64,000 bases of DNA from an uncultured Gammaproteobacteria bacterium. Its GTDB lineage: Bacteria; Patescibacteriota; Patescibacteriia; Magasanikbacterales; GWA2-37-8. Shown here one piece after another: positions 1 to 64,000 of this stretch; positions within the stretch are counted from its first letter, which is position 1, and each line of letters begins with the position of its first letter. A model generated the notes under the pieces. It was given only the letters and a program-made list of their open reading frames with translations, was not told the origin of the DNA and made no database searches. Made by a program: the position numbers and the translations under genes. The DNA is taken from assembly GCA_964496095.1 (NCBI GenBank), contig CAZBWU010000004.1:21366-85365 (forward strand), given 5' to 3'.

Positions 1-1489
1 TACTGAAAACCAAGTAAATGACACAATTGACTATCTTCGCGGTCGCGCCACTCTTAAAAAAGCTCCGTTTATCAATCATGAAACTTTGAAAGAAAAAGGA
101 TTAACCGTTGCTGAGTTAGAAAAAATTGAAAAATCGTTAGCTGGTGTATTTGAGCTTGCCTTTGCTTTCAATGTTTGGACATTAGGTGAAGACTGTTTAC
201 AACGACTTGGATTCTCTAGTGAGCAATATAATGATCCTAACTTTAATTTGCTTTCTGCTCTTGGATTTACGGCTGAACAAATTGCAACTGCCAATGAATT
301 TGTCTGTGGAGCTATGACTATTGAAGGCGCCCCACATTTACGCAAAGAACATTACGCTGTCTTTGATACTGCGAATAAAAATGGTAAAAAAGGTCAGCGC
401 TATATTCACTTCCTTGGCCACATCCGGATGATGGCCGCTGTTCAACCATTTTTATCTGGCGCAATTTCCAAGACTATCAACATGCCACACGAAGCCACGC
501 TTGATGATGTCAAAACCGCTTATGTCGCTTCATGGAAGTTGGGTCTAAAAGCGATGGCCTTGTATCGTGACGGTTCTAAATTATCGCAACCTTTGTCTGC
601 CAAATCTGATAAGAAAAAAGAAGATGCTAGCGAAGTAAAAGTAGAAGAAAGTGTCAAAGTAACCATCTCTGAAAAAAATACAGTCGTAGAAGAACAAAAG
701 GTTAAGAGCTATAGTCTATCAAGTCAAAATGAAGCGGTAATTAATCAGATGGTTTCAGAGGCTCAGGCTTTAATAAAATATAACCATGACGGTTCGGTGC
801 AAGGTAATCGTATTTATGTTCACGGTGAACAAAGAAGGTTGCCGTATAAGCGAGGCGGAATTACAATCAAAGCCAAAATTGCCGGTCAATCACTCTTCTT
901 ACGCACAGGAGAGTATCCAGATGGTAAGTTGGGCGAAATCTTTATTGATATGCATAAAGAAGGTGCCGCTTTCCGCAGTATGCTCAACTTGTTTGCAATA
1001 TCAATCTCTACCGGTTTGCAATATGGTGTAACATTAGAAGAATATGTTGAGAAATTTACCTTTACACGCTTTGAACCAAGCGGAATTACCGATCATCCAA
1101 ATATAAAATTCTGCACATCTATTATTGACTTTGTTTTCCGAGTGCTTGGTATGGAATATCTTGGCCGAACAGATTTTGTCCAAGTTAAACCAACCGGTAT
1201 TCAAAAAAATAAAGCACAACAGATGGAAGAATTATCCGCCAAAGCCGTAGGCCAACATGTTATGCCGTTGGGAGGCAAAATCGAATCAACAGAAAAAACA
1301 CAAACCTCTTTGCCAAGTATGCACGATGAGGACGAGATGCAAGAGCCAGTATCAGATGGAGGTGTGGGCAAGCAATTATCAGGAATGATGGGGGATGCTC
1401 CAGCCTGTGGAACTTGTGGACATATTACAATCCGTAACGGAGCCTGTTATAAATGTCTGAATTGTGGCAGCACTACAGGGTGCTCATAA
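1..1489 (+). CDS. nrdJ: Adenosylcobalamin-dependent (class II) ribonucleotide reductase, C-terminal part. The 5' end is truncated by the window edge: the frame is open back to base 2.
   Basis: RNR-like motifs (KTINMPHEATLDDVKTAYVASWKLGLKAMALYRDGSK). The C-terminus carries a CxxC...CxxC zinc ribbon (CGTCGHITIRNGACYKCLNCG) as in NrdJ. No stop between position 2 and the annotated Met at 86. Confidence 0.6.
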   Translation, partial: TENQVNDTIDYLRGRATLKKAPFINHETLKEKGLTVAELEKIEKSLAGVFELAFAFNVWTLGEDCLQRLGFSSEQYNDPNFNLLSALGFTAEQIATANEFVCGAMTIEGAPHLRKEHYAVFDTANKNGKKGQRYIHFLGHIRMMAAVQPFLSGAISKTINMPHEATLDDVKTAYVASWKLGLKAMALYRDGSKLSQPLSAKSDKKKEDASEVKVEESVKVTISEKNTVVEEQKVKSYSLSSQNEAVINQMVSEAQALIKYNHDGSVQGNRIYVHGEQRRLPYKRGGITIKAKIAGQSLFLRTGEYPDGKLGEIFIDMHKEGAAFRSMLNLFAISISTGLQYGVTLEEYVEKFTFTRFEPSGITDHPNIKFCTSIIDFVFRVLGMEYLGRTDFVQVKPTGIQKNKAQQMEELSAKAVGQHVMPLGGKIESTEKTQTSLPSMHDEDEMQEPVSDGGVGKQLSGMMGDAPACGTCGHITIRNGACYKCLNCGSTTGCS

Positions 1490-1512
1490 AATTTACTTGA
1501 TCGTGGGTAATA

Positions 1513-1548
1513 ATCCCCGTCCCGCATGCGCGGGACGGGGATTATAGT
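1513..1548 (+). terminator. Rho-independent terminator-like GC hairpin after the RNR gene
   Basis: Perfect palindrome CCCCGTCCCGC-ATG-CGCGGGACGGGG followed by AT-rich sequence. Confidence 0.5.
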
Positions 1549-1566
1549 TTAATAATTGAATTCTAT

Positions 1567-2121
1567 ATGCCTATTTATACAAAAACTGGAGATAAAGGCG
1601 AAACCTCACTTCTTGGTGGTAAGCGAGTTAGCAAAAGTTGTCTTGAGATGCAAGTGATTGGAGAGATTGACGAACTCAATGCTTGTTTGGGAGTAATCGT
1701 AGCTTTGTTCAATGGTCATGCTGAGTCAAACGAAGAGCCGATGTCCAAATTTCTACAATCGATCCAGCGAGATCTTTTTAAAGTTGGCGCTGAGCTCGCT
1801 TCGCTTCAAAGTCCTTTGGGGGACAAGATAAATAAAATTGATAATACACGTGTAGGAGAAATGGAAGCTTATGTTGATAAATTTTGGGGCGATTTGCCAG
1901 AGTTAAAAAATTTTATTCTGCCTGGCGGTAGTTTGGCTGGTGCAGAAATCCATCGCGCTCGCACAGTATGCCGTCGAGCCGAAAGGCAATTGGTTGATTT
2001 TTCCAAAAACAATCCTATTCGTCCAGAGCTGAGTATATATATCAATAGACTAAGCGATTTTCTTTTTGCTCTGGCCAGGTTTGTGAATTCTAAAGAAGGG
2101 GCTGAAGAAATAATAGTCTAA
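1567..2121 (+). CDS. ATP:cob(I)alamin adenosyltransferase, PduO-type (MMAB family)
   Basis: N-terminal IYTKTGDKGETSL motif and a size of about 184 aa are typical of PduO-type adenosyltransferases. Confidence 0.8.
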   Translation: MPIYTKTGDKGETSLLGGKRVSKSCLEMQVIGEIDELNACLGVIVALFNGHAESNEEPMSKFLQSIQRDLFKVGAELASLQSPLGDKINKIDNTRVGEMEAYVDKFWGDLPELKNFILPGGSLAGAEIHRARTVCRRAERQLVDFSKNNPIRPELSIYINRLSDFLFALARFVNSKEGAEEIIV

Positions 2122-2281
2122 ACCGAGTCCTGTACCGTTTGCTCGGAGCAATCTGGTGCGGGGTTGATTTATTATCGTAATAATGATAATATTTTTTTGT
2201 AATTGTAATGAAGTGAGGGGAAAGGTTGTTGGACAAACTTTCTCGAACGAATTAGCAATTATTTGTTAATTTTTTGACAAT

Positions 2282-2365
2282 GCCCTGGTGGTGAAATTGG
2301 TAGACACAAGGGACTTAAAATCCCTCGCCGAAAGGCATGCGGGTTCGATTCCCGCCTAGGGCACA
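2282..2365 (+). tRNA. tRNA-Leu (anticodon TAA) with long variable arm
   Basis: Acceptor GCCCTGG/CTAGGGC, T-arm GCGGGTTCGATTCCCGC, anticodon loop CTTAAAA, long extra arm. Confidence 0.8.
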
Positions 2366-2366
2366 T

Positions 2367-2397
2367 ACAAAAAAACTCACGAAAGTGAGTTTTTTTG
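2367..2397 (+). terminator. Rho-independent terminator after tRNA-Leu
   Basis: AAAAAAACTCAC-GAAA-GTGAGTTTTTTT hairpin with T-run. Confidence 0.7.
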
Positions 2398-2530
2398 TAT
2401 TATAACTTTATGAGAGTTTAGGATTTATTCTTGGAAGGAATTAAATATACCATCGAGCGACCTTGCTATTCTCGGTATTTAATAAGTATGATAAAATTTA
2501 CATTAAGAATTGATTTAAAATATTTTTTAT

Positions 2531-3022
2531 ATGCAAAAAGCGCCTGTCCCCGCAAATGAAAAAGAGCGTGTCTGCGCTCTTGAAGGGTTAAAACTTTTGG
2601 ATACAGCCTCTGAAGAAAGATTTGATCGTCTGACAAAAGAAGCAACTAGTAGGTTTTCTGTGCCAATTTCCACCATCACACTGATAGATAAAGATCGTGA
2701 ATGGTTCAAATCAGCCCAAGGTCTACAAGCAAAAGAGGGTCCCAGAGGCGTATCTTTTTGTGGGCATGCATTAATGTCGCAAATAGTAATGATTATTCCT
2801 GACACTTCAGCTGATCCACGCTTTGCAGATAATCCAATGGTTAAGGGGAAACCATTTATCAGGTTCTATGCTGGCAAATCTTTGTATGACCACAAAAGCA
2901 ATCTGCCTGTAGGTGTGTTTTGTATAAAAGACCATAAGCCAAGAGAAATGAGTGTAAAAGATCTGAGCGACTTCCTTGATTTAGCTGACAGAGCCGAAAA
3001 GGAGATTAATAAACATATATAA
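2531..3022 (+). CDS. Stand-alone GAF domain protein
   Basis: GAF-like pattern (ERF..L...A...F..P.S.ITLID.DR.WFKS..GL.....PR..SFC). Confidence 0.55.
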   Translation: MQKAPVPANEKERVCALEGLKLLDTASEERFDRLTKEATSRFSVPISTITLIDKDREWFKSAQGLQAKEGPRGVSFCGHALMSQIVMIIPDTSADPRFADNPMVKGKPFIRFYAGKSLYDHKSNLPVGVFCIKDHKPREMSVKDLSDFLDLADRAEKEINKHI

Positions 3023-3040
3023 AATTTAAATGTTAATTGT

Positions 3041-3436
3041 ATGAAACCTAGGTATGTAATTTTAGCTTTATTAGTAATAGTTTTTGGTTTGGTTTATTAT
3101 TTTGTTTTGTATAAAACAAAAACAAAACCCGTAAATAATAAACAATTTCAACTTTCTTTGCAAGAAATGGTTAATGCAAGCACAACCCTGGAAGGTAAAG
3201 CGACTAACGCCAAGGCTGGGGCAATGGTATTGGTTGGTAATGATCCAGTGTATATAGATGGCCTAGATAGTTGGTCAAAGAATTTTCTTGATAAGCAAGT
3301 TTCAATCTCCGGTAAATTAGTTGTCAAAAGTTTTATACCTAAAGCCGAAGTTAATAAAAGTGGCGAGATAAGTCAAGGTGGGAGCGGGGATGAAGATTAT
3401 GTTTTGGAAGATGTGGATGTAAAAATGTATAAATAA
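3041..3436 (+). CDS. Hypothetical small membrane-anchored or secreted protein
   Basis: N-terminal hydrophobic helix (ILALLVIVFGLVYYFVLY); no recognisable domain. Confidence 0.4.
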   Translation: MKPRYVILALLVIVFGLVYYFVLYKTKTKPVNNKQFQLSLQEMVNASTTLEGKATNAKAGAMVLVGNDPVYIDGLDSWSKNFLDKQVSISGKLVVKSFIPKAEVNKSGEISQGGSGDEDYVLEDVDVKMYK

Positions 3437-3489
3437 GATGTAAATTTAATTTTTTATTTCTTCTATTCATTTCATGGTATAATATCCCC

Positions 3490-5289
3490 ATGAAAAAGAT
3501 TTTAAACCAGAAAGGTTTTACTCTGCTCGAAGTCGTAGTGGCCAGCGGAATTTTTTTGATTTTTGCGCTGGGGATTTATGGGGGAGTTAACTTAACTTTT
3601 AAAATTGTTTATCAGTCGCGCATGAAAATTTTGGAAACTGCTATTTTGGCTGAGCGGCTAGAAGTTGCGCGCAATCTGCCTTATGATCAAGTGGGGATTA
3701 TAAATGGTGTGCCAAGCGGTTTGTTACCTTCCTCTACTACCACTGTTCGTAATGGCCAAACATTTATCCTGGTGACTACAGTGAGAAATATAGATGATGC
3801 TTTTGATGGTACCTTGGGAGGAACACCAAACGATTTATCTCCCGCTGACTATAAATTGGTAGAGATATCAGCAATATGTAATAACTGTTTTCAAAAGACG
3901 CCAGTTATTTTGAGCACTGTAGTTGCGCCCAAACAACTTGAGGGAGCTAGTCAGAACGGTGCTTTGTTTATTCAAGTATTTGATTATAATGGCTTGCCTG
4001 TAGTAGGTGCTAGTGTGAGTGTTACAAACACTTCCAAGAACCCTAGTACTATCATTAGTGATGTCACCGACAGTAGTGGCTATTTGCGAATTGTAGATGC
4101 CCCGACTGGCACCTTGAGCTACAATATTAATGTTAGTAAATCTGGTTATTCAAGTGATTATACAATACCAGTTAGTTTATCTGTGCCAACCCCGGCTAAA
4201 CCCCCAGCCAACGTAGTCGGTCAAACAATTACTGATATTAGTTTTGCTATAGACAAACTAAGTAACCTGGATTTGCATTTTCTTACTCCCGCTTGTGTGG
4301 CTGTGCCAAATCAATCTTTTAATATTCATGGTGAAAAAATCATTGGCACCGATGCTAGTGATGTAAATATTTATAAGTACAACAAAAGTTTGACTGCTAA
4401 CGGTAGTGGAAATTATAGTTTTCCAAATTTTGAATGGGATAAATATCATGTTGCTATTAGTGGGGTTGTCTACAATATTGGTGGATCCACTCCGCTTCTT
4501 CCGTTTGATATTACTCCAGGCCTTACTCAAGATGCGTCTGTTATCCTAGAGCCATACTCAGCTAATTCTTTGCTTGTAAAAGTAAAAGACGCTGGTACGG
4601 GCTTACCGCTTTCTGACGCCACCATACATCTGACCGCCACTGGTTATGACGAAACTAGACTTACGGGTTATGGCTATGTGCGCCAGACAGATTGGAGTGG
4701 AGGTAGTGGTCAGGCAAGTTATTCCAATCAGACAAAATATTTTGCTGATAATGGAAATATAAAAAATAATTTACCAGCCGGAGATTTAAAATTAAAAAAA
4801 GTTGGTAATTCATATTTGAATAGCGGTACGTTAGAATCTTCCACTTTTGATCTTGGTACTACCGCCAATTTTAATAATATTATTTTCTCACCGTTATCTC
4901 AACCGGCGCAAACGGGTGTTAATCCTATTACATTTCAACTGGCTACTAGTAATTCTAGCAGTCTGGCTAGTTGGACATATAAAGGGCCAGATGGCACTGT
5001 TAATACATACTATACAGCTACCAGCACTATTATCTGGAGCGGAAATAACGATAATCGCTATTTGAGGTATAAGGTATTTTTAAATACTGCTAATACTGCT
5101 TTTACTCCTACTCTATCTGAAGTGGCTTTTACATATATTACTAGTTGTATACCTCCGGGGCAGAAATTTTTTAGTGGGCTATCTGCAGCAACTTATACGT
5201 TGGATGTCTCCCGTTCAGGCTATACAACCAATAATGGTACGGTAGATGTTTCTGGCGCTACCGAAGCGGTCGTAAATCTTTCTCCCTAG
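3490..5289 (+). CDS. Large type-IV-pilin-like (pseudopilin) protein with prepilin-type N-terminal cleavage/methylation domain
   Basis: N-terminus KGFTLLEVVVASGIFLIFALGIYGG matches class III signal (G/FTLxE + hydrophobic helix). Long Ser/Thr/Asn/Gly-rich beta-rich ectodomain. Confidence 0.7.
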   Translation: MKKILNQKGFTLLEVVVASGIFLIFALGIYGGVNLTFKIVYQSRMKILETAILAERLEVARNLPYDQVGIINGVPSGLLPSSTTTVRNGQTFILVTTVRNIDDAFDGTLGGTPNDLSPADYKLVEISAICNNCFQKTPVILSTVVAPKQLEGASQNGALFIQVFDYNGLPVVGASVSVTNTSKNPSTIISDVTDSSGYLRIVDAPTGTLSYNINVSKSGYSSDYTIPVSLSVPTPAKPPANVVGQTITDISFAIDKLSNLDLHFLTPACVAVPNQSFNIHGEKIIGTDASDVNIYKYNKSLTANGSGNYSFPNFEWDKYHVAISGVVYNIGGSTPLLPFDITPGLTQDASVILEPYSANSLLVKVKDAGTGLPLSDATIHLTATGYDETRLTGYGYVRQTDWSGGSGQASYSNQTKYFADNGNIKNNLPAGDLKLKKVGNSYLNSGTLESSTFDLGTTANFNNIIFSPLSQPAQTGVNPITFQLATSNSSSLASWTYKGPDGTVNTYYTATSTIIWSGNNDNRYLRYKVFLNTANTAFTPTLSEVAFTYITSCIPPGQKFFSGLSAATYTLDVSRSGYTTNNGTVDVSGATEAVVNLSP

Positions 5290-5293
5290 GAGT

Positions 5294-5911
5294 ATGTATT
5301 TGGTAGATAATTTAAAAAATAATAATAAAGGTATAACGCTAGTTGAACTATTGGTAGCTACGGGCATTTTTGTATTTTTAGCTGCCGGAATTGTGTCTCT
5401 TTATTTGACTAGTCGAAAATATAACGACATTGTTTGGGAGCAGTTAAAAACTCAGAATGAAGGCAGAAAAGTAGTGCAAGATTTTACCAATGAACTTCGT
5501 ATTGCTTCACAATCAAGTGTCGGTGCTTATCCTGTAGCGGGAGCGTCTAGTACTGAAATTATTTTTTATACCAATCTTGATAGTGATACTTTGATGGAAA
5601 GAGTGAGGTATTTTTTTTCAGGTAGAATTTTAAAAAAAGGCGTTATTAAGCCAACGGGCAATCCGCTTATCTATAATTCGGTGAATGAAGTTATTACCGA
5701 AGTGGCCCACGATGTAGTCACGTCCACTTCAAAGTTATTATATTATGATTCTAATTTTACAGGCTCAGAAACTCATTTAGTTAGCCCAATAAGCGTTACT
5801 AGTATTAGGGTGGTTGGTATTCAGCTAACATTGGAGGAAGACCCAAATGCATCACCTGTGCCGTTTTTTATAGAATCAAAAGTAATGCTGCGAAACTTGA
5901 AGGACAACTAG
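5294..5911 (+). CDS. Type-IV-pilin-like (minor pilin/pseudopilin) protein
   Basis: N-terminus KGITLVELLVATGIFVFLAAGIVSLY is a prepilin-type methylation motif. Confidence 0.65.
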   Translation: MYLVDNLKNNNKGITLVELLVATGIFVFLAAGIVSLYLTSRKYNDIVWEQLKTQNEGRKVVQDFTNELRIASQSSVGAYPVAGASSTEIIFYTNLDSDTLMERVRYFFSGRILKKGVIKPTGNPLIYNSVNEVITEVAHDVVTSTSKLLYYDSNFTGSETHLVSPISVTSIRVVGIQLTLEEDPNASPVPFFIESKVMLRNLKDN

Positions 5912-5920
5912 GTTATTTTT

Positions 5921-7318
5921 ATGATATTAGAAAATTTTAAAAATTTAATAAAAACTTTTTCTCAAAACACACGTGGAAATATTTTGTTGTTTGTTATGAT
6001 TTTTGGCACGATTAGTTTGTCTATTATTATCATCGGTGTTTCTGGTTATGCTATTTCTGAAAACTCAGCCTCTAATAGGAAACATAATAGTGAAATGGCC
6101 TTGCAAATTGCCGATGCTGGAATTAATTATTATCGTTGGCATTTAGCTCATAATAAGACCGATTATTATGACGGTAATAGTTCTAGTACGCCTGGGCCAT
6201 ATGTACATAGTTACACAGATAAGTTAGGTAATGTTATTGGTCATTTCTCTTTAGAGATTACTCCGCCTACTTTAGGTTCCAGTATTATTATTATTGAATC
6301 TACAGGTTGGCTGGATGCCCAGCCAAATAGTCGTGTAAAAATAAAGGCCAGAGTTGGTTTTCCAGCTTTGACTGATTATTCATTTTTGACAGCCACTGAT
6401 GTTTGGATTGGAGATACTGAAACTACTCATGGTAAATTTCATGCCAACGGTGGTATTAGGTTTGATGGTATCACAGACGCGCCTATTACCAGCGCTATGG
6501 CAACTTACACTTGTAAAGTTAGTCATGGTTGTGGAAACCAAACTAAATCTGGAATTTGGGGTACAGGCGGGCCAAACACTTATTGGAGTTACCCTCAGCC
6601 AGCCAAAGATTTTACTGCGATTACAGGGGTATTGGCTCAGATTGAAGATAACGCTAATCCCGATAACGGGGGGTTAAAGTTTACTTCTTCAGGTCAACAG
6701 GGTTGGCGTCTTAAATTTACTTCTTCTAGCCAGTTTGTTGCCTACAAAGTTTTGACTACAGATTGTTATAAAGCCAAAGATATAGGGGATAATAACTATT
6801 TTTGGCCATGTATTGATATTAAAACTACTGACGCCGGCACTACCTATGATTTACCAAGCAATGGTTTTATTTTTGTTGATGATAATGTTTGGGTTGATGG
6901 GGTGGTGCATGGTCGAGTCACCGTAGGTACTTCAGTTGGTAAGTCTATTATTATAAATGGAAATATTACTTATTATGCCAAAGATGGTACTGATGTGCTT
7001 GGGCTTATGGCTGAGCAAAATATTCTTATCCCGCACAACTCCCCCGACAGCCTAGAAGTTGACGGGGCGCTACTTGCCAAGAGCGGAGCTGCAAAAAGAT
7101 ATTATTATCCAAGTGATAAAAAAACGAGTTTGCTCATCTATGGTTCTATTATTACCTACAAAACTTGGACTTGGAGTTGGTCTTCTGGAGGGGGAGTTAT
7201 TATATCTGGCTATGTAAATACCGACGCTACCTATGATGCTAATCTTACTTATGGTCCGCCACCAGGTTTTCCAGTAGGTTCTGAATATAACCTATTGAGT
7301 TGGGAAGTTTTAAAATAA
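5921..7318 (+). CDS. Hypothetical membrane-anchored protein in the pilin cluster (PilX-like minor pilin candidate)
   Basis: Single N-terminal TM (ILLFVMIFGTISLSIIIIGVSGYAI), large Gly/Thr-rich ectodomain, directly downstream of two prepilin genes. Confidence 0.4.
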   Translation: MILENFKNLIKTFSQNTRGNILLFVMIFGTISLSIIIIGVSGYAISENSASNRKHNSEMALQIADAGINYYRWHLAHNKTDYYDGNSSSTPGPYVHSYTDKLGNVIGHFSLEITPPTLGSSIIIIESTGWLDAQPNSRVKIKARVGFPALTDYSFLTATDVWIGDTETTHGKFHANGGIRFDGITDAPITSAMATYTCKVSHGCGNQTKSGIWGTGGPNTYWSYPQPAKDFTAITGVLAQIEDNANPDNGGLKFTSSGQQGWRLKFTSSSQFVAYKVLTTDCYKAKDIGDNNYFWPCIDIKTTDAGTTYDLPSNGFIFVDDNVWVDGVVHGRVTVGTSVGKSIIINGNITYYAKDGTDVLGLMAEQNILIPHNSPDSLEVDGALLAKSGAAKRYYYPSDKKTSLLIYGSIITYKTWTWSWSSGGGVIISGYVNTDATYDANLTYGPPPGFPVGSEYNLLSWEVLK

Positions 7319-7399
7319 TGCAGTTAGCATTGAAAAGAATTGGTACATTTGCTACAATTAAAAACAGGATTTGATATTTATAACTTGAATTATAATGAT

Positions 7400-8266
7400 A
7401 TGTCTTCAATTCGTAAACTCGTTATTCCGGTTGCAGGTCTTGGTACAAGATTTTTACCTGCTACCAAAGCTCAGCCAAAAGAAATGTTACCAGTCGTTGA
7501 TAAACCCATTATTCAGTATGTGGTAGAGGATGCTGTAAAGTCAGGTATCACCGATATTATTTTAGTTACTGGTCCAAGCAAGCGCGCGGTTGAGGATCAT
7601 TTTAGCCCCAATTATGAATTGGTTAATTTGTTAAAAAAACAAGGCAAAGAAGATGTAGCTGAAGCAATCAAAAAGATTGCCGATATGGCCAATTTTATCT
7701 TTGTTAGGCAAAAAGGACCTTATGGAAATGGTACACCGGTGTTATGCGCCAAAAATATAGTCGGAGATGAACCCTTTGCGGTAATGTGGGGCGACGAATT
7801 CTTTTATACACCAAAGAAACCGCAACTTCAGCAGTTGATTGAGGTTTATGAAAAATATGGAGACCCGGTTTTGACTACTTATAAAGTAAGTGATGAAGAT
7901 ACCAAGAAGTACGGCATTATTGACGCGCTTCAAGTCGAAGACGGTGTGTTCAAAGTTAAAAAAATTGTAGAAAAACCAGGTCCAGAAAAAGCTCCATCCC
8001 GACTAGCTAGTTTGGGTGGTTTTATTTTTACCCCAGATATATTTGAAGCCTTAGAAAAAACTAAAATTGGCAAAGGTGGGGAGCTGTGGTTGGCAGATGC
8101 AAATGAAAAAGTTCTCAAAAAGAGGTCGATTTATGCTTGCTTAATCGAAGGTACCTATTACGACACTGGTTCCAAACTTGGTTATCTTAAGGCAAATGTT
8201 GATTTTGCTTTGCGCGATAAGAATTTATCAAAAGACTTTAGAGATTATTTGAAGAGTGTGGTATAA
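7400..8266 (+). CDS. galU: UTP--glucose-1-phosphate uridylyltransferase. The likely start is the in-frame ATG at about 7400 (MSSIRK); the track ORF begins at 7340.
   Basis: [40 protein letters not shown] is the canonical GalU N-terminus. Confidence 0.85.
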   Translation: [288 protein letters not shown]

Positions 8267-8366
8267 TTTAAGGAGCAGTTCTTAGTGAGTAAGAAGTAAT
8301 TCAAAATTTTTTTAGTCTACCTACCATTACACTGTAATTTAATCCTACTTTTCCTGTCAGGCATCT

Positions 8367-9740
8367 ATGAAAAAAAGAATATTCTTTTTTCTCGCGCTGG
8401 CCATGGCATTGCCCCTGGCTGGTTTGGGTTGTAAAGGTTTGTCTGCCCAGCAACAGGCAGCGATTGCGCCTGTCACCTTGGAATACTGGACTGTCTTTGA
8501 TGATGTGGATGCTTTGCAAGCACAGATAGATAAGTATAAAGCAGACAGGCCATATCTAACAATCAATTTAAAACAACTTCGTTTGGATGAGCTGTACCCT
8601 CGTTTGTTAGAAGCCCTGGCAGAGGATCGTGGTCCGGATATTATCTCTGTGCGCAATCGTTTCATGAATTTTTATAAGCCAAAACTGGCCACCATGCCTG
8701 ACAGTGTTTCTGATACAACCGTGCTAGTAGAAAAAACTAACTTTAACACCAAGACAACTGTCACTACTGTGAAGCAAAATTTGCCAAGCTTAACTCAGGT
8801 AGATAAAGAGTATGTCCAATCAGTAGGTAAAGACGTCGTTATTGAGGGTAAAATTTATGGCTTGCCATTGTCTTTGGATAATTTGGCACTATATTATAAT
8901 AAAGACCTGTTGGATCGCGCTGGTATTGCCGAGCCACCAAAAAATTGGGATGATTTTCAAAAAGATGTAAAAAAACTCGCTAAATTTGATAAAAATTTTA
9001 CTAAAATTTTACAGTCAGGAGCAGCGATTGGTACAGGGAATAATATTCCTGGTTTTGATGATCTGCTTTATATTCTCTTCAAACAAAGTAATATTAGTTT
9101 TGTAAATAAAAATGGACAAGCAGTGTTTAATAATCCCGGAAATAACGAAGCCAATCCAGCAATGTCCGTTATGAATTTCTATACCGATTTTGCCAATTCG
9201 GAGCGAGATACTTATACTTGGAACGAAGATATGGACAATGCTGTAGATAAATTTGTAAATGGTTCTCTCGCGTTTTTCTTTGGATATAGTTATCATTTGC
9301 CAGTTATAAAATCTCGAGCTCCTCAGCTCAATTTTTCTATATTACCAATGTTGCAACTTAACCCCGAACAGCCAGTAAACGTGGCTAATTATTGGGTACA
9401 GTCTGTGGTAGATAAATCAAAACATAAAAATGAATCCTGGGGTTTGGTTAATTATTTGACTCATTCCAAAGCCACTAAAGAATATTTAGAAATATCGAAC
9501 CGACCTTCAGCCCTACGAGCCTATATTAGTGGTCAATTAGAAAATGTTGAGCTATATCCGTTTGCTTCCCAGAGCCTAATTGCCGATAGTTGGTATAAGG
9601 GGAAGGATTATGACACGACTGTAAAAGCTCTCAAAGATATGGCTCACGAATGGCTATTACCAGCGCCAGTTGGTCAGGAGTTAAGACAAAAGCAGGAAGT
9701 GCTAAATAGGGCTGCAGCTAAAATAAATCAAACTTTATGA
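8367..9740 (+). CDS. Lipoprotein, extracellular solute-binding protein (ABC sugar-type, family 1); no permease adjacent
   Basis: Signal peptide with lipobox (LAGLGCKG) and a MalE-like SBP core (YGLPLSLDNLALYYNKDLL). Its stop overlaps the start of the first pilin-like gene (ATGA). Confidence 0.55.
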   Translation: MKKRIFFFLALAMALPLAGLGCKGLSAQQQAAIAPVTLEYWTVFDDVDALQAQIDKYKADRPYLTINLKQLRLDELYPRLLEALAEDRGPDIISVRNRFMNFYKPKLATMPDSVSDTTVLVEKTNFNTKTTVTTVKQNLPSLTQVDKEYVQSVGKDVVIEGKIYGLPLSLDNLALYYNKDLLDRAGIAEPPKNWDDFQKDVKKLAKFDKNFTKILQSGAAIGTGNNIPGFDDLLYILFKQSNISFVNKNGQAVFNNPGNNEANPAMSVMNFYTDFANSERDTYTWNEDMDNAVDKFVNGSLAFFFGYSYHLPVIKSRAPQLNFSILPMLQLNPEQPVNVANYWVQSVVDKSKHKNESWGLVNYLTHSKATKEYLEISNRPSALRAYISGQLENVELYPFASQSLIADSWYKGKDYDTTVKALKDMAHEWLLPAPVGQELRQKQEVLNRAAAKINQTL

Positions 9741-10177
9741 GTAGGTTTGTAAAAATAGTAGTGTCATTTTTAATTATAATTTCGGCGTTTTTTAATGTTA
9801 CCCAAGTCTTTGCCCAAGGAGTCGATGGTAAAGACTCTTCTTTGGTTGGTAAATTTATTCCAAAATGTGTTATAGATCCACCCACTGGAAATCCTGCAGA
9901 TGAAGGTCAATGTCGTAGTATTAGTATTTTTGTTATTTTACTTTTAAATGTTGCAAATTATTTATTTAGTATTGTGGGCGCGCTGGCTTTATTATTTTTT
10001 GTTTATGGTGGTTTTACCCTTATTTTATCTAGAGGAAATTCTGAACAAACTGGGAAAGGTGTAGAGATAATAACAGCCGCTGTTATTGGGTTAGTGGTAG
10101 TTTTTGGTGCCTATATGTTGGTGCGTTTCTTAGGAGAGGCTATAGGATTAAAGAGTGAATTTATTCTTAATCCTTGA
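9737..10177 (+). CDS. VirB2/TrbC-like pilin-family protein (array member 1)
   Basis: Signal peptide, short Cys-containing ectodomain, then TM-GGFTLILSRGNSEQTGKG-TM core shared with downstream paralogs. Confidence 0.55.
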   Translation: MSRFVKIVVSFLIIISAFFNVTQVFAQGVDGKDSSLVGKFIPKCVIDPPTGNPADEGQCRSISIFVILLLNVANYLFSIVGALALLFFVYGGFTLILSRGNSEQTGKGVEIITAAVIGLVVVFGAYMLVRFLGEAIGLKSEFILNP

Positions 10178-10181
10178 TTTT

Positions 10182-10973
10182 ATGAAGGGTTTAAGAAAGA
10201 AAAATATTTTAGTTAGTTTGTTATTACTATTTGTGGTATTTGTATTTATACCTACTAACGAAGCTTTAGCCGCAAAATGGGGTTGTTTAGACCCGAGCGG
10301 GGAGTGTATAGAAATAGAATCGGAAGATAGTACGAAAGCCGCTTTTGGTTGTAATGAAAAATGTGGTCAAGATTGCGCAATGTCTCGTAGATTAGGGGGC
10401 TGTCCTGTATTTGGTTGTATTCAAAAAAGAAGATGTGAGGATAAACCAGCTGCTTTTTATGGTGATTATTCTAGAAAAAGTTGTCCGGATAGGCCCCTTG
10501 CTTTTCCTTGTCCGTCACCAAGAGATTGGGGTTGTTTTGAAGCTGAAAAATGCCATAATGTTGTAGCTAAGATTTATGAAGAGGCACAGGATTTATGTCC
10601 CAACGGTAAAGCTACCCAAGATTCTTGTGGAGACGAAATGTCACTATCGAGCACTCTTAAAGAAAAGTACGGGCCCTTGGCAGGTACTAGTTTGATAGAT
10701 CTGCAAAAAAAAGCTGCTAAACAGTTAAACCCGGGGAATATTAGTGAACCAAAAAAACTTATTTCTCGCGCCATTAATTTAATGACCGCCTTTATCGGTT
10801 CTATTGCCTTGCTTTTGTATGTAGTGGCTGGATTTTTGTGGATGACGGCTAGTGGCGCTAGTGAGCAAGTGGATAAAGCTAAAAAAATATTGGTTTGGAC
10901 TACTTTAGGTGTGCTGGTCATGTTGTTTAGTTATATCTTAACAAATACATTTTTTGAACTTATTCCAAAGTAG
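10182..10973 (+). CDS. VirB2/TrbC-like pilin-family protein with large Cys-rich N-terminal ectodomain (array member 2). The track ORF 10155.. starts with GTG; the ATG at about 10182 (MKGLRKK) gives a clean signal peptide.
   Basis: C-terminal core LLLYVVAGFLWMTASGASEQVDKAKKILVWTTLGVLVMLFSYIL; about 16 Cys in the ectodomain. Confidence 0.55.
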   Translation: MKGLRKKNILVSLLLLFVVFVFIPTNEALAAKWGCLDPSGECIEIESEDSTKAAFGCNEKCGQDCAMSRRLGGCPVFGCIQKRRCEDKPAAFYGDYSRKSCPDRPLAFPCPSPRDWGCFEAEKCHNVVAKIYEEAQDLCPNGKATQDSCGDEMSLSSTLKEKYGPLAGTSLIDLQKKAAKQLNPGNISEPKKLISRAINLMTAFIGSIALLLYVVAGFLWMTASGASEQVDKAKKILVWTTLGVLVMLFSYILTNTFFELIPK

Positions 10974-10987
10974 GAAGATAAGCAAGT

Positions 10988-11488
10988 ATGAAAAAAATAT
11001 TTTTAGTATCTATTTTAGCTCTGACTTTTATTTTTAGTATGACGACGAGTCAAGTAAATGCGCAAACTGGTACACATCAATCCCTCGCGTTTATTGGTGA
11101 TTTTATTGATCAGGCAGGTGAGTTGCTTATTGATCAATTGCCTACACCAGATTCGTCACTACAACCTTCAACTACAGGCGATGGTAATCAATCCGGCTGC
11201 ACCTTTAACGGCCAAGGGGAAGAAAAATGCCAATTAGAAAATCCGATTGGAGCAACAGAAGTACCTGCTTTAATTAAACAAGTTATTACAGTCGCCTTGG
11301 GGGTTATAGGGTCTTTTACCTTGTTAATGCTAGTTTGGGGAGGCTTACAATGGCTAACTTCGGCAGGCAATCCTGAAAAAGTCAGCGCTGGTACTCAGAC
11401 AATGGTTTGGGCAGTAATTGGTGTTATGGTTGTGTTTGCCAGTTATGTATTATTATCCACTTTCTTGAATATTTTTGTTGGTGGATAA
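10988..11488 (+). CDS. VirB2/TrbC-like pilin-family protein (array member 3)
   Basis: Signal peptide (…SQVNA), Cys pair in ectodomain, core LMLVWGGLQWLTSAGNPEKVSAGTQTMVWAVIGVMVVF. Confidence 0.55.
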   Translation: MKKIFLVSILALTFIFSMTTSQVNAQTGTHQSLAFIGDFIDQAGELLIDQLPTPDSSLQPSTTGDGNQSGCTFNGQGEEKCQLENPIGATEVPALIKQVITVALGVIGSFTLLMLVWGGLQWLTSAGNPEKVSAGTQTMVWAVIGVMVVFASYVLLSTFLNIFVGG

Positions 11489-11587
11489 ATTGGGAAATGA
11501 TAAAAAATATGGTATAATATTTGAAGTTAAATATTTTAGATTTCCTAGTTTGAAACGTATGATTTTATATAGAAAGGGGGTGAAAAT

Positions 11588-11977
11588 ATGATGAAATTGA
11601 AAAAAATATTTGCTATTTTTGCTATGGCTTTAGTGATGGTATCTGCAACTCCAGTATTGGTAAGTGCTGATATTGGATCAGAAGCTGATCCGTTGGGTTT
11701 AAACCCAGTAGCTGCTACTGGTCTTGGTAAAAAAGATATTCGCGTAACAATAGCAAGTATCATTAAAACTGCAATGGGATTACTTGGTATCGTTGCTGTA
11801 GTTATTATCCTTATCGGTGGTTTTAAATGGATGACAGCTGGTGGAAGTGAAGAAGGTGCTGATGAAGGTAAAAAATATATCTTCTCAGGTATTATTGGTT
11901 TGGCCATCATTTTGTCGGCCTACGCTCTCGCTACTTATGTTATCAATAGCTTGATTCAAGCCACAACCGGCGTTTAG
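11588..11977 (+). CDS. VirB2/TrbC-like pilin-family protein (array member 4)
   Basis: Signal peptide, core IILIGGFKWMTAGGSEEGADEGKKYIFSGIIGLAIILSAYAL; RBS GGGGGTG upstream. Confidence 0.55.
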   Translation: MMKLKKIFAIFAMALVMVSATPVLVSADIGSEADPLGLNPVAATGLGKKDIRVTIASIIKTAMGLLGIVAVVIILIGGFKWMTAGGSEEGADEGKKYIFSGIIGLAIILSAYALATYVINSLIQATTGV

Positions 11978-12093
11978 TTCTTTAAACAGAGAATAAGAGG
12001 CGCGTTTGATCTGTTTGCTTTCCTAAGTAAACATTTCCCATGGGAATCAGACGCGCCATCCTCTGTTAAAATATACCTGTCAATTCGACCAAA

Positions 12094-12168
12094 GTGGAGG
12101 AATACCTTAAACATAGTGTTTGCAAAAACCAAGTTTAAGGCATCCCTCGGCTACGCTCGGGATGACAA
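12094..12168 (+). repeat. Dispersed palindromic repeat, family A (copy 1)
   Basis: GTGGAGGAATACCTTAAACATAGTGTTTGCAAAAACCAAGTTTAAGGCATCCCTCGGCTACGCTCGGGATGACAAAC is near-identical to 49595-49672. Confidence 0.6.
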
Positions 12169-12190
12169 ACGTTTTTCAATAAAGTGTATG

Positions 12191-12802
12191 TTTAAAAAAA
12201 CATTTTTGATTTTAGCTTTACTGGGTTTTATAACACCCGTTTTTGTTTTTGCAGATAAGTATGGTATAGACAAAGCTGCTAACGGAACAGACTTGATTCA
12301 AAGCTCTCTGTCTGTGCCTGAATTAATCGGAAGTGTTATTGGGACCGCCCTATCATTTGTCGGTATAATATTTTTCCTTTTGATTTTATATGCTGGTTTT
12401 CTGTGGATGACCGCATTTGGTAATGATGAAAAAGTGACAAGTGCAAAAAGTATTATGGAGCACGCGATTTTGGGTTTGATCATAGTTCTTTCTGCTTATG
12501 CTATTTCTAAATTTGTATTTAGTAATCTGCCAGGTGGTGGTGGGCAAACAACTCCAGCTAGCGCTAAGGGCTGTTGTGTTAATCCAGCAACCGGTGGTCA
12601 GATAGAGAATTTAGAATCGCAGTGTGTTCCTAACGCCCAAAATCCTAGAACATGGAAGGCCGGACCGTGTGTTGTTGGTTGTTGCTATGTAACAGTGCCT
12701 CCCGCAGACTGTGAGCCAAGAGCGATGGGCCAAGCAGAATGTCAATTGTGGGGTAATAGAGGTAGTTGGCAACAGGGGGCTTGTGCAAATTCCTGTCCTT
12801 AA
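12191..12802 (+). CDS. VirB2/TrbC-like pilin-family protein with Cys-rich C-terminal extension (array member 5). The likely start is about 12191 (MFKKTFLILALLGF); the track ORF 12116.. runs through an upstream repeat element.
   Basis: Core LILYAGFLWMTAFGNDEKVTSAKSIMEHAILGLIIVLSAYAI, followed by a C-terminal tail of about 90 aa with about 12 Cys. Confidence 0.5.
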   Translation, partial: FKKTFLILALLGFITPVFVFADKYGIDKAANGTDLIQSSLSVPELIGSVIGTALSFVGIIFFLLILYAGFLWMTAFGNDEKVTSAKSIMEHAILGLIIVLSAYAISKFVFSNLPGGGGQTTPASAKGCCVNPATGGQIENLESQCVPNAQNPRTWKAGPCVVGCCYVTVPPADCEPRAMGQAECQLWGNRGSWQQGACANSCP

Positions 12803-12823
12803 TTTTAAATAAGTTGATGTATT

Positions 12824-13198
12824 ATGAAAAAAATAATCATACCTGTGATAATAATTGGTATATTTTCATTAGTAGTTTTTGCCTCAGCCCAGGGTTTGCA
12901 AGGCGCTAGCGGAATGTTGGAAAAAGTTGGTGGTGCAAATGGTGAGAATATCGGTGTAACAGGGGATCTGCCTACAGCTATATCAACAGTAATTAAAGCC
13001 GTTCTATCTTTAGTGGGGACTATATTTTTGGTTTTGACTATCTATGCAGGTATTATGTGGATGACAGCTGCTGGGGATGAAGAAAAAGTTACAAAAGCAA
13101 CCTCAATTATAAGGATGGCAGTGATTGGTTTGGTAATAGTGATGTCTGCTTATGCTATTACTTACTTTGTGACAAGTAAGTTGGGCGCTTTAAAATAA
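12824..13198 (+). CDS. VirB2/TrbC-like pilin-family protein (array member 6)
   Basis: Core TIYAGIMWMTAAGDEEKVTKATSIIRMAVIGLVIVMSAYAI; near-identical core to member 7. Confidence 0.6.
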   Translation: MKKIIIPVIIIGIFSLVVFASAQGLQGASGMLEKVGGANGENIGVTGDLPTAISTVIKAVLSLVGTIFLVLTIYAGIMWMTAAGDEEKVTKATSIIRMAVIGLVIVMSAYAITYFVTSKLGALK

Positions 13199-13245
13199 AA
13201 TTAATATATGGGCTTAAAGCTCGTATAGTCTCATTCGTTTCGATT

Positions 13246-13620
13246 ATGAAAAAATACTTTTTAGCATTTTTGGTAAGTATAAGTTTGTTTGGAGGTTTAG
13301 TTGTGCCTGTTTTAGCTCAAACTGAACCTGATTTGTCTGTTCAGGTTGCTGAAAAAAGCGGTTATGGTCAAAATGGTGCACCTAATATATCTGAAACTGT
13401 TGGTAGAATAATTAGAATAATCTTAGGATTACTCGGTACTATATTTTTAGGCCTGACCGTATACGCAGGCGTGCTGTGGATGACAGCTGCTGGGGATGAA
13501 GAAAAAGTTACAAAAGCAACTGGAATAATAAGAATGGCAGTAATCGGCCTAATTGTTATTTTGGCTTCTTATAGTCTTAGTTATTTTGTTTTGGATAAAA
13601 TTTTTGAAGCCACATTATAA
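13246..13620 (+). CDS. VirB2/TrbC-like pilin-family protein (array member 7)
   Basis: Core TVYAGVLWMTAAGDEEKVTKATGIIRMAVIGLIVILASYSL. Confidence 0.6.
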   Translation: MKKYFLAFLVSISLFGGLVVPVLAQTEPDLSVQVAEKSGYGQNGAPNISETVGRIIRIILGLLGTIFLGLTVYAGVLWMTAAGDEEKVTKATGIIRMAVIGLIVILASYSLSYFVLDKIFEATL

Positions 13621-13625
13621 AATGT

Positions 13626-14105
13626 ATGAATAATCATAAAAACATTTCTCTAAAAATATTTTTAACACTTTTATTTTTTTCTTCTATTTTTTGTTCTCTT
13701 GTTCCCGGTTCAGTTTTGGCTGCCACTTCTTCGATTCGTGAAGATGCTTTTAGCCAGTTAAATTCTGCCGCCGGTACTGGTGGTGCTGATTTTGGTGCGT
13801 ATAAAGACCCTCGCGAAACAGCCGCAAAAATTATTAAGATAGCCCTTGAGTTAGTAGGGACAATTTTTATTGCGTTGGCAGTTTATGCGGGTTTTTTATG
13901 GATGACAGCTGGGGGCGGGGAAGAAAATATTGCAAAAGCTACCGGTATTTTAAGGATGGCAGTTATAGGGTTGATTATTATTTTGACAGCATATGCCCTT
14001 ACCGTTTTTGTTTTTGAGAGTCTTTTAAGAAGCACTTCAGACAATAATAACGTGACTGATATTTGTCCGGAGAACAACCCAGCTGACCCAAATTGCGCAC
14101 TATAA
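13626..14105 (+). CDS. VirB2/TrbC-like pilin-family protein with short Cys-pair C-tail (array member 8)
   Basis: Core AVYAGFLWMTAGGGEENIAKATGILRMAVIGLIIILTAYAL; C-terminal ...CPENNPADPNCAL. Confidence 0.6.
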   Translation: MNNHKNISLKIFLTLLFFSSIFCSLVPGSVLAATSSIREDAFSQLNSAAGTGGADFGAYKDPRETAAKIIKIALELVGTIFIALAVYAGFLWMTAGGGEENIAKATGILRMAVIGLIIILTAYALTVFVFESLLRSTSDNNNVTDICPENNPADPNCAL

Positions 14106-14111
14106 TAGGTC

Positions 14112-15188
14112 TTACTTTTGTGTAAAAATTCTATCCAAAATAATCTTACTTGCATCTGGGTAAGATTTTTTGGTTATGGAGATAAGATTGGCTAAAATAT
14201 TTTGCACTTTTAATGCAACGTCTTTGGCTGAATGAGCCTTGATTCCATAATGATTTAGTTCTAAGAATGTGGTGTTGTAGTCTTCTTGGCCAGGTATTGG
14301 GTTTATAACAATAATTGGCTTTTGCAAGTACATGGCTTCGGTAATTGTGAGCCCCCCAGCTTTACTAATGATTATATCTGAAACCCTCATCCATTCATCT
14401 ATATTATTTGTTCTATCTATAATCAATAAGTTTTCTGGAGTAGGCGTTTTTATTTTTTTTATAAGTTTATTTTTGTCGCCAATAATAATGAGGTTGATTT
14501 TTCTATCTGGATAATTAGAAAAAACCTCGTTTATAATATCTTCTGGTTTTATTTTTGCATGGGCTGTGGGCAGTAGTAAAATTACTGGCCAATTATTTTT
14601 AAGACCAAGTATAATTTTCAATTCACTAATATTTTTGACTTTCAAAAATTCCGGATTAATGGGGATGCCACTGGCAATGGAGTCTATATTTAATTTGGCT
14701 AGACTATTTTGGATTTCTTCAGTGGCTACAAAGGTGTATCTAATTTTGGTAGATAACCAAGTTTTGTGTGGATGATAATCAGTAATAATAGTATCGATAG
14801 GGGTAGGTAAATTTTTTGGAATGATGGTTTGAGCCAGATAATGTGTTGAAATTATAAAATCAGGCTTAAATTCGTATATTTTTTGTATAAATTTTCTACC
14901 ACCGAAGCTAATAAGCGGTGTTAAATTTTTAAATATTTTTTGAATCAGCCAAGTATCTGTAATTTCGTAGATTATTTTATATAAAAATGGTATGTAGTTG
15001 GTAATAAAATCATATGAATAAATAATTCCCGTATACGGAAACCAGCCTAGGTAGCTTGCAATATCCAGATGTAGAACAGTAATATTTGGATAATTTTTTT
15101 CACAACTAAGCCGAAGAGCTTCGGCTGCTCTAACATGTCCTGTTCCAGTCGAGCATGACAAGATTAGTAATTTTTTATTTGGGGTCAT
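14112..15188 (-). CDS. Glycosyltransferase family 28 (MGDG-synthase/MurG-like diacylglycerol or lipid glycosyltransferase)
   Basis: N-terminal LILSCSTGTGHVRAAEAL and C-terminal ISKAGGLTITEAMYLQKPIIVINPIPGQE resemble the GT28 MGDG synthase/UgtP fold. Confidence 0.6.
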   Translation of the reverse strand: MTPNKKLLILSCSTGTGHVRAAEALRLSCEKNYPNITVLHLDIASYLGWFPYTGIIYSYDFITNYIPFLYKIIYEITDTWLIQKIFKNLTPLISFGGRKFIQKIYEFKPDFIISTHYLAQTIIPKNLPTPIDTIITDYHPHKTWLSTKIRYTFVATEEIQNSLAKLNIDSIASGIPINPEFLKVKNISELKIILGLKNNWPVILLLPTAHAKIKPEDIINEVFSNYPDRKINLIIIGDKNKLIKKIKTPTPENLLIIDRTNNIDEWMRVSDIIISKAGGLTITEAMYLQKPIIVINPIPGQEDYNTTFLELNHYGIKAHSAKDVALKVQNILANLISITKKSYPDASKIILDRIFTQK

Positions 15189-15264
15189 AATTCTAGGGAA
15201 GAGTCAAAAAGAAAGCTCGTTTTCTTTTTGTGAAGTCCGACGAATTAAAAGCTTTGTTTCTAAT

Positions 15265-15340
15265 TGGGGTGGCCTACGGGAGTTGAACCCGTGTTGCGAG
15301 ATCCACAATCTCACGTAATAACCGTTATACCAAGGCCACC
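15265..15340 (-). tRNA. tRNA-His (anticodon GTG)
   Basis: Minus-strand sequence GGTGGCC...anticodon loop TTGTGGA...GGGTTCAACTCCCGT...GGCCACC-CCA. Confidence 0.75.
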
Positions 15341-15352
15341 ATATTATTCCTC

Positions 15353-15427
15353 TGGTGTCTCCAGTAGGAATCGAACCTACACATCCAGCTTAGAAGGCTA
15401 GTGTCCTATCCATTAAACGATGGAGAC
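15353..15427 (-). tRNA. tRNA-Arg (anticodon TCT)
   Basis: Minus-strand GTCTCCA...anticodon loop CTTCTAA...GTAGGTTCGATTCCTAC...TGGAGAC-A. Confidence 0.75.
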
Positions 15428-15522
15428 AAAATAAATAAAGCAAAATTATTCTACCTTATTTTTACAGATTAATCAAGGTGTGATAATATATCATCATAAA
15501 TTTGGTATTTAACTAGTTTTGT

Positions 15523-15876
15523 ATGTTTAAAAAGGTGTTTCTTGTTTTCTTGTTTTCTTTAGCAATGTTATGTTCTGTGGCTCCTGTTTTTGCTCAAGAT
15601 TTTGGTTTACAAGCCACAGCTGAGAAAGCTCAGTATGGTGAAACAACCGACATTTATTCAATGATTGGCACAATTTTGCGTTTAGGGCTCTCGGCAATAG
15701 GTATAATTTTTTTAGCCGTGATGTTTTATGCAGGAATGCGTTGGATGACAGCTCGCGGCAATGAAGAATTTGCTACCAAGGCCAAAGAGGCTATGTTTGC
15801 TGCTATGATGGGCTTTTTCTTGGTTGTTGCTGCTTATGGCCTCACCCTCTTTGTTTTTAGTAAGTTGGTAAAATAA
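15523..15876 (+). CDS. VirB2/TrbC-like pilin-family protein (array member 9, separated from the array by the glycosyltransferase and two tRNAs)
   Basis: Signal peptide, core VMFYAGMRWMTARGNEEFATKAKEAMFAAMMGFFLVVAAYGL. Confidence 0.55.
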   Translation: MFKKVFLVFLFSLAMLCSVAPVFAQDFGLQATAEKAQYGETTDIYSMIGTILRLGLSAIGIIFLAVMFYAGMRWMTARGNEEFATKAKEAMFAAMMGFFLVVAAYGLTLFVFSKLVK

Positions 15877-15910
15877 GAACTTATAATCTTGGCCTTTAGG
15901 AAGCAAGGGG

Positions 15911-15939
15911 TTGACATTTTTGCCGTTTTAAACTATAGT
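15911..15939 (+). promoter_or_regulatory. Consensus sigma70 promoter upstream of rpsO
   Basis: TTGACA, 17-nt spacer, TATAGT. About 80 nt of GC-rich leader follows (CCCGTTACCCGGGGGCGGACGGCC), a possible S15 autoregulatory structure. Confidence 0.6.
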
Positions 15940-16023
15940 TATTACGTTATTTATAAATCCCGTTACCCGGGGGCGGACGGCCAAGAAACATACTCATGGC
16001 CAGCTCGTTAACTATAATTTCGT

Positions 16024-16389
16024 ATGTTAGAAAAAAAGAAAAAGTTAGCCATAATCAAAAAGTTCCAGGTCCATAAAGGAGACACAGGTTCCAATGAAGT
16101 GCAGATTGCAATCTTGGCAGCCGAAATCGACGAATTGGCTCAGCACTTAAAAACTCACCCAAAAGACCACTCTTCCCGCAGAGGCTTGCTCCGCAAGGTC
16201 AGTAGTCGCAGAAACTTAATGCGTTACCTTAAAAAAGAAAACCCAAAAAGTTACGAAGATCTCGTTAAAAAATTAAAAATCAAACAAGTCAGAACTATCA
16301 GTAAACTAGACGGAACTTCTGTTGAGGTAGAAGAAGACTTGGGAGAAGATGTAGATTTAATCGGAGATAGTCATGAGTCTGCAAGTTAG
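16024..16389 (+). CDS. rpsO: 30S ribosomal protein S15 (with C-terminal extension)
   Basis: HKGDTGSNEVQIAILAAEIDELAQHLKTHPKDHSSRRGLLRKVSSRRNLMRYL is the S15 signature. Confidence 0.85.
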   Translation: MLEKKKKLAIIKKFQVHKGDTGSNEVQIAILAAEIDELAQHLKTHPKDHSSRRGLLRKVSSRRNLMRYLKKENPKSYEDLVKKLKIKQVRTISKLDGTSVEVEEDLGEDVDLIGDSHESAS

Positions 16390-16978
16390 TAAAAAAAGAA
16401 ATACCCTTAAACACCCCGATCAAAGAGTAGGGGTGTTTATTGATGTTCAGAATATGTACTACAGCGCCAAAAACCTGTTTGGCGCCAAAGTAAATTTTGG
16501 CAATATTGTCAAAGAAGCTACTGCCGGGCGTAAACTCATTCGCGCCATTGCTTATGTGGTCAGCACCGAGAGTAAAGAAGAACAACCATTTTTTGATGCT
16601 CTGTATAATCTTGGTATAGAAACCAAAGATAAGCCTTTACAGATATTTTGGGGTGGTGAGAAGAAAGCTGACTGGGATGTGGGTTTGGCAGTTGACGCTA
16701 TCAGATTTTCTACAAATTTAGATGCGATAGTACTTGTTGGTGGGGATGGTGACTATGTGCCTTTGGTAGAATACTTGCGAGGTCATGGTAAGCAAGTAGA
16801 AGTAATTTCTTTTGGTGGTACCACTTCAGCCAAGTTGATTGATGCAGCGGACGATTTCATTGACCTTGGTCAAGACAAAGCCAAGTTCCTTATTACCGAC
16901 AAAAGATTTGTGCCAGTAAAAAAAGTTTATCCGCCAAAACAAAACGGAGTAAATCATAATTTAAAAGTTAAAATTTAA
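16373..16978 (+). CDS. NYN-domain (LabA/limkain-like PIN-fold) putative RNase; overlaps the rpsO stop
   Basis: VGVFIDVQNMYYSAKNLFGAKVNFGNIVKE...WDVGLAVDAIRFSTNLDAIVLVGGDGDYVPLVEYLRGHGKQVEV matches the NYN/LabA pattern. Confidence 0.7.
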   Translation: MSLQVSKKRNTLKHPDQRVGVFIDVQNMYYSAKNLFGAKVNFGNIVKEATAGRKLIRAIAYVVSTESKEEQPFFDALYNLGIETKDKPLQIFWGGEKKADWDVGLAVDAIRFSTNLDAIVLVGGDGDYVPLVEYLRGHGKQVEVISFGGTTSAKLIDAADDFIDLGQDKAKFLITDKRFVPVKKVYPPKQNGVNHNLKVKI

Positions 16979-17039
16979 TTATTTAAAAGAAGCTGGTTTG
17001 AGGACACATAGACCTTTTTGGTCTGTAGCTCTCAAATCA

Positions 17040-17100
17040 TCTTCGCCACGCTTAGCGTGGTTATTGTCCCGCTTAGCGGGACAGAAAGTACTAAAGTAAT
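17040..17100 (+). promoter_or_regulatory. Structured pnp leader with three consecutive hairpins
   Basis: GCCACGCTTAGCGTGGT, GTCCCGCTTAGCGGGAC and AGTACTAAAGTAATACTTTAGTA palindromes immediately upstream of the pnp ATG. Consistent with an RNase III-processed autoregulatory leader. Confidence 0.45.
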
Positions 17101-17111
17101 ACTTTAGTAAA

Positions 17112-19325
17112 ATGTATATGGCAGTAAAAAATTGGTCCACGCAGTGGGGTGGTAGAACTTTATCTGTTGAAGTTGGAAAGTTAGCTCTTCAAGCTAATGC
17201 TTCCTGTTTAGTAAGTTACGGCGATACTGTAATTTTGGCTACTGCCACCATGAGTAAAAACACTCGTGATGGTATAGACTTTTTTCCGCTCATGGTAAAC
17301 TTTGAAGAAAAGTTATATGCCGCTGGAAAAATAAAAGGCAGTCGTTTTATCAAAAGAGAAGGTCGTCCAACTGATGAAGCTATTTTGTCAGGTAGATTGG
17401 TTGATCGCGCTATTCGTCCTCTTTTTGATGAAGGCATGCGCAATGATATTCAGGTAATTCTTACCGCTCTGTCTTTTGATGGTGAAGTAGATTCTCAAAT
17501 CCCGGCGATGGTTGCCGCTTCTATGGTTTTGTCCATTTCCTCCATTCCTTGGAACGGTCCTATCGGCGGTGTTCGCGTTGGTCAAGTAGACGGAAACTGG
17601 AAAATCAATCCAACTATTGCTGAGAAACAATTAAGCACGGTAGATATTGTGATTGCTGGCACTCCAGAAAAAGTCATTATGGTAGAAGCTGGTTGTAAAG
17701 AAACCACCGAAGATCAAGTGATAGAAGCGATGCAGTTTGGCGCCAAAGAATTAGCTCCGCTTTTGGATTTTATCAAAAAAATTCAATCCGAAGTTGGTCA
17801 GACAAAGTTAGATTTAGCGGGCAAAGAAAGTGAAGCTAAAACAAATTTACAAACAGCTGAAAAGTTAGCCGATGAATTAGTTGCTAGTCATGTCGATGAT
17901 TGGATTTTTAATACTCCAAAAATGGACAGACGTGAAAGAGTGGCTCTTATAGAAAAATTCAGCGAAGCTATCAAACAAATGTTGGTAGAAAAAGAAACCG
18001 ACGAAACTACAATGAAAATTGTCTTGGGTCGGGTCAAAATTTATGTTGAAAAATATATCACCGAACAAATCTTAAAAAATAATCAACGCTTAGATGGTCG
18101 TGGTATTACTGATGTTCGTAATCTTACTGCCGAAGTAGCGCTTCTTCCTCGTACTCATGGTACTGGTATGTTTATGCGTGGTGATACTCAGGTCTTGTCT
18201 GTGGTGACTCTTGGCGCTCCTGGTGATGTCCAGACTGTTGATACCATGGAAGAAGATGGTACCAAGCGTTATATGCATCATTATAGTGATACTCCAGCTA
18301 CTTATGGCGAAACTGGTCCTTTACGTGGACCAGGTAATCGCGCCATTGGTCACGGAGCACTGGCCGAACGCGCCCTCGAACCTTTACTTCCTCCAGAGGC
18401 AGATTTTCCTTATGCTATTCGCGTAGTGTCTGAAGTTTTAGGTTCAAACGGATCCAGTTCTATGGCTTCGGTTTGTGGTTCAACTTTAGCTCTGATGGAT
18501 GCAGGTGTGCCAATTACCAAACCAGCTGCTGGTATTGCTATGGGTCTAGCAAGTGACAAGAGCGGAAACTGGAAAGTGATTACTGACCTACAAGATGTAG
18601 AAGACGGTCCAGGCGGTATGGACTTCAAGATTGCGGGTACTCGTGATGGTGTCACTGCTATCCAAATGGATACCAAGACCGAAGGTCTAAATTGGGAAAT
18701 TGTAAAACAAACTTTTGCCCAATCAAAAGAAGCGCGCTTGAAAATTTTGGATGTCATGAAAAATGTGATTGCTGAGCCTCGCAATGATTTGTCTAAGTAC
18801 GCTCCTCGCATTGTCACTATCAAGATCAATCCAGAAAAGATTAGAGATGTTATTGGTCCAGGTGGTAAGATGATTAACAAGATTATTGCTGAGACAGGAG
18901 TGTCTATTGATATTGAAGATGACGGACGTGTGTTTGTGACTTCTTCTGATGCAGCTGGTATGGAAAGAGCTGTGCAGTGGGTCAAAGAACTAACTCATGA
19001 AGTGACTGCCGGAGAATTGTTTGACGGAACCGTTGTTCGCTTAGAAGACTTTGGTGCATTTGTCCAAGTCCTTCCAGGCCAAGACGGTTTGGTGCATGTT
19101 AGTGAAATTTCTTGGGGCAGAACCAACAGCCCAAGTGATGTCTTACACATTGGCGATGTTATCAAAGTAGTTGTAAAAGAAATTGATAGCATGGGCAGAA
19201 TCAATCTTAGTATGAAACAGTTGCTTCCAAAACCAGAAGGTTATGTAGAACAGCCCCGCTTTGAAAGACCGCCTCGCAGTAATGGTGGTTTCAAAGGTGG
19301 AAATGGTGGAAGTAGACAAAGATAA
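17112..19325 (+). CDS. pnp: Polyribonucleotide nucleotidyltransferase (PNPase)
   Basis: Two RNase PH domains, KH (IGPGGKMINKIIAETG) and S1 domains, Gly-rich basic C-tail; 737 aa. Confidence 0.95.
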   Translation: MYMAVKNWSTQWGGRTLSVEVGKLALQANASCLVSYGDTVILATATMSKNTRDGIDFFPLMVNFEEKLYAAGKIKGSRFIKREGRPTDEAILSGRLVDRAIRPLFDEGMRNDIQVILTALSFDGEVDSQIPAMVAASMVLSISSIPWNGPIGGVRVGQVDGNWKINPTIAEKQLSTVDIVIAGTPEKVIMVEAGCKETTEDQVIEAMQFGAKELAPLLDFIKKIQSEVGQTKLDLAGKESEAKTNLQTAEKLADELVASHVDDWIFNTPKMDRRERVALIEKFSEAIKQMLVEKETDETTMKIVLGRVKIYVEKYITEQILKNNQRLDGRGITDVRNLTAEVALLPRTHGTGMFMRGDTQVLSVVTLGAPGDVQTVDTMEEDGTKRYMHHYSDTPATYGETGPLRGPGNRAIGHGALAERALEPLLPPEADFPYAIRVVSEVLGSNGSSSMASVCGSTLALMDAGVPITKPAAGIAMGLASDKSGNWKVITDLQDVEDGPGGMDFKIAGTRDGVTAIQMDTKTEGLNWEIVKQTFAQSKEARLKILDVMKNVIAEPRNDLSKYAPRIVTIKINPEKIRDVIGPGGKMINKIIAETGVSIDIEDDGRVFVTSSDAAGMERAVQWVKELTHEVTAGELFDGTVVRLEDFGAFVQVLPGQDGLVHVSEISWGRTNSPSDVLHIGDVIKVVVKEIDSMGRINLSMKQLLPKPEGYVEQPRFERPPRSNGGFKGGNGGSRQR

Positions 19326-19345
19326 GCAAAACTTAAAATTAATTA

Positions 19346-19378
19346 AAACAACCCTGAATAAAGTGGGGTTGTTTTTTT
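19346..19378 (+). terminator. Rho-independent terminator after pnp
   Basis: AAACAACCC-TGAATAAAGT-GGGGTTGTTTTTTT. Confidence 0.7.
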
Positions 19379-19478
19379 ATTATTATGGAAGCAAAGCTTT
19401 GCAATTACGTCGGTGATCGCAAGAAAAAATTAATTTTTTCTTGACTCGTACCTAGTAATTGTGGTAAATTCCTACCAT

Positions 19479-19560
19479 GCTGGAATGGCGGAATTGGTAT
19501 ACGCGCCAGTCTTAGGAACTGGTTCCGTAAGGATTGAGGGTTCGAGTCCCTCTTCCAGCA
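19479..19560 (+). tRNA. tRNA-Leu (anticodon TAG) with long variable arm
   Basis: GCTGGAA...anticodon loop CTTAGGA...extra arm...GAGGGTTCGAGTCCCTC TTCCAGC-A. Confidence 0.75.
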
Positions 19561-19633
19561 CATATTACAGTAGAAAGTGTAAGTTTTTTCTAGCAGCACG
19601 GCGGTAAAAGCTAATTCACTTAATCTACTTCCT

Positions 19634-20647
19634 ATGTTAATAAATAGAACTCTTTTAAAGGTTTTTTTACCCGTATTTTTTCTTGGTATATTTTTTTTAG
19701 TTTTGTTTCCTTTTCTTAATCCGATTGTTTCTCAAAATGTAGAGATGCTCACAAACACTACGCCATCTTCTGCAGTAGAAAAATCTTTGGATATTACCAC
19801 CACTTCATCTTCTTTAATTAATCCAGCTAGGACAACTAGTGTTATTATAACAAAAGCAAAAAGCCCCCCTGTTGCTTCTAAACCAGAAGTACCTAAAACA
19901 GTTGTGCAGCCAGTGCCTCCTAGCCCAACTCCGACAGCTCCTGTCATAACACCAGTTGCATCTCTGCCTAAAATGAAAATTGCACTTCCTTTATATGTTT
20001 ACCCATCTCCGAATGAAAAAAATTGGCAAATGGCTATAGATGCAGATGATCAGGTAGATTTTATTATTGCCAATGTACATAACGGACCCGGCATGGAAAT
20101 TAAAATTAACTGGACAGACATGATACAAAAAACTGTAACGGCAGGAGTAAAAGTTTATGGGTATGTGTATACCGAGTATGGTAAAAGAGATGCAGGATTA
20201 GTGGATACAGACGTAGCACTTTGGTTTAAATTCTATCCGCAAATCAGCGGAATATTTTTTGACGAAGTGGCTTCAGGGGCCGACAAGCTTCCGTACTATA
20301 AAGCGCGGCATCAGTATGTAAAAAATATTAATTCAAAATTACAAGTTGTTATTAATCCAGGCACCAATACTGACGAAGGGTATATGAACGTATCTGATGT
20401 AAATATTGTTTTTGAAAGTGGTTATGGTAGTTGGCTGACTAAAAAAATGCCAGCTTGGGTTCCTAAGTATCCTAAGGAGAGGTTTTATGCTATTATTTAT
20501 GATGTGCCAAATGAAATTAAAATGAAAGAAGCAGTGCAAGTTGCTAAGGAAAGAAATTTTGGTAGAATATTTATTACTAGCGCCAGCGGCCCTTCCAGCC
20601 CGCTGCCTCCATACTTTCAAGCGGAGCTTTCAGAAATTGCTAAGTAA
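19634..20647 (+). CDS. Membrane-anchored protein with Pro/Thr-rich linker and spherulin-4-like (glycoside-hydrolase-like) domain
   Basis: N-terminal TM and PT-rich linker. The domain YVYPSPNE..W......D.VDFIIANVHNGPG...YGYVYT.YG.R looks like spherulation-specific family 4; low certainty. Confidence 0.4.
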   Translation: MLINRTLLKVFLPVFFLGIFFLVLFPFLNPIVSQNVEMLTNTTPSSAVEKSLDITTTSSSLINPARTTSVIITKAKSPPVASKPEVPKTVVQPVPPSPTPTAPVITPVASLPKMKIALPLYVYPSPNEKNWQMAIDADDQVDFIIANVHNGPGMEIKINWTDMIQKTVTAGVKVYGYVYTEYGKRDAGLVDTDVALWFKFYPQISGIFFDEVASGADKLPYYKARHQYVKNINSKLQVVINPGTNTDEGYMNVSDVNIVFESGYGSWLTKKMPAWVPKYPKERFYAIIYDVPNEIKMKEAVQVAKERNFGRIFITSASGPSSPLPPYFQAELSEIAK

Positions 20648-20672
20648 TGATTATTAGTTTGGGTAAATTTAT

Positions 20673-20993
20673 ATGAAAATACATAATGATACTATATTTT
20701 CTGTGCTAGAATATGATAAAAATTTACCGAAACTTGATTTACATGGAGTTAGAGTAGAAGATGTAGAAACAGAAATTATAAATTTTATTTCAAAGCAAAT
20801 TAGTTTTGGTCATGATAAAATACAGATTATCTACGGTCGCGGAGGGAAAGGAATTTTAAGAGAAAAAACAAAAGAAGTTTTGGCGGAAAATATAACAGAA
20901 AAAGACTTGAACAAAAAGTTTGTTAAAGCCTGGAAAGAGGCAGAACAGGTAAATGCTGGGGCTAGGTGTCTCGTTTTGTTATTAATTGATTAG
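20673..20993 (+). CDS. Smr (small MutS-related) domain protein
   Basis: LDLHGVRVEDVETEIINFISKQISFGHDKIQIIYGRGGKGILREK matches the Smr motif (LDLHG...I.HGKG.G.LR). Confidence 0.6.
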   Translation: MKIHNDTIFSVLEYDKNLPKLDLHGVRVEDVETEIINFISKQISFGHDKIQIIYGRGGKGILREKTKEVLAENITEKDLNKKFVKAWKEAEQVNAGARCLVLLLID

Positions 20994-21018
20994 TATTTAC
21001 GTTAAAAATTAGTAAGAT

Positions 21019-22650
21019 ATGAAAGCCTCAGATTTATTTGTTAAAAGTTTAGAAGCAGCCGGGGTGCGCTATATTTTTGGTTTGCCTGGCGAAGAAAATT
21101 TGGCATTTATAGAAGCAGTACGCACTTCTTCAATTCGGTTTATTACCACCCGAAACGAACAGACAGCTGTCTTTATGGCCGCAACAGTCGGTCGTCTTAC
21201 CGGACGGGTTGGGGTAGCTCTTTCCACTCTTGGTCCAGGTGCGACCAATCTTGTCACTGGCGTGGCCTACGCGCAACTCGGTGGTTTGCCAACCCTTGTG
21301 ATTACCGGACAGAAGCCAATTAAAAAAAGCAAGCAGGGAAAGTTTCAGATAATTGATGTCGTGGCTATGATGAAACCGATCACTAAAATGTCTGAGACTA
21401 TAGTCAGTGCTACACGCATTCCGACGATGGTGGCTCAGGCTATTCGTGTTGCTGAAGCGGAGAGACCAGGTGCCGTACACCTAGAGTTCCCCGAAGATAT
21501 CGCCGAAGAAAATGCTGATGAAGAGCCTTTGCTGTGGAGTAAAGTCAGACGCCCTTTGCCTGATGATAAAAGCATTGAAACAGTCGTAGCTGCTATAGAA
21601 AGCGCGCAGTCGCCTCTTATTACTATTGCTGCGGGCGCCAACCGTAAGCTTATCCGTAAACAGCTTCGGAATTTTATTCAAAAAACCAATATTCCTTTTG
21701 TTACTACACAGATGGGAAAGGGAGTTGAAGATGAAAGTTTGGAAGGCTATATTGGCACAACCGCCCTTTCTAGTAATGACATAGTACACCAAGCGATTGC
21801 TACTGCTGACCTAATTATTCTTGTTGGACATGATATTACCGAAAAGCCACCGGCGCTTGCCATATCGCATCAACACATAGTGCATATAAATTTTTCTCCG
21901 GCCGAAATAAATGAAGTATACAAACCAAAGTATGAAGTAATTGGTGATATTTCGCATGCGCTCTGGGCTATGACTGAACGAATTAATGTACAATCTAGAT
22001 GGAATTTTGAGAATGCCAAAAAAGTAAAAGAGGAACTGCTCACTGATATTAAAGTTAAATCTAATGATGCTAATTTTCCGATTAAGCCACAACGATTTGT
22101 ACACGATTTGCGCCAAGTCATGCCGCGAGACGCTATTCTTTCTCTTGATAACGGAATGTACAAACTCTGGATTGCGCGCAATTATCCGGCGTATGAACAA
22201 AATACGGTTTTGCTTGATAATGCCTTTGCCACGATGGGCGCGGGTTTTGGAGTTGGGATGGCTGCTAAACTTATTAATCCTCAAACCAAAGTTGTGGTGG
22301 TCGCCGGAGATGGTGGATTTATGATGAACATTGGTGATTTAGAGACAGCTACAAGGTTGGGTCTAGATTTAGTCGTAGTCGTACTCGAAGACAATGGTTA
22401 TGGTATGATAAAATGGAAACAAGCTGCCATGAATTTGCCAGATTTTGGCCTTGATTTTACCAATCCTGATTTTGTAAAACTTGCTGAAAGTTTTGGGGCG
22501 ACTGGCCATCGTATAACCTCTGCGGATGCATTTGCGCCGACATTAGCGCAGGCGCTTGCTGGTAGAGGGGTGCATGTGATTGTGTTGCCGATAGATTATA
22601 GCGAGAACACAACTACTTTTGGCTCGCTTTTAAAAACAATGCATAAATAA
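21019..22650 (+). CDS. Thiamine-pyrophosphate enzyme of the acetolactate-synthase large-subunit family
   Basis: N-terminal GLPGEENLAFIEAV...RNEQTAVFMAATVGRLTGRVGVALSTLGPGATNLVTGVAYAQLGGLPTLVITGQ and a C-terminal TPP-binding GDGGFMMN motif. Confidence 0.7.
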   Translation: MKASDLFVKSLEAAGVRYIFGLPGEENLAFIEAVRTSSIRFITTRNEQTAVFMAATVGRLTGRVGVALSTLGPGATNLVTGVAYAQLGGLPTLVITGQKPIKKSKQGKFQIIDVVAMMKPITKMSETIVSATRIPTMVAQAIRVAEAERPGAVHLEFPEDIAEENADEEPLLWSKVRRPLPDDKSIETVVAAIESAQSPLITIAAGANRKLIRKQLRNFIQKTNIPFVTTQMGKGVEDESLEGYIGTTALSSNDIVHQAIATADLIILVGHDITEKPPALAISHQHIVHINFSPAEINEVYKPKYEVIGDISHALWAMTERINVQSRWNFENAKKVKEELLTDIKVKSNDANFPIKPQRFVHDLRQVMPRDAILSLDNGMYKLWIARNYPAYEQNTVLLDNAFATMGAGFGVGMAAKLINPQTKVVVVAGDGGFMMNIGDLETATRLGLDLVVVVLEDNGYGMIKWKQAAMNLPDFGLDFTNPDFVKLAESFGATGHRITSADAFAPTLAQALAGRGVHVIVLPIDYSENTTTFGSLLKTMHK

Positions 22651-22653
22651 AAT

Positions 22654-24024
22654 ATGACTTTACGTTCTATTAATCCAGCCACGCTGGGAGTAATATTAGA
22701 GACAGAAGAACTTTCCTCAGCAGAGCTTGAAGCAAAAATTTCTATTGCCGAGATCGCAGCTAGAGCTTGGAAAGAAACATCTTTTGCAGAGCGCAGTATC
22801 TTGATGAAGCGTGCGGCCTTAGAGTTGCGTACGCAAAGTGCGTCACTCGCCAAAATTATTACCGGCGAAGTGGGTAAAACCTTAGCTGCCTCAGCAGCTG
22901 AAATTGAAAAATGCGCGACGGTCTGTGATTATTATAGTGACAACGCTGAGAATTTTTTACAGCCTGAAATTGTGCTCACAGAAACAAGTAAAAATTATAT
23001 ACGATGTGAACCTCTTGGGATTGTGTTAGCTGTAATGCCATGGAACTTTCCTTTGTGGCAAGTATTTCGTTTTGCAGCACCAGCGTTGATGGCTGGGAAT
23101 ATAGGCATACTTAAACATGCTTCCAATGTGCAGGGGAGTGCTGCGGCTATTGAGCGGATATTTATTGAGGCTGGATTTCCAAGTGGTGTGTTTTCTAATT
23201 TGGCTTTAGGCTCTGCGCGTGTGGCTGGTATTATTCGAGATCCACGTATCAAAGCTGTAACCCTGACTGGTAGTGAGAAAGCTGGTAGTGATGTTGCTTC
23301 TATTGCCGGTAAAGAGATAAAAAAGGTGGTGCTTGAACTTGGTGGCAGTGACCCATTTATTGTCTTGTCTGATGCTGATTTAAATATGGCTGTAGCAACA
23401 GCTGTATCTGCACGGATGCAATCAAATGCTGGTCAGAGTTGTATCGCGGCCAAGAGATTTATTGTACATGAAAGTATCGCCGATGAATTTGTCAAACTTT
23501 TAGTGGAAGCAGTTAGTAAGCTCAAAGTTGGAGATCCGCTTGAGTCTACTACTAATGTAGGGCCACTTGCTAACGAACAGATGGTGAGAGATATTGAACA
23601 GCAAGTTGCATTATCAGTAGCCAAAGGCGCTCGTGTTTTGGTTGGTGGTTCGCACGCAGATATGAAAGGGTGTTTTTATCTGCCAACTGTATTAACTGAG
23701 GTCACCAAAGGAATGCCTGTCTATGACGAAGAAGTCTTTGGACCAGTATTGCCAGTTATTACTTTTAAAGATGTAGATGAGGCTGTCGCTATTGCCAATG
23801 ACAGCCCGTATGGTTTGGGCGCAACCATCTTCAGTCGTGATATTGCCCTGGCAACAAGTCTTGCAGAGAAAATAGAGTCTGGCAGTGTATTTATAAATAG
23901 TCAGGTGAAATCAGATCCACGACTTCCTTTTGGCGGTATCAAAAAATCAGGCTATGGTCGTGAGTTGTCGCACTATGGCATCAAAGAATTTGTGAGCATT
24001 AAGACAATTTCAGTGTCTGAATAA
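22654..24024 (+). CDS. NAD(P)-dependent aldehyde dehydrogenase family protein
   Basis: Catalytic motifs ELGGSDP and GQSCIAAKR; 456 aa. Confidence 0.85.
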   Translation: MTLRSINPATLGVILETEELSSAELEAKISIAEIAARAWKETSFAERSILMKRAALELRTQSASLAKIITGEVGKTLAASAAEIEKCATVCDYYSDNAENFLQPEIVLTETSKNYIRCEPLGIVLAVMPWNFPLWQVFRFAAPALMAGNIGILKHASNVQGSAAAIERIFIEAGFPSGVFSNLALGSARVAGIIRDPRIKAVTLTGSEKAGSDVASIAGKEIKKVVLELGGSDPFIVLSDADLNMAVATAVSARMQSNAGQSCIAAKRFIVHESIADEFVKLLVEAVSKLKVGDPLESTTNVGPLANEQMVRDIEQQVALSVAKGARVLVGGSHADMKGCFYLPTVLTEVTKGMPVYDEEVFGPVLPVITFKDVDEAVAIANDSPYGLGATIFSRDIALATSLAEKIESGSVFINSQVKSDPRLPFGGIKKSGYGRELSHYGIKEFVSIKTISVSE

Positions 24025-24121
24025 GGCTAAAGTACTGTTAATAAAATAGCACCTTCTAGGTCAGTGTTCTGGGTACAAAACTTATCCACAGACTTCCACT
24101 TTTAGCCCGCCTATAAAGGGG

Positions 24122-24150
24122 TTGACAGATGTTTTAGTTTTAGCTATAAT
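24122..24150 (+). promoter_or_regulatory. Perfect-consensus sigma70 promoter driving the 23S-5S operon
   Basis: TTGACA, 17 nt, TATAAT; followed by about 450-nt leader with no 16S gene. Confidence 0.7.
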
Positions 24151-24594
24151 CGTCTGTACGTGTAAAGTCTCGACTCATTCGAGAGCCATGTCCACTACTG
24201 GACCTCTGGGTAAATCTAAGTTTTTCCCCGATTTATCGGGATTATCCTAACCATGATAAACAAGACTAAAATTTTCCTCAGATAATCCAGGTGGTAAAAA
24301 TCTCAATTTTGAGAGACCGCTTGCAGGCGGTCGTTGTGTTTTATAAAAGCATTTCAAACGAAGCGAAAAATTTAAAATAGATTTTTCACTTGGGTTGAAA
24401 TGATAGTGCCGGTTGAAAAGAGTGTACGTTGACAATTCATTGGTCAATTCAACAATAATAGGGTATGTAGTTCCCAAATATAAGTTTGGGATACCTTGAT
24501 GTCAGGCTACGGTTTGACGTCAGGTACATCTACACAAAACACGATGAATTTTCTACAGGACAATAGGCCTGTACGTAGAGAAGCACTCTTTAGT

Positions 24595-27850
<3,256 letters not shown>

Positions 27851-27944
27851 GTGCTTTGATTCTAGAAGTCTTCGTCTGATTTCTAGAAAGACCCTGTTAT
27901 TGTTGGATCAATGAATTGAATTTTTAAAATAAAAAGACCATTTT

Positions 27945-28053
27945 CTTGGTGACATGAGCGATTGGGTCACACCTGTTCCCATCCCGAACACAGAAGTTAA
28001 GCCAATCAGCGCCGATGATAGCCGCAAGGCAAAAGTAGGCCGTCGCCAGGACA
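27945..28053 (+). rRNA. rrf: 5S ribosomal RNA
   Basis: CCCATCCCGAACACAGAAGTTAAGC core with terminal helix CTTGGTGAC/GTCGCCAGG. Flanked by the inverted repeat AAAAAGACCATT...AATGGTCTTTTTTT, which serves as processing stem and terminator. Confidence 0.85.
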
Positions 28054-28193
28054 ATGGTCTTTTTTTAATTTAACGAAATTATGTCGCGTACCGTCCATTG
28101 AAACGCGGCGCTTTATTATTTTTTATAGGAGTGTTTTTTTATTTCTTTTTATGTTATTATTTCCTATATCCTAATTCCTGTATTCTAAATAAT

Positions 28194-29015
28194 ATGGATC
28201 TCTCAATTTTTCAAAATCAAGGCAAATATTTAATGTTGGCTTTTGACCATCGTGATAGTTTTAAAAAATATGTTAATCCTGCTAATCCAGATAAAGCTAC
28301 TGACGAAGATTTAATCAAGGTTAAAAGCATGGTTATAAACGCCCTTGAAGATCAATTTAGCGGTGTGCTTTTAGATGTAGATTGGGGTTTAGCTGGCTAC
28401 AAATCAAAAAATAAACCTTATCTGTTACCTTTAGAAAAAAGCGGTTACACAGATGTTGAAGGTGATAGAACAACAGAATTAGAATACACAGCCAAACAAT
28501 TAAAAGATCTGGGAGCAAGCGGAACAAAATTATTATTGTATTTTAATCCAGAAGCCAAAAATTGTGACGAGCAGCTAGAAACTGCTAAACAAGCCTTGGA
28601 AGATTCGCGTCAAAACGACCTGCCTTTATTTTTGGAAATTGTGACATATGGTAATGAAGAATTAGGCAAGAGCCGATGTGAGTGGGTTCTGCGCTCGGTG
28701 CAAATGTTATTAGAAAGCGAAGTTGTGCCAGATGTGTGGAAATTGGAGTATCCAGGTGATTTGGAATCATGTAAAAAAATAGATGAGTTGGTTGGGAATA
28801 TTCCTTGGATTCTTCTAACTCGAGGAGAAAAGTTTGATAAATTTGATGAGCAACTGAAAGACGCGGTGGCAGCCGGAGCGGTTGGATTTTTGGCTGGCAG
28901 AGCCTTGTGGCAGGAGATAGGAGAGTGCAGGACAGATGAAGATAGACAGGAGTTTTTGGACAAAACAGTGAAAAATAGGTTTAAGATTATTTCAGATATT
29001 GTTTTAGGAAAATAA
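28194..29015 (+). CDS. Class I aldolase of the LacD/DeoC-like family (tagatose/fructose-bisphosphate aldolase-like). The start is uncertain: the track ORF begins at 28098, but the ATG at about 28194 is preferred.
   Basis: GKYLMLAFDHRDSF resembles the LacD motif (ALAIDQRGAL). The upstream 32 codons are hydrophobic and overlap the rRNA terminator. Confidence 0.45.
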   Translation: MDLSIFQNQGKYLMLAFDHRDSFKKYVNPANPDKATDEDLIKVKSMVINALEDQFSGVLLDVDWGLAGYKSKNKPYLLPLEKSGYTDVEGDRTTELEYTAKQLKDLGASGTKLLLYFNPEAKNCDEQLETAKQALEDSRQNDLPLFLEIVTYGNEELGKSRCEWVLRSVQMLLESEVVPDVWKLEYPGDLESCKKIDELVGNIPWILLTRGEKFDKFDEQLKDAVAAGAVGFLAGRALWQEIGECRTDEDRQEFLDKTVKNRFKIISDIVLGK

Positions 29016-29039
29016 ATTTTTTTTGTTCCACCTTTTGTA

Positions 29040-29520
29040 ACCAAAAGCTGGAGTGAAAAGTTTCCGAAGCCTTATACTCGCCGTCGGTACTTCCATCGGT
29101 TCAAACTCACTGTTGTCCTGAACTCAATCGGCCGTCTCTAACGGCCGATCTCACACAGCAGGACAACTTCCAGTCGCTCAAGCGACTGGCAACCGCTCGT
29201 TTTCACCGTGGCAAGTACACGCCGTTTTGTATAGGCTCGGATAGACAATCGTTGTTGTTGGTGCGAGACTTGAAATTAGGAGGTAGCAGACAGAGATGAG
29301 CCGGAGCGGTTCTTCAAAAGAATTCGCCCTGCTGTTTGAGTCCGCCCAAGGCGGATGAGTTCAGGGCGGAAGCGAGGGTGAGTCCTGTCTGGCTCCGAGT
29401 AGTTTCATTAGCTCGCGCTTCTTGCTTACTTCTTCTAAAGAAGTAAGGAAAAGTACTTTATCCACAGAAAAGCTGTCAGAAAAAAATTGACAGCTTTTTT
29501 TGTCTATGTTATGCTTATTT
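29040..29520 (+). ncRNA. Unidentified GC-rich, highly structured noncoding segment (candidate structured RNA); strand unknown
   Basis: No ORF in the track across about 480 nt. GC is clearly above the local background. Nested palindromes: GTTGTCCTG...CGGCCGTCTCTAACGGCCG...CAGGACAAC; CCAGTCGCTCAAGCGACTGG; GCCCTG...TCCGCCCAAGGCGGA...CAGGGC; CTTACTTCTTCTAAAGAAGTAAG. A terminal AGCTGTCAGAAAAAAATTGACAGCTTTTTTTG terminator precedes the downstream gene. Confidence 0.3.
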
Positions 29521-29530
29521 TAGCCAAAAT

Positions 29531-30265
29531 ATGCATACTAATTTCTTACAAAAACTTGGTTTTTCTGACAAGATGTCTACTGTGTATGTAGGCTTGCTTC
29601 GTTTGGGGCCATCTTCAGTACGAGAAGTGGCTGAAAATACAGGTATTAACCGTGGTACCGTCCATGAGCTCCTGAAAGAGTTGAGAGAAAAGGACTTGGT
29701 TGGTTTTTATGAAAAGGATTCTAAGCAGTATTTTGTTGCTGAAGATCCAGCTCGTCTCAATGTCTTGCTTGCCAAGCAGATGGAAGATTTACAAGAAGTA
29801 AAAAAAGATATAGATCAGCTCGTACCGGAATTGAAATCCTTGCACGACAAAGGCGGAGAGCGCCCGGTAGCTCGTTATTTTGAAAAAGAAAAAATCCATG
29901 AAATTTTAGAAGATGTTTTGGAAGTTTGTGAACGAACTGGAGAAATGGAATATCGGATTTATTCTACGGCTGGAATTCGTGAATATATTTATGATGGTTT
30001 TGAAACATTTAGCGACGCGCGTTTGGCTAAAGGCATTGCAGTTAAAGTAATTGCGATTGGTAAAGGTGGTGAGTTGCGCGGTTTGGATGAGCGTAAGTGG
30101 CTCGAAGCATCTTCAGACACACAAACATATATTATTATCTATCCTGGTAAAACTGCATATATTTCTTTGGATGCCAAAAATGAACCAGTGGGAGTAGTGA
30201 TAGAGAATTCCGGCGTCTATGAAACCCAAAAAAATATTTTTGATAGTTTGTGGATTAAAATTTAG
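29531..30265 (+). CDS. TrmB-family transcriptional regulator (HTH)
   Basis: N-terminal KLGFSDKMSTVYVGLLRLGPSSVREVAENTGINRGTVHELLKELREKDLV winged-helix as in TrmB. Confidence 0.55.
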   Translation: MHTNFLQKLGFSDKMSTVYVGLLRLGPSSVREVAENTGINRGTVHELLKELREKDLVGFYEKDSKQYFVAEDPARLNVLLAKQMEDLQEVKKDIDQLVPELKSLHDKGGERPVARYFEKEKIHEILEDVLEVCERTGEMEYRIYSTAGIREYIYDGFETFSDARLAKGIAVKVIAIGKGGELRGLDERKWLEASSDTQTYIIIYPGKTAYISLDAKNEPVGVVIENSGVYETQKNIFDSLWIKI

Positions 30266-30268
30266 CAT

Positions 30269-30907
30269 ATGTTTAATTATTCTTTTATAGATTGGGATAA
30301 TACTTTATATGACACTGTGGCTCTGCAAGCCGATATTTTTGGTATCTTTTCTAAGTTTGGAGCCACTGAAAATCATATTAAAGAAACTTTTCAGCGTTCG
30401 CTTTGTACAGTATCTCCTCATCAGTACGACTATACATTTGAGGAACATGCACAGTTTTTGCGGGAATTAGGTTATAATATTCCAAGTATTGTCGAAGACG
30501 AGCTTAACGCTTTGTTTTTAAAAGACTATCTTTTTTCAGATACGGTATTATTTTTAGACTTTTTAAAAAAAATTTCAAAAAACCTTATTTTACTTTCCGC
30601 TGGAGATGAAAAATTTCAGTTAAATAAGATTAAAAATAGTAAAATTTATAAAAATTTTAATGAAGTAGTTATTGTTAGCGGTGGAAAAGAAAATTATTTA
30701 TTAAATCGTTGCAAAAACGAAAAGATTTTTTTTGTTAATGATAATTTGCGAGAGAATGCATCTGTAAAAAATACATTGCCATCTGTTGTTTTAATTACAA
30801 AGCTTAATACGACGCGTTACTCAGAAGAAGATGCTAAACAAATCAAAGTTCCTTATTTTTCAACCTTAACTCAAATTAAACAATATGTTGAACAACAACT
30901 TGGATAA
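30269..30907 (+). CDS. HAD-superfamily hydrolase
   Basis: Motif I FIDWDNTLYD (DxDxT) near N-terminus. Confidence 0.55.
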   Translation: MFNYSFIDWDNTLYDTVALQADIFGIFSKFGATENHIKETFQRSLCTVSPHQYDYTFEEHAQFLRELGYNIPSIVEDELNALFLKDYLFSDTVLFLDFLKKISKNLILLSAGDEKFQLNKIKNSKIYKNFNEVVIVSGGKENYLLNRCKNEKIFFVNDNLRENASVKNTLPSVVLITKLNTTRYSEEDAKQIKVPYFSTLTQIKQYVEQQLG

Positions 30908-31643
30908 AGTAGGAGTAGTAGTGTTGGCCGCTGGTAAGGGCACTCGCCTCAATTGTGTAGACAAGCCAAAAGTAATGCTTGAAATTGGCGGTAGGCCCAT
31001 TATTAGTTATATTACAGAAACCTTAAAAGAAGTAGGTTTTCAAAATAGTCAGATAATGCTGGTTGTGGGTTTTTTTAGAGAAAAGGTAAAAGAATTTTTA
31101 CAAAACGAAGTGCTTTATGCAGATCAAAATGAGCAAAAGGGCACTGCTCACGCTGCCTTTACAGGGTCTCAGATGTTGTCTCCCGAAGCAGATAATATCT
31201 TGGTTATAAATGGAGATGATAGCGCTTTTTATAAAGAAGAAACTATTGTTAATTTTATTAATGAACATTTGTCCGCTCAAGCAACGGTGTCTGTTTTGTC
31301 GGCTGAGATTGAAGACCCGAGCGCACTTGGAAGAATTATCAGACATGATGATGGCAAAATTGAAATAATCGAAAAAGAATATTTAACAGATGAGCAAAAA
31401 ATGATAAAAGAAATTAGCACAGGCACTTTTTGCTTTGATCGTAAATGGTTTGAGGCTATGTTTCCGTCTATGCCACCCCTTCGTAAATTAGGGGAATATG
31501 GTTTGCCAACAGCCTTAACAGTAGCCGGTAATGAGAATAAAAAAATCCAAGTAGTAAAATTAAAAAATAGCAATGAGTGGTTTGGTATAAACACACCGGC
31601 AGAACTGGAAGAGGCAGACAAACGTAAGCGGGCGGTGTTATAA
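30885..31643 (+). CDS. Sugar-phosphate nucleotidyltransferase (GlmU N-terminal-domain-like; no acetyltransferase domain)
   Basis: VGVVVLAAGKGTRLNCVDKPKVMLEIGGRPII matches the NTP-transferase G-x-G-T-R motif; located directly upstream of glmS. Confidence 0.65.
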   Translation: MLNNNLDKVGVVVLAAGKGTRLNCVDKPKVMLEIGGRPIISYITETLKEVGFQNSQIMLVVGFFREKVKEFLQNEVLYADQNEQKGTAHAAFTGSQMLSPEADNILVINGDDSAFYKEETIVNFINEHLSAQATVSVLSAEIEDPSALGRIIRHDDGKIEIIEKEYLTDEQKMIKEISTGTFCFDRKWFEAMFPSMPPLRKLGEYGLPTALTVAGNENKKIQVVKLKNSNEWFGINTPAELEEADKRKRAVL

Positions 31644-31678
31644 GGAAGAGTTAAGTAAGTTTTTCTATCATAAATCAT

Positions 31679-33502
31679 ATGTGTGGAATTGTTGCCTACA
31701 TTGGAAATAAGCAAGCCCTGCCAATTTTGATAAATGGTCTGCGTCGTTTGGAATACCGCGGTTATGATAGTGCTGGTATTGCTGTTTTTGATGACGGTAA
31801 ACCTTGTACAATCAAAGCGGTTGGTAAGATTGATAATTTGGCCGAGAAACTAAAAACTCAAAATTTTGATAGCACATTTGGTATTGCTCATACGCGCTGG
31901 GCTACTCACGGTAGCGTGACTGAAAGCAACGCTCACCCGCACGCTGACTGCACCGGCAAAATTATTCTAGCTCATAATGGTATTATTGAAAATTATCGAG
32001 AGTTAAAAGAAAAGCTTGGTGCAAATCATGTATATAAATCAGAAACAGACTCTGAAGTTTTGGCGCACTTGATTGAAACATATTACACAGGTGATTTGCG
32101 CAAAGCGGTCTTGGAAGCATTAGCCCGTGTTCGAGGTACTTATGGACTCGTTGTGATGCATGCAGACCGCCCTGGACAGCTCGTAGTGGCTCGCATGGGG
32201 AGTCCGCTGGTAGTTGGCATTGGTGAAGAGGAATATTTTGTGGCTAGCGATGCGACACCGATGTTGGCTTATACCAAGAAAGTAATTTTTCTTGAAGATG
32301 GCGAGGTGGCCGATATTAGCCGAACCCAGCTACATACGGTAAATCTCAAAGATCATAATGTGACTAAACATGTAGAAGAGATTGAATGGGATGAAGCACA
32401 AGCTCAGAAACAAGGCTTTCCTCATTTTATGTTGAAAGAGATTTTTGATCAGCCAAATGTAGTCCAGGACGCTATTCGTGGACGGTATAAATTAGAAGAT
32501 GGTACCGCTCATCTAGGTGGGCTCAATATGAGTGATGAACAAATGCGTAGTATCAAAAGAATTATTCTTATTGCTTGTGGAACTGCTTCATATGCTGGTA
32601 TTGTGGGAAAATATATGTTTGAAAGGTTGGCCGGAATTCCAACCGAAGTTGATGTGGCTAGTGAATTTCGTTATCGTGATCCTATTATTGATAATCAAAC
32701 TTTGGTCTTTGGTATTTCTCAGTCTGGAGAAACGGCCGATACCCTTGCGGCTCTCAAAGAAGCCAAGAGAAAAGGTGCTTTTGTGCGCGGGATTGTCAAT
32801 GTGGTTGGTTCAACCATTGCCAGAGAAACTGATGGTGGTACTTATATTCATGCCGGACCAGAGTTGGCGGTTGCTTCTACTAAAGCCTACACAAACATGG
32901 TGGCAGTATTACTTTTGTATGCGTTGCAGTTTGGCCGGTTGAATAAACTTAGTATTGCCACCGGGCAAAGATTGTTGCAAGCTCTCGTAGAGATTCCAGA
33001 AAAAATGAAATCTATTTTGAGTCAGAGTGATAAAATAAAAGAGTTAGCTGAAAAGTATAAGAATTCTCGGGATATGTTGTATTTAGGTAGAGGGATAAAT
33101 TTTCCAGTTGCCTTGGAAGGCTCTCTCAAGTTAAAAGAAATTTCCTATATTCATAGCGAAGCTTATCCTGGAGGAGAAATGAAGCATGGTGCGATTGCGC
33201 TTCTTTCGCCAGAATTTCCCGTCATGGCGATTATGACCAAGAATCAATTATATGATAAGATGCGCAGTAATGTCGAAGAAATAAAAGCGCGAAAAGCGCC
33301 AATAATTCTAGTAGCTACCGAAGGGGATGATAAGGCAATTGAACTGGCGCAAGACGTGATTTATGTGCCACCGACGATGGAGCTGCTTGAACCTTTATTA
33401 AACACCCTTCCGCTTCAGCTTTTTGCCTACCATACAGCGGTGGCACTGGGTAGAGATGTAGACCGACCACGTAATTTAGCAAAGAGTGTTACGGTTGAAT
33501 AA
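31679..33502 (+). CDS. glmS: Glutamine--fructose-6-phosphate aminotransferase (isomerizing)
   Basis: N-terminal MCGIVAYIG (Ntn Cys), two SIS domains, 607 aa, C-terminal ...KSVTVE. Confidence 0.95.
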   Translation: MCGIVAYIGNKQALPILINGLRRLEYRGYDSAGIAVFDDGKPCTIKAVGKIDNLAEKLKTQNFDSTFGIAHTRWATHGSVTESNAHPHADCTGKIILAHNGIIENYRELKEKLGANHVYKSETDSEVLAHLIETYYTGDLRKAVLEALARVRGTYGLVVMHADRPGQLVVARMGSPLVVGIGEEEYFVASDATPMLAYTKKVIFLEDGEVADISRTQLHTVNLKDHNVTKHVEEIEWDEAQAQKQGFPHFMLKEIFDQPNVVQDAIRGRYKLEDGTAHLGGLNMSDEQMRSIKRIILIACGTASYAGIVGKYMFERLAGIPTEVDVASEFRYRDPIIDNQTLVFGISQSGETADTLAALKEAKRKGAFVRGIVNVVGSTIARETDGGTYIHAGPELAVASTKAYTNMVAVLLLYALQFGRLNKLSIATGQRLLQALVEIPEKMKSILSQSDKIKELAEKYKNSRDMLYLGRGINFPVALEGSLKLKEISYIHSEAYPGGEMKHGAIALLSPEFPVMAIMTKNQLYDKMRSNVEEIKARKAPIILVATEGDDKAIELAQDVIYVPPTMELLEPLLNTLPLQLFAYHTAVALGRDVDRPRNLAKSVTVE

Positions 33503-33519
33503 TTTAATTTTAAATTTTT

Positions 33520-34677
33520 ATGAGGGCGTTAGTTTTTGATAAGAGCAAAACAGACTGGGAAAGTTCGCGCGGGTTTGATTTGGTAGATATTCCAAAGCCA
33601 GTTTTGGATAAAACAAATTCAGCCGAAGACAATCATGTTATTTTGAAAGTTCGTTATGCTGGGATTTGTGGTACCGACAGAGGTATTTGGAATAGGGTTG
33701 CTTTTCGAGATGCTATTTTAAACACGATTGATAAGCAGATAGAAAATGGTGGCAACTCGTATCGCATTATTGGTCATGAATTTTTTGGAGAAATAATGGA
33801 TGTTGGATCTAAGGTAGAAAATGTTAAGGTTGGAGATTTAGTTTCGTCAGAGTCACATCTTTTTTGTCAGAAATGTTATCAGTGTGCCCGCGGGCAACGA
33901 GAGGTTTGTACTAATGAAACAATTTTGGGCATTCATCATGATGGCGGTTTGGCGGAATTTATAAAATTACCAGATCATGTGTTACGCAAAACTGATACGA
34001 GTAAAATCCGTCCGGAAATTGCGGCTATGCAAGAGCCATTTGGTAACGCCGTGCATGCGGGTAGTAAAGTTGATGTAAAAGATAAAACTGTCGCTATTTT
34101 TGGTTTAGGGCCAATTGGTTTATTTTTGACTTTAGTCATGAAGGGTTTGGGAGCAAAAACAATTATTGGTGTCGAGCCAAATCTGACCGCTATTGAAATG
34201 GCCAAAAAATTAGGAATTGATCACGTAATACCTCTTGGCAAATCAGACAACGCGAAACCATACGCGCACGATATGGCTGTGGCCGAAGAAATCAAAAAAT
34301 TGACTGATGATGTTGGTGTAGATGTAAGTTTTGAAATGTCAGGATTTAATTCGTCTGCTAATAATTGTTTATACGCTACCCGCCGAGGCGGAGATATTAT
34401 CTTATTTGGAATTAAACAGGGAGATTTTGTTTTTGAAGATTACAACAGGATGATATTTAATGGATTCACACTTCATTTAGTGATTGGCCGGCAATTATGG
34501 CGCACATGGGATATTACAAAGCAGTTATTTGAAGACCAAACAAACGGTATTCAGGAAAAGTTATTTGATGTGATTTTAAATGGTGGTCAGGGCACTATTT
34601 TGCCAATCGCTGAATATTCCAAAGAAAAATTCGAAGAGATGATGACTAAGCACCCTAAACTTTTGATCAAGTTTTAA
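33520..34677 (+). CDS. tdh: L-threonine 3-dehydrogenase (Zn-dependent MDR family)
   Basis: GICGTD, GHEFFGEI, structural-zinc Cys cluster (CQKCYQCARGQREVC), QEPFGNAVH and GLGPIGL motifs; followed by kbl. Confidence 0.8.
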   Translation: MRALVFDKSKTDWESSRGFDLVDIPKPVLDKTNSAEDNHVILKVRYAGICGTDRGIWNRVAFRDAILNTIDKQIENGGNSYRIIGHEFFGEIMDVGSKVENVKVGDLVSSESHLFCQKCYQCARGQREVCTNETILGIHHDGGLAEFIKLPDHVLRKTDTSKIRPEIAAMQEPFGNAVHAGSKVDVKDKTVAIFGLGPIGLFLTLVMKGLGAKTIIGVEPNLTAIEMAKKLGIDHVIPLGKSDNAKPYAHDMAVAEEIKKLTDDVGVDVSFEMSGFNSSANNCLYATRRGGDIILFGIKQGDFVFEDYNRMIFNGFTLHLVIGRQLWRTWDITKQLFEDQTNGIQEKLFDVILNGGQGTILPIAEYSKEKFEEMMTKHPKLLIKF

Positions 34678-34686
34678 TTACAAATT

Positions 34687-35889
34687 ATGTACACAAATTA
34701 CAAACAACAATTTGAACAAGAATTACAAGAAATAAAAGATGGAGGTATGTGGAAAGATGTGGGCGTGCTTGATGGCAAACAAGAACCAGAAATATCGGTT
34801 GGTGGTAAGACGTTGTTAAATTTTTGTGCTAATAACTATTTGGGACTAGCTTCGTCGGAAGAATTAGCTGAGGCGGCAATTGCTGGTGTCAAAAAATATG
34901 GCTTTGGCGAAGCTTCGGTGCGTTTTATAGTTGGCACCTCGTCTGTGCATAAAGATTTAGAAGCGGAAATCTGTAAGTTTTTTGGCATGGAAGATGCTAT
35001 TAGCTACACTTCTTGTTTTGATGCTAATACCGGATTATTTGAAACTATTCTTAAAGAAGGTGATGCGATTTTTTCAGATGAACTCAATCATGCTAGTATT
35101 ATCGATGGCGTTCGGTTGTGTAAGGCCGAAAGATATCGTTATAAAAATAGCGATATGGAAGATTTGGAGAATCAACTCAAAGCTTGTTTAGCCGTATCTA
35201 AACCTCGTCGGATACTTATTGCCACTGACGGCGTATTCTCTATGGATGGTATAACTGCTAAGTTAAAAGAAATTTGTGACTTGGCAGACAAGTATTGCGC
35301 TATGGTAATGGTAGATGATAGTCATGCCAGTGGCGTGCTTGGCAAAACCGGTCGGGGGAGTATTGAACAAGCGGGAGTGATGGGTAGAGTAGATATTTTG
35401 ACTTCTACTTTTGGTAAAGCCTTGGGTGGAGCAGGGGGAGGATTTACTGCTGGACGCAAAGAAATTATACAAGTTTTACACCAAAGAAGCCGTACGAGTT
35501 TGTTTAGTAATTCTTTGCCACCGATGATTGTCAGCGCCGCTTTGTATGTGTTGCAAAATTATGACAATAAGTTTATAAAAAGCAGAGAAAGGTTAGAAGA
35601 AAATACAAATTACTTTAGAAGTAAAATGGAAGCGCTTGGGTTTAGTCTTGGTGGTGACGGTAAACACCCAATAACACCAGTTATGCTTATGGAGGAAACA
35701 CTCGCCAGAGATATGGCTTCAGCTTTATTTAAGAAAGGTATCTATGTTCGCGGGTTTACTTATCCGGTTGTGCCTAAAGGCAAAGCACGCATTAGAGTTC
35801 AGATCTCCGCAGCCCACACTAAGGAACAGATGGATCAGGCCCTGTCTGCTTTTGCTGAGGTAGGTAAGGCTATGAATATTATCAAATAA
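34687..35889 (+). CDS. kbl: 2-amino-3-ketobutyrate CoA ligase (glycine C-acetyltransferase)
   Basis: AONS-family PLP enzyme with N-terminus typical of Kbl (...LLNFCANNYLGL...), FSMDG and TFGKALGG (PLP Lys). Confidence 0.85.
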   Translation: MYTNYKQQFEQELQEIKDGGMWKDVGVLDGKQEPEISVGGKTLLNFCANNYLGLASSEELAEAAIAGVKKYGFGEASVRFIVGTSSVHKDLEAEICKFFGMEDAISYTSCFDANTGLFETILKEGDAIFSDELNHASIIDGVRLCKAERYRYKNSDMEDLENQLKACLAVSKPRRILIATDGVFSMDGITAKLKEICDLADKYCAMVMVDDSHASGVLGKTGRGSIEQAGVMGRVDILTSTFGKALGGAGGGFTAGRKEIIQVLHQRSRTSLFSNSLPPMIVSAALYVLQNYDNKFIKSRERLEENTNYFRSKMEALGFSLGGDGKHPITPVMLMEETLARDMASALFKKGIYVRGFTYPVVPKGKARIRVQISAAHTKEQMDQALSAFAEVGKAMNIIK

Positions 35890-35897
35890 TAATTTGT

Positions 35898-36842
35898 ATG
35901 AAAAATGTAGTCGTAATTGGCGGAGGTAATGGTTCGGCAATTTGTTTGGAAGCGTTGAAAAAATATGCAGATGATTTGGGTATCTCAGCGATAGTTTCTA
36001 TGAGTGATTCCGGGGGTTCTTCTGGTAAGCTTCGCAAAGAATTAAATACTTTACCACCAGGGGATGTGTTGCGGGCGATTTTGTCTCTTTCTATCTATGA
36101 TTATCAATCTCTTAAAAAGATTTTTTATAAGCCAAGATTTAAAAATACCGGTAGATTAAATAGTCATAACTTAGGTAATTTATTTTTAACTTTATCTGGT
36201 CAATTTTCCGGTAATTTTATTTATGCTTTGGACGCCTTATCCCAGAGTGTAGAAGCGCAAGGAAAAGTTTTTCCAGTCACCTTGGAAAATACCGATTTAG
36301 TAGCTGAGTTAGATAATGGTAAAATTATAAGAACAGAAGAGTTTATAGATACTCCGAGGTATAATAGGGGTTGGAAGATAAAACGAGTTTGGTTAGAGCC
36401 AAATTGTCGAGCTTATCCTCAAGCTGTACAGGCAATAACAAAAGCAGATACAATAGTAATTGGCTCTGGTAGTCTATATACAAGTTTGGTAGCGACCTTA
36501 TTACCTGTTGGAATAAAAGAAGCGATAAAAAAATCCAAAGCTAAAATAATATTTTTGGCTGGTAGTGCTTATAGGCTCAATGGTGAGACTGGGCCAGAAA
36601 AACTAAGTGAAATGGTGGCGCAATTAGAGAAGTATCTGCCTAGAAAGGTTGATATGGTTATTCATAATAGTCATAAACTTAATGCTAAACAAAAAAAGAT
36701 TTATCAAGAAAATAGTTGGGGAGTTTTTTCTTTTGATAAAGAAAATTTGAAAAATAGAAAGGTTGTAAGTGTAGGTTTTGAAAGAAATGAAGGCGGGCTG
36801 GATCCAAAAAAACTAAGTCCTATTTTAAAAAAGTATATTTAA
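35898..36842 (+). CDS. YvcK/UPF0052 (CofD-like) gluconeogenesis-factor family protein
   Basis: VVVIGGGNGSA and SMSDSGGSSGKLR motifs. Confidence 0.75.
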   Translation: MKNVVVIGGGNGSAICLEALKKYADDLGISAIVSMSDSGGSSGKLRKELNTLPPGDVLRAILSLSIYDYQSLKKIFYKPRFKNTGRLNSHNLGNLFLTLSGQFSGNFIYALDALSQSVEAQGKVFPVTLENTDLVAELDNGKIIRTEEFIDTPRYNRGWKIKRVWLEPNCRAYPQAVQAITKADTIVIGSGSLYTSLVATLLPVGIKEAIKKSKAKIIFLAGSAYRLNGETGPEKLSEMVAQLEKYLPRKVDMVIHNSHKLNAKQKKIYQENSWGVFSFDKENLKNRKVVSVGFERNEGGLDPKKLSPILKKYI

Positions 36843-36844
36843 TT

Positions 36845-37180
36845 ATGGAATTACAGAAAGAAATTTTAAAAGATAGCTATGCGGTTAAGATAACCGCTCG
36901 AGAAAATAGCCAAGAAGTTGGTAGGGTTCGATTGTATATTATTTATAATGATGTGCATAAAGAACCAGTTGGTTTATTAGAGGATGTGTTTGTTGATGAA
37001 TCACAGAGAGGAAGTGGTCTAGGTACAAAGTTAGTAGAGTCAGCTATAGATGAAGCCAAGAAAATTGGTTGTTATAAGGTAATTTGCACCAGTCGTTTTG
37101 GCAGAGAAAAACTCCATGCATGGTACGAGAAATTAGGATTTAAAAAACATGGAGTAGAATTTAGAATGGATTTTATATAG
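36845..37180 (+). CDS. GNAT-family N-acetyltransferase
   Basis: Acetyl-CoA-binding motif VDESQRGSGLGTKLVESAIDEAKK. Confidence 0.6.
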   Translation: MELQKEILKDSYAVKITARENSQEVGRVRLYIIYNDVHKEPVGLLEDVFVDESQRGSGLGTKLVESAIDEAKKIGCYKVICTSRFGREKLHAWYEKLGFKKHGVEFRMDFI

Positions 37181-37181
37181 T

Positions 37182-38330
37182 ATGAATTTATACGAATTTG
37201 AAGGGAAAAATTTATTTGCCAAGCATGGTGTAGCTACTCCGAAAGGGGTGGTAGTTTGGCGCGGGGATGATATCAAAAGTAAATACCACGAACTAGGAGT
37301 TTCTAGCGTCGTGGTGAAAGCTCAGATTTTGGCAGGCAAACGTGGTAAGAATAATGGTATCAAGTTTTGCGCTAGCTCTGAAGAAGTGGAAACTGCTGTT
37401 ACAGAACTTTTTAGTGGTAATATCAAAGGCCAATATGTAGAAGCGGTTTTGATTGAAGAAAAATTGGATATTGCCGAAGAGCATTATATTTCTATTACTT
37501 ACGATACTATTACTAAACAGCCAATTTTAATTTACAGTTCGCAAGGTGGAATGGATATAGAAGATGTAGCTGAAGATAAAATAACTAAAAAGTTGTTAGA
37601 TATAAGAAGCGAAGTTATTGTTTCAGGCTTGCCATGCGCAGAAAAATTATGGCAATGTTTTTTGCAAGAAGACGCACGTGTGGTAGAAATAAATCCACTT
37701 GTTAAAACAAAAGATGGGGAGTGGTTTGCGGCTGATGCCAAAATTGCTTTGGATGACGATGCTTTTTATCGCCATGAAGAATGGAATAGTTTGGCGCCAC
37801 GCACCATGATGGGGCGCCTGCCTACCGAAAGAGAATTATCCGCCAAAAAAATAGATGAGGGCGAAGCCTATTATCGTGGTACGGCTGGCAAGTATATTGA
37901 AATGGATGGAGATATTGCAGTTATTTTAAATGGTGGTGGTGCTAGTATCGCCAATATGGACGCACTTATAGGTGTTGGTCTCAAGCCGGCAAATTATACT
38001 GAGTATTCTGGTAATCCTCCGCGTGAAAAAGTTTATGCTTTGGCCAAAGTGGTTTTGTCCAAACCTGGTATTCGTGGGCTCTGGATGGCAGGAGTAGTCG
38101 CCAACTTTACCAACATTAAAGAAACATTTTTAGGTATTATTGATGCTTTGGATGAAATTAAACCCACCTATCCAATCGTAGTTCGTCGTGACGGTACAGA
38201 GAGCGCTGAAGCTTTTAGGCTTTTGGCAGAATGCGCCGAGCGTAATCATTTAAATATTAAAATGTTTAAAAAAGAAATCGGTATGAGCGCCACCGCTCAG
38301 ATTTTGGCTGATATGGTTAGTAAAAATTAA
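37182..38330 (+). CDS. ATP-grasp beta subunit of a succinyl-CoA-synthetase-like ligase (SucC/CcsA/AclB family)
   Basis: MNLYEFEGKNLFAKHGVATPKG...VVVKAQILAGKRGK matches the SucC N-terminus. Confidence 0.75.
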   Translation: MNLYEFEGKNLFAKHGVATPKGVVVWRGDDIKSKYHELGVSSVVVKAQILAGKRGKNNGIKFCASSEEVETAVTELFSGNIKGQYVEAVLIEEKLDIAEEHYISITYDTITKQPILIYSSQGGMDIEDVAEDKITKKLLDIRSEVIVSGLPCAEKLWQCFLQEDARVVEINPLVKTKDGEWFAADAKIALDDDAFYRHEEWNSLAPRTMMGRLPTERELSAKKIDEGEAYYRGTAGKYIEMDGDIAVILNGGGASIANMDALIGVGLKPANYTEYSGNPPREKVYALAKVVLSKPGIRGLWMAGVVANFTNIKETFLGIIDALDEIKPTYPIVVRRDGTESAEAFRLLAECAERNHLNIKMFKKEIGMSATAQILADMVSKN

Positions 38331-38334
38331 TCAT

Positions 38335-38589
38335 ATGTCATGGCAGGATATCGTTCTTACCCTCACTAGCGTCGCTTTTTGTGTGTCGCTGATGCCACAG
38401 GCTATCCAGGGGTTTAGAGAGAAGAGAGGGCCGATTACATTGCAAACTTCAATCCCGACATTTATCGGTTTGTATATTACGTCTGCAGTTTATTTTTCCC
38501 TATCATTTTATTTTGCGACGGTAACGTGTTTTATTACCGGTACAATATGGCTTATTTTATTTATTCAGCGAGTGATCTATAAAAAGTAG
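38335..38589 (+). CDS. 3-TM PQ-loop (semiSWEET-like) small membrane protein
   Basis: 84 aa with three predicted TM helices and a PQ motif in TM1 (VSLMPQAIQGF), as in bacterial semiSWEET sugar transporters. Confidence 0.4.
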   Translation: MSWQDIVLTLTSVAFCVSLMPQAIQGFREKRGPITLQTSIPTFIGLYITSAVYFSLSFYFATVTCFITGTIWLILFIQRVIYKK

Positions 38590-38591
38590 AT

Positions 38592-39479
38592 ATGAGCATT
38601 TTAATATCCCAAAATACAAAAGTATTGGTGCAAGGCATTACCGGTAAAGAAGGTGCTAAAGGCGCTAAGGCTATGTTAGATTATGGCACCAATGTCCTTT
38701 GTGGTGTCACGCCAAAAAAAGGTGGACAAGAGGTAGAAGGCAAACCAGTTTTTAATTCTATTGCTGAAGCTTTTGCTCAGTTCCCAGAGATAAATACATC
38801 GGTTGTATATGTGCCTCCTTTTGCTGCGAAGGCCGCCATTCTTGAGGCAATTGAAAGTGGTATAAGTCTAATCAATGTTTTTGTAGAACGAATACCAATT
38901 AAGGATACAGCCTATTGTCTGGCAGTGGCCAAAGAAAAAAATATTCAAATCTTGGGACCTAGTTCTCTGGGTTTAGTTGTTCCTGGTATTGGTCGCTTGG
39001 GAGTGATGGGTGGTCCACTGGTAAATGAAATTTTTAAACCGGGTTCAATTGGCGTTATCTCTCGTTCTGGTGGAATGAGTAACGAACTATCATGGCAACT
39101 CTCTCAAAACGGTTTAGGTCAAAGCGCTACCGTGCATGTTGGGGGAGATTTACTAATGGGTACCACTTATGCGGACTTGTTAAAATTATTTGAAAAAGAT
39201 GAGCAGACAAAAGGGGTGGTAATTTTTGGAGAACATGGCGGTGGCTTTGAGTTTGAGATAGTTGATTTAATCAATAATAAAGAATATACTAAACCATTGG
39301 CTATCTATATCGGCGGTAAGTTTGCCAATGTTTTCCCCGAAGGCGCTAATATTGGCCATGCTGGGGCTATTGTGGGCCGTGGTCAGAGCGCAGAGGAAAA
39401 AGAAGTAGCCCTGTTAGCCGTGGGAGTCCAAATCGCAGATAAGTACGAAGACTTGGCAATACTAGCTAAATCATTTTAA
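38592..39479 (+). CDS. CoA-binding alpha subunit of a succinyl-CoA-synthetase-like ligase (SucD/CcsB/AclA-N family)
   Basis: NTKVLVQGITGKEGAKGAKAMLDYGTNVLCGVTPKKGG and the phospho-His region SRSGGMSNE...G.GH. Confidence 0.8.
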   Translation: MSILISQNTKVLVQGITGKEGAKGAKAMLDYGTNVLCGVTPKKGGQEVEGKPVFNSIAEAFAQFPEINTSVVYVPPFAAKAAILEAIESGISLINVFVERIPIKDTAYCLAVAKEKNIQILGPSSLGLVVPGIGRLGVMGGPLVNEIFKPGSIGVISRSGGMSNELSWQLSQNGLGQSATVHVGGDLLMGTTYADLLKLFEKDEQTKGVVIFGEHGGGFEFEIVDLINNKEYTKPLAIYIGGKFANVFPEGANIGHAGAIVGRGQSAEEKEVALLAVGVQIADKYEDLAILAKSF

Positions 39480-39489
39480 ATTACAGACT

Positions 39490-40218
39490 ATGCAATGGAA
39501 AACAGCTATTACAAATGTAAACAACGGGCAAGAAATAATCCGTGGTCAAAGTCATGATAAATTAGCGCTTGAAAAAAGCTTTACCGATGTAATTTTTTTG
39601 ATTTTAAAAGAAGTTTTACCGACCGAAAAAGAAGCAAGAATGATGAATACGATACTTGTGGAAATGATAGATCATGGTCCGGGTACTCCTTCGGCTCTTG
39701 CTGCTCGTATTGTTGCTTCCACAAGCACAAGTCTTTACAGCTCAGTCGCAGCTGGATTAATAGGTCTTGGTGGTATTCGACATGGTGGGGCGTTGGGAAG
39801 CGCAGCCAAGTTTTTTGTTGAAAATATTAATATAAACGACTTACCAGGATTACTCGCTGAACTGAAATCCAAAAAAATCTATGTCCCTGGATTTGGTCAT
39901 AAAGTTTTAAAAGTAGATAACCGTGCAGAAACATTATTAAAAGTGGCAAAAGAAAATGGTTTTTTTGGTAAGTATAGCGAGTTTGCTGTTAAAGTTAAAG
40001 AAGAAATAAATAAAACTTCTTCAAAACCATTGCCATTAAATATGGATGGCGCTAATGCGGCCATTTTATTGGATATGGGTTTTAGTCAGAAATTGATCGA
40101 CGGATTTTTTATTATCGCCCGTACGCCTGGGCTCGTAGCTCATGCGGTAGAGGAAGTCGAGTCGGGTGAAGGTTTGCGACGACTTGATGAAAAAGATATT
40201 GAATATATTGGTAAATAA
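39490..40218 (+). CDS. Short citrate-synthase-fold protein (citryl-CoA-lyase-like; resembles AclA C-terminal domain)
   Basis: 242 aa. Citrate-synthase catalytic motifs retained: GGIRHGGA (His), PGFGHKV (His), NMDGANAAILLDMGF (Asp region). Confidence 0.55.
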   Translation: MQWKTAITNVNNGQEIIRGQSHDKLALEKSFTDVIFLILKEVLPTEKEARMMNTILVEMIDHGPGTPSALAARIVASTSTSLYSSVAAGLIGLGGIRHGGALGSAAKFFVENININDLPGLLAELKSKKIYVPGFGHKVLKVDNRAETLLKVAKENGFFGKYSEFAVKVKEEINKTSSKPLPLNMDGANAAILLDMGFSQKLIDGFFIIARTPGLVAHAVEEVESGEGLRRLDEKDIEYIGK

Positions 40219-40219
40219 T

Positions 40220-41101
40220 ATGACTGATTATAATATTTTAACTATTCCGTCAGAAAAAGACTACGAATTATTAGACAGTGGTGATGGAGAAAAATTAGAA
40301 CGCTATGGCGATGTGGTGGTGGCTAGACCAGATCCGCAAACTTTGTGGAAAAAAAATCTAAGCGAAGAAGATTGGCAGAAAGCCGACGCTTATTTTTATC
40401 GCGACAGCACCGATGCCAATTGGAATGTGCGTCGTGAATTACCAGAACGTTGGCCGATAGAAATCGCTGGTTTGAAGTTTTGGATTAAGCTCTCTGCTTT
40501 CAAGCATACAGGTGTCTTTCCAGAACAGGCTAGTAATTGGAATTGGATTCGAGAAAAAATCAAGAAAGCAAAGAGAGCTGAGAGTCCAAAAGTCTTAAAT
40601 CTTTTTGGTTATACCGGTGGTGCAACTTTGGCGGCTGCTCAAGCTGGAGCCGAGGTAGTCCATATTGATGGCTCCAAATCAGCTATTGGTTGGGCTCGTG
40701 ATAATGCTGAATTATCTGGTTTGTCAGAGAAGCCAGTTCGCTGGATTTTGGATGATGCGCAAAAATTTGTGACTCGAGAGATAAAACGTGGTAAAAAATA
40801 TGACGGCATTATTATGGATCCGCCAGCTTTTGGTCATGGTCCGGGCGGAGAAATGTGGAAAATAGAAGAAGACTTTTTGGGGCTTTTAGATTCTTGTAAA
40901 GAAATACTGAGCGACAAACCTCTATTTTTTATTGTTAATGGTTATGCTTCTGGTTATTCGGCGATTGCCTATAAAAATAGCTTGGGTGATTTGCTGAAAG
41001 ATTTTGGTGGTGAGATTGAAATTGGAGAATTGACTATGGGAGAATCGTCCAGCGACCGAGTTTTGCCAGCTGGTATTTTTGCGCGCTGGAGCTCTATTTA
41101 A
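40220..41101 (+). CDS. Class I SAM-dependent methyltransferase (RlmI/RlmK-like rRNA methyltransferase). The start is likely the ATG at about 40220 (MTDYNIL).
   Basis: VLNLFGYTGGATLAAAQAGA (motif I), IIMDPPAFG (motif IV DPP), PUA-less. Confidence 0.7.
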   Translation: MTDYNILTIPSEKDYELLDSGDGEKLERYGDVVVARPDPQTLWKKNLSEEDWQKADAYFYRDSTDANWNVRRELPERWPIEIAGLKFWIKLSAFKHTGVFPEQASNWNWIREKIKKAKRAESPKVLNLFGYTGGATLAAAQAGAEVVHIDGSKSAIGWARDNAELSGLSEKPVRWILDDAQKFVTREIKRGKKYDGIIMDPPAFGHGPGGEMWKIEEDFLGLLDSCKEILSDKPLFFIVNGYASGYSAIAYKNSLGDLLKDFGGEIEIGELTMGESSSDRVLPAGIFARWSSI

Positions 41102-41107
41102 AAAATT

Positions 41108-41776
41108 ATGTCCATTCAAATATTATACGAAGATAACCATTTAGTGGCTGTTTATAAACCACTTGGACTTTTGGTGCAAGGAGATAAGAGTGGAGATATT
41201 TGTTTGATGGATGAAGTTAAGGAATATTTAAAAAATAAGTACGAAAAACCGGGTAATGTTTTTTTGGGGCTAATTCATAGGCTCGATCGTAATGTGCAAG
41301 GTATTGTTTTGTTTGCCAAAACCAGCAAAGGCGCTAGCCGTTTGTCTGAGCAATTTCGTGAGCATACTGTCGAAAAAATTTATCATGCGGTGGTGGTTGG
41401 CAGACCTTCAAAAAATAAAGATACTTTATTGCATTGGTTAAAAAAAGATGAAAATGCCAACCGCACTACGGTTTATAATCAAAAAACCAAAGACGCTCAA
41501 GAAGCCCAATTGTCCTATGAAGTTGTAAAATCAAATGGAAATTATTCTTTGCTTAAAATTAAATTAGGCACTGGCAGATCTCATCAAATCCGTGCCCAGC
41601 TTGCTTTTATGGGGTGTCCGATTATTGGTGATATTAAATATGGTGCACCTGATGTTTTGCCAGACCACGCTATAATGCTCGCAGCCACTTCTCTTAGCTT
41701 TGATTTGGCAACTGGTGAGGAAAGAAAAAATATTACTGTTTCAGTGCCAAAAGATTGGGCCGAAGTGTATGCTTAA
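41108..41776 (+). CDS. RluA-family pseudouridine synthase
   Basis: Catalytic HRLDRNVQGIVLFAKT (HRLD...SG) motif. Confidence 0.85.
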   Translation: MSIQILYEDNHLVAVYKPLGLLVQGDKSGDICLMDEVKEYLKNKYEKPGNVFLGLIHRLDRNVQGIVLFAKTSKGASRLSEQFREHTVEKIYHAVVVGRPSKNKDTLLHWLKKDENANRTTVYNQKTKDAQEAQLSYEVVKSNGNYSLLKIKLGTGRSHQIRAQLAFMGCPIIGDIKYGAPDVLPDHAIMLAATSLSFDLATGEERKNITVSVPKDWAEVYA

Positions 41777-43037
41777 AAAATTTTTAGATTTTCATATTCA
41801 TTCTCGTTACTCTCGCGCTTGCTCGAAGGATTTAGACTTACCAAATATTGCCCGAGCCTGTGAGCAAAAGGGGATAAATATTGTTTCAACTGGCGACTTC
41901 ACGCACCCAGCCTGGTTTAAACACATCCAAGAAAATTTGGCTGAAGACAATCAAGGGCTGTATAAATTAAAAAATAATACTAGTCAGACCAGGTTTATTT
42001 TAGGCACCGAAATTTCTTGTATTTACAAAGACAAAGACGTGACTCGTCGCGTGCACTTACTTATCCTAGCACCTAGCATAGAAGCGGTAGCTAAGTTTAA
42101 TCAAGTTTTGACTGATAAAGGCGTAAATATTCGTTCGGATGGTCGCCCGATAATGGGTCTGTCCGCCAAAAATATCCTACAAATTTTATTAGATATTGAC
42201 CCTGGCTTTGTCTTGATCCCTGCCCATATTTGGACGCCCTGGTTTGCTGTTTTTGGTTCAAAATCAGGCTATGATAGGCTGGAGGATTGTTTTGAAGAGC
42301 TAACTCCGTATATTCGAGCTATCGAAACTGGACTGTCTAGCGACCCGACGATGAATCATCGTTTATCGGCTTTGGATAATATTACTTTGCTTTCAAATTC
42401 AGATGCACATAGTTTGAGTAATTTAGGTAGAGAAGCTAACGTTTTTGCATTTGATAGTGATAAAGAAATAACTTTTTATGAAATAAAAAGAATTATCCAA
42501 ACGGGTGATCGTAAAAAGTTTTTGTATAGTGTAGAATTTTACCCTGAAGAGGGGAAGTACCATTATGACGGCCATGCGACTTGTGAAGTTTGTTTGTCGC
42601 CAGTCCAGACGAAGCAAAATAAATTTATTTGTCCAAAGTGTAAAAAAAATTTAACGGTTGGAGTTTTACACCGCGTTGAAGATTTAGCTGACAGAAAAAA
42701 AATTGATATTCCGATAGAAAAGTTTATTCCACATCGATACATTGTCCCCCTTCGAGAGATTATTGCCAAAGTTTTTGAAGTGGGAGTGAGTAGTAAGAAA
42801 GTTTTAAAAGAGTATGATTTGTTAATCAGTAAAATTGGTAATGAATTTTTTATTTTATTAGATGCGGATGTTGGAGAAATCAAAAAACAAACAACTGATA
42901 AAAATATTGCGTTAGCTATCGCCAATATGCGTGAGGGAAATGTCAAAGTTAGTCCTGGTTATGATGGAATTTTTGGCTCAGTTGAGGTAAATTTACCGGT
43001 TGCTAAATTTAATAAAAAACAGAGCCGACTTTTTTAA
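41769..43037 (+). CDS. PHP-domain phosphoesterase with Zn-ribbon (endonuclease-Q-like). Start is likely about 41769 (MLKKFLDFHIHS), overlapping rluA by 8 nt.
   Basis: PHP signature FLDFHIHSRYSRA...DAHSLSNLGREANVF and a CxxC...CxxC ribbon (CEVCLSPVQTKQNKFICPKCKK). Confidence 0.5.
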   Translation: MLKKFLDFHIHSRYSRACSKDLDLPNIARACEQKGINIVSTGDFTHPAWFKHIQENLAEDNQGLYKLKNNTSQTRFILGTEISCIYKDKDVTRRVHLLILAPSIEAVAKFNQVLTDKGVNIRSDGRPIMGLSAKNILQILLDIDPGFVLIPAHIWTPWFAVFGSKSGYDRLEDCFEELTPYIRAIETGLSSDPTMNHRLSALDNITLLSNSDAHSLSNLGREANVFAFDSDKEITFYEIKRIIQTGDRKKFLYSVEFYPEEGKYHYDGHATCEVCLSPVQTKQNKFICPKCKKNLTVGVLHRVEDLADRKKIDIPIEKFIPHRYIVPLREIIAKVFEVGVSSKKVLKEYDLLISKIGNEFFILLDADVGEIKKQTTDKNIALAIANMREGNVKVSPGYDGIFGSVEVNLPVAKFNKKQSRLF

Positions 43038-43157
43038 TTGTCATCCTGAACTTGCTTCAGGATCTCTATATACTAATGGATGCTGAAATAAATTCAGCAT
43101 CACAGAATTTTAAGAATAAAAAAACTCCTCGAATTTAATCGGGGAGTTTTTTGAAGA

Positions 43158-43229
43158 CTATCTGCGAGCCTTTTTAGCTGTTTTCTTTTTTGCTACTTTC
43201 TTAGCCTTAGCTTTCTTTTTAGCTGCCAT
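43158..43229 (-). CDS. Putative 23-aa Lys/Ala-rich basic peptide (MAAKKKAKAKKVAKKKTAKKARR)
   Basis: Strong RBS GAGGAGGTG 6 nt upstream of ATG; followed by a bidirectional hairpin terminator (43119-43152). Too short to be in the ORF track. Confidence 0.25.
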   Translation of the reverse strand: MAAKKKAKAKKVAKKKTAKKARR

Positions 43230-43511
43230 ATTGTGCACCTCCTCTCATTTTTATAATTTATATAAGTTTTTTCTACTCGCGAGGAAAGAAAAAACTTATT
43301 GAAGAAACTTTTACAAGACAAGCATTGCTGTAAAAATTTATCTCGACTTATTTATTATAGAATGTTTTTTATAAATTGTGAATAGTAAAAGTGAAAGTTA
43401 TACACAGGGTAGGTAAAATTTTATTTTTTTAAAAATAAAATAAAAAATATTTTATTAAAAAATTATAAATAAAAAATTCCGATGAAGTCGGAATTTTAAA
43501 TTTATCTTATG

Positions 43512-43583
43512 TGCTCCCGAAGGGAATCGAACCCCTGTCTTCAGGTTCGAAGCCTGATATTCTATCCGCTGAACTACGGGAGC
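43512..43583 (-). tRNA. tRNA-Arg (anticodon TCG)
   Basis: Minus-strand GCTCCCG...anticodon loop CTTCGAA...GGGGTTCGATTCCCT...CGGGAGC-A. Confidence 0.7.
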
Positions 43584-43639
43584 AATTTATTTTTGTTTGT
43601 GTGGGACGCTTAGCGTCCCAGGTACAACGCTTAACGTTG

Positions 43640-43712
43640 TGGGTCGCGTGGGGATCGAACCCACGACCTTATCCTTAAGAGGGATCTGCTCTACCAGCTG
43701 AGCTAGCGACCC
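43640..43712 (-). tRNA. tRNA-Lys (anticodon CTT)
   Basis: Minus-strand GGGTCGC TAGCTCAGCTGGTAGAGC...anticodon loop CTCTTAA...GTGGGTTCGATCCCCAC GCGACCC-A. Confidence 0.7.
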
Positions 43713-43835
43713 GATTGTGCATTGACTATGCTTTATCGGAAAAATTTATTTTATTTATAACTGATTATAGTGTGTCGCTAGCGAGGCTGTAAGCTGCCTG
43801 CCCCGCTACTGCGGGGAGCTAGCGACCCGGTTGTT

Positions 43836-44594
43836 TTATTCGTTTAGTTTTATTATATTTATCTTTGGTCCTTTCCATCCTTTGATTTTGAGTCCTGCCT
43901 CAGCCGCTTCAGTTTGGGCTTCTTGTTTGCTAGTACCGCTACCGGTAGCGATTAATTCTTTGTTTAAATAAATACCTACTTTAAACGATTTGATATGGTC
44001 AGGCCCTTCTTCTTCTAGAACTTTGTAGGTTGGGGTAACTCCTTCTATTTCTTGGGCAGATTCTTGGAAGCGACTCTTTGCATCCATATATAGTCCATTT
44101 TCTAAAATGTAAGGAAGTTTTGGTAAAACCCATTGGCCGATAAATTTTTGGGTTACTTCATAACCTCTGTCTATATAGATAGAGCCGATGAGCGCTTCGA
44201 TGGCATTGGCCATAATATAGTCTCGAGCTTTGGTGCCTGCGTCTTTGGCTTCGCCATGACTAAGGAATAAATATTCTTCCATGCCAATTTCGTAAGCGAT
44301 GCTTGCGAGAATTTTGGCATTAACGAGAGCTGCGCGCCAGTTGGTAAGTTCGCCTTCAGGGTTGCCGTATTCTCGAAAAAGAAATTCAGTGACAATAAGT
44401 TCCAAAACCGCATCTCCCAAAAATTCTAAACGTTCATTATGTCCCAAAATAAAATCATGATGTTCGTTGAGGTATGATCGGTGGACAAAAGCTTGTACCA
44501 AAATTTCAGGATGCTTAAATTTGATATCTAATTTTTCCTGTAATCCTGGAAAATCTTTTTCCTTAACTTCTTCCAGATCAAAAACTTTTGACAT
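43836..44594 (-). CDS. rnc: Ribonuclease III. The likely start is MSKVFDL at about 44594; the track ORF extends to 44663.
   Basis: RNase III signature ERLEFLGDAVLELIV; C-terminal dsRBD. Confidence 0.9.
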   Translation of the reverse strand: MSKVFDLEEVKEKDFPGLQEKLDIKFKHPEILVQAFVHRSYLNEHHDFILGHNERLEFLGDAVLELIVTEFLFREYGNPEGELTNWRAALVNAKILASIAYEIGMEEYLFLSHGEAKDAGTKARDYIMANAIEALIGSIYIDRGYEVTQKFIGQWVLPKLPYILENGLYMDAKSRFQESAQEIEGVTPTYKVLEEEGPDHIKSFKVGIYLNKELIATGSGTSKQEAQTEAAEAGLKIKGWKGPKINIIKLNE

Positions 44595-44601
44595 AATAAT
44601 T

Positions 44602-45039
44602 TTATTTACTTGTTTCTTTTTCTTTATCATCCATTTCTTTGTAGATAGCGCCAAGGACGCCATTTACAAATCTACCAGAGGATGGACCGCCAAAATTTTT
44701 AGCTAGTTCGATTGCCTCATTGATGGCTACTTTGGGCGGGACTTCGTTCTTAAATTTGAGTTCGTAGATACCAATACGTAAGACATTTCTATCAATAATA
44801 GTAATTTGATCAATCGGCCATTGCGGAGCATATTTTTGGATCAAAGTGTCTATTTCTTTCATATTGCCCACAACTTCCTCTATAATTTTTTTGGCAAATT
44901 CAGTTTCGTCCAACCCCGGGCCAAACTCTCTTAGATCTCTATCCATAATAGTCGGCAAAATATCCGCCGGTTGCCCGCGGAAATCCCATTCAAAGAGTGC
45001 CTGCATAGCAATACTTCTTGCTAAATGGCGGTTAGACAT
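44602..45039 (-). CDS. nusB: Transcription antitermination factor NusB
   Basis: [20 protein letters not shown]...[13 protein letters not shown] NusB fold, 145 aa. Confidence 0.85.
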
Positions 45040-45075
45040 ATGTTATGTGCGAAGATAGGAAATTGAAGAATCAAA

Positions 45076-45294
45076 CTATTTAGAAGCCTTTGTTTTTCTT
45101 GTGGTGCGAGTAGCGCGTTTGTCAACATTTACTACACTGCGTCCCTTGTAAGTGCCACAAAAAGCGCACGCGCGATGTGGGCGAAGAGGTTTTTTGCATT
45201 TAGGACAAGCGTTGAAAGCGGTTGTCTCAAGCGCAAAATGCGCGGCGCGTCGGCGTTTGTGTGAAGATGTTCGTCTATGGCCAGGTAAACCCAT
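45076..45294 (-). CDS. rpmF: 50S ribosomal protein L32. The likely start is MGLPGHRR at about 45294; the track ORF extends to 45354.
   Basis: Basic N-terminus (HRRTSSHKRRR) and the zinc-ribbon CPKCKKPLRPHRACAFCGTYKGR. Confidence 0.8.
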   Translation of the reverse strand: MGLPGHRRTSSHKRRRAAHFALETTAFNACPKCKKPLRPHRACAFCGTYKGRSVVNVDKRATRTTRKTKASK

Positions 45295-45496
45295 ATTTTT
45301 TAAGGTTGAGCCAAATGAAAAAAATGTTGTTTTTTCATTTGCGAAGCCTGACAAAAATTCAAGCTTTGCTTCTATGTCTGAATTTAAGGTAAGTAAATTA
45401 GGTTAATGATGAATAATATTCTACTATAAATTGATAATTTTGGCAAGAGCTAGGCCAAAAATAGTGCCAAAAACCCTATATTTTAAGCAATTTGGA

Positions 45497-45525
45497 TTGA
45501 CAAAATGGCTAAAATATGCTATAAT
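45497..45525 (+). promoter_or_regulatory. Perfect-consensus sigma70 promoter upstream of the 45561 hypothetical operon
   Basis: TTGACA, 17 nt, TATAAT. Confidence 0.65.
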
Positions 45526-45560
45526 ATTTAAGTAAATTTAGTTATTTTAAGTTATTTTTT

Positions 45561-46958
45561 ATGAGAGTACCAGAGGGGGAACAATTATTTAAAATAGACA
45601 CTAGTTCCTTAGTTCACAGCAAGGGAGCCAGAACCAAGTCTGTAGTTGTTGACTCCCGGTATTTACAGGCGATTGAAGAGGAAAAAAATGCCCTTGAACA
45701 AGGTAAACCAGTAGCTACAACAGAGGTTGCTTTAACAGCCTCTAATGCAAAAAATTTAGAAAGAGATGGAGTTGATAATCTTGCAAGAGAACTTGAATTG
45801 TTAAGCGAACAAATTGCTCCAGAAAGTAACCTTATTAGAGATAACCTAAGGGCTACTAGGGAAATGAAAAATGCAAAATTAATAGCTGAAAATGAATTTG
45901 CAAAAAAAATAGTAGCAGACTTTTCAAGTGCCGCAATGTTGAGAAAAGATCATATTTTAAAAGATAAAACAGTCAAGCCGTTAGGTAAAAATAAAAAAGT
46001 ATCAGCCAAGATTTCTAATACTGATACTACTTATACTGAGAAACAAATGGTTGGCTCGACTCCAAAAATAATGACTATGGCCGAGGCTAAACGTATTTTA
46101 GATAAGAAAAACAATCCAGTTCAGACAATTTTTGTTCATGAATCGGCATCCCAGCTTTCAGATGCTCAATTAAGAGATATTGAAGCTAAGAAAATCGAAG
46201 TAATAAGAAAGCATAAACAGGAAGAGGTGAATATTAGAAATCAAAAAGAAGAGATAAGGAAAACACGATTTATAGCAGACGGTTTTCAAGTAGCTTATGC
46301 TACGGCTTTAAGAGAAGTGTATCCCCAAAAGTATGGCAAAGTAAGTGTTGAGGATCTTGTTTTTGAAAAACCACCTAAAGTGACTTGGTTTTCAAGAAAT
46401 AAGACAAAAAAACAATCTTTAAATGATCTTTATAATAAAATGATTTTAGCCGTGGATGTGGCAGATGAGGCAGCTGGGCAAAGTACGATATATAAAAATG
46501 CGCTAAAATTAAAAGAAAATATTGATTTAGATCTAGAATCAATTAATGCCAAAGATCCTGAATTTTTAAAAGTTAAGGAGCAATTGCCAAATTTAAGAAA
46601 AGCAATTCAAGAGGCTGAAGAGAAAGAAAGTCAAGTAATACATTCAAAAAACATTACAGAAGGTTTGTATTTGCCTAAAGAACATCTAGCCTTCCAGTTA
46701 AAAGCTGGTGAAGCTGAAGAAGAGAGAGAGCTGGCAAAAATGAGATTGCAAAATGAAGCAGAGGGCATAGAGTATTTAAGTGAAGCTGAACTGCAAAAGC
46801 AGTTAAAGCCCAGAGATCTGAAATTTGATGAAGCAAATATAGAAAATTGGTATATTAAAGACAATGAACAGCTACCTGAACAAAAGGTAGAATCAAAGCC
46901 GGGTCTTTGGGGGAAGTTAAAGAGTGGATTAAAAGGAATTTTTTCCAAATCTAAATAA
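45561..46958 (+). CDS. Hypothetical Lys/Glu-rich coiled-coil protein
   Basis: 465 aa, no TM, no recognisable domain; C-terminal basic amphipathic tail ...KPGLWGKLKSGLKGIFSKSK. Confidence 0.4.
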   Translation: MRVPEGEQLFKIDTSSLVHSKGARTKSVVVDSRYLQAIEEEKNALEQGKPVATTEVALTASNAKNLERDGVDNLARELELLSEQIAPESNLIRDNLRATREMKNAKLIAENEFAKKIVADFSSAAMLRKDHILKDKTVKPLGKNKKVSAKISNTDTTYTEKQMVGSTPKIMTMAEAKRILDKKNNPVQTIFVHESASQLSDAQLRDIEAKKIEVIRKHKQEEVNIRNQKEEIRKTRFIADGFQVAYATALREVYPQKYGKVSVEDLVFEKPPKVTWFSRNKTKKQSLNDLYNKMILAVDVADEAAGQSTIYKNALKLKENIDLDLESINAKDPEFLKVKEQLPNLRKAIQEAEEKESQVIHSKNITEGLYLPKEHLAFQLKAGEAEEERELAKMRLQNEAEGIEYLSEAELQKQLKPRDLKFDEANIENWYIKDNEQLPEQKVESKPGLWGKLKSGLKGIFSKSK

Positions 46959-46976
46959 TTTTTAATTTAAAATTAT

Positions 46977-47912
46977 ATGAGCCCAGAAGTAGGAACAAGA
47001 TCTCCCCATGAAGAAACAGTGCATATGCGACCATCGGGTCGTGAACATCAAGATGCCGGTGGCGATACAGAGCACGTATTAACTGACGGTGATTTGGAGT
47101 TATTGAACAAAGATGAAAACGGTGATGCTGAAACAGTCGATGAATTTAAAGACGAGTACACAGCTGTAACCCCATCTCCGTTTAAAGTTAAGGATACAAG
47201 GGGCACAATTGAAGATATTGTCGCAGCAAGCCCTCAAATGAATCCTAATAGAAATATTAGTCACCGAGATGTTAGTAGACCAATCGGTCAGTTTGCCAAA
47301 GGCACATCTCCACGCAAGAGAGAGTTGCCTTTAAAGCCCCCGTCTGATAATGATGCAGTCGCAACACGAGATTTTTCAGCTTTGACTAGAGAGCTCCAAA
47401 CTGGAGAAGTTGCGACAAGAACTAGTGTTAAGCTAAAGAGCGGGGATTATGTTGAAGATGTAGATGATGTTGATCTGGAACCAGATGATATAACACGTGA
47501 GCAGCTCTTAGCTGACGTTCATGGTGAAAGAAAATTTATTAATCATCTTACTCCAGTAGAGGTTGTAGAAATTATGAATCGAGAGCCCGTAATGGAATTA
47601 GGTATTAATGATTTAGAGGAAATTACAGTCAAGGATTTTGAAGGTAAAGCCGGCGAAAAATTACGTGCCAAACTTACCGGAGAAGAAGTGTATCAGATTA
47701 TGGCTAGAGAAGCTGAAGAACTTAAGGGGGCCGAGCCAATCTTGGATCATCAACTTCAGCAGGTAACTGTAGCAGATTTAAATAATCCAAACATTATTAG
47801 ACAACTTGGTAAAGAAGGAGTTTGGCAGGTTGTAAACCAAAAACCAGCAAAAATGGGCCTTGGCGCAAAAATTGCATCTTTCGGAAGAAAATTATTTGGT
47901 ATATCTAAATAA
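46977..47912 (+). CDS. Hypothetical acidic (Asp/Glu-rich) protein
   Basis: 311 aa, likely disordered N-half; C-terminal basic tail ...KPAKMGLGAKIASFGRKLFGISK similar to the upstream gene. Confidence 0.4.
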   Translation: MSPEVGTRSPHEETVHMRPSGREHQDAGGDTEHVLTDGDLELLNKDENGDAETVDEFKDEYTAVTPSPFKVKDTRGTIEDIVAASPQMNPNRNISHRDVSRPIGQFAKGTSPRKRELPLKPPSDNDAVATRDFSALTRELQTGEVATRTSVKLKSGDYVEDVDDVDLEPDDITREQLLADVHGERKFINHLTPVEVVEIMNREPVMELGINDLEEITVKDFEGKAGEKLRAKLTGEEVYQIMAREAEELKGAEPILDHQLQQVTVADLNNPNIIRQLGKEGVWQVVNQKPAKMGLGAKIASFGRKLFGISK

Positions 47913-47930
47913 TTTATTAACGTAAATTGT

Positions 47931-48254
47931 ATGAAACAGCCTAGACCAGAAAATTTTTACCAGGATCTTAACAGAGTAAGAAAATCAGTAAAAATCCCTG
48001 ATAAAAAACTGGAAAAAATATTAGCAGATCAAGCAGCTGATAATGGGCGTTTGTTAGACTCAGAGGTTCCATACCAACAAGCTATGGCAGAAGGAATTGA
48101 AAAAAGCGATCAAAGGTTAAATGCTGAAATAGCTAATCGAGAAGCAAGTCGGGAAGCTGCAATAGCAAAATCCATGGCGGAAATAAGAGCTGCCCGTGAA
48201 GTAGCTGATGAAAATAGACGAGCGGAAATAAAAGCAAAATTTAATATTGAATAA
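47931..48254 (+). CDS. Hypothetical small coiled-coil protein
   Basis: 107 aa, Ala/Glu/Arg-rich heptad-like C-terminus; last gene before the terminator at 48261-48285. Confidence 0.35.
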   Translation: MKQPRPENFYQDLNRVRKSVKIPDKKLEKILADQAADNGRLLDSEVPYQQAMAEGIEKSDQRLNAEIANREASREAAIAKSMAEIRAAREVADENRRAEIKAKFNIE

Positions 48255-48260
48255 TTTATA

Positions 48261-48285
48261 AAAAGACCCTTGTAGGGTCTTTTTA
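48261..48285 (+). terminator. Rho-independent terminator
   Basis: AAAAGACCCT-TGTA-GGGTCTTTTT. Confidence 0.7.
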
Positions 48286-48361
48286 AGTACTCTAATTTGA
48301 TTTTTCATCTCTATTTAGGTAAGATGGGCTAATGGAAATACAAAATATTATGCCGATTTTG

Positions 48362-48420
48362 CCTCAGCAAAATCGAGCATCCACGATCTCTATGCGAATC
48401 GAGATCGGGACAGATCAAAA
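48362..48420 (+). repeat. Two-hairpin structured repeat, family B (copy 1)
   Basis: GCCGATTTTGC-CTCA-GCAAAATCGAG CATCCA CGATCTC-TATGCGAATC-GAGATCG GGA. Confidence 0.6.
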
Positions 48421-49558
48421 ACACTGGGATCAGTGGCTTGTAGACAACGCAAGCTCGGGAAATTTTACTCAGTCTTGGGCTTGGGGCGATGTTTTGATTG
48501 CAGAAGGAAAAAAGGTAGAACGATTGGTAGTGGTAGAAAATGGTGAAGTGTTAGCGCAAGCGCAGGTGGTTTATAGCCAGATTTTTTTTAGTTGGCAGTA
48601 TGCTTTTTGCTCACAAGGACCCATTATTAGTTCACAGTTTGCAGTTCATAGCCTGCCTGCCGGACAGGCAGGTTCGCAGGTTTACGAATGCATTTTAAAA
48701 TATTTAGAAAATAAAAACTGTATTTTTTTTAGAGTAGAGCCCGAAACAATGGTTCCCAGTTCCAAGTTTGCAGTTCAGAAAACAATTGATATAAATCCAT
48801 CTGCGACGTTAGTTTTAGATTTGAATAAATCTTTAGATGGTTTACTTGGAGGTATGCACAGTAAAACTAGATATAATATTCATCTGGCAGAAAAGAAAAA
48901 TTTGGAAATTAAAAATGAAAAGAACTTGGAAGTATTTTGGGGCTTGATGAATAAAACCGGCAGTCGAGATAAGTTTGGTTTGCACCATAAGAGTCATTAT
49001 GAGAAGGTCCTAGCTTCGCCAATGGTGTATCAATTAACGGCTTATCACCGCCTAAGTGGGACCCCGCCTCATGGCGGTGGCGAACAAGATAAGCCGGTGG
49101 CTTGTGCTGTCTTTGTTAGATTTGGCAATACATTTACTTATCTTTACGGCGCTTCGGATTATGAATTCAGAAATTTGATGGCGCCATATCTGTTGCAATG
49201 GGAAGGAATGAAAATGGGAAAAAAATTTGGTTGTGAGCGATATGATTTTTTTGGGGTGGCACCACGGCTAAATGTCATTCCCGCCACAAGCGGGAATCCA
49301 GACAATTTGAACGTACCCTGGATTCCCAATCAAGTTGGGAATGACAACGGACAAACCGGACAGGGATCCTTCGGGGCGTTAACCTCTCAGGATGACAGTT
49401 ATAAATACGACTCCAAGCATCAGTATGCAGGTGTCACTCGTTTTAAATTAGGTTTTGGTGGTGCATCTCAACAAATGCCAGGCACTTTTGATTTAGTGAT
49501 TGATAGAAAAAAATATTTTATTTATGGACTGTTGAGAAAATTACGGCGACTGTTTTAA
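48392..49558 (+). CDS. FemAB-family peptidoglycan bridge-formation (aminoacyl-tRNA-dependent) transferase. The start is probably MRIEIG at about 48392; the track ORF (48332) reads through a repeat element.
   Basis: SGNFTQSWAWGDVL...VVYSQIFFSWQYAFCSQGPI...HSKTRYNIHLAEKKNLEIK typical of FemX/FemA. Contains a Gly/Asn-rich insertion (about 50 aa) near the C-terminal third. Confidence 0.65.
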   Translation: MRIEIGTDQKHWDQWLVDNASSGNFTQSWAWGDVLIAEGKKVERLVVVENGEVLAQAQVVYSQIFFSWQYAFCSQGPIISSQFAVHSLPAGQAGSQVYECILKYLENKNCIFFRVEPETMVPSSKFAVQKTIDINPSATLVLDLNKSLDGLLGGMHSKTRYNIHLAEKKNLEIKNEKNLEVFWGLMNKTGSRDKFGLHHKSHYEKVLASPMVYQLTAYHRLSGTPPHGGGEQDKPVACAVFVRFGNTFTYLYGASDYEFRNLMAPYLLQWEGMKMGKKFGCERYDFFGVAPRLNVIPATSGNPDNLNVPWIPNQVGNDNGQTGQGSFGALTSQDDSYKYDSKHQYAGVTRFKLGFGGASQQMPGTFDLVIDRKKYFIYGLLRKLRRLF

Positions 49559-49562
49559 GTGC

Positions 49563-49672
49563 GTTGTCATTCCGACCGAAGGAGCTTCTGCGATTGAGTG
49601 GAGGAATCCCTTAAACATATTATTTGCAAAAACTTAGTATAAGGGATCCCTCGACTTCGCTCGGGATGACAG
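49563..49672 (+). repeat. Dispersed palindromic repeat, family A (copy 2, longest)
   Basis: GTTGTCATTCCGACCGAAGGAG...GGAGGAATCCCTTAAAC...TAAGGGATCCCTCGACTTCGCTCGGGATGACAGC; internal inverted repeats GGAATCCCTTA/TAAGGGATCC and GTCATTCC/GGGATGAC. Confidence 0.6.
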
Positions 49673-49681
49673 CTTGGTATC

Positions 49682-49753
49682 GCCTTCGTAGTCCAATGGA
49701 TAGGATACCAGCTTCCGAAGCTGATGATGCAGGTTCGATCCCTACCGAAGGCA
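49682..49753 (+). tRNA. tRNA-Arg (anticodon CCG)
   Basis: GCCTTCG TAGTCCAATGGATAGGATA...anticodon loop TTCCGAA...GCAGGTTCGATCCCTAC CGAAGGC-A. Confidence 0.65.
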
Positions 49754-49765
49754 CGAGTTTAAAAC

Positions 49766-49796
49766 AAAAAACTCCCAAGTATTTAGGGAGTTTTTT
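49766..49796. terminator. Bidirectional rho-independent terminator (tRNA-Arg on the + strand, topA on the - strand)
   Basis: AAAAAACTCCC-AAGTATTTA-GGGAGTTTTTT with runs on both sides. Confidence 0.7.
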
Positions 49797-49806
49797 GTTT
49801 GTATTT

Positions 49807-52068
49807 TTATTCTTCGGTAGGAGTTTTTTCAGCTTCAGTTGGTGTGGTGTCTTCAGCTTCTTTTTTGAAATCACATTCTTTACTAGAGCATTTGATAACA
49901 CCTTTGGCCGCATAGACGAGCGGTTGTTTGCACTTAGGGCAGTATTCACCATTTGGTTTTTCCCATAACGCAAAATCACAGTCAGGGTATTTATTACAAC
50001 CGTAAAATGGCTTGCCACGCTTGCTTCGGCGCTGACAAATATCACCCTCGCCACACTTAGGGCATTTCATGTTCATTTTTACCTCAATATTTTTGATGTT
50101 CTTGCACTTTGGGTAACCAGAACAACCTAAGAATGGACCAAAGCGTCCGCGACGCAAGCTCATCGGTTCGCCACACTTTTCGCATTTTTCATTGGTGGCT
50201 TCCACCGCTTCTTGTTGCTTGGCTTCTTCGGGATTGAGAGATTTGGTGTGTTTGCATTCTGGATAATTACTACAAGCCAAGAATTTACCAAAGCGTCCCG
50301 TTTTGATAATCATTGGTGAATTACATTTTTCACAAACTTCATCGGACTTTTCTTCAGTCAGTTCTTTTTTGGAAATTTCTATTTCTTTTTTATCCAGGTT
50401 AGCTTTGAATGGTGCCCAAAAACCGCCAATGACTTTACGCCATTCTTTTTTGCCGTGGCCGATTTCATCTAGACTGTTTTCCATCTCAGCGGTAAATTGA
50501 TAATCAACCACATGTGGAAAATGCTCAACCAGTAAATCGTTAACTACGTAGGCGATATCATTTGGGAAAAACTTTTTTCGTTCATCTCGCGCGATATAGC
50601 CACGGTCTTCGATAGTGGCAATAGTTGGCGCGTAAGTAGAAGGTCGGCCAATCCCATAGGCTTCCATTTCTTTGACCAGAGTTGCGTCTGAATATCGAGC
50701 GGGCGGTTCGGTAAAGTGTTGTTCGGGTTTGAGTTCGGCGCAGGTCAGAGGTTCTCCGGTGTTTACTTTTGGTAGTAGATTTTCTTTGGTACGGTCAGGG
50801 AAAAGTTTGAGAAAGCCATCAAAAATAATTGTCTGGCCATTGGCGCGGAATGTGTAATTCTTATCGGAAGCAATATTGATGGTGGTAGCGTTGAGTTCGG
50901 CCGGCGCCATTTGGGTGGCGGTGGCTCGGCGCCAGATGAGATCGTAGAGCCTGAATTGATTTCTATCCAAGTATTGTTCGATTGACTGTGGAGTGTGACT
51001 GACTTCAGTCGGGCGGATAGCTTCGTGGGCTTCTTGAGCATTTTTACTTTTATTGTTATATTTTCTTGGCTCAGATAGTTGGTATTTTTTACCAAACTCA
51101 GTACCAATCAATTCTTTGGCTTCGGTCAGAAATTTGTCAGAGAGGTTGACGGCGTCGGTACGCATGTAGGTGATAAGACCAATGGCGCCCTTGGTGCCGA
51201 GCTCCACACCTTCGTAAAGTTGTTGTGCCAAGCGCATGGTTTGTTTGGCAGAAAAACCCAAGTGGTTATTGGCCTCTTGTTGTAATGTAGAAGTGGTAAA
51301 AGGAGGAGAGGGGAGGCGTTTGGTTTTTTTCTCTTCTACTTCGGTAATTTTATAATTACTTTTTGCCAAGTCAGCCAAAATTTTATCTACCTGTTCTTTG
51401 TTTTTTATTTCTAGTTTGTCTATTTTTTTATCGCCAATAGTATAAAGTTTGGCAGTGATTTGATCTTTGGTGTTTGTATTAAAAATACCATCAATACCCC
51501 AGTATTCTTCAGGGACAAAGGCTTTGATTTCTCGTTCTCGCTCCACTACTAGTCTCACAGCCACAGACTGTACACGGCCTGCGGAGAGGCCTTTGGCTAC
51601 CTTTCTCCACAAGAAGGGTGATAGTTCATAGCCAACCAGTCTATCGAGCACACGACGGGCTTGTTGGGCATCTACCATCTTAAGGTCCAAGGGGCGAGGA
51701 TTTTCGATAGCATGAATAATGGCATGTTTGGTGATTTCATGGAAAACAATACGCTTTGCTTTTTCCGGTTCTACTCCCAAGATACTGGCTAAATGCCAAG
51801 AGATAGCTTCTCCTTCACGGTCCTCATCAGTTGCAAATAGGATCGCGTCACATTTTTTGGCTGCCTCTTTGAGTTCCTTGGCAATCTTGGTTTTGTCTCG
51901 GCTGACAATATAGTGTGGTTCAAAATTGTGTTCAACATCAACACCAAGTTTGCTTTTCGGCAAATCTCGCACATGACCAAAAGAAGATTTAACAATATAA
52001 TCTCTGCCAAGAAATTTGGAAATGGTTTTGGCTTTGGTGGGGGATTCTACAATTACGAGGTTTTTCAT
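49807..52068 (-). CDS. topA: DNA topoisomerase I with C-terminal zinc-ribbon repeats
   Basis: TOPRIM N-terminus MKNLVIVESPTKAKTISKFLG, catalytic Tyr region, four CxxC...CxxC ribbons at the C-terminus; 753 aa. Confidence 0.95.
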   Translation of the reverse strand: MKNLVIVESPTKAKTISKFLGRDYIVKSSFGHVRDLPKSKLGVDVEHNFEPHYIVSRDKTKIAKELKEAAKKCDAILFATDEDREGEAISWHLASILGVEPEKAKRIVFHEITKHAIIHAIENPRPLDLKMVDAQQARRVLDRLVGYELSPFLWRKVAKGLSAGRVQSVAVRLVVEREREIKAFVPEEYWGIDGIFNTNTKDQITAKLYTIGDKKIDKLEIKNKEQVDKILADLAKSNYKITEVEEKKTKRLPSPPFTTSTLQQEANNHLGFSAKQTMRLAQQLYEGVELGTKGAIGLITYMRTDAVNLSDKFLTEAKELIGTEFGKKYQLSEPRKYNNKSKNAQEAHEAIRPTEVSHTPQSIEQYLDRNQFRLYDLIWRRATATQMAPAELNATTINIASDKNYTFRANGQTIIFDGFLKLFPDRTKENLLPKVNTGEPLTCAELKPEQHFTEPPARYSDATLVKEMEAYGIGRPSTYAPTIATIEDRGYIARDERKKFFPNDIAYVVNDLLVEHFPHVVDYQFTAEMENSLDEIGHGKKEWRKVIGGFWAPFKANLDKKEIEISKKELTEEKSDEVCEKCNSPMIIKTGRFGKFLACSNYPECKHTKSLNPEEAKQQEAVEATNEKCEKCGEPMSLRRGRFGPFLGCSGYPKCKNIKNIEVKMNMKCPKCGEGDICQRRSKRGKPFYGCNKYPDCDFALWEKPNGEYCPKCKQPLVYAAKGVIKCSSKECDFKKEAEDTTPTEAEKTPTEE

Positions 52069-52169
52069 AGCACAGATTTAAGCAGATTTTGAACGGATTT
52101 AGACAGATTAATGAGTGTGAGTTTGTCTAACGATAATATAAAAAAATGCAATTGTCAATCTAAGTCAAT

Positions 52170-53249
52170 TTATCTCAATACAAAATTCATCCCACCCAAG
52201 TTGCGAATCATACCTTTCATTTCCATTAAAATCATAGCGCTACTAATGGTAGAACTATCCAAACCGCTTGTTTTTATAATTACATCTATATGTTGTGGTT
52301 CTTTGGAAAGGCAGGTCAGAATTCCAGCTTCAGTAGGGCTGGAGGGTAAAATCTCTCGATTCTTAATAGTTTCAACTAATCCTTCAATATTAAAAGCTTC
52401 GGTAATATCTTGAGATTGGGTAGTTAGTTTAGCGCCCATTTTTATGAGGTTGTTTGGGCCAATGCCCGTGGGTGAATGAATTGGGTGTGGAATAGCAAAA
52501 ACTTCTCGGTTGTAATCTAAGGCGCAACGGGCAGTAATGAGAGCCCCGGAAGTTTCTGGAGCTTCTATGACAAGTGTGCCCAAGCTTAGACCGGCAATAA
52601 TACGATTGCGAGCGGGAAAAGAATATTGAGTTGGGGCAAAACCGGGAGGATATTCGGAGATAACAGCTCCGCCTGAATTGATAATTTTTTCTGCCAAGGG
52701 TTGATGAAAAGTTGGGTAGACACTACTTTTGTTGATACCAGTACCAAGCACAGCTACGGTTGTGCCGCCGTTATCAAGAGTGATTTGGTGCGCAACACCA
52801 TCAATCCCAAGCGCTAGACCGCTAATGATGACAAAGCCTTGTTTAGCGAGCGGACCGACAATATCTTCGCAAGCTCGTTTGCCATAAGAAGTAAATTTAC
52901 GGGTGCCGACTACGCCCAAAGTTGGTAGACCGTCAGCTGGTAATTTACCGCGAATAAATAATGTGTGCGGTGGGTCAGAAATTTCTTTGAGTAGTTTTGG
53001 GTAACTGGTTTCGTTGATAGAAACAGTTTCTATTTTTTCTTTCTCCAATCTCTCCATAATTTTCTCTATTGGATTGGCTTCGCGCCAAACCAAAAATTCT
53101 TGCGCAATATTTTCTTCCAGACCAGAGGGGATAAGGTCGCTAATTTCGGCTTCCCAAACATTTTTCAGATCAGAAAAATAAGCCGCAAGTTTTTGATAGC
53201 GGTTGTAGGTGATTTTTGGGAAGTGCGCCAAGGCGGCGTGGTATTTCAT
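52170..53249 (-). CDS. dprA: DNA-processing protein DprA (Smf)
   Basis: Rossmann-like core GVVGTRKFTSYG...IISGLALGIDGVAHQ and C-terminal winged helix. Confidence 0.85.
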   Translation of the reverse strand: MKYHAALAHFPKITYNRYQKLAAYFSDLKNVWEAEISDLIPSGLEENIAQEFLVWREANPIEKIMERLEKEKIETVSINETSYPKLLKEISDPPHTLFIRGKLPADGLPTLGVVGTRKFTSYGKRACEDIVGPLAKQGFVIISGLALGIDGVAHQITLDNGGTTVAVLGTGINKSSVYPTFHQPLAEKIINSGGAVISEYPPGFAPTQYSFPARNRIIAGLSLGTLVIEAPETSGALITARCALDYNREVFAIPHPIHSPTGIGPNNLIKMGAKLTTQSQDITEAFNIEGLVETIKNREILPSSPTEAGILTCLSKEPQHIDVIIKTSGLDSSTISSAMILMEMKGMIRNLGGMNFVLR

Positions 53250-53300
53250 GTATGTTAGCTTTTTAGGTTGTAGCTGGTTAGCTTATTAGGATTGTCCGTA

Positions 53301-53392
53301 TTGTCATCCCGAGTGAGGCCGTAGCCGACGAGGGATCTTTCCGAAAATTAGTTCTGTTAACGGAAAGATTCTTCGCCTTGCTCAGAATGACA
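53301..53392 (-). repeat. Dispersed palindromic repeat, family A (copy 3, inverted orientation)
   Basis: TTGTCATCCCGAGTGAGGCCGTAGCCGACGAGGGATCTTTCCG...CGGAAAGATTCTTCGCCTTGCTCAGAATGACAA is the reverse complement of the family A core. Confidence 0.55.
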
Positions 53393-53393
53393 A

Positions 53394-53927
53394 CTATGCC
53401 AGAGTTTGTAGTTCCTTAATAATATTTTCAGTCACCTGATTCAAAACCTTTTTTTCAGAAGCGGTAAATTTTCCTAACACAAAACTAGCTGTATCTTTAA
53501 TACCTCCTTGTTCGGTTGGAGCGACACCAACACGGATGCGAGTGAAATCTTGAGTGCCTAGATGTTCGATAATAGATTTTATGCCATTATGTCCGGCTGG
53601 ACCGCGATTAGTTTGGATGCGAGTTTCACCAAGCGGAATATCTTTGTCATCGTGAATAACAATAATATCTTTCATTGTAAGTTTATAAAAATCAAGAAGA
53701 GCTCGGACAGCTACGCCAGAATGGTTCATATATGTTTGAGGCATGGCCAAGACTACGCGTTTGCTGTCGGCTTCTCCTTTGGAGATCAAAGAGTTTGTTT
53801 TTTTGTTGAAGCTAAATTCTGGAAGTTTGTAGTAGGTAACCAGTTTTTCTAAAATTAAAAATCCGGCATTATGGCGAGTGTTTTCGTATTCTTTTTCTGG
53901 ATTGCCGAGGCCAACTATAAGGCGCAT
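53394..53927 (-). CDS. pth: Peptidyl-tRNA hydrolase. The likely start is MRLIVGLGNP; the track ORF extends to 53984.
   Basis: LIVGLGNPEKEYENTRHNAGF and HNG motifs. Confidence 0.9.
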   Translation of the reverse strand: MRLIVGLGNPEKEYENTRHNAGFLILEKLVTYYKLPEFSFNKKTNSLISKGEADSKRVVLAMPQTYMNHSGVAVRALLDFYKLTMKDIIVIHDDKDIPLGETRIQTNRGPAGHNGIKSIIEHLGTQDFTRIRVGVAPTEQGGIKDTASFVLGKFTASEKKVLNQVTENIIKELQTLA

Positions 53928-53943
53928 AAGAAGGTTTGTATGT

Positions 53944-54252
53944 TTAACTTCTATACTTATTCGGATTAAATTTCGTAATGTCATTTTGTAATTCCTGTAA
54001 CATTGATATTGCGTTGTCTATTTTTTTTGTGTCGTATCCGCTTTGTAAATAAAATTGCACAATATTATCTAGTCTATTTGAAAATTCGTGTATTCTTTGC
54101 ACCCCACGGTTGGAAAAATTTCTTAATCTACTACAATAAATTATTGTATTATTGAGAGCAACACCAATAATATCTCTAAGTTCATTATATTGATTTTCTT
54201 TAGATTTTAAAACTTCTTCCCGTTGCCCCCCCCAACTAAACCAGTCTCTCAT
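53944..54252 (-). CDS. Hypothetical small helical protein
   Basis: 102 aa, no TM, no recognisable motif; tightly packed between der and pth. Confidence 0.35.
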   Translation of the reverse strand: MRDWFSWGGQREEVLKSKENQYNELRDIIGVALNNTIIYCSRLRNFSNRGVQRIHEFSNRLDNIVQFYLQSGYDTKKIDNAISMLQELQNDITKFNPNKYRS

Positions 54253-54255
54253 ATA

Positions 54256-55674
54256 CTATTTTAAGTTTGTCACATTCCTTCGAAGTTTAGTTAATTTTAT
54301 CACAATTGGCGAAGCAAAAAAACCAAATCTGGCGCGCAGGCGATTTTGGATATAGTGCACGTACGAAAAGTGAATAGAAGTTTTGAATTTGATCATCATC
54401 TCAAATAGCGGTGGGTTGTTGTGCAATTGATGGAAGGATAAAATATCTGGATGGCGTGTACCCTTACCGCGAGAAGGGCGATGGTCTTTGGTCGCTTCTT
54501 TGAAAAATGTTTTTAGTTCATCTTCAGGTACAATAGTATGTCTTTCTTCCCAAGCGCGCATGATGAGCGGGAAAATTTGATGGATTTTATATTTGGTTTT
54601 GGCGCTAGTAAAAATAACAGGCGCGAAATCAAGATGGGGGAAGTCGGCATAAATCCTGTCTCTGAATTTGTTTCGGAATTCTTCCGTGCCAGCGCCGTCA
54701 CGAGATGGAGTGCCGCCTTGTTGGTAGTTTTCTATTAAGTCCCATTTGTTGACCACAATAATAGTGCTCCGAGTGTTTTCTCTCAGTAGCCCGGCTAATT
54801 GTTGATCTTGAGTACTGATAGGTTCGGATGCATCAAGAATTAAAAGTACAATGTCAGATTTTTTAATCATGTTTAAGCTCTTGCCAATACCAGCTCTTTC
54901 TAGTTCGCCATCAACTCGGGCTTTGCGACGGATACCAGCAGTGTCGACAAAAATTATTGGCTGTCCATCTACTTCTACGAGAGTATCGTGCGGTTCACGA
55001 GTGGTGTGTGCCAAACTACTAACAATCACTTCTTCTTTGCCAATCAAATCGTTAAATAGTGAAGACTTACCGACGTTGGGTTTGCCGATTAGAGCTACCT
55101 TGATAGGTTTTACATCTTTTAATTTCTTTGGTTTTTTGGAAGTTTTGGTTAAACGTTTGTAAATTTGATCTAACAAATTGCCGACGTTGGCGCCGTTGGT
55201 AGCCGAAATTGGAAATGGTTCACCAAGCCCTAGTTTGAGCCATTCGCCTTCGTGGACCATTACTCGTAATTTTTCACTGTCAGCTTTGTTGGCCACAAAA
55301 ATTATTTTGCTTTTATCTTTGATGAGGCGTTTAGCTATCTCTCTTTCTTGGGGGAGAAGTCCGGTTTGAGCGTCAACGACAAAAATAATCAAATCGGATT
55401 CTTTGATAGCCAGTTCGGTTTGTTTAACTATTTCATCTTCAAGTTCAATGTCTTCGGCAAAAGTAATACCGCCAGTATCTACAAGAGTAAAGTTTTTACC
55501 TCGCCAAGTCACTAGGCCAATATTTCTGGTACGAGTGGTGCCGGGAATAGTGGAGACAATCGCCTTATTTTCATCGATCATTTTATTGAAGAGAGTTGAT
55601 TTGCCAACGTTAACTCGGCCAACCAGGGCAACGGAAGGGAGTTCTTGGTCTATAATTTTTGCGGGAGTAGCCAT
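54256..55674 (-). CDS. der: Ribosome-biogenesis GTPase Der (EngA), tandem GTPase domains plus KH-like domain
   Basis: Two P-loops (VALVGRVNVGKSTLFN and VALIGKPNVGKSSLFN), two DTAG/DTGG motifs, C-terminal KH-like domain. Confidence 0.9.
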   Translation of the reverse strand: MATPAKIIDQELPSVALVGRVNVGKSTLFNKMIDENKAIVSTIPGTTRTRNIGLVTWRGKNFTLVDTGGITFAEDIELEDEIVKQTELAIKESDLIIFVVDAQTGLLPQEREIAKRLIKDKSKIIFVANKADSEKLRVMVHEGEWLKLGLGEPFPISATNGANVGNLLDQIYKRLTKTSKKPKKLKDVKPIKVALIGKPNVGKSSLFNDLIGKEEVIVSSLAHTTREPHDTLVEVDGQPIIFVDTAGIRRKARVDGELERAGIGKSLNMIKKSDIVLLILDASEPISTQDQQLAGLLRENTRSTIIVVNKWDLIENYQQGGTPSRDGAGTEEFRNKFRDRIYADFPHLDFAPVIFTSAKTKYKIHQIFPLIMRAWEERHTIVPEDELKTFFKEATKDHRPSRGKGTRHPDILSFHQLHNNPPLFEMMIKFKTSIHFSYVHYIQNRLRARFGFFASPIVIKLTKLRRNVTNLK

Positions 55675-55732
55675 ATCATTTCATTTTAAATCTCCACCGC
55701 CATGAGGCGGGGTCCCGCTGTAGCGGGATAAA

Positions 55733-57202
55733 TTACAACGCGTCTTCTCCTAGCATAATCACAATGTCCGGTTCGGGCGGACGTGCTTCTGTAGAGGTAT
55801 TGGCCTCAGTATACGCTATTTTTAGCCATTCTGGCAAGTTGGTCGTAAAAGGAGCCTTTAGTTTGGCTGCTAGGGTAGTTATTACCTTATCAGGCACGTT
55901 TTTATTAACAATATATATAGTAGTGTTAGCAATAGGTCTTTTGGCGCTATTGGCTAGATTGGAGATGAAAACTCCGTCTTTTTCTAGATCCTGTTTCTTT
56001 GAGGCTGCAAGACCAGCTCGCCAAGTACCGTTTTGAATATCTATTCTAGCGCTAGGGATAGTCATTGATGGTGCATTTGTCTTTGTTTCTGTTGGTGTAT
56101 AGAGAGCAGGTGTTGTCGTGCTATCAAAAATAGTATTAATAGAAGTTTCTATGTCTGAGAAATTGCCGGTTTTTGGTACAAGCAGGTAGGCACCCCCTTC
56201 GCCTATAATGGATTTTAAAAATCCATTTGGTGAATCATCTAAAACCAGAGTTTTAATTTGGTCCGTGTTTATTTCTTTAGCAAAACTAGCCAAAAACATC
56301 ATCTGACCAAAATCAACGTTTGTGACTATATGTTGGGAAAGAGACGAGACAATTTTTTGCAAAGTGAGAGGGTTGAGAAAAGTTTCGGTAGAGAGAAGTT
56401 TTTTCTTGAAAGCGGCTAAAACCATTTGCTGTCTTTTAGCACGAGCAAAATCCGAACCCTCGCCGTTTGAGCCATGACGGGAGCGGCTAAAAATTAAAGC
56501 TCTATCTCCATTCATATGTTGTGGACCAGCATCAAATATTACAGTCTGGTAAGAGTCGTTCTCTCCAGGGTAAGAACTATCTACAAAAGACCTCTCTACA
56601 TCGAGGTTTACTCCGCCGATTGCATCTATCAATTCTTTGAAGGCGGTAAAATCAACTCTGGCATAGTAAGGTATACTGATTCCAAAAGTTTCTTCAAAAA
56701 TTTTTCTGGCGTATTCTCCACCATTGCCAGACTGAGCCGCTTCACCAAAAGCATTGGCATTATTTATTTTTCTGACTCCATGTCCAGGAATTTTTACAGA
56801 AAGATCTCTAGGGACAGAAACCATGGAGACTTGTTTGGTGCTTGGTTTGATGCTTAAAATAATATTAGTATCGCTTAGGTAGGCTCCGTCATGACCGGGA
56901 CCGCCAATTCCCAAAAGTAAAATATTTATTCTGTCATCCTGCTGGCCGACCATCACATTGTCCGATTTGAAAATAAAATTTCTGACATTTTGTAAGAAAC
57001 CAATTTTTTTTGGTTTGAGTGTAAGCGGGTCATAATCAGACGCTCCTCCTGGCCATTTGGTCATATTATGGTTTCTGACAAGCAATACAACAATGATAGC
57101 TATGCCAATAAACAAAAATCCCAACCTTTTTGTTTTATTTTTAGGTGGGGGAGAAAGGGGTAAATCTTGAGGTTGTAGAAGGTTTATTTTTTGATCATCC
57201 AT
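55733..57202 (-). CDS. LytR-CpsA-Psr (LCP) family cell-envelope phosphotransferase
   Basis: N-terminal TM, ILLLGIGGPGHDGAYLSDTNIILSI...VSVPRDLSVKIPGHGVRKINNA LCP core. Confidence 0.8.
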   Translation of the reverse strand: MDDQKINLLQPQDLPLSPPPKNKTKRLGFLFIGIAIIVVLLVRNHNMTKWPGGASDYDPLTLKPKKIGFLQNVRNFIFKSDNVMVGQQDDRINILLLGIGGPGHDGAYLSDTNIILSIKPSTKQVSMVSVPRDLSVKIPGHGVRKINNANAFGEAAQSGNGGEYARKIFEETFGISIPYYARVDFTAFKELIDAIGGVNLDVERSFVDSSYPGENDSYQTVIFDAGPQHMNGDRALIFSRSRHGSNGEGSDFARAKRQQMVLAAFKKKLLSTETFLNPLTLQKIVSSLSQHIVTNVDFGQMMFLASFAKEINTDQIKTLVLDDSPNGFLKSIIGEGGAYLLVPKTGNFSDIETSINTIFDSTTTPALYTPTETKTNAPSMTIPSARIDIQNGTWRAGLAASKKQDLEKDGVFISNLANSAKRPIANTTIYIVNKNVPDKVITTLAAKLKAPFTTNLPEWLKIAYTEANTSTEARPPEPDIVIMLGEDAL

Positions 57203-57307
57203 AATTTTTAGAGTGTTAAGTCAGAACTGGATTATTTTTTTAGCGAATAATTAATTTTAACATAGAGAAGGGGTAAAAGCAACCTTGGAATTTATTAAAT
57301 ATTTTTA

Positions 57308-57337
57308 TTTTTTCTTTGACTCAAAACTATAAAATAT
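57308..57337 (+). promoter_or_regulatory. Sigma70-like promoter upstream of tRNA-Val
   Basis: TTGACT, 18 nt, TATAGT. Confidence 0.5.
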
Positions 57338-57371
57338 GGTATAGTTTGTCACAAGGAGGGTCGCTTTAAGC

Positions 57372-57445
57372 GGCCACTTGGCTCAGTTGGTTAGAGCGTT
57401 GCATTCACATTGCAAAGGTCACTGGTTCGAATCCAGTAGTGGCCA
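57372..57445 (+). tRNA. tRNA-Val (anticodon CAC)
   Basis: GGCCACT TGGCTCAGTTGGTTAGAGC...anticodon loop TTCACAT...CACTGGTTCGAATCCAGT AGTGGCC-A. Confidence 0.75.
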
Positions 57446-57510
57446 CATGAGATAAATTCTAAATTTAATTTTAGTATTTATAATTTAGCTCTTAGTATTT
57501 TATAAATCGT

Positions 57511-58017
57511 ATGTCCGTAAACTTAAATAGAGAAGATGCAAGCACGGGTGAGCTGGTTTTTTCTTGGACTGTTCCCGAATACGATCAGCATGATCGTAGT
57601 CGTCAGTGGTATATCATTGCCGGGGTGATTGGCGCCGGGCTCTTGCTTTTTTCTCTTATTTCTGGTAATTATCTATTTACCCTTATAGTGGTACTGTTTG
57701 GGATTATCCTGTTCTTGCAGGATATTCAACCTCCAATGGATGTTTTCTTCGGAATTACCGAGGCTGGCATCATTGTTGGAGATATATACTATCCTTTTAA
57801 AGACATTGTTAACTACTGGATAGTCTATAATCCACCGGGAGTAAAAAATCTGTATTTTACAACCAACAACATTCTCAAACATCGTTTACAAGTTCCGCTT
57901 TTGGACAATGATCCTCGGCCGATTAGGGATTTTCTTAATCAGTTTATTGTAGAGGATTTAGATCAAGAAGAAGAGCCTTTGAGCGACAGGTTGGGGAGAG
58001 TTCTAAAGTTGCATTAG
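57511..58017 (+). CDS. Hypothetical integral membrane protein
   Basis: Two to three predicted TM helices (IIAGVIGAGLLLFSLISGNYLFTLIVVLFGIILFL); acidic C-terminus. Confidence 0.4.
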   Translation: MSVNLNREDASTGELVFSWTVPEYDQHDRSRQWYIIAGVIGAGLLLFSLISGNYLFTLIVVLFGIILFLQDIQPPMDVFFGITEAGIIVGDIYYPFKDIVNYWIVYNPPGVKNLYFTTNNILKHRLQVPLLDNDPRPIRDFLNQFIVEDLDQEEEPLSDRLGRVLKLH

Positions 58018-58040
58018 GAATAGAAAAGATACGTCCTCGT

Positions 58041-58100
58041 GCCGACTTTGCTTCGGCAAAGTCGAGCATCCACGATTCTGTGCGAACAGAATCGGGATCG
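58041..58100 (+). repeat. Two-hairpin structured repeat, family B (copy 2)
   Basis: GCCGACTTTGC-TTCG-GCAAAGTCGAG CATCCA CGATTCTG-TGCGAA-CAGAATCG GGA. Both stems are preserved by compensatory changes relative to copy 1. Confidence 0.6.
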
Positions 58101-58120
58101 TTCAATGGATATGAAATCGT

Positions 58121-58360
58121 ATGTTCCAAATGTATATTTTGAAACTTATTGACGGGTCATATTATGTTGGTAGCACTGAGAACTTAGAAAAACGACTGGA
58201 TAAACATTCGAAAGGAAGGGTTAGTTCGACTAAGAGTAAGTTACCGTTTACATTGGTGTATGAAGAATCATTTGTGAGTAGGAGCGAAGCTCAGAGTCGT
58301 GAGTATCAGATTAAAAAATGGAAAAGTAGAAAAGCGATTGAAAGGTTAATTGGTAAGTAG
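58121..58360 (+). CDS. GIY-YIG nuclease-domain protein (small, UPF0213-like)
   Basis: YILKLIDGSYYVGSTENLEKRLDKHSKG matches GIY-x10-YIG...R...H; 79 aa. Confidence 0.7.
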   Translation: MFQMYILKLIDGSYYVGSTENLEKRLDKHSKGRVSSTKSKLPFTLVYEESFVSRSEAQSREYQIKKWKSRKAIERLIGK

Positions 58361-58369
58361 TATTAGTCC

Positions 58370-58441
58370 TCGTCGTTCAATGGATAGGACACTAGCCTGC
58401 GAAGCCGGAAATCCAGGTTCGACTCCTGGCGAGGACACAAT
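58370..58441 (+). tRNA. tRNA-Arg; the anticodon reads GCG by manual folding (unusual; needs confirmation)
   Basis: GTCCTCG TCGTTCAATGGATAGGACA CTAGC-CTGCGAA-GCCGG...CCAGGTTCGACTCCTGG CGAGGAC-A. Shares D-arm/backbone with the TCT and CCG Arg tRNAs in this window. Confidence 0.55.
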
Positions 58442-58562
58442 TTGTATTCATCAAGTTAAAGTTATACACAGCTAGGTAATACCTAGCTTTTGTGGTATAA
58501 TATTTGTGGTCAATAGTGTTTTTACTGTTGGCTGTGAACTATTTTATCAATAACTAAAACTT

Positions 58563-59708
58563 ATGATCACTCATAGAGTTACCACTCAACTTGCGCCTGA
58601 ACCGCCAGTGCGTTTTTATCGTACTATTGCTGTTACTTTTTTAGTTGTCACTTTGCTTTTGTTAGGTGTGATAATATTTTTTACTTCCAAAAAAGCTTCT
58701 ATTGTTATTGTTGCCAAGACTGATAATAAAAATGTAAATCTAATGGTAGATGTTGGTGAAAGAAAAAATGGCGACATGTCTATTTTAGGTCTTGTGACCA
58801 CTACTAAGTTTAGTTATTCTCAAAGATATTCTCCAACCGGAAATAAAACAACCGATGGTCTGGCTGGTGGGGAAGTGACTTTGTATAATGAAACTTCTGC
58901 TCCGCAAACTTTGGTAAAGACTACTAGGCTACTCACATCTAGTGGTGTTTTGTTCCACTTATCAAATCAAGTTATTGTGCCAGCTAAAGGAGATGTAGTC
59001 GCTACGGTCTATGCAGATCAACCGGGAGTGACTGGTAATATTGGTCCAAGCAAGTTTACTATACCAGGTCTTAATGAAGAAAAACAAAAAGTTATTTATG
59101 CTTCCAGCGACAAAGATATGAGTGGAGGTGTTCGCACTATCGGTGTGCTTAGCGCTGAAGATATCAAATCCGCCAAAGTTGATTTCTCAACCAAGATAAA
59201 ACAAGCTGTAGAAAAATCTTTGTCTCCAGTTGGTTCGTATAATCAAAAATTACTTTTTGTTCCGGACAATAACGTAGTAGTTGATAAAGATATTGGTCAA
59301 GAAGTTTCTGAATTTAATTTGTCTGGCACGAGCACTGTAGTAGTTGTGTATTACAATAACGAAGACCTCAAAACACTTTTATCAAAAGAAGTTGCGAATC
59401 GAGTTGATGCCACTACCGAAAAAGCTTTGTCTATCGGTAAAGATTCTCAAGTGACACTAGCTAGTTATGATTTGGAAAAACAAAAAGCGCAATTATCAGT
59501 TTATCAGGATGTGCTTGTTACCTTAGATGTTAATGCTGAAAAATTAGCCGTAAATAATTTCTTTGGCAAGAAAAAAGATGAAATAGAAAGGTATGTTTTT
59601 GGTCTCGGCCATGTGGTCGGAGTAGATGTTAAGTTTTCACCTGGTTGGATCCGCACTGCGCCATCAGTTCCAGACAAGGTGCAGGTAGTGGTGAAAAATG
59701 TAGAGTAA
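58563..59708 (+). CDS. Hypothetical membrane-anchored protein with a large extracytoplasmic domain
   Basis: Single N-terminal TM (IAVTFLVVTLLLLGVIIFFTS), beta-rich Thr/Val/Ser-rich remainder; no recognisable domain. Confidence 0.4.
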   Translation: MITHRVTTQLAPEPPVRFYRTIAVTFLVVTLLLLGVIIFFTSKKASIVIVAKTDNKNVNLMVDVGERKNGDMSILGLVTTTKFSYSQRYSPTGNKTTDGLAGGEVTLYNETSAPQTLVKTTRLLTSSGVLFHLSNQVIVPAKGDVVATVYADQPGVTGNIGPSKFTIPGLNEEKQKVIYASSDKDMSGGVRTIGVLSAEDIKSAKVDFSTKIKQAVEKSLSPVGSYNQKLLFVPDNNVVVDKDIGQEVSEFNLSGTSTVVVVYYNNEDLKTLLSKEVANRVDATTEKALSIGKDSQVTLASYDLEKQKAQLSVYQDVLVTLDVNAEKLAVNNFFGKKKDEIERYVFGLGHVVGVDVKFSPGWIRTAPSVPDKVQVVVKNVE

Positions 59709-59716
59709 TTGACTCT

Positions 59717-59763
59717 GTTAAATCCCCGCTAAGCGGGGTCGCCGAAGGCGAATTTAACTGGGT
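59717..59763 (+). repeat. 47-nt direct repeat, copy 1 (GTTAAATCCCCGCTAAGCGGGGTCGCCGAAGGCGAATTTAACTGGGT)
   Basis: Identical to 59878-59924. Internally palindromic: CCCCGCTAAGCGGGG and TCGCCGAAGGCGA hairpins nested inside GTTAAAT...ATTTAAC. Confidence 0.7.
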
Positions 59764-59877
59764 TGACAATCTAATTGGTTTAGATTAAGATAAATTAAAA
59801 GCGCGTTAATAAGAGAACCAGCCCAGTTGTGCAAAGCGCAATATGGTACCACTCTCTGAGTGCTTGTAGTTCACCCC

Positions 59878-59924
59878 GTTAAATCCCCGCTAAGCGGGGT
59901 CGCCGAAGGCGAATTTAACTGGGT
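59878..59924 (+). repeat. 47-nt direct repeat, copy 2
   Basis: 47/47 identical to copy 1; separated by a unique spacer of about 114 nt. Confidence 0.7.
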
Positions 59925-59971
59925 AAAAAAGTGAAACGTTCGGGTGGAACCGTCTTAAATAACATTTAGGA

Positions 59972-60009
59972 CCCCGATATACAGAATTTTTGTATATCGG
60001 GGTTTTTGT
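59972..60009 (+). terminator. Rho-independent terminator upstream of thrS
   Basis: CCCCGATATAC-AGAATTTTT-GTATATCGGGG-TTTTT. Confidence 0.7.
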
Positions 60010-60096
60010 TTAAATAAATTTAATTTAATAAATCGACTAAACAAAGTACACATATATTCATTCGCCCCGCTTAGCGGGGGCTAACTCATTTCGTAT

Positions 60097-61851
60097 ATGA
60101 ACCCAGAAAAATTAGACCACATGCGCCACTCTGCCGCTCACATGCTTGCTGCTGCGGTGTTAGAATTATACCCAGGCACCAAACTGGCTATTGGTCCAAC
60201 CATTGAAAATGGTTTTTATTATGATTTCAAATTTCCAGAAGGCGTTTCGGTTTCAGAAAATGATTTGGAAAAAATTGAAGAAAAAATGAAGAGTATTGCT
60301 AGTGGAGCGCATTCTTTTGTGCGCAAAGAAGTTTCTGTAGATGAAGCCAAAAATTTTGAAAAAGATCAGCAATTTAAATTGGAACTTATTGAGGATTTTG
60401 CTAAAGAAAGTAAAACGCTTACTTTGTATGAATCAGGTCCTTTTACTGATCTGTGTCGTGGTGGCCATGCGGAAAACACAAAAGAGATTCCGCTTGATGG
60501 TTTGAAACTACATAAAGTAGCTGGGGCTTATTGGCGTGGGAGTGAAAAAAATCCTATGTTAACCAGAATTTACGGGTTATTGTTTGCCAACAAGAATGAG
60601 CTAGATGAGTATTTGGCAATGCTTGAAGAAGCCAAAAAACGAGATCATCGCAAGATTGGTCAAGAACAAAATTTGTTCTTTTTTGATGATCTAATTGGTA
60701 AAGGTTTAGTCTTATGGCAACCAAATGGCACAATTATTCGTGATGAAGTAGAAAAATTTGCTAAGGAAGTTGAGCAGCAGTATGGTTATGTGCGTGTGTC
60801 TACTCCGCATTTAGCAAAAGAAGAAACCTATCTTACTTCCGGTCACTTACCATACTATAAAGATAGTATGTATCCGGCTATGGTTATGGATGATGGTACC
60901 TATTATCTCAAAGCCATGAACTGTCCTCACCACCATGTGATTTATCGTCATGAGATGCGAAGTTACCGCAGTCTACCTGTGCGTATTGCCGAATACGGCA
61001 CTTGTTATCGTAATGAACTTTCGGGCGCTTTGGCTGGATTGTTGCGTGTACGTGCGCTTACTATGAATGACGCCCACATATATTGCCGCAAGGATCAGAT
61101 TAAACAAGAGTTTAGAAGTGTGTTAGAAATGACCATGCAGTACTTTAAAGTTTTTGGTCTATCAAATTACTGGTTCCGTTTGTCAAAATGGAGTTCTGCG
61201 CATACTGATAAATATATCAATGAACCAGAGAACTGGGAAATTGCCGAACAGTCTTTGCGAGAAGTATTGCAAGAAATGGGAGTGCAGTTTACTGAAGCCG
61301 AAGACGAAGCTGCTTTTTATGGACCAAAGGTGGATGTGCAGTTTAAGTCTGTGGTTGGTCGAGAAGAGACAATGTCTACGGTCCAGCTTGATTTTGCGGC
61401 CAAGAAACGGTTTGAACTTAAGTATACTGATGAAACTGGCCAGGAAAATAATGAAGTATTTGTTATTCACCGCGCCCCGTTATCTACCCATGAACGCTTT
61501 ATGGCTTTTTTGATTGAGCATTATGCCGGCGTATGGCCACTATGGCTTTCACCTGTACAAGTGTTACTTGCTCCAGTTTCTTCTAAGCACGTAGATGGCG
61601 CTAGGGTTTTGCTTAAAGAATTAGAAGAAGCAGGTATCCGTGTCGCGACAGACGAAGCCGACGAAACTATTGGCAATAAAGTTCGAAAAGCCGCTGGGCA
61701 GAAAATTCCTTATATCGTGGTCGTGGGAGATAAAGAGCTTGGCGGTGAGCCCTGGATGATTAGGGTGCGGGGTCAAAAGGATCAAGTTCAGATGACTAAG
61801 CAAGAATTCATAGAAAGAGTAAAGAAAGAAATTAAGGAAAAAATTAGCTGA
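60097..61851 (+). CDS. thrS: Threonine--tRNA ligase (lacks the N-terminal TGS domain)
   Basis: Editing-domain HSAAHML motif, class II core (motif 2/3), C-terminal anticodon-binding domain; 584 aa. Confidence 0.9.
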   Translation: MNPEKLDHMRHSAAHMLAAAVLELYPGTKLAIGPTIENGFYYDFKFPEGVSVSENDLEKIEEKMKSIASGAHSFVRKEVSVDEAKNFEKDQQFKLELIEDFAKESKTLTLYESGPFTDLCRGGHAENTKEIPLDGLKLHKVAGAYWRGSEKNPMLTRIYGLLFANKNELDEYLAMLEEAKKRDHRKIGQEQNLFFFDDLIGKGLVLWQPNGTIIRDEVEKFAKEVEQQYGYVRVSTPHLAKEETYLTSGHLPYYKDSMYPAMVMDDGTYYLKAMNCPHHHVIYRHEMRSYRSLPVRIAEYGTCYRNELSGALAGLLRVRALTMNDAHIYCRKDQIKQEFRSVLEMTMQYFKVFGLSNYWFRLSKWSSAHTDKYINEPENWEIAEQSLREVLQEMGVQFTEAEDEAAFYGPKVDVQFKSVVGREETMSTVQLDFAAKKRFELKYTDETGQENNEVFVIHRAPLSTHERFMAFLIEHYAGVWPLWLSPVQVLLAPVSSKHVDGARVLLKELEEAGIRVATDEADETIGNKVRKAAGQKIPYIVVVGDKELGGEPWMIRVRGQKDQVQMTKQEFIERVKKEIKEKIS

Positions 61852-61879
61852 GATTAGCCTAAATTTGGCTAAAATCTAT

Positions 61880-61908
61880 TGACAAAATGGGCAAAATTTG
61901 ATATAATA
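61880..61908 (+). promoter_or_regulatory. Perfect-consensus sigma70 promoter
   Basis: TTGACA, 17 nt, TATAAT; drives the 61920-62180 unit. Confidence 0.65.
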
Positions 61909-61919
61909 TATTTTATAAA

Positions 61920-62180
61920 CCTCCTTAAGTTTAAGAGTAAAATATAAGGGAGAAAGAGCTACGCCCCGGGAAATAAGAGCTGGTCTTAACAAAGCGGCTG
62001 AGATTAAAAGCCAGAGACGGGCATTGGTTGGCGAACCTTCTTATAAAACAGGAACAGTCAGGCAAGGTAAGCCTATTGAAGTGGTGCATGTTATATCTGC
62101 CGATCACGCAGAAGAAGCGCTAAGAATAGCTAGTAGTAATTATGGTGGTTTAAGTGAGAAAGAAACTGATATAAATTAAA
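61920..62180 (+). other. Promoter-to-terminator unit with an 86-codon open frame that lacks ATG (either a small protein with a non-canonical start or a ncRNA)
   Basis: Stop-free frame from 61920 to TAA at 62178 (...KYKGERATPREIRAGLNKAAEIKSQRRALVGEPSYKTGTVRQGKPIEVVHVISADHAEEALRIASSNYGGLSEKETDIN). RBS-like AAGGGAG at about 61947 but no ATG; only an internal TTG. Confidence 0.3.
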
Positions 62181-62192
62181 ATTTAAAAATAA

Positions 62193-62226
62193 AAAACATC
62201 CAAAAAATAAAAGGATGTTTTTTAAT
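62193..62226 (+). terminator. Rho-independent terminator before miaA
   Basis: AAAAAACATCC-AAAAAATAAAA-GGATGTTTTTT. Confidence 0.7.
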
Positions 62227-62234
62227 CCTAAAAC

Positions 62235-63152
62235 ATGCAAAATATTTTGCCAAAAATTATAATCATTCTTGGTCCCACCGCTTCTGGTAAGACAGGCCTT
62301 GGTTTGTTGTTGGCAAAAAAATATAACGGCGAAATAATCTCTGCGGACTCTCGTCAGGTCTATAAAAAAATGGATATTGGGACGGCGAAGACGATAGGTG
62401 AGTGGGTAAATGATGACTATATTGTTGATGGTATCCCGCATCACCTGATAGATATTATAAATCCAGATATAGATTTTAGTTTGGCGGATTTTAAGAAAAT
62501 GGCCGTTGATTCTATAAATGGTATTTTAAAAAGAGGTAAATTGCCGATTGTGGTCGGAGGTACTGGTTTGTATATTTGGGCTTTGGTAGATAATTTGGAT
62601 ATCCCCAAAACTCAGCCTGATAATACGTTAAGGGGAGGGCTAGAAAGGAAACCACTAGTAGAGTTGGTAAACATGCTAACCGAAAAGGATCCAGAGAGCG
62701 CCCAAAAAATAGACCTAAAAAATCCTCGTCGTGTTATTCGTGCCCTTGAAGTAGTAATGACTACGGGTCAATCTTTTTTTAATCAACGGACAAAATCAAA
62801 TCCGCTTTTTGAAGCTTTGCAAATTGGGCTTGATGTACCAAAAGAAGAATTATTTAAGCGTATTAATGAAAGGGTTGATAGGCAGATTGAAGCAGGGCTA
62901 GTTGAAGAAGTAAAGCAACTTGTTAATGATGGTTATAGTTGGGATTTGCCTAGTATGAGTGGAATTGGGTATAGACAAATCGGGTTGCATTTGAGAGGTG
63001 AAGTGACGTTAGCAGAAGCTATGGAAATATTAAAACAAGATACTCGGCAATATGCCAAACGACAGATGACTTGGTTTAAGAGGGATAAGCGGATACAGTG
63101 GGTAAAGAATATAGAAGAGGCAGAGAAAAAAGTCACAGATTTTTTAACATAA
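62235..63152 (+). CDS. miaA: tRNA dimethylallyltransferase
   Basis: P-loop ILGPTASGKT, ...ISADSRQVYK..DIGTAK... MiaA core; 305 aa. Confidence 0.9.
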   Translation: MQNILPKIIIILGPTASGKTGLGLLLAKKYNGEIISADSRQVYKKMDIGTAKTIGEWVNDDYIVDGIPHHLIDIINPDIDFSLADFKKMAVDSINGILKRGKLPIVVGGTGLYIWALVDNLDIPKTQPDNTLRGGLERKPLVELVNMLTEKDPESAQKIDLKNPRRVIRALEVVMTTGQSFFNQRTKSNPLFEALQIGLDVPKEELFKRINERVDRQIEAGLVEEVKQLVNDGYSWDLPSMSGIGYRQIGLHLRGEVTLAEAMEILKQDTRQYAKRQMTWFKRDKRIQWVKNIEEAEKKVTDFLT

Positions 63153-63200
63153 TACTTCGGCAAACCACCCCTACCCCTCCTTGGAAAGGAGGGGATTTGA

Positions 63201-64000
63201 CTACGGTTTAATTGGAGTTTCATCTCCCATAAAATCAAGCTTCTCGCCAGAAACCATATCATCAGCCTGGACAAGAACTTTGGAAACCAGTAATTCTTGA
63301 GCGGGATCGGTTTTGTTAATAGTGATTGTAATTGGTAAAGCCAGCACATCTACACTATCTGGCATCTCGGCAATAGTCCAAGTAATTTTTTTGGTTTTAG
63401 CGTCAAATTTTACTTCTCCAGCTGGGGTTGGTGTTGGTAATTCTACATTTACATCTCCGATTATATCAGCAGAAAGAATTATATTTTTGAGCGGGTGGAA
63501 ATTATTAGTTAAGACCCAGTTGATTTTGTGCGCTAAGCCATTGGCGCTATCACGTGCTTCAAATTTAAGATCGGAATTTACAGTAATAGCTATTTGGTTG
63601 CTGGAAATTTTTTGATCCTTTTTGTCAGCGTCTTTAAATGCTAATTCTGCTAAGGCGATGATTTTATTGGAATCTTTCAAGTCTGATAAATTGATGGCGG
63701 TCGCATCTCGTAGTGGTAATACTACATCAATCGTTATTTCTTGGCCTTTTTTTAATGATGCAAGAGCCGGGATTTTTGCCTTGTCCCAAGTAATTTCTCC
63801 GCGCCTGATGCTGTCGCTGATTTGAGAGCCGACAATGTTGCCGTCATATTTATCTTCTATCTTTGCCCAATTGAGGAGCGTTTGTTTTTTGATAGCTGGA
63901 CCATTGAGTCCAAGCTTGAGCACAGCGTTATCTATATCTTCATCGCTAGTATTTTTTATAGTAAGAGTCATGTTTAGCTCGCCACCAGGTTGAATGCTAA
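63201..64000 (-). CDS. Hypothetical protein. Its N-terminus is truncated by the window edge: the frame stays open upstream of the annotated Met to 64000.
   Basis: Stop-free reading frame continues past 63971 to the window end; beta-rich, Asp/Lys/Thr-rich; no recognisable domain. Confidence 0.4.
   Translation of the reverse strand, partial: SIQPGGELNMTLTIKNTSDEDIDNAVLKLGLNGPAIKKQTLLNWAKIEDKYDGNIVGSQISDSIRRGEITWDKAKIPALASLKKGQEITIDVVLPLRDATAINLSDLKDSNKIIALAELAFKDADKKDQKISSNQIAITVNSDLKFEARDSANGLAHKINWVLTNNFHPLKNIILSADIIGDVNVELPTPTPAGEVKFDAKTKKITWTIAEMPDSVDVLALPITITINKTDPAQELLVSKVLVQADDMVSGEKLDFMGDETPIKP

Follow-up and report, generated by a model that had tools for sequence, protein, structure and literature searches.

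What would a citrate-cleaving enzyme system do in a bacterium with no TCA cycle in view? The question is raised by three genes in a 64-kb stretch of DNA (64,000 nucleotides; here called the window), which encode a SucC-like ATP-grasp protein, a SucD-like CoA-binding protein and a short protein with a citrate-synthase fold. The sequence-only reading that first drew attention to them proposed citryl-CoA synthetase (CCS; CcsAB) plus citryl-CoA lyase (CCL; Ccl), the two-enzyme counterpart of ATP-citrate lyase (ACL). The three reading frames are intact and complete where that reading had placed them, and a fourth lies among them:

37182..38330, + strand: ccsA-like gene, candidate large (beta-type) subunit of citryl-CoA synthetase, 382 aa; domains: ATP-grasp, ACL-type citrate-binding
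38335..38589, + strand: 84-aa ORF with three transmembrane segments between ccsA and ccsB, SemiSWEET/PQ-loop-like at weak significance
38592..39479, + strand: ccsB-like gene, candidate small (alpha-type) subunit of citryl-CoA synthetase, 295 aa; CoA-binding domain, phosphohistidine loop (IGHAGA)
39490..40218, + strand: ccl gene, candidate citryl-CoA lyase, 242 aa, with a truncated citrate-synthase fold

The order of the three genes is as originally described; their contiguity is not, since the overlooked membrane ORF separates the two ligase genes. This ORF matches the Pfam PQ-loop family below the cut-off (E 0.0057), and a PDB sequence search with it returned no match. Among 80 related loci, only L011 has a homologue at the equivalent position (51% identity), and public gene calls on an identical contig (L087) omit it. 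It is a variable insert and does not belong to the core of the module.

The large subunit combines the Pfam domains ATP-grasp_2 and Citrate_bind (PF16114, 87.7 bits), and Ligase_CoA, sought in it by Pfam scan, was not found. Against the NCBIfam SucC equivalog it scores 256.6 bits, below the cut-off of 370, and its best PDB match is CcsA of Hydrogenobacter thermophilus (6hxq_B, 2.5e-62). Motifs and indels were compared with Chlorobium AclB, H. thermophilus CcsA and CcsB, and four SucC and five SucD references. The large subunit shares GGGAS, ANYTEYSGNP, ANFTN, VRR and a 13-residue insertion with AclB/CcsA, unlike SucC, and the SucC signatures NGAGL, FGGI.RCD and VRL are replaced. ANFTN and VRR align to N346-F347-T348-N349 and R378-R379 of human ACLY, residues which, from ACLY structures, we take to bind citrate. 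When 150 library representatives were ranked for the large subunit, the best 80 were citrate-type or unclassifiable fragments and none was succinate-type; the first succinate-type representative came at rank 81.

The small subunit carries Pfam CoA_binding, Ligase_CoA and Succ_CoA_lig domains. It reaches 276 bits against the SucD equivalog of NCBIfam (cut-off 336), while its best PDB match is an archaeal SucD. It has in common with CcsB a 4-6-residue insertion, an SGGM motif and, ahead of GHAGA, an insertion of three residues; the five SucD references show none of these. A phylogeny had been proposed as the check on the CcsAB assignment. In NJ trees, which for both ligase subunits were small and held few references, the large subunit lies outside the SucC clade, and the SucC and SucD references split away from the respective subunits at 100% bootstrap; neither protein is placed among ordinary succinyl-CoA synthetases.

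The 242-aa protein scores 238 bits against the NCBIfam citryl-CoA lyase model NF004869 (cut-off 212), a model of the type 'subfamily' and not equivalog, while all citrate-synthase models fall far below their cut-offs. Its best sequence match in the PDB is H. thermophilus CCL over the full length (6hxp_A, 2.5e-52). The AF2 model (pLDDT 90.9) again finds 6hxp as its best fold match (TM 0.91), followed by the CCL modules of ACL, with citrate synthases well behind. The protein covers positions 162-352 of the 357 in the Citrate_synt profile; the earlier statement that it 'lacks the large domain' is imprecise, as some 160 N-terminal residues of a citrate synthase are missing and the remainder is kept. 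The motifs GGIRHGGA, PGFGHKV and NMDGANA are all present in the translation, and 28 homologues show no variation at H98, H137, D186, R145, F207 and R211. The domain content originally described, namely ATP-grasp_2 in the first protein, CoA_binding with Ligase_CoA/Succ_CoA_lig in the second and a C-terminal Citrate_synt domain in the third, was recovered.

Overall identities do not discriminate between the candidate families. For the large subunit, CcsA (39.8%) leads Thermus SucC (38.5%) by very little, and for the small subunit archaeal SucD (45.8%) comes ahead of CcsB (39.9%). The enzyme assignment therefore depends on the C-terminal domain, together with motifs, indels and small NJ trees. 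As first proposed, each of the three proteins sides with CCS, CCL or ACL and not with SucCD or citrate synthase, and it is very likely, judging from these sequence features, that the module consists of CCS/CCL-family enzymes acting on citrate and citryl-CoA.

The closest homologues belong to Candidatus Magasanikbacteria/Patescibacteria, in agreement with the CPR-like character inferred earlier. Relatives are known from about 400 GTDB species, the majority of them Patescibacteria of class ABY1, and already carry CCS/CCL names in public records; a 2022 preprint had noted CCS/CCL homologues in CPR. The module is less 'metabolically remarkable' than supposed, being an already annotated, lineage-wide trait of ABY1 Patescibacteria. 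The gene family is not new; its genomic context is the added finding. In every one of the 61 related loci whose flanks are long enough, ccl is preceded by ccsA and ccsB in the same orientation, and unrelated cargo genes often interrupt the module.

No other TCA or reductive TCA (rTCA) enzyme was found among the scanned or read ORFs of the window, as had been noted from the sequence; this includes aconitase or any other citrate-consuming enzyme. The window yielded neither a citrate transporter nor a malic enzyme. In groundwater Patescibacteria MAGs, the TCA cycle is mostly missing, and a pyruvate-to-acetyl-CoA marker is present in only 14% (PMC8672522). Elsewhere in the window a 23S gene is paired with a 5S gene but has no 16S gene next to it, and the 23S gene contains a group I intron.

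What the module might be for is suggested by the genes upstream of it:

29466..29515, + strand: terminator-like hairpin followed by the region's best + strand promoter-like site (consensus scan only)
29531-30265, + strand: TrmB-type sugar-sensing regulator (Pfam TrmB), head of the conserved cluster
30269-30907, + strand: HAD-like protein, 212 aa, head of the conserved cluster (weak Hydrolase match only, E 0.0023)
30885..31643, + strand: N-terminal half of GlmU, sugar-1-phosphate uridylyltransferase, without the acetyltransferase domain (GlmU models matched only over about 2-236 of 447)
31679..33502, + strand: GlmS, glutamine--fructose-6-phosphate aminotransferase (from the translation; the identical gene in L087 has GATase and SIS domains)
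33520..34677, + strand: Tdh-like Zn-dependent dehydrogenase, probable L-threonine 3-dehydrogenase (that equivalog is the best NCBIfam match, 239 bits, below the cut-off of 380)
34687..35889, + strand: Kbl, glycine C-acetyltransferase (2-amino-3-ketobutyrate CoA ligase; NCBIfam NF005394, 585 bits, cut-off 460)
35898..36842, + strand: YvcK/CofD-related UDP-GlcNAc-binding protein (NCBIfam TIGR01826, 230 bits, cut-off 196)
36845..37180, + strand: mini-GNAT acetyltransferase, 111 aa (Pfam Acetyltransf_1), 1 nt upstream of ccsA

After the hairpin at 29466..29515, the next strong one in the consensus scan is at 43473-43497, and the former site is a possible start of a predicted co-directional transcription unit spanning 29.5-43 kb. 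Relatives were inspected over 10 kb on either side of the module (the present genome over 64 kb), and further acetyl-CoA sources or a complete GlmU may lie beyond these stretches. The cluster was counted in the 50 loci whose upstream flank exceeds 9 kb. The ccsA-ccsB-ccl genes form the tail of a conserved cluster with the modal order TrmB, HAD, GlmU-N, GlmS, YvcK, GNAT, CcsA, CcsB, Ccl, which is complete in 16 of the 50 and partial in most others. GlmS is present near the module in 46 of the 50, YvcK in 45-47 and mini-GNAT upstream of ccsA in 43. In 22 of 22 loci, with ORFs of 223-271 aa, the GlmU homologue lacks the acetyltransferase half. The slot upstream of ccsA is taken by mini-GNAT in 50 loci, by a stand-alone GlmU-type LbH acetyltransferase half in L033, L044 and L046, and in L083 by a full-length archaeal-type GlmU lying 7 bp from ccsA; in these four loci the LbH half or GlmU replaces mini-GNAT. 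GNAT and LbH genes are never found together upstream, and 8 of 62 loci have neither.

The AF2 model of mini-GNAT (pLDDT 95.6) has as its top fold match the Trypanosoma brucei acetyltransferase 3fb3 (37-40% identity). Its PDB sequence and profile matches are enriched in GNA1 glucosamine-6-phosphate N-acetyltransferases, though not exclusively; public annotation says only 'GNAT family', and the N-terminal 50 or so residues of canonical GNATs are missing. It may be a hexosamine-phosphate N-acetyltransferase that consumes the acetyl-CoA of the module. Kbl is clustered with the module in several loci and lies downstream of ccl in L044, L046 and L051. Tdh adjoins Kbl here and in relatives, and both stay with the module despite the rearranged order in those three loci. 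Together they would be a second acetyl-CoA-producing route in the cluster.

Judging from conserved residues and homology, the reaction would start with ATP bound in the ATP-grasp domain of CcsA/CcsB and phosphorylation of the conserved small-subunit histidine (IGHAGA). The phosphoryl group would pass to citrate held by the large subunit in its ACL-type citrate-binding domain, and attack by CoA would yield citryl-CoA along with ADP and phosphate. The lyase, a separate 242-aa protein, would then use the His/His/Asp set of its citrate-synthase fold to split citryl-CoA into acetyl-CoA and oxaloacetate. In a TCA-less Patescibacteria lineage the module would have no reductive TCA role, and acetyl-CoA (with oxaloacetate) would instead be made from scavenged citrate. 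The module stands at the tail of a conserved amino-sugar cluster; N-acetylation of glucosamine phosphate, toward UDP-GlcNAc for the cell wall, is therefore proposed as the main customer for the acetyl-CoA. From the sequence evidence, a citrate-cleaving, anabolic direction is probable. Taken as a whole, Hydrogenobacter-type two-enzyme ATP-dependent citrate cleavage that supplies acetyl-CoA chiefly for hexosamine N-acetylation is an explanation that we moderately favour. The specific link to hexosamine acetylation is more tentative, somewhat short of an even prospect.

Several other explanations have to be weighed against this. It is hardly credible that the locus holds ordinary SucCD next to a degenerate, inactive citrate-synthase fragment: SucC and SucD are the top-scoring NCBIfam models for the ligase subunits, and the small subunit has its best PDB match in archaeal SucD, but this candidate is contradicted by both missed equivalog cut-offs, by Citrate_bind in place of Ligase_CoA, by the replaced SucC motifs, by the 100% bootstrap separation of the references in the trees and by a lyase whose catalytic residues are all retained and which hundreds of species have conserved. 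CCS/CCL-family enzymes might also have turned to another acid or thioester, such as methylcitrate, citramalate or malate derivatives. To our knowledge, the only characterised CCS/CCL enzymes are those of H. thermophilus; the lyase model that was matched describes a subfamily, and Ccl homologues stand alone, without an adjacent synthetase, in larger genomes. Such a substrate is nevertheless improbable, given the conservation of the ACLY citrate-pocket residues (YSG, N-F-T-N, R-R) and of the oxaloacetate/citrate-binding set of citrate synthase, including the H137-R145 and F207-R211 spacings, and given a score for the malate-CoA ligase model of NCBIfam (179) far below its cut-off of 604.

Scarcely more probable is a module that runs in reverse, with the lyase condensing oxaloacetate and acetyl-CoA (e.g., from threonine via Tdh/Kbl) to citryl-CoA and the synthetase storing the energy of the thioester as ATP while it releases citrate, as an ATP-yielding citrate synthase. 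Reactions of the SCS/ACL superfamily are reversible, and Moller et al. are said to have proposed in 1987 that the ATP-citrate lyase of Desulfobacter postgatei makes citrate in this ATP-yielding way. The acetyl-CoA producers Tdh and Kbl sit in the same cluster, and CPR rely on substrate-level phosphorylation. However, the window offers no consumer for the citrate, oxaloacetate would have to be supplied stoichiometrically, simpler ADP-forming acetyl-CoA synthetases give an equal ATP yield, and the acetyltransferases next door use up acetyl-CoA. A more serious contender, although still unlikely, is citrate cleavage with no specific coupling to amino sugars. The module would then serve general acetyl-CoA and oxaloacetate supply, or catabolic fermentation of scavenged citrate with oxaloacetate passing to pyruvate via malic enzyme, and its glmS/yvcK/GNAT neighbourhood would be inherited order. 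Much of the cluster synteny could indeed be inherited gene order: functionally unrelated neighbours (an rRNA methyltransferase, RluA and a TIGR00375/MJ0043 protein) show the same degree of conservation and lie between GNAT and ccsA in at least 13 loci. Malic enzyme adjoins the module just downstream in four related loci, where it is a possible outlet for oxaloacetate; the eight loci without GNAT or LbH and the unrelated cargo genes within the module point the same way. On the other side, three acetyltransferase solutions (mini-GNAT, the LbH half of GlmU and full GlmU) are kept in the slot beside ccsA, which makes inertia alone a hard explanation. The slot is kept even in a lineage with only 42-44% CcsA identity and in loci with a rearranged order, and Tdh/Kbl, another acetyl-CoA source, migrates with the module.

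The proposed citrate-cleaving module can be set beside several known systems. Citrate synthase (GltA and relatives) has the same fold as the CPR lyase and the same catalytic His/His/Asp and Arg residues, but the CPR protein lacks about 160 N-terminal residues, and citrate synthases rank behind every CCL module in its fold search. SucC and SucD belong to the same superfamily as the CPR ligase subunits, with the same ATP-grasp and CoA-binding/phosphohistidine architecture and conserved GHAGA catalytic loop, GE.GG and EINPL. Overall identities to them are likewise similar (30-46%); the CPR subunits differ in missing the equivalog cut-offs, in the C-terminal domain of the large subunit, in substrate-pocket motifs and three indels, and in their position outside the reference clades. 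Mini-GNAT has the GNAT core, counts eukaryotic GNA1 enzymes among its best sequence and fold matches, and fills the genomic slot of the GlmU-type acetyltransferase of sister lineages. It differs from GNA1 and GlmU in its length of 111 aa, its missing N-terminal helices and matches that are not exclusive to GNA1.

The nearest counterpart is CcsA/CcsB plus Ccl of H. thermophilus (6hxq, 6hxp), where large subunit, small subunit and lyase are likewise three separate polypeptides, where the CPR large subunit and lyase find their best PDB matches (the lyase fold at TM 0.91), and where both ligase subunits have insertions in common with the CPR proteins. Like H. thermophilus CCL, the CPR lyase keeps the first catalytic His (H98), whereas AclA has Phe. 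Identity is only about 40% for both ligase subunits and 45% for the lyase, and the CPR small subunit (295 aa) has no counterpart of the C-terminal extension of CcsB (353 aa). Unlike in Hydrogenobacter, the CPR genes lie in an amino-sugar cluster, are often interrupted by unrelated cargo genes and have a host with no rTCA cycle in view. The citrate-pocket motifs of the CPR large subunit (GGGAS, ANYxEYSG, ANFT) are nearer to AclB than to Hydrogenobacter CcsA. With AclB/AclA of Chlorobium limicola (6hxj) and eukaryotic ACLY, the module shares the citrate-binding domain and its pocket motifs, and the lyase model superposes on the ACL CCL modules at TM about 0.9. AclA fuses the small-subunit homologue to the lyase, whereas the CPR genes are separate, often with others between them. 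The predicted overall reaction is identical. Cytosolic ACLY supplies acetyl-CoA outside a cycle, and by analogy the role proposed for the CPR module resembles it.

The citryl-CoA module consists of three intact open reading frames on the forward strand, with the coordinates and lengths that the sequence-only reading had proposed. That reading described a three-gene arrangement, and all three genes are there, but it overlooked a small membrane ORF that separates the two ligase genes. The features used below are the following.

24606–28051, 23S rRNA gene of 3228 nt (model length 2925 nt) with a group I intron at 26704–26906, followed by 5S
30885–31643, GlmU homologue, uridylyltransferase half alone (GlmU-N; model positions 2–236 of 447)
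33520–35889, Tdh-like dehydrogenase and Kbl, the latter matching the glycine C-acetyltransferase equivalog at 585 against a cut-off of 460
36845–37180, forward strand, 111-aa acetyltransferase (mini-GNAT)
37182–38330, forward strand, ccsA-like gene, large subunit of citryl-CoA synthetase (382 aa)
38335–38589, forward strand, 84-aa three-helix membrane ORF with a weak PQ-loop match, between ccsA and ccsB
38592–39479, forward strand, ccsB-like gene, small subunit of citryl-CoA synthetase (295 aa)
39490–40218, forward strand, ccl, citryl-CoA lyase (242 aa)

Intergenic spacers are 1–10 nt throughout, and the stop codon of the mini-GNAT gene lies 1 nt before ccsA. Downstream, the longest ORF of an rRNA-methyltransferase-like gene (40166–41101, GTG start) shares its first 53 nt with ccl; in the public annotation of an identical contig the gene starts at the equivalent of position 40220, so that there is no overlap. 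Promoter and terminator scans of the window gave counts close to the shuffled expectation and are a weak hint of the operon limits. The replicon, with a G+C content of about 39% in the window, is like those of CPR (Patescibacteria) in that its 23S–5S pair has no 16S next to it and its 23S gene is interrupted by a group I intron. The closest homologues all come from Candidatus Magasanikbacteria or other Patescibacteria. An exact-sequence look-up of the Ccl protein found no identical entry; one related contig, L087, encodes an identical mini-GNAT and is colinear with this region across its 13 kb.

The motifs read earlier from the lyase (GGIRHGGA, PGFGHKV, and NMDGANA) are present in the translation, which covers the C-terminal two thirds of the Pfam Citrate_synt profile (positions 162–352 of 357). 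It passes the NCBIfam citryl-CoA lyase model NF004869 (238 bits, cut-off 212), and every citrate-synthase model stays far under its own cut-off. Among PDB entries, Hydrogenobacter thermophilus CCL (6hxp_A) is matched end-to-end at 2.5e-52. The CCL modules of ATP-citrate lyase (ACL) come next, at about 5e-27, and no citrate synthase does better than 7e-20. A fold search with the AlphaFold (AF2) model (pLDDT 90.9) gives the same ranking: 6hxp is the best match (TM 0.91/0.86, 45% identity), followed by all the ACL CCL modules and only then by citrate synthases. Residues H98, H137, D186, R145, F207, and R211 are invariant in alignments of 15 and 28 sequences, as is R230 in the alignment of 15. We take the first six to be pig citrate synthase H274, H320, D375, R329, F397, and R401, with conserved spacing. 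The fold match and the invariance of H98, H137, and D186 bear out the description of a short citrate-synthase-fold protein that retains the catalytic His/His/Asp set, and the arginines by which citrate synthases bind oxaloacetate are kept as well. At the H98 position, Hydrogenobacter Ccl also has His, whereas Chlorobium AclA has Phe.

In the large subunit, the Pfam search finds ATP-grasp_2 (PF08442, 150 bits) followed by Citrate_bind (PF16114, 87.7 bits, cut-off 26.8), and no PF00549, the Ligase_CoA domain of SucC. All 120 of the 120 closest homologues share this ATP-grasp plus Citrate_bind architecture. Neither the SucC equivalog (256.6 bits, cut-off 370) nor the malate-CoA ligase model (179, cut-off 604) of NCBIfam is reached. 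The best PDB match is H. thermophilus CcsA (6hxq_B, 2.5e-62), ahead of Thermus SucC (4.7e-50) and Chlorobium AclB (4e-38). Overall identity hardly separates CcsA (39.8%) from Thermus SucC (38.5%), and the residue-level alignment is more telling than these values. The window protein and 12 relatives share GGGAS, ANYTEYSGNP, a two-residue deletion followed by ANFTN, VRR, and an insertion of about 13 residues (IDEGEAYYRGTAG). These features are also found in AclB and/or CcsA, with EYSG, ANFTN, and VRR matching Chlorobium AclB, whereas the four SucC references lack the insertion and have NGAGL, ANFLDxGGG, IFGGIxRCD, and VRL instead. EYSG, ANFTN, and VRR correspond to ACLY Y307-S308-G309, N346/T348, and R379, the N-F-T-N stretch being human ACLY N346–N349 and the R-R pair R378–R379; a check of the human numbering at these two stretches was consistent with this. 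In ACLY–citrate structures, Y307-S308-G309, N346/T348, and R379 line the citrate site.

The small subunit has CoA_binding (82.6 bits) together with Ligase_CoA/Succ_CoA_lig in Pfam, and conserves the IGHAGA phosphohistidine loop and GEHGG. A reading of the genes as an ordinary succinyl-CoA synthetase (SucCD) beside a dead citrate-synthase fragment has in its favour that the closest PDB match overall is an archaeal SucD (2yv2, 2.7e-74, 45.8% identity), with CcsB at 3.2e-58 and 39.9%. However, the SucD equivalog of NCBIfam is not reached (276.1 bits, cut-off 336). The protein shares with CcsB an insertion of 4–6 residues (GGPLVN), SGGM, and a 3-residue insertion before IGHAGA; the five SucD references lack both insertions and have SGTL in place of SGGM. 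The assignment as SucD was therefore set aside, given that the CcsB-type indels, the motifs, and the tree weigh against it.

Neighbour-joining trees (200 bootstraps) were built with reference sequences from the PDB alignments and E. coli K-12. In these, a distance method with few references and with no AclA in the small-subunit tree, the four SucC and the five SucD references are each split with 100% bootstrap from the CPR proteins, H. thermophilus Ccs, and Chlorobium AclB. Of the matches from an exhaustive search across 1.84 billion cluster representatives, the best 150 were classed by motif: ranks 1–80 are citrate-type or unclassifiable fragments, and the first succinate-type sequence appears at rank 81 (186 bits). 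By the tree splits and the motif ranking, the ligase subunits lie outside the SucCD references, and not inside the ordinary succinyl-CoA synthetases that the sequence-only reading had named as the alternative. The combination of SucCD with a dead fragment is effectively excluded, and the CcsAB plus Ccl assignment is right at the family level in sequence, motifs, and fold. Family membership, conservation of the catalytic residues, integrity of the module, and a conserved neighbourhood are shown here.

The family itself is not new. Two peptide patterns matched a Ccl homologue in 397 GTDB species representatives, and nearly all of the best 80 of these 397 belong to Magasanikbacteria, Uhrbacteria, and Kerfeldbacteria. 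In the GTDB set, many contigs from CPR are titled 'uncultured Gammaproteobacteria bacterium', a placeholder, and one is titled 'Candidatus Udaeobacter'. A 3.7-Mb genome encodes a more distant Ccl homologue that has no synthetase gene beside it and gives no clue to function. The names 'citryl-CoA lyase' and 'ATP citrate lyase citrate-binding domain-containing protein' are already in use at NCBI, as is 'citryl-CoA synthetase large subunit' at JGI. A 2022 preprint mentions in passing CCS/CCL homologues in CPR and DPANN, often mis-annotated as SCS or CS, and one paper reports aclAB enrichment in Saccharimonadia. A literature search on CPR combined with citryl-CoA, citrate lyase, or GlmU found no functional study. 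The module is thus a new genome's copy of an already annotated gene family that was known in the CPR lineage, and the main addition here is the evidence from gene context.

The module is a frequent site of insertion. In about one third of the related loci (L006–L084), 0.2–2.7 kb of unrelated cargo lies between ccsA and ccsB or between ccsB and ccl: a LemA and TPM-like pair, membrane proteins, a GIY-YIG-like ORF, Nudix hydrolases, methyltransferases, or a toxin–antitoxin-like pair. The 84-aa ORF, for which no PDB match was found, was considered as a core part of the module, for example as a SemiSWEET-like transporter. This was rejected, as the ORF is common to only one other locus (L011) and unrelated genes fill the same slots; in a 96%-identical relative (L006), its place is taken by a 202-aa methyltransferase.

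The surroundings of the module are conserved. Upstream flanks longer than 4 kb are available for 61 related loci, and in every one of these ccl is preceded on its own strand by ccsA and ccsB. Among the 50 loci with more than 9 kb upstream, GlmS is encoded in 46, the UDP-GlcNAc-binding protein YvcK in 45, the 111-aa GNAT in 43, and a GlmU homologue in 32. The modal order is TrmB regulator, HAD protein, GlmU-N, GlmS, YvcK, GNAT, CcsA, CcsB, and Ccl. The window keeps this order, with the Tdh-like and Kbl genes inserted after GlmS; in other loci the pair is placed before GlmS or after ccl. The pair is predicted to convert threonine to glycine and acetyl-CoA. The GlmU-N ORF is 223–271 aa long in 22 of 22 relatives. 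Since this homologue is the uridylyltransferase half only, the acetyltransferase function must come from another protein. In Uhrbacteria, an archaeal-type GlmU is divided between two genes, one for each half, which in L046 lie at 7123–7791 (forward strand) and 15561–16397 (reverse strand).

The slot immediately upstream of ccsA is filled in three ways. In 50 loci it holds the mini-GNAT. In L033, a stand-alone C-terminal left-handed-beta-helix (LbH) acetyltransferase half of GlmU (TIGR03992 positions ~215–387) occupies the exact position of the mini-GNAT, and the Uhrbacteria loci L044 and L046 have the order GlmS-LbH-CcsA-CcsB-Ccl-Tdh-Kbl-YvcK. In the divergent locus L083, whose CcsA is 42–44% identical, a full-length archaeal-type GlmU lies 7 bp upstream of ccsA. 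The GNAT and LbH proteins are mutually exclusive: 50 loci have the former, 4 the latter, none both, and 8 neither. One of these eight has a different 161-aa GNAT in the slot, and two others have a UDP-sugar dehydrogenase and a GtrA-like protein. L083 (DATBWR010000004.1) was deposited as 'Candidatus Nanoarchaeia archaeon', and at 817–1248 encodes a MraZ-like protein, recognised by its N-terminal sequence alone; as MraZ belongs to the division cluster of bacteria, this bin may come from a bacterium (CPR) and not from an archaeon.

The best sequence and fold matches of the mini-GNAT include GNA1 glucosamine-6-phosphate N-acetyltransferases from a trypanosome, yeast, plant, fungus, worm, and human, although GNA1 enzymes are not the only ones matched and the first ~50 residues found in canonical GNATs are missing. 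Another identity considered for the mini-GNAT was a regulator of the Pat/AcuA kind, with the CoA ligase as the protein that it acetylates. This is less likely, given that a GlmU-type LbH protein or a full GlmU can replace it in the slot.

What might such a module do? CcsAB would form citryl-CoA from citrate, ATP, and CoA via a phosphohistidine, and Ccl would cleave this (3S)-citryl-CoA to acetyl-CoA and oxaloacetate; these activities are ascribed by homology. A malic enzyme, encoded two to three genes downstream of ccl in four loci (L007, at 12291–13418, L027, L031, and L045) and not found in the window, is a candidate outlet for the oxaloacetate. No 2-oxoglutarate:ferredoxin oxidoreductase, fumarate reductase, aconitase, or isocitrate dehydrogenase was found in the 64-kb window or in the Pfam-tabulated flanks (±10 kb) of five related contigs, and no citrate transporter was found in the window. 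In Patescibacteria the TCA cycle is largely absent, and a route from pyruvate to acetyl-CoA is usually absent too (PMC8672522). Given this background, and with no TCA enzyme in view, the module is most likely an ACLY-like supplier of acetyl-CoA.

Where the acetyl-CoA would go is suggested by the neighbourhood. That non-homologous proteins have repeatedly taken the place of the adjacent acetyltransferase, and that the Tdh/Kbl pair co-migrates with the module, suggests that it is used for hexosamine N-acetylation toward UDP-GlcNAc. A fuller scheme for ABY1-class Patescibacteria is offered tentatively, as possible rather than probable: a 'hexosamine operon' would have the citrate-cleaving module as its own internal source of acetyl-CoA. 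GlmS would make GlcN-6-P, and the GNA1-like mini-GNAT (in sister lineages the stand-alone LbH half or a full GlmU) would acetylate the amino sugar. The acetyl-CoA would be produced locally, either from citrate taken from the host or from threonine through Tdh/Kbl, and the GlmU cut down to its uridylyltransferase half would complete UDP-GlcNAc.

A rival explanation is a general or catabolic use of citrate with no specific link to amino sugars. In its favour, rRNA methyltransferase and RluA genes are equally conserved nearby, sometimes between the GNAT gene and ccsA, and part of the synteny may be inherited gene order; the exchange of acetyltransferases in the slot and the movement of Tdh/Kbl with the module point to the hexosamine link instead. 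Less probably, the module runs in the reverse, ATP-yielding direction, or its enzymes act on an alternative substrate, a reading to be set beside the ACLY-type citrate-site motifs of the large subunit.

Other parts of the window have features of their own. Just upstream of the rRNA genes (21019–24024) is an adjacent pair of genes for a TPP enzyme, which matches the NCBIfam 'acetolactate synthase large subunit' equivalog PRK08322 (777 bits, cut-off 509), and an aldehyde dehydrogenase that is succinate-semialdehyde-dehydrogenase-like but under the cut-off. The pair may be another small carbon-handling module. At 86–2121, a 467-aa ORF has a TSCPD domain and, of the ribonucleotide reductase barrel, no more than the C-terminal end; it could be a class II RNR in split or incomplete form, and a PduO-type cobalamin adenosyltransferase follows it. 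The genes at 3041–7318 form a run whose products begin with pilin-like methylation motifs or hydrophobic leaders (e.g., 3490–5289, with N_methyl and CarboxypepD_reg), and 9737–15876 holds a run of 117–272-aa ORFs with signal-peptide-like N-termini and no family match.

CPR are abundant and almost uncultured, without a TCA cycle and most acetyl-CoA routes. Since they build peptidoglycan, they need acetyl-CoA for UDP-GlcNAc. The interest of the module lies in the role of citrate cleavage in organisms that lack the cycle, and the context evidence points to acetyl-CoA for cell-wall amino sugars. If this lineage-wide module is tied functionally to the amino-sugar cluster, one concrete metabolite that CPR must obtain from hosts or the environment would be citrate (threonine being the alternative), and cell-wall synthesis in these episymbionts would depend on the two. 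This would provide a handle for cultivation and for understanding host dependence. If the link is wrong, this is an ordinary, already annotated gene family in one more genome. CCS/CCL genes alone are poor markers of rTCA carbon fixation in metagenome surveys.

The proposed scheme, if true, would give bacteria an equivalent of the connection between ACLY and the hexosamine pathway in eukaryotes, with a eukaryote-like GNAT acetylation route. The genes themselves differ from ACL in their organisation. In ACL (AclAB or ACLY), the small-subunit homologue is fused with the CCL module in one polypeptide, whereas in the window the two are separate genes (38592–39479 and 39490–40218), and many relatives have further genes in between. 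The module thereby adds a CCS/CCL lineage that is ACL-like but unfused, which bears on the origin of ATP-citrate lyase.

Follow-up and report, generated by a model that had tools for sequence, protein, structure and literature searches.

The two identical 47-nt repeats in front of thrS are most likely passengers in a leader that is regulated by something else: thrS is controlled here by a T-box leader that attenuates transcription, and the switch, not the repeats, is the regulator. The repeats themselves are probably selfish or neutral palindromic insertion elements that occupy permissive sites of the riboswitch leader within the 64-kb window (the whole stretch of DNA analysed, 64,000 nucleotides).

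The leader lies between a gene of 381 aa without a Pfam family (58563-59708, + strand; stop codon TAA at 59706-59708) and thrS, which encodes a threonyl-tRNA synthetase of 584 aa (60097-61851, +) identified by the Pfam domains tRNA_SAD, tRNA-synt_2b, and HGTP_anticodon and by its homologues; this synteny is kept in the two closest orthologous loci, L032 and L089, and in the P0002 contig. The sequence-only reading had placed the repeats in the thrS leader with a promoter between them and a terminator after them, and this was borne out on both counts. The promoter is of the sigma-70 type, TTGACA-17 nt-TAAGAT (59763-59791, +), and is kept in the same place in L032 and other relatives. The intrinsic terminator (59971-60008, +), recognized from its inverted repeat and its folds, has arms at 59971-59986 and 59988-60003 followed by the U-tract UUUU(G)UUU. 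The small RNA that had been proposed between promoter and terminator corresponds to the prematurely terminated T-box leader. The first structured part of the transcript is a short form of T-box Stem I (59799-59865, +), supported by its fold and by conservation and covariation over 12 leaders, with a basal part made of a basal helix, an asymmetric 7/2 loop, and the helix AGAGA/UCUCU, and an upper part made of the internal loop ACCA/ACCAC, the helix GCC/GGU, and a variable apical hairpin. The basal 7/2 loop ends in GA and could resemble a K-turn. On the 3' side of the internal loop, ACC-A at 59848-59851 is the probable Thr specifier; it is invariant in the 12 leaders 5' of thrS, matches the downstream synthetase, and has a purine in the next position. 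We favor this 3' ACC over the 5' ACC as the likely specifier; a second subgroup of leaders carries CUACCAA in a terminal loop. Further downstream, the purine-rich linker AAAAAAGUGAAACGUU (59925-59940, +), read from the sequence and conserved in L032 and L013, fits the RRRNG ... AA motif found on either side of a canonical T-box Stem III (PMC7778990), yet no Stem III accompanies it here. The T-box sequence and antiterminator (59941-59976, +) then comprise helix A1, in which CGGG (59941-44) pairs with CCCG (59973-76), the 7-nt bulge UGGAACC (59945-51), and helix A2, GUCUUAAAU-AAC-AUUUAGGAC (59952-72). The 5' arm of the terminator overlaps the 3' strand of the antiterminator (CCCG, 59973-76), a layout shared by the relatives, and a hand-drawn antiterminator has an energy of -11.5 kcal/mol versus -29.2 kcal/mol for the terminator state. 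RNA starting from the promoter at 59763-59791 would thus present the ACC-A threonine specifier on its short Stem I, the NCCA end of uncharged tRNA-Thr would pair with UGGA of the bulge, and this pairing would stabilize the antiterminator (59941-59976) against the stronger terminator (59971-60008), from which we infer tRNA-Thr-dependent antitermination at the thrS leader.

The T-box architecture is conserved and shows covariation. Across the 12 leaders, CGGG-UGGAACC-G is invariant, helix A1 and the bulge included, and little or no variation is seen in ACCN-GCC-CAG...AUGGU-ACCA, in the UGGAACC bulge, or in CCCCG; covariation is present in helices P2 and A2, with 95.6% of cells paired and nine pairs changed on both sides, five of them in A2. 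None of 500 shuffles reached the observed value, and slid controls gave 29-47%. The sequence CGGGTGGAACCG was found upstream of thrS or of the thrS operon in about 20 CPR loci (Magasanikbacteria thrS). At the gathering threshold, an Rfam search of the whole window gave no match in the repeat and leader region; in a permissive search, the 47-mer gave noise only and the T-box model (RF00230) gave a weak full-length match at 59797-59979 with 14.3 bits, versus a gathering threshold of 93, and E = 0.79; this match was lost in a narrower permissive search. Nor did RF00230 match any of 20 related loci at gathering or any of 10 loci at E <= 1. The leader resembles RF00230 members in its T-box sequence GGGUGGNACCG, its 7-nt bulge UGGAACC, the competition of antiterminator and terminator, a specifier ACC (Thr) in the Stem I internal loop followed by a purine, and its position before thrS. 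On the other hand, Stem I is short (about 67 nt) and has no recognizable platform of AG bulge and distal loop (neither AGVGA nor a distal-loop motif was seen, and its apex is a plain variable hairpin), Stem II and IIA/B are missing, and Stem III is absent from most members here. The A of UGGA predicts U73 as the discriminator base of the cognate tRNA; a tRNA-Thr gene was not found in the window or in any fetched locus.

Within this leader, the repeat GTTAAATCCCCGCTAAGCGGGGTCGCCGAAGGCGAATTTAACTGGGT occurs at 59717-59763 and 59878-59924; as had been reported from the sequence, the copies are identical at 47 of 47 positions with starts 161 nt apart, and the similarity extends 12 nt leftward to give 59 nt at 93% (from 59705 and 59866). 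Copy 1 lies in a 53-nt insertion (59710-59762, +) between the stop codon of the upstream gene and the -35 hexamer, the last base of the copy being the first T of that hexamer. Copy 2 lies in a 55-nt insertion (59870-59924, +) in the linker, with Stem I on one side and the purine tract preceding the antiterminator on the other. The nested fold previously described, two hairpins within an outer stem, was reproduced for each copy at about -26 to -27 kcal/mol (z about -4): insertion 1 forms a three-way junction of -26.1 kcal/mol and insertion 2 an autonomous one of -26.9 kcal/mol, and on either strand the element folds by itself into such a junction (-26 to -30 kcal/mol, z -3.8 to -5.1). In insertion 2 the outer stem is GUUAAAU/AUUUAAC plus ACCC/GGGU, and the hairpins are H1, CCCCGC-UAA-GCGGGG, and H2, UCGCC-GAAG-GCGA, in which ViennaRNA also pairs the last G of the loop with the leading U. 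The inverted termini of the element read GTTAAAT...ATTTAAC and are extended by ACYC/GGGT. Its boundaries are uncertain because the 6-8 nt left of the identical core differ between the two copies, and those of insertion 1 are ambiguous by a few nt. An inverted third copy of the 15-nt core had also been claimed before thrS and is present at 60065-60079, 100% complementary to the direct copies; the sequence CGCCCCGCTTAGCGGGGGC stops 15 nt short of the thrS ATG at 60097. This third piece (60063-60084, -) is an inverted half-copy of the element, recognized from inverted repeats, comparison of the spacer with L032 and L089, and the centroid fold; its reverse complement GTTAGCCCCCGCTAAGCGGGGC agrees with GTTAAATCCCCGCTAAGCGGGGT in 19 positions out of 23, and it sits in a spacer of about 45 nt that is specific to the window, 12-15 nt 5' of the thrS ATG.

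Several known categories of repeat were considered and set aside. The earlier exclusion of a CRISPR array stands, since there are only two direct copies and the 114-nt spacer between them is the promoter plus Stem I. An integron attC site was rejected on polarity (the element reads 5'-GTTAAAT...ATTTAAC-3' on both strands, opposite to RYYYAAC ... GTTRRRY), and with a dif/Xer site GTTAAAT is the only common feature. A tRNA-like element was excluded by ARAGORN, a restriction-site explanation by the lack of enrichment of GCTNAGC, and a tandem 161-bp duplication by the unrelated sequences that follow the two copies.

Compared with relatives, the repeats appear as clean insertions, polymorphic for presence/absence and folding autonomously. 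L032, with about 93% identity in the 3' end of the upstream gene, has a leader of nearly identical sequence outside the inserted pieces and the terminator-to-ATG spacer, has gaps of 53 and 55 nt exactly at the repeats, and also lacks the third hairpin. Insertion 2 is likewise absent from L089, which together with about 10 further leaders is without all three pieces. Both L032 and L089 keep promoter, Stem I, T-box, and terminator, in the case of L032 in a T-box leader of about 145 nt. Because the repeat pieces are missing from leaders with a complete T-box, they are not needed for the switch; the attenuator suggested from the sequence is present, but the repeats are not its conserved parts. When copy 2 was removed in silico, the folds of Stem I and terminator were unchanged, and the energy changed by the element's own energy.

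The window contains further structures of this kind. The sequence CCCGCTNAGCGGG occurs four times versus 0.04 expected, and CGCTTAGCG six times versus 0.19 expected, always intergenic and in both orientations; the CGCTTAGCG apex was not found in about 80 other loci, and a descriptor of an outer stem plus two hairpins, run on all loci, found the long outer stem only in the two repeat copies. The pnp leader carries two tandem hairpins with the CGCTTAGCG apex (17046-17083, +), including the variant earlier noticed upstream of pnp (17066-17082); they occupy the site of different GC-rich hairpins in relatives and are thus a replacement, not an added structure. Tandem hairpins, the first with the CGCTTAGCG apex, also lie between tRNA-Arg and tRNA-Lys (43602-43640, +). 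A related three-way junction (43775-43825, -), 10 nt past the rnc stop codon and upstream of tRNA-Lys, has the H1 stem CCCCGC-AGUA-GCGGGG, the same stem as in the thrS element, whereas its outer stem and H2 differ; the CCCCGC/GCGGGG stem is common to elements with differing H2 and outer stems. The space separating der from a LytR-family gene holds an intergenic double hairpin (55691-55728, +). The variant that had been placed downstream of der exists in this space at 55712-55729, but in the sense of transcription it is 5' of der. Hairpins with the shared apex adjoin genes of translation and RNA metabolism (thrS, pnp, tRNAs, and rnc), a placement that could hint at function.

Double-hairpin families also lie inside a protein gene. 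The double-hairpin repeats at 58040-58098 and 55691-55728 have in-frame copies of 60 and 36 nt in femAB, the inverted copy of the latter at 49046-49081, and femAB holds a further in-frame hairpin block of 114 nt; all three femAB insertions are missing from seven homologues and from the closest DNA, L096. Overall, several hairpin families have 2-6 copies each within the 64 kb, in-frame coding copies included, and GC-rich perfect hairpins are over-represented, with 50 versus 7-17 in shuffles. The sequence-only reading was to be refuted if the 15-nt core proved randomly scattered, coding regions included; this outcome is reached in part, because sister double-hairpin families of the genome are found in the femAB coding sequence. 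Their presence there points to elements inserted at the DNA level and away from a regulatory site of fixed position.

Our preferred reading is therefore one of insertion. The element, about 53-55 nt, GC-rich, with terminal inverted repeats and a double hairpin within a three-way junction, would have arrived recently, by insertion or copying, at two places of the thrS locus that tolerate it, namely the interval from the upstream stop codon to the -35 hexamer and the linker from Stem I to the discriminator, and an inverted half-copy would have been placed in the spacer preceding the thrS start codon. It would be one of a population of short DNA repeats, palindromic or double-hairpin and peculiar to this genome, whose spread at the DNA level takes them into intergenic regions, leaders, and even coding sequence and which persist where they do no harm. 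Mobility, its mechanism, and neutrality are what we infer from these patterns; local duplication or gene conversion would account for the identity of the copies as well as transposition.

Searches for further copies bear on how local this population is. In the 64 kb examined, the thrS-locus element amounts to two full copies and one half-copy, all inside 370 nt. An exact 27-mer of the element had no match in GTDB species representative genomes; a 20-mer gave five matches in JGI metagenomes, none of them the same element and all of them other hairpins with the same apex. Viral contigs scanned for the element gave no match, nor did blastn against plasmids and phages; a 15-mer of a sister element had 31 matches in viral contigs, a number judged to lie within the range of chance. 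Look-ups by window proteins led only to short Logan contigs. No RAYT, transposase, or nuclease partner for the element was identified in the 64-kb window, the two thrS sites and the three femAB sites showed no consistent target-site duplication, and a literature search on T-boxes or palindromic elements in CPR/Patescibacteria found nothing relevant. Similar long hairpins with the same apex occur on two other low-GC groundwater contigs, L085 and L086.

By analogy, the closest parallels of the element are the Rickettsia palindromic elements (RPEs) and the mitochondrial GC clusters or double-hairpin elements. RPEs insert into coding and non-coding DNA alike, and into RNA genes (PMC1166351). In both cases a small bacterial genome, AT-rich and dependent on a host, carries short palindromic repeats, and the sites are alike in range: they cover non-coding, RNA or leader, and in-frame protein positions and are represented here by the thrS leader, the pnp leader, tRNA spacers, and femAB. 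RPEs, however, are about 100-150 bp long and form defined sequence families of hundreds of copies, whereas here the units are 36-60 nt (one of 114 nt) with 2-3 copies per family to be seen in the 64 kb, and the host is of an unrelated phylum; the comparison is one of form and sites. Mitochondrial GC clusters are palindromic and transposon-like and can merge and shuffle (PMC4478555). Like yeast GC42 and the double-hairpin elements of Allomyces, the elements described here are GC-rich palindromes, about 40-50 nt long and frequently made of two adjacent hairpins, within an AT-rich genome; they are sporadic, polymorphic for presence/absence, and modular, as seen in the shared H1 stem and the half-copy. 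Known GC clusters, on the other hand, are organellar, and those of yeast have short AG/ACT flanking repeats, none of which was seen here. MITEs and REP/REPIN elements (Correia elements, REP-RAYT) are likewise non-autonomous, structured, bounded by inverted repeats, and mostly intergenic, may adjoin promoters and be transcribed into hairpins, and form genome-specific families. Inverted termini are present here, but the target-site duplication of MITEs was not found, and REPs are extragenic by definition whereas sister elements here lie in coding DNA. REP/REPIN elements also have a conserved 5' GTAG; here GTAA and GTAG lie 8 to 12 nt left of the identical core, abutting insertion 2 in the MAFFT alignment, but they are already present in L032.

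Among the alternatives, it is unlikely that the insertions have been co-opted as functional RNA. The leader copy in the linker between Stem I and discriminator could be a surrogate for the missing Stem II or Stem III; in favor of such a role, L010 and L011, of the same T-box class, have other double hairpins at the Stem III position, which means that added linker hairpins may be useful, but insertion 2 is located 5' of the RRRNG tract and not at the Stem III position. Alternatively, in read-through mRNA the leader copy could pair with the inverted half-copy to give a duplex of about 20 bp with interruptions; such a stalk might be processed by RNase III, or the pairing might link read-through to the initiation of translation. 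In the centroid fold, 59797-60130 does pair the 5' half of copy 2 with the third piece, the two being fully complementary over the 15 nt with similarity extending beyond (19/23), and RNase III is encoded in the window, but the minimum-free-energy fold retains the local hairpins. The promoter hexamer and the leader reading have been preserved despite the insertions. Against both versions, copy 1 is upstream of the promoter and so outside the leader RNA, the pieces are missing from the two closest and about 10 other leaders with a complete T-box, and the in-frame sister elements in a protein gene argue for DNA-level spread.

A second alternative, in which selection maintains the hairpins at gene ends as terminators, insulators, or 3'-end stabilizers, seems very unlikely. 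Copy 1 would then terminate or stabilize the mRNA of the upstream gene, and the CGC-UUA/UAA-GCG apex would be the organism's preferred stable hairpin. Placement agrees with this, copy 1 starting 9 nt past a stop codon much as the 43775-43825 junction follows that of rnc, and so do the intergenic location of every CGCTTAGCG hairpin, the excess of GC-rich perfect hairpins over shuffles, and the similar hairpins of the groundwater contigs L085 and L086. The element, however, has no U-tract after it on either strand, an identical copy sits within the thrS leader, where termination would harm, and L032 is without structure from the stop codon to the -35 hexamer. Gene-end selection also leaves unexplained the in-frame coding copies of sister elements and an identity of 47/47 that includes the AT-rich outer stem.

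It had further been proposed that the repeats are an operator for ThrRS or another protein, the 15-bp near-palindrome CCCCGCTAAGCGGGG being bound as DNA or RNA by a cooperative repressor or by ThrRS itself, and this we regard as highly improbable. Three copies do stand at about -67, +94, and +274 from the predicted start, and related palindromes occur near pnp and tRNA genes. But the sites are lineage-specific and came as identical 47-nt blocks, non-palindromic sequence included; GCTNAGC, the core, shows no overall enrichment (17 versus 13.5), and a conserved T-box already serves thrS. The Escherichia coli thrS operator likewise consists of structured hairpins in the thrS leader, yet it mimics the anticodon arm of tRNA-Thr and overlaps the ribosome-binding site, whereas here the loops, UAA and GAAG, are unlike the tRNA-Thr anticodon loop, two of the three pieces lie at a distance from the start codon, and it is a T-box that regulates thrS. 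Finally, that the repeat was made by mis-assembly is scarcely credible, even though the source is a metagenome-assembled genome in which chimeric joins can yield short repeats, because the region is the same throughout in an independent NCBI record (L091) and Logan unitigs of two runs, SRR10036081 and SRR10036082, end precisely where the repeat has its edges, stopping at 59746 and starting at 59894, which are the forced branch points of a k=31 graph and hence indicate a true 47-nt repeat in two contexts. Such repeats interrupt short-read assemblies at predictable places, as these unitig ends illustrate.

Beyond the passenger reading, a broader proposal, which we hold only tentatively and consider rather doubtful, is that the locus links two undescribed phenomena in CPR bacteria, a tiny (36-60 nt) modular double-hairpin mobile DNA and an unrecognized minimal T-box class. 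The mobile DNA would enter leaders, tRNA spacers, and, in frame, proteins without duplicating its target, and would reshape riboswitches: the T-box linker would receive a folded three-way-junction domain, and the inverted half-copy could form a long-range duplex enclosing the discriminator and so change the set-point or processing of the thrS mRNA. The minimal class would lack the Stem I platform, Stem II and IIA/B, and in most cases Stem III, and would be invisible to Rfam; if true, it would recognize tRNA-Thr with far fewer contacts than any characterized T-box.

The standard Rfam model overlooks a conserved T-box-like switch in the thrS leaders of Magasanikbacteria, so that T-boxes are undercounted in riboswitch censuses of the CPR. 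The minimal architecture of about 145 nt found in L032 would be a useful test of which T-box contacts are dispensable. From an evolutionary point of view, the locus is a dated and clean case of very small palindromic elements colonizing a protein gene as well as a riboswitch leader in an AT-rich, reduced genome of the episymbiont type. The case parallels the Rickettsia RPEs and the mitochondrial GC clusters, and the analogy suggests that 'hairpin parasites' may have arisen convergently in streamlined genomes.

The perfect 47-nt direct repeat that the sequence-only reading reported in the thrS leader region is present at 59717-59763 (copy 1) and 59878-59924 (copy 2), 161 nt from start to start, and similarity between the copies reaches 59 nt at 93% identity. 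The inverted 15-nt core claimed in the same reading was found at 60065-60079, and fold prediction bears out two hairpins nested in an outer stem in each copy, CCCCGC-UAA-GCGGGG (H1) and UCGCC-GAAG-GCGA (H2), with a folding energy of about -26 to -27 kcal/mol per copy against about -15 for shuffles. In the window, the core pattern occurs four times against 0.04 expected by chance, and the 9-nt apex CGCTTAGCG six times against 0.19.

ThrRS homologues assign the window to Candidatus Magasanikbacteria (Patescibacteria/CPR), where thrS (60097-61851) follows a gene (58563-59708) for a 381-aa protein without a Pfam family. Ahead of thrS, a sigma-70-type promoter (TTGACA-17-TAAGAT, 59763-59791) precedes a T-box-like leader RNA (about 59797-60008) that folds into Stem I, a linker and an antiterminator/terminator. 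The predicted Stem I is about 67 nt long with ACC-A on the 3' side of an internal loop, and the linker connects it with the antiterminator. The sequence there, CGGG-UGGAACC-GUCUUAAAU-AAC-AUUUAGGAC-CCCG, has UGGAACC as the predicted 7-nt antiterminator bulge, and the antiterminator 3' strand also serves as 5' arm to a strong terminator (59971-60003), after which comes a U-tract. As modeled, the leader has the layout of a T-box riboswitch specific for threonine (specifier ACC). The Rfam T-box model aligns with this leader from end to end, but the score is only 14.3 bits, where gathering requires 93; because of this weak match, the assignment was tested by comparison of leaders. CGGGTGGAACCG lies 5' of thrS in about 20 CPR loci retrieved by way of ThrRS; some genomes have it ahead of a small operon of which thrS is the last gene. 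The resulting class upstream of thrS in Magasanikbacteria and related CPR (loci L004-L014, L018, L019, L025, L027, L032, L041, L089, and L001) comprises two subtypes, with the ACC-A specifier either in an internal loop or, as in L005, L008, L019, and L027, in the terminal loop CUACCAA. Across 12 leaders of the window's subtype, little or no variation is seen in ACCN-GCC-CAG...AUGGU-ACCA, in the bulge, or in CGGG/CCCG, and there is covariation in the upper antiterminator helix and in the helices beside the specifier loop: 95.6% of cells are paired, nine pairs have changed on both sides, none of 500 shuffles reaches the observed value, and sliding the partners leaves 29-47% paired. The P1 helix was excluded from this test because it had been registered by its own pairing. 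Members of the class have no recognizable Stem I distal platform, Stem II, or Stem IIA/B, and usually no Stem III; the L032 leader, for example, measures about 145-165 nt up to the terminator, counted from shortly before Stem I, and lacks Stems II, IIA/B, and III. A purine tract is kept that resembles the RRRNG...AA motif bordering Stem III of canonical T-boxes (PMC7778990). Rfam RF00230 gave no match to the relatives' leaders at threshold, nor even at E <= 1. From sequence and modeled folds, we conclude that the leader would work like a T-box, having the defining sequence and structure logic while falling outside the Rfam model.

The closest leader, that of L032, is about 93% identical at the 3' end of the upstream gene and almost identical to the window in promoter, Stem I, T-box, and terminator. 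At the sites of copies 1 and 2 it is shorter by exactly 53 and 55 nt, respectively, and it has no third hairpin. The hairpin pieces are likewise missing from L089 (ThrRS 82% identical) and about 10 more leaders, so that by parsimony they are insertions in the lineage of the window. Copy 1 lies between the stop codon and an intact -35 hexamer, copy 2 within the 20-nt linker from Stem I to the purine tract, and the third piece, an inverted half-copy (19 of 23 positions match), in a window-specific spacer of about 45 nt ahead of the start codon. Stem I and terminator of the leader fold alike whether or not copy 2 is included, and the energy gap equals the element's own folding energy, indicating a structurally self-contained insertion. 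The L010 and L011 leaders carry different double hairpins, at the Stem III position and not at the window's insertion site. Judging from these alignments, the repeats are no conserved part of the T-box-like leader. Between the window and L032, ThrRS is mosaic (L032 1556-3061 versus window 60097-61605): read by eye from a BLASTP alignment, identity is roughly 90% over residues 1-190 and roughly 40% in the catalytic core (190-480), the final 23 aligned residues are identical, and leader plus upstream gene share about 93% DNA identity, which suggests a domain-scale replacement or recombination of thrS.

Related hairpins occur elsewhere in the genome. All six CGCTTAGCG apexes fall between genes (pnp leader, a tRNA-Arg/tRNA-Lys spacer, and thrS region), and both orientations are represented; none was found in about 80 loci of other genomes. 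A second three-way junction (43775-43825), directly after rnc, shares the H1 stem and differs in its other modules. In the leader of pnp, these hairpins stand where relatives have other GC-rich hairpins. They adjoin a segment of about 56 nt (16990-17045), a long imperfect hairpin that is almost the same in all three genomes compared (the others being L094 and L095), whose PNPases are only 88% identical. By analogy with E. coli, in which pnp autoregulation depends on RNase III, this segment probably is a conserved leader or processing structure of pnp. Two intergenic double-hairpin repeats (58040-58098 and 55691-55728) recur within a femAB-family gene (48332-49558), in which protein and DNA alignments reveal three clean, lineage-specific in-frame insertions of GC-rich hairpin repeats (48350-48409, 49046-49081, and 49268-49381; 60, 36, and 114 nt), none of them present in seven homologues or in the closest DNA, and none with a target-site duplication. 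The stretch directly 3' of femAB (49558-49600) is 100% identical to relative L096. A 79-aa stand-alone GIY-YIG nuclease-domain ORF (58121-58360) starts about 20 nt past the 58040-58098 double hairpin; a tie to element mobility is pure speculation. A dispersed 75-nt repeat (12093-12167 and 49597-49671, 88% identity) contains hairpins, and a 515-nt intergenic region (29016-29530) with many GC hairpins, including TCCGCC-CAA-GGCGGA, had no Rfam match at gathering and may be an unannotated structured RNA. Hainich groundwater contigs L085 (~960-1010) and L086 (~2520-2555) carry long perfect hairpins, (GAA)GGCGACCCCGC-TAA-GCGGGGTCGCC(TTC), sharing H1 with the window element and flanked by a circular permutation of its H2 (TCGCC/GGCGA); this likeness may reflect common ancestry or module shuffling among groundwater CPR genomes. 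The window also holds a group I intron (26704-26906, Rfam 58 bits) inside the 23S rRNA gene (24606-27833) and a paralogous T4SS-pilin-like gene array (11588-14105 and 15523-15876), seen as direct repeats of 60-80% identity with a conserved TGGATGACAGCTG motif.

We consider it reasonably probable that a T-box switch regulates thrS and that the 47-nt repeats were copied recently from a double-hairpin DNA element, either selfish or neutral, which would survive at permissive positions. We infer both the mobility of the element and its mechanism; neither a transposase nor a target duplication at the elements was found within the 64 kb visible. Local copying or gene conversion would also give two identical copies. 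The window elements bear the signature of Rickettsia palindromic elements (PMC1166351): small palindromic repeats lodged in non-coding DNA, in RNA leaders, and, in-frame, in ORFs. As modular, mergeable GC-rich hairpins in an AT-rich genome, they further resemble the GC clusters and double-hairpin elements of mitochondria (PMC4478555). The repeats are of an ordinary kind, small palindromic insertion elements; new are the lineage, the unusually small modular form, and the position in a riboswitch leader. A literature search found no paper describing the hairpin elements or the thrS T-box class, which does not in itself prove novelty.

Co-option of the insertions as RNA is unlikely: in the centroid fold of the read-through mRNA, copy 2 and the inverted half-copy form an interrupted duplex of about 20 bp enclosing the discriminator, and an RNase III gene is nearby, but relatives lack the pieces and the transcript does not include copy 1. 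Somewhat more doubtful still are gene-end terminators or stabilizers: the site directly after stop codons fits, but the hairpins lack a U-tract, one copy sits within the leader, and copies of sister elements are in coding DNA. The protein operator proposed from sequence is improbable, and an assembly artefact, rejected here, hardly deserves consideration, since the repeat region is identical in L091, a separate NCBI record of this organism, and in two sequencing runs the Logan unitigs stop at 59746 and start again at 59894, the forced k=31 graph branch points of a true 47-nt repeat. Beyond the repeats themselves, the more valuable by-product is a conserved thrS T-box class of CPR bacteria, minimal in architecture and invisible to Rfam.
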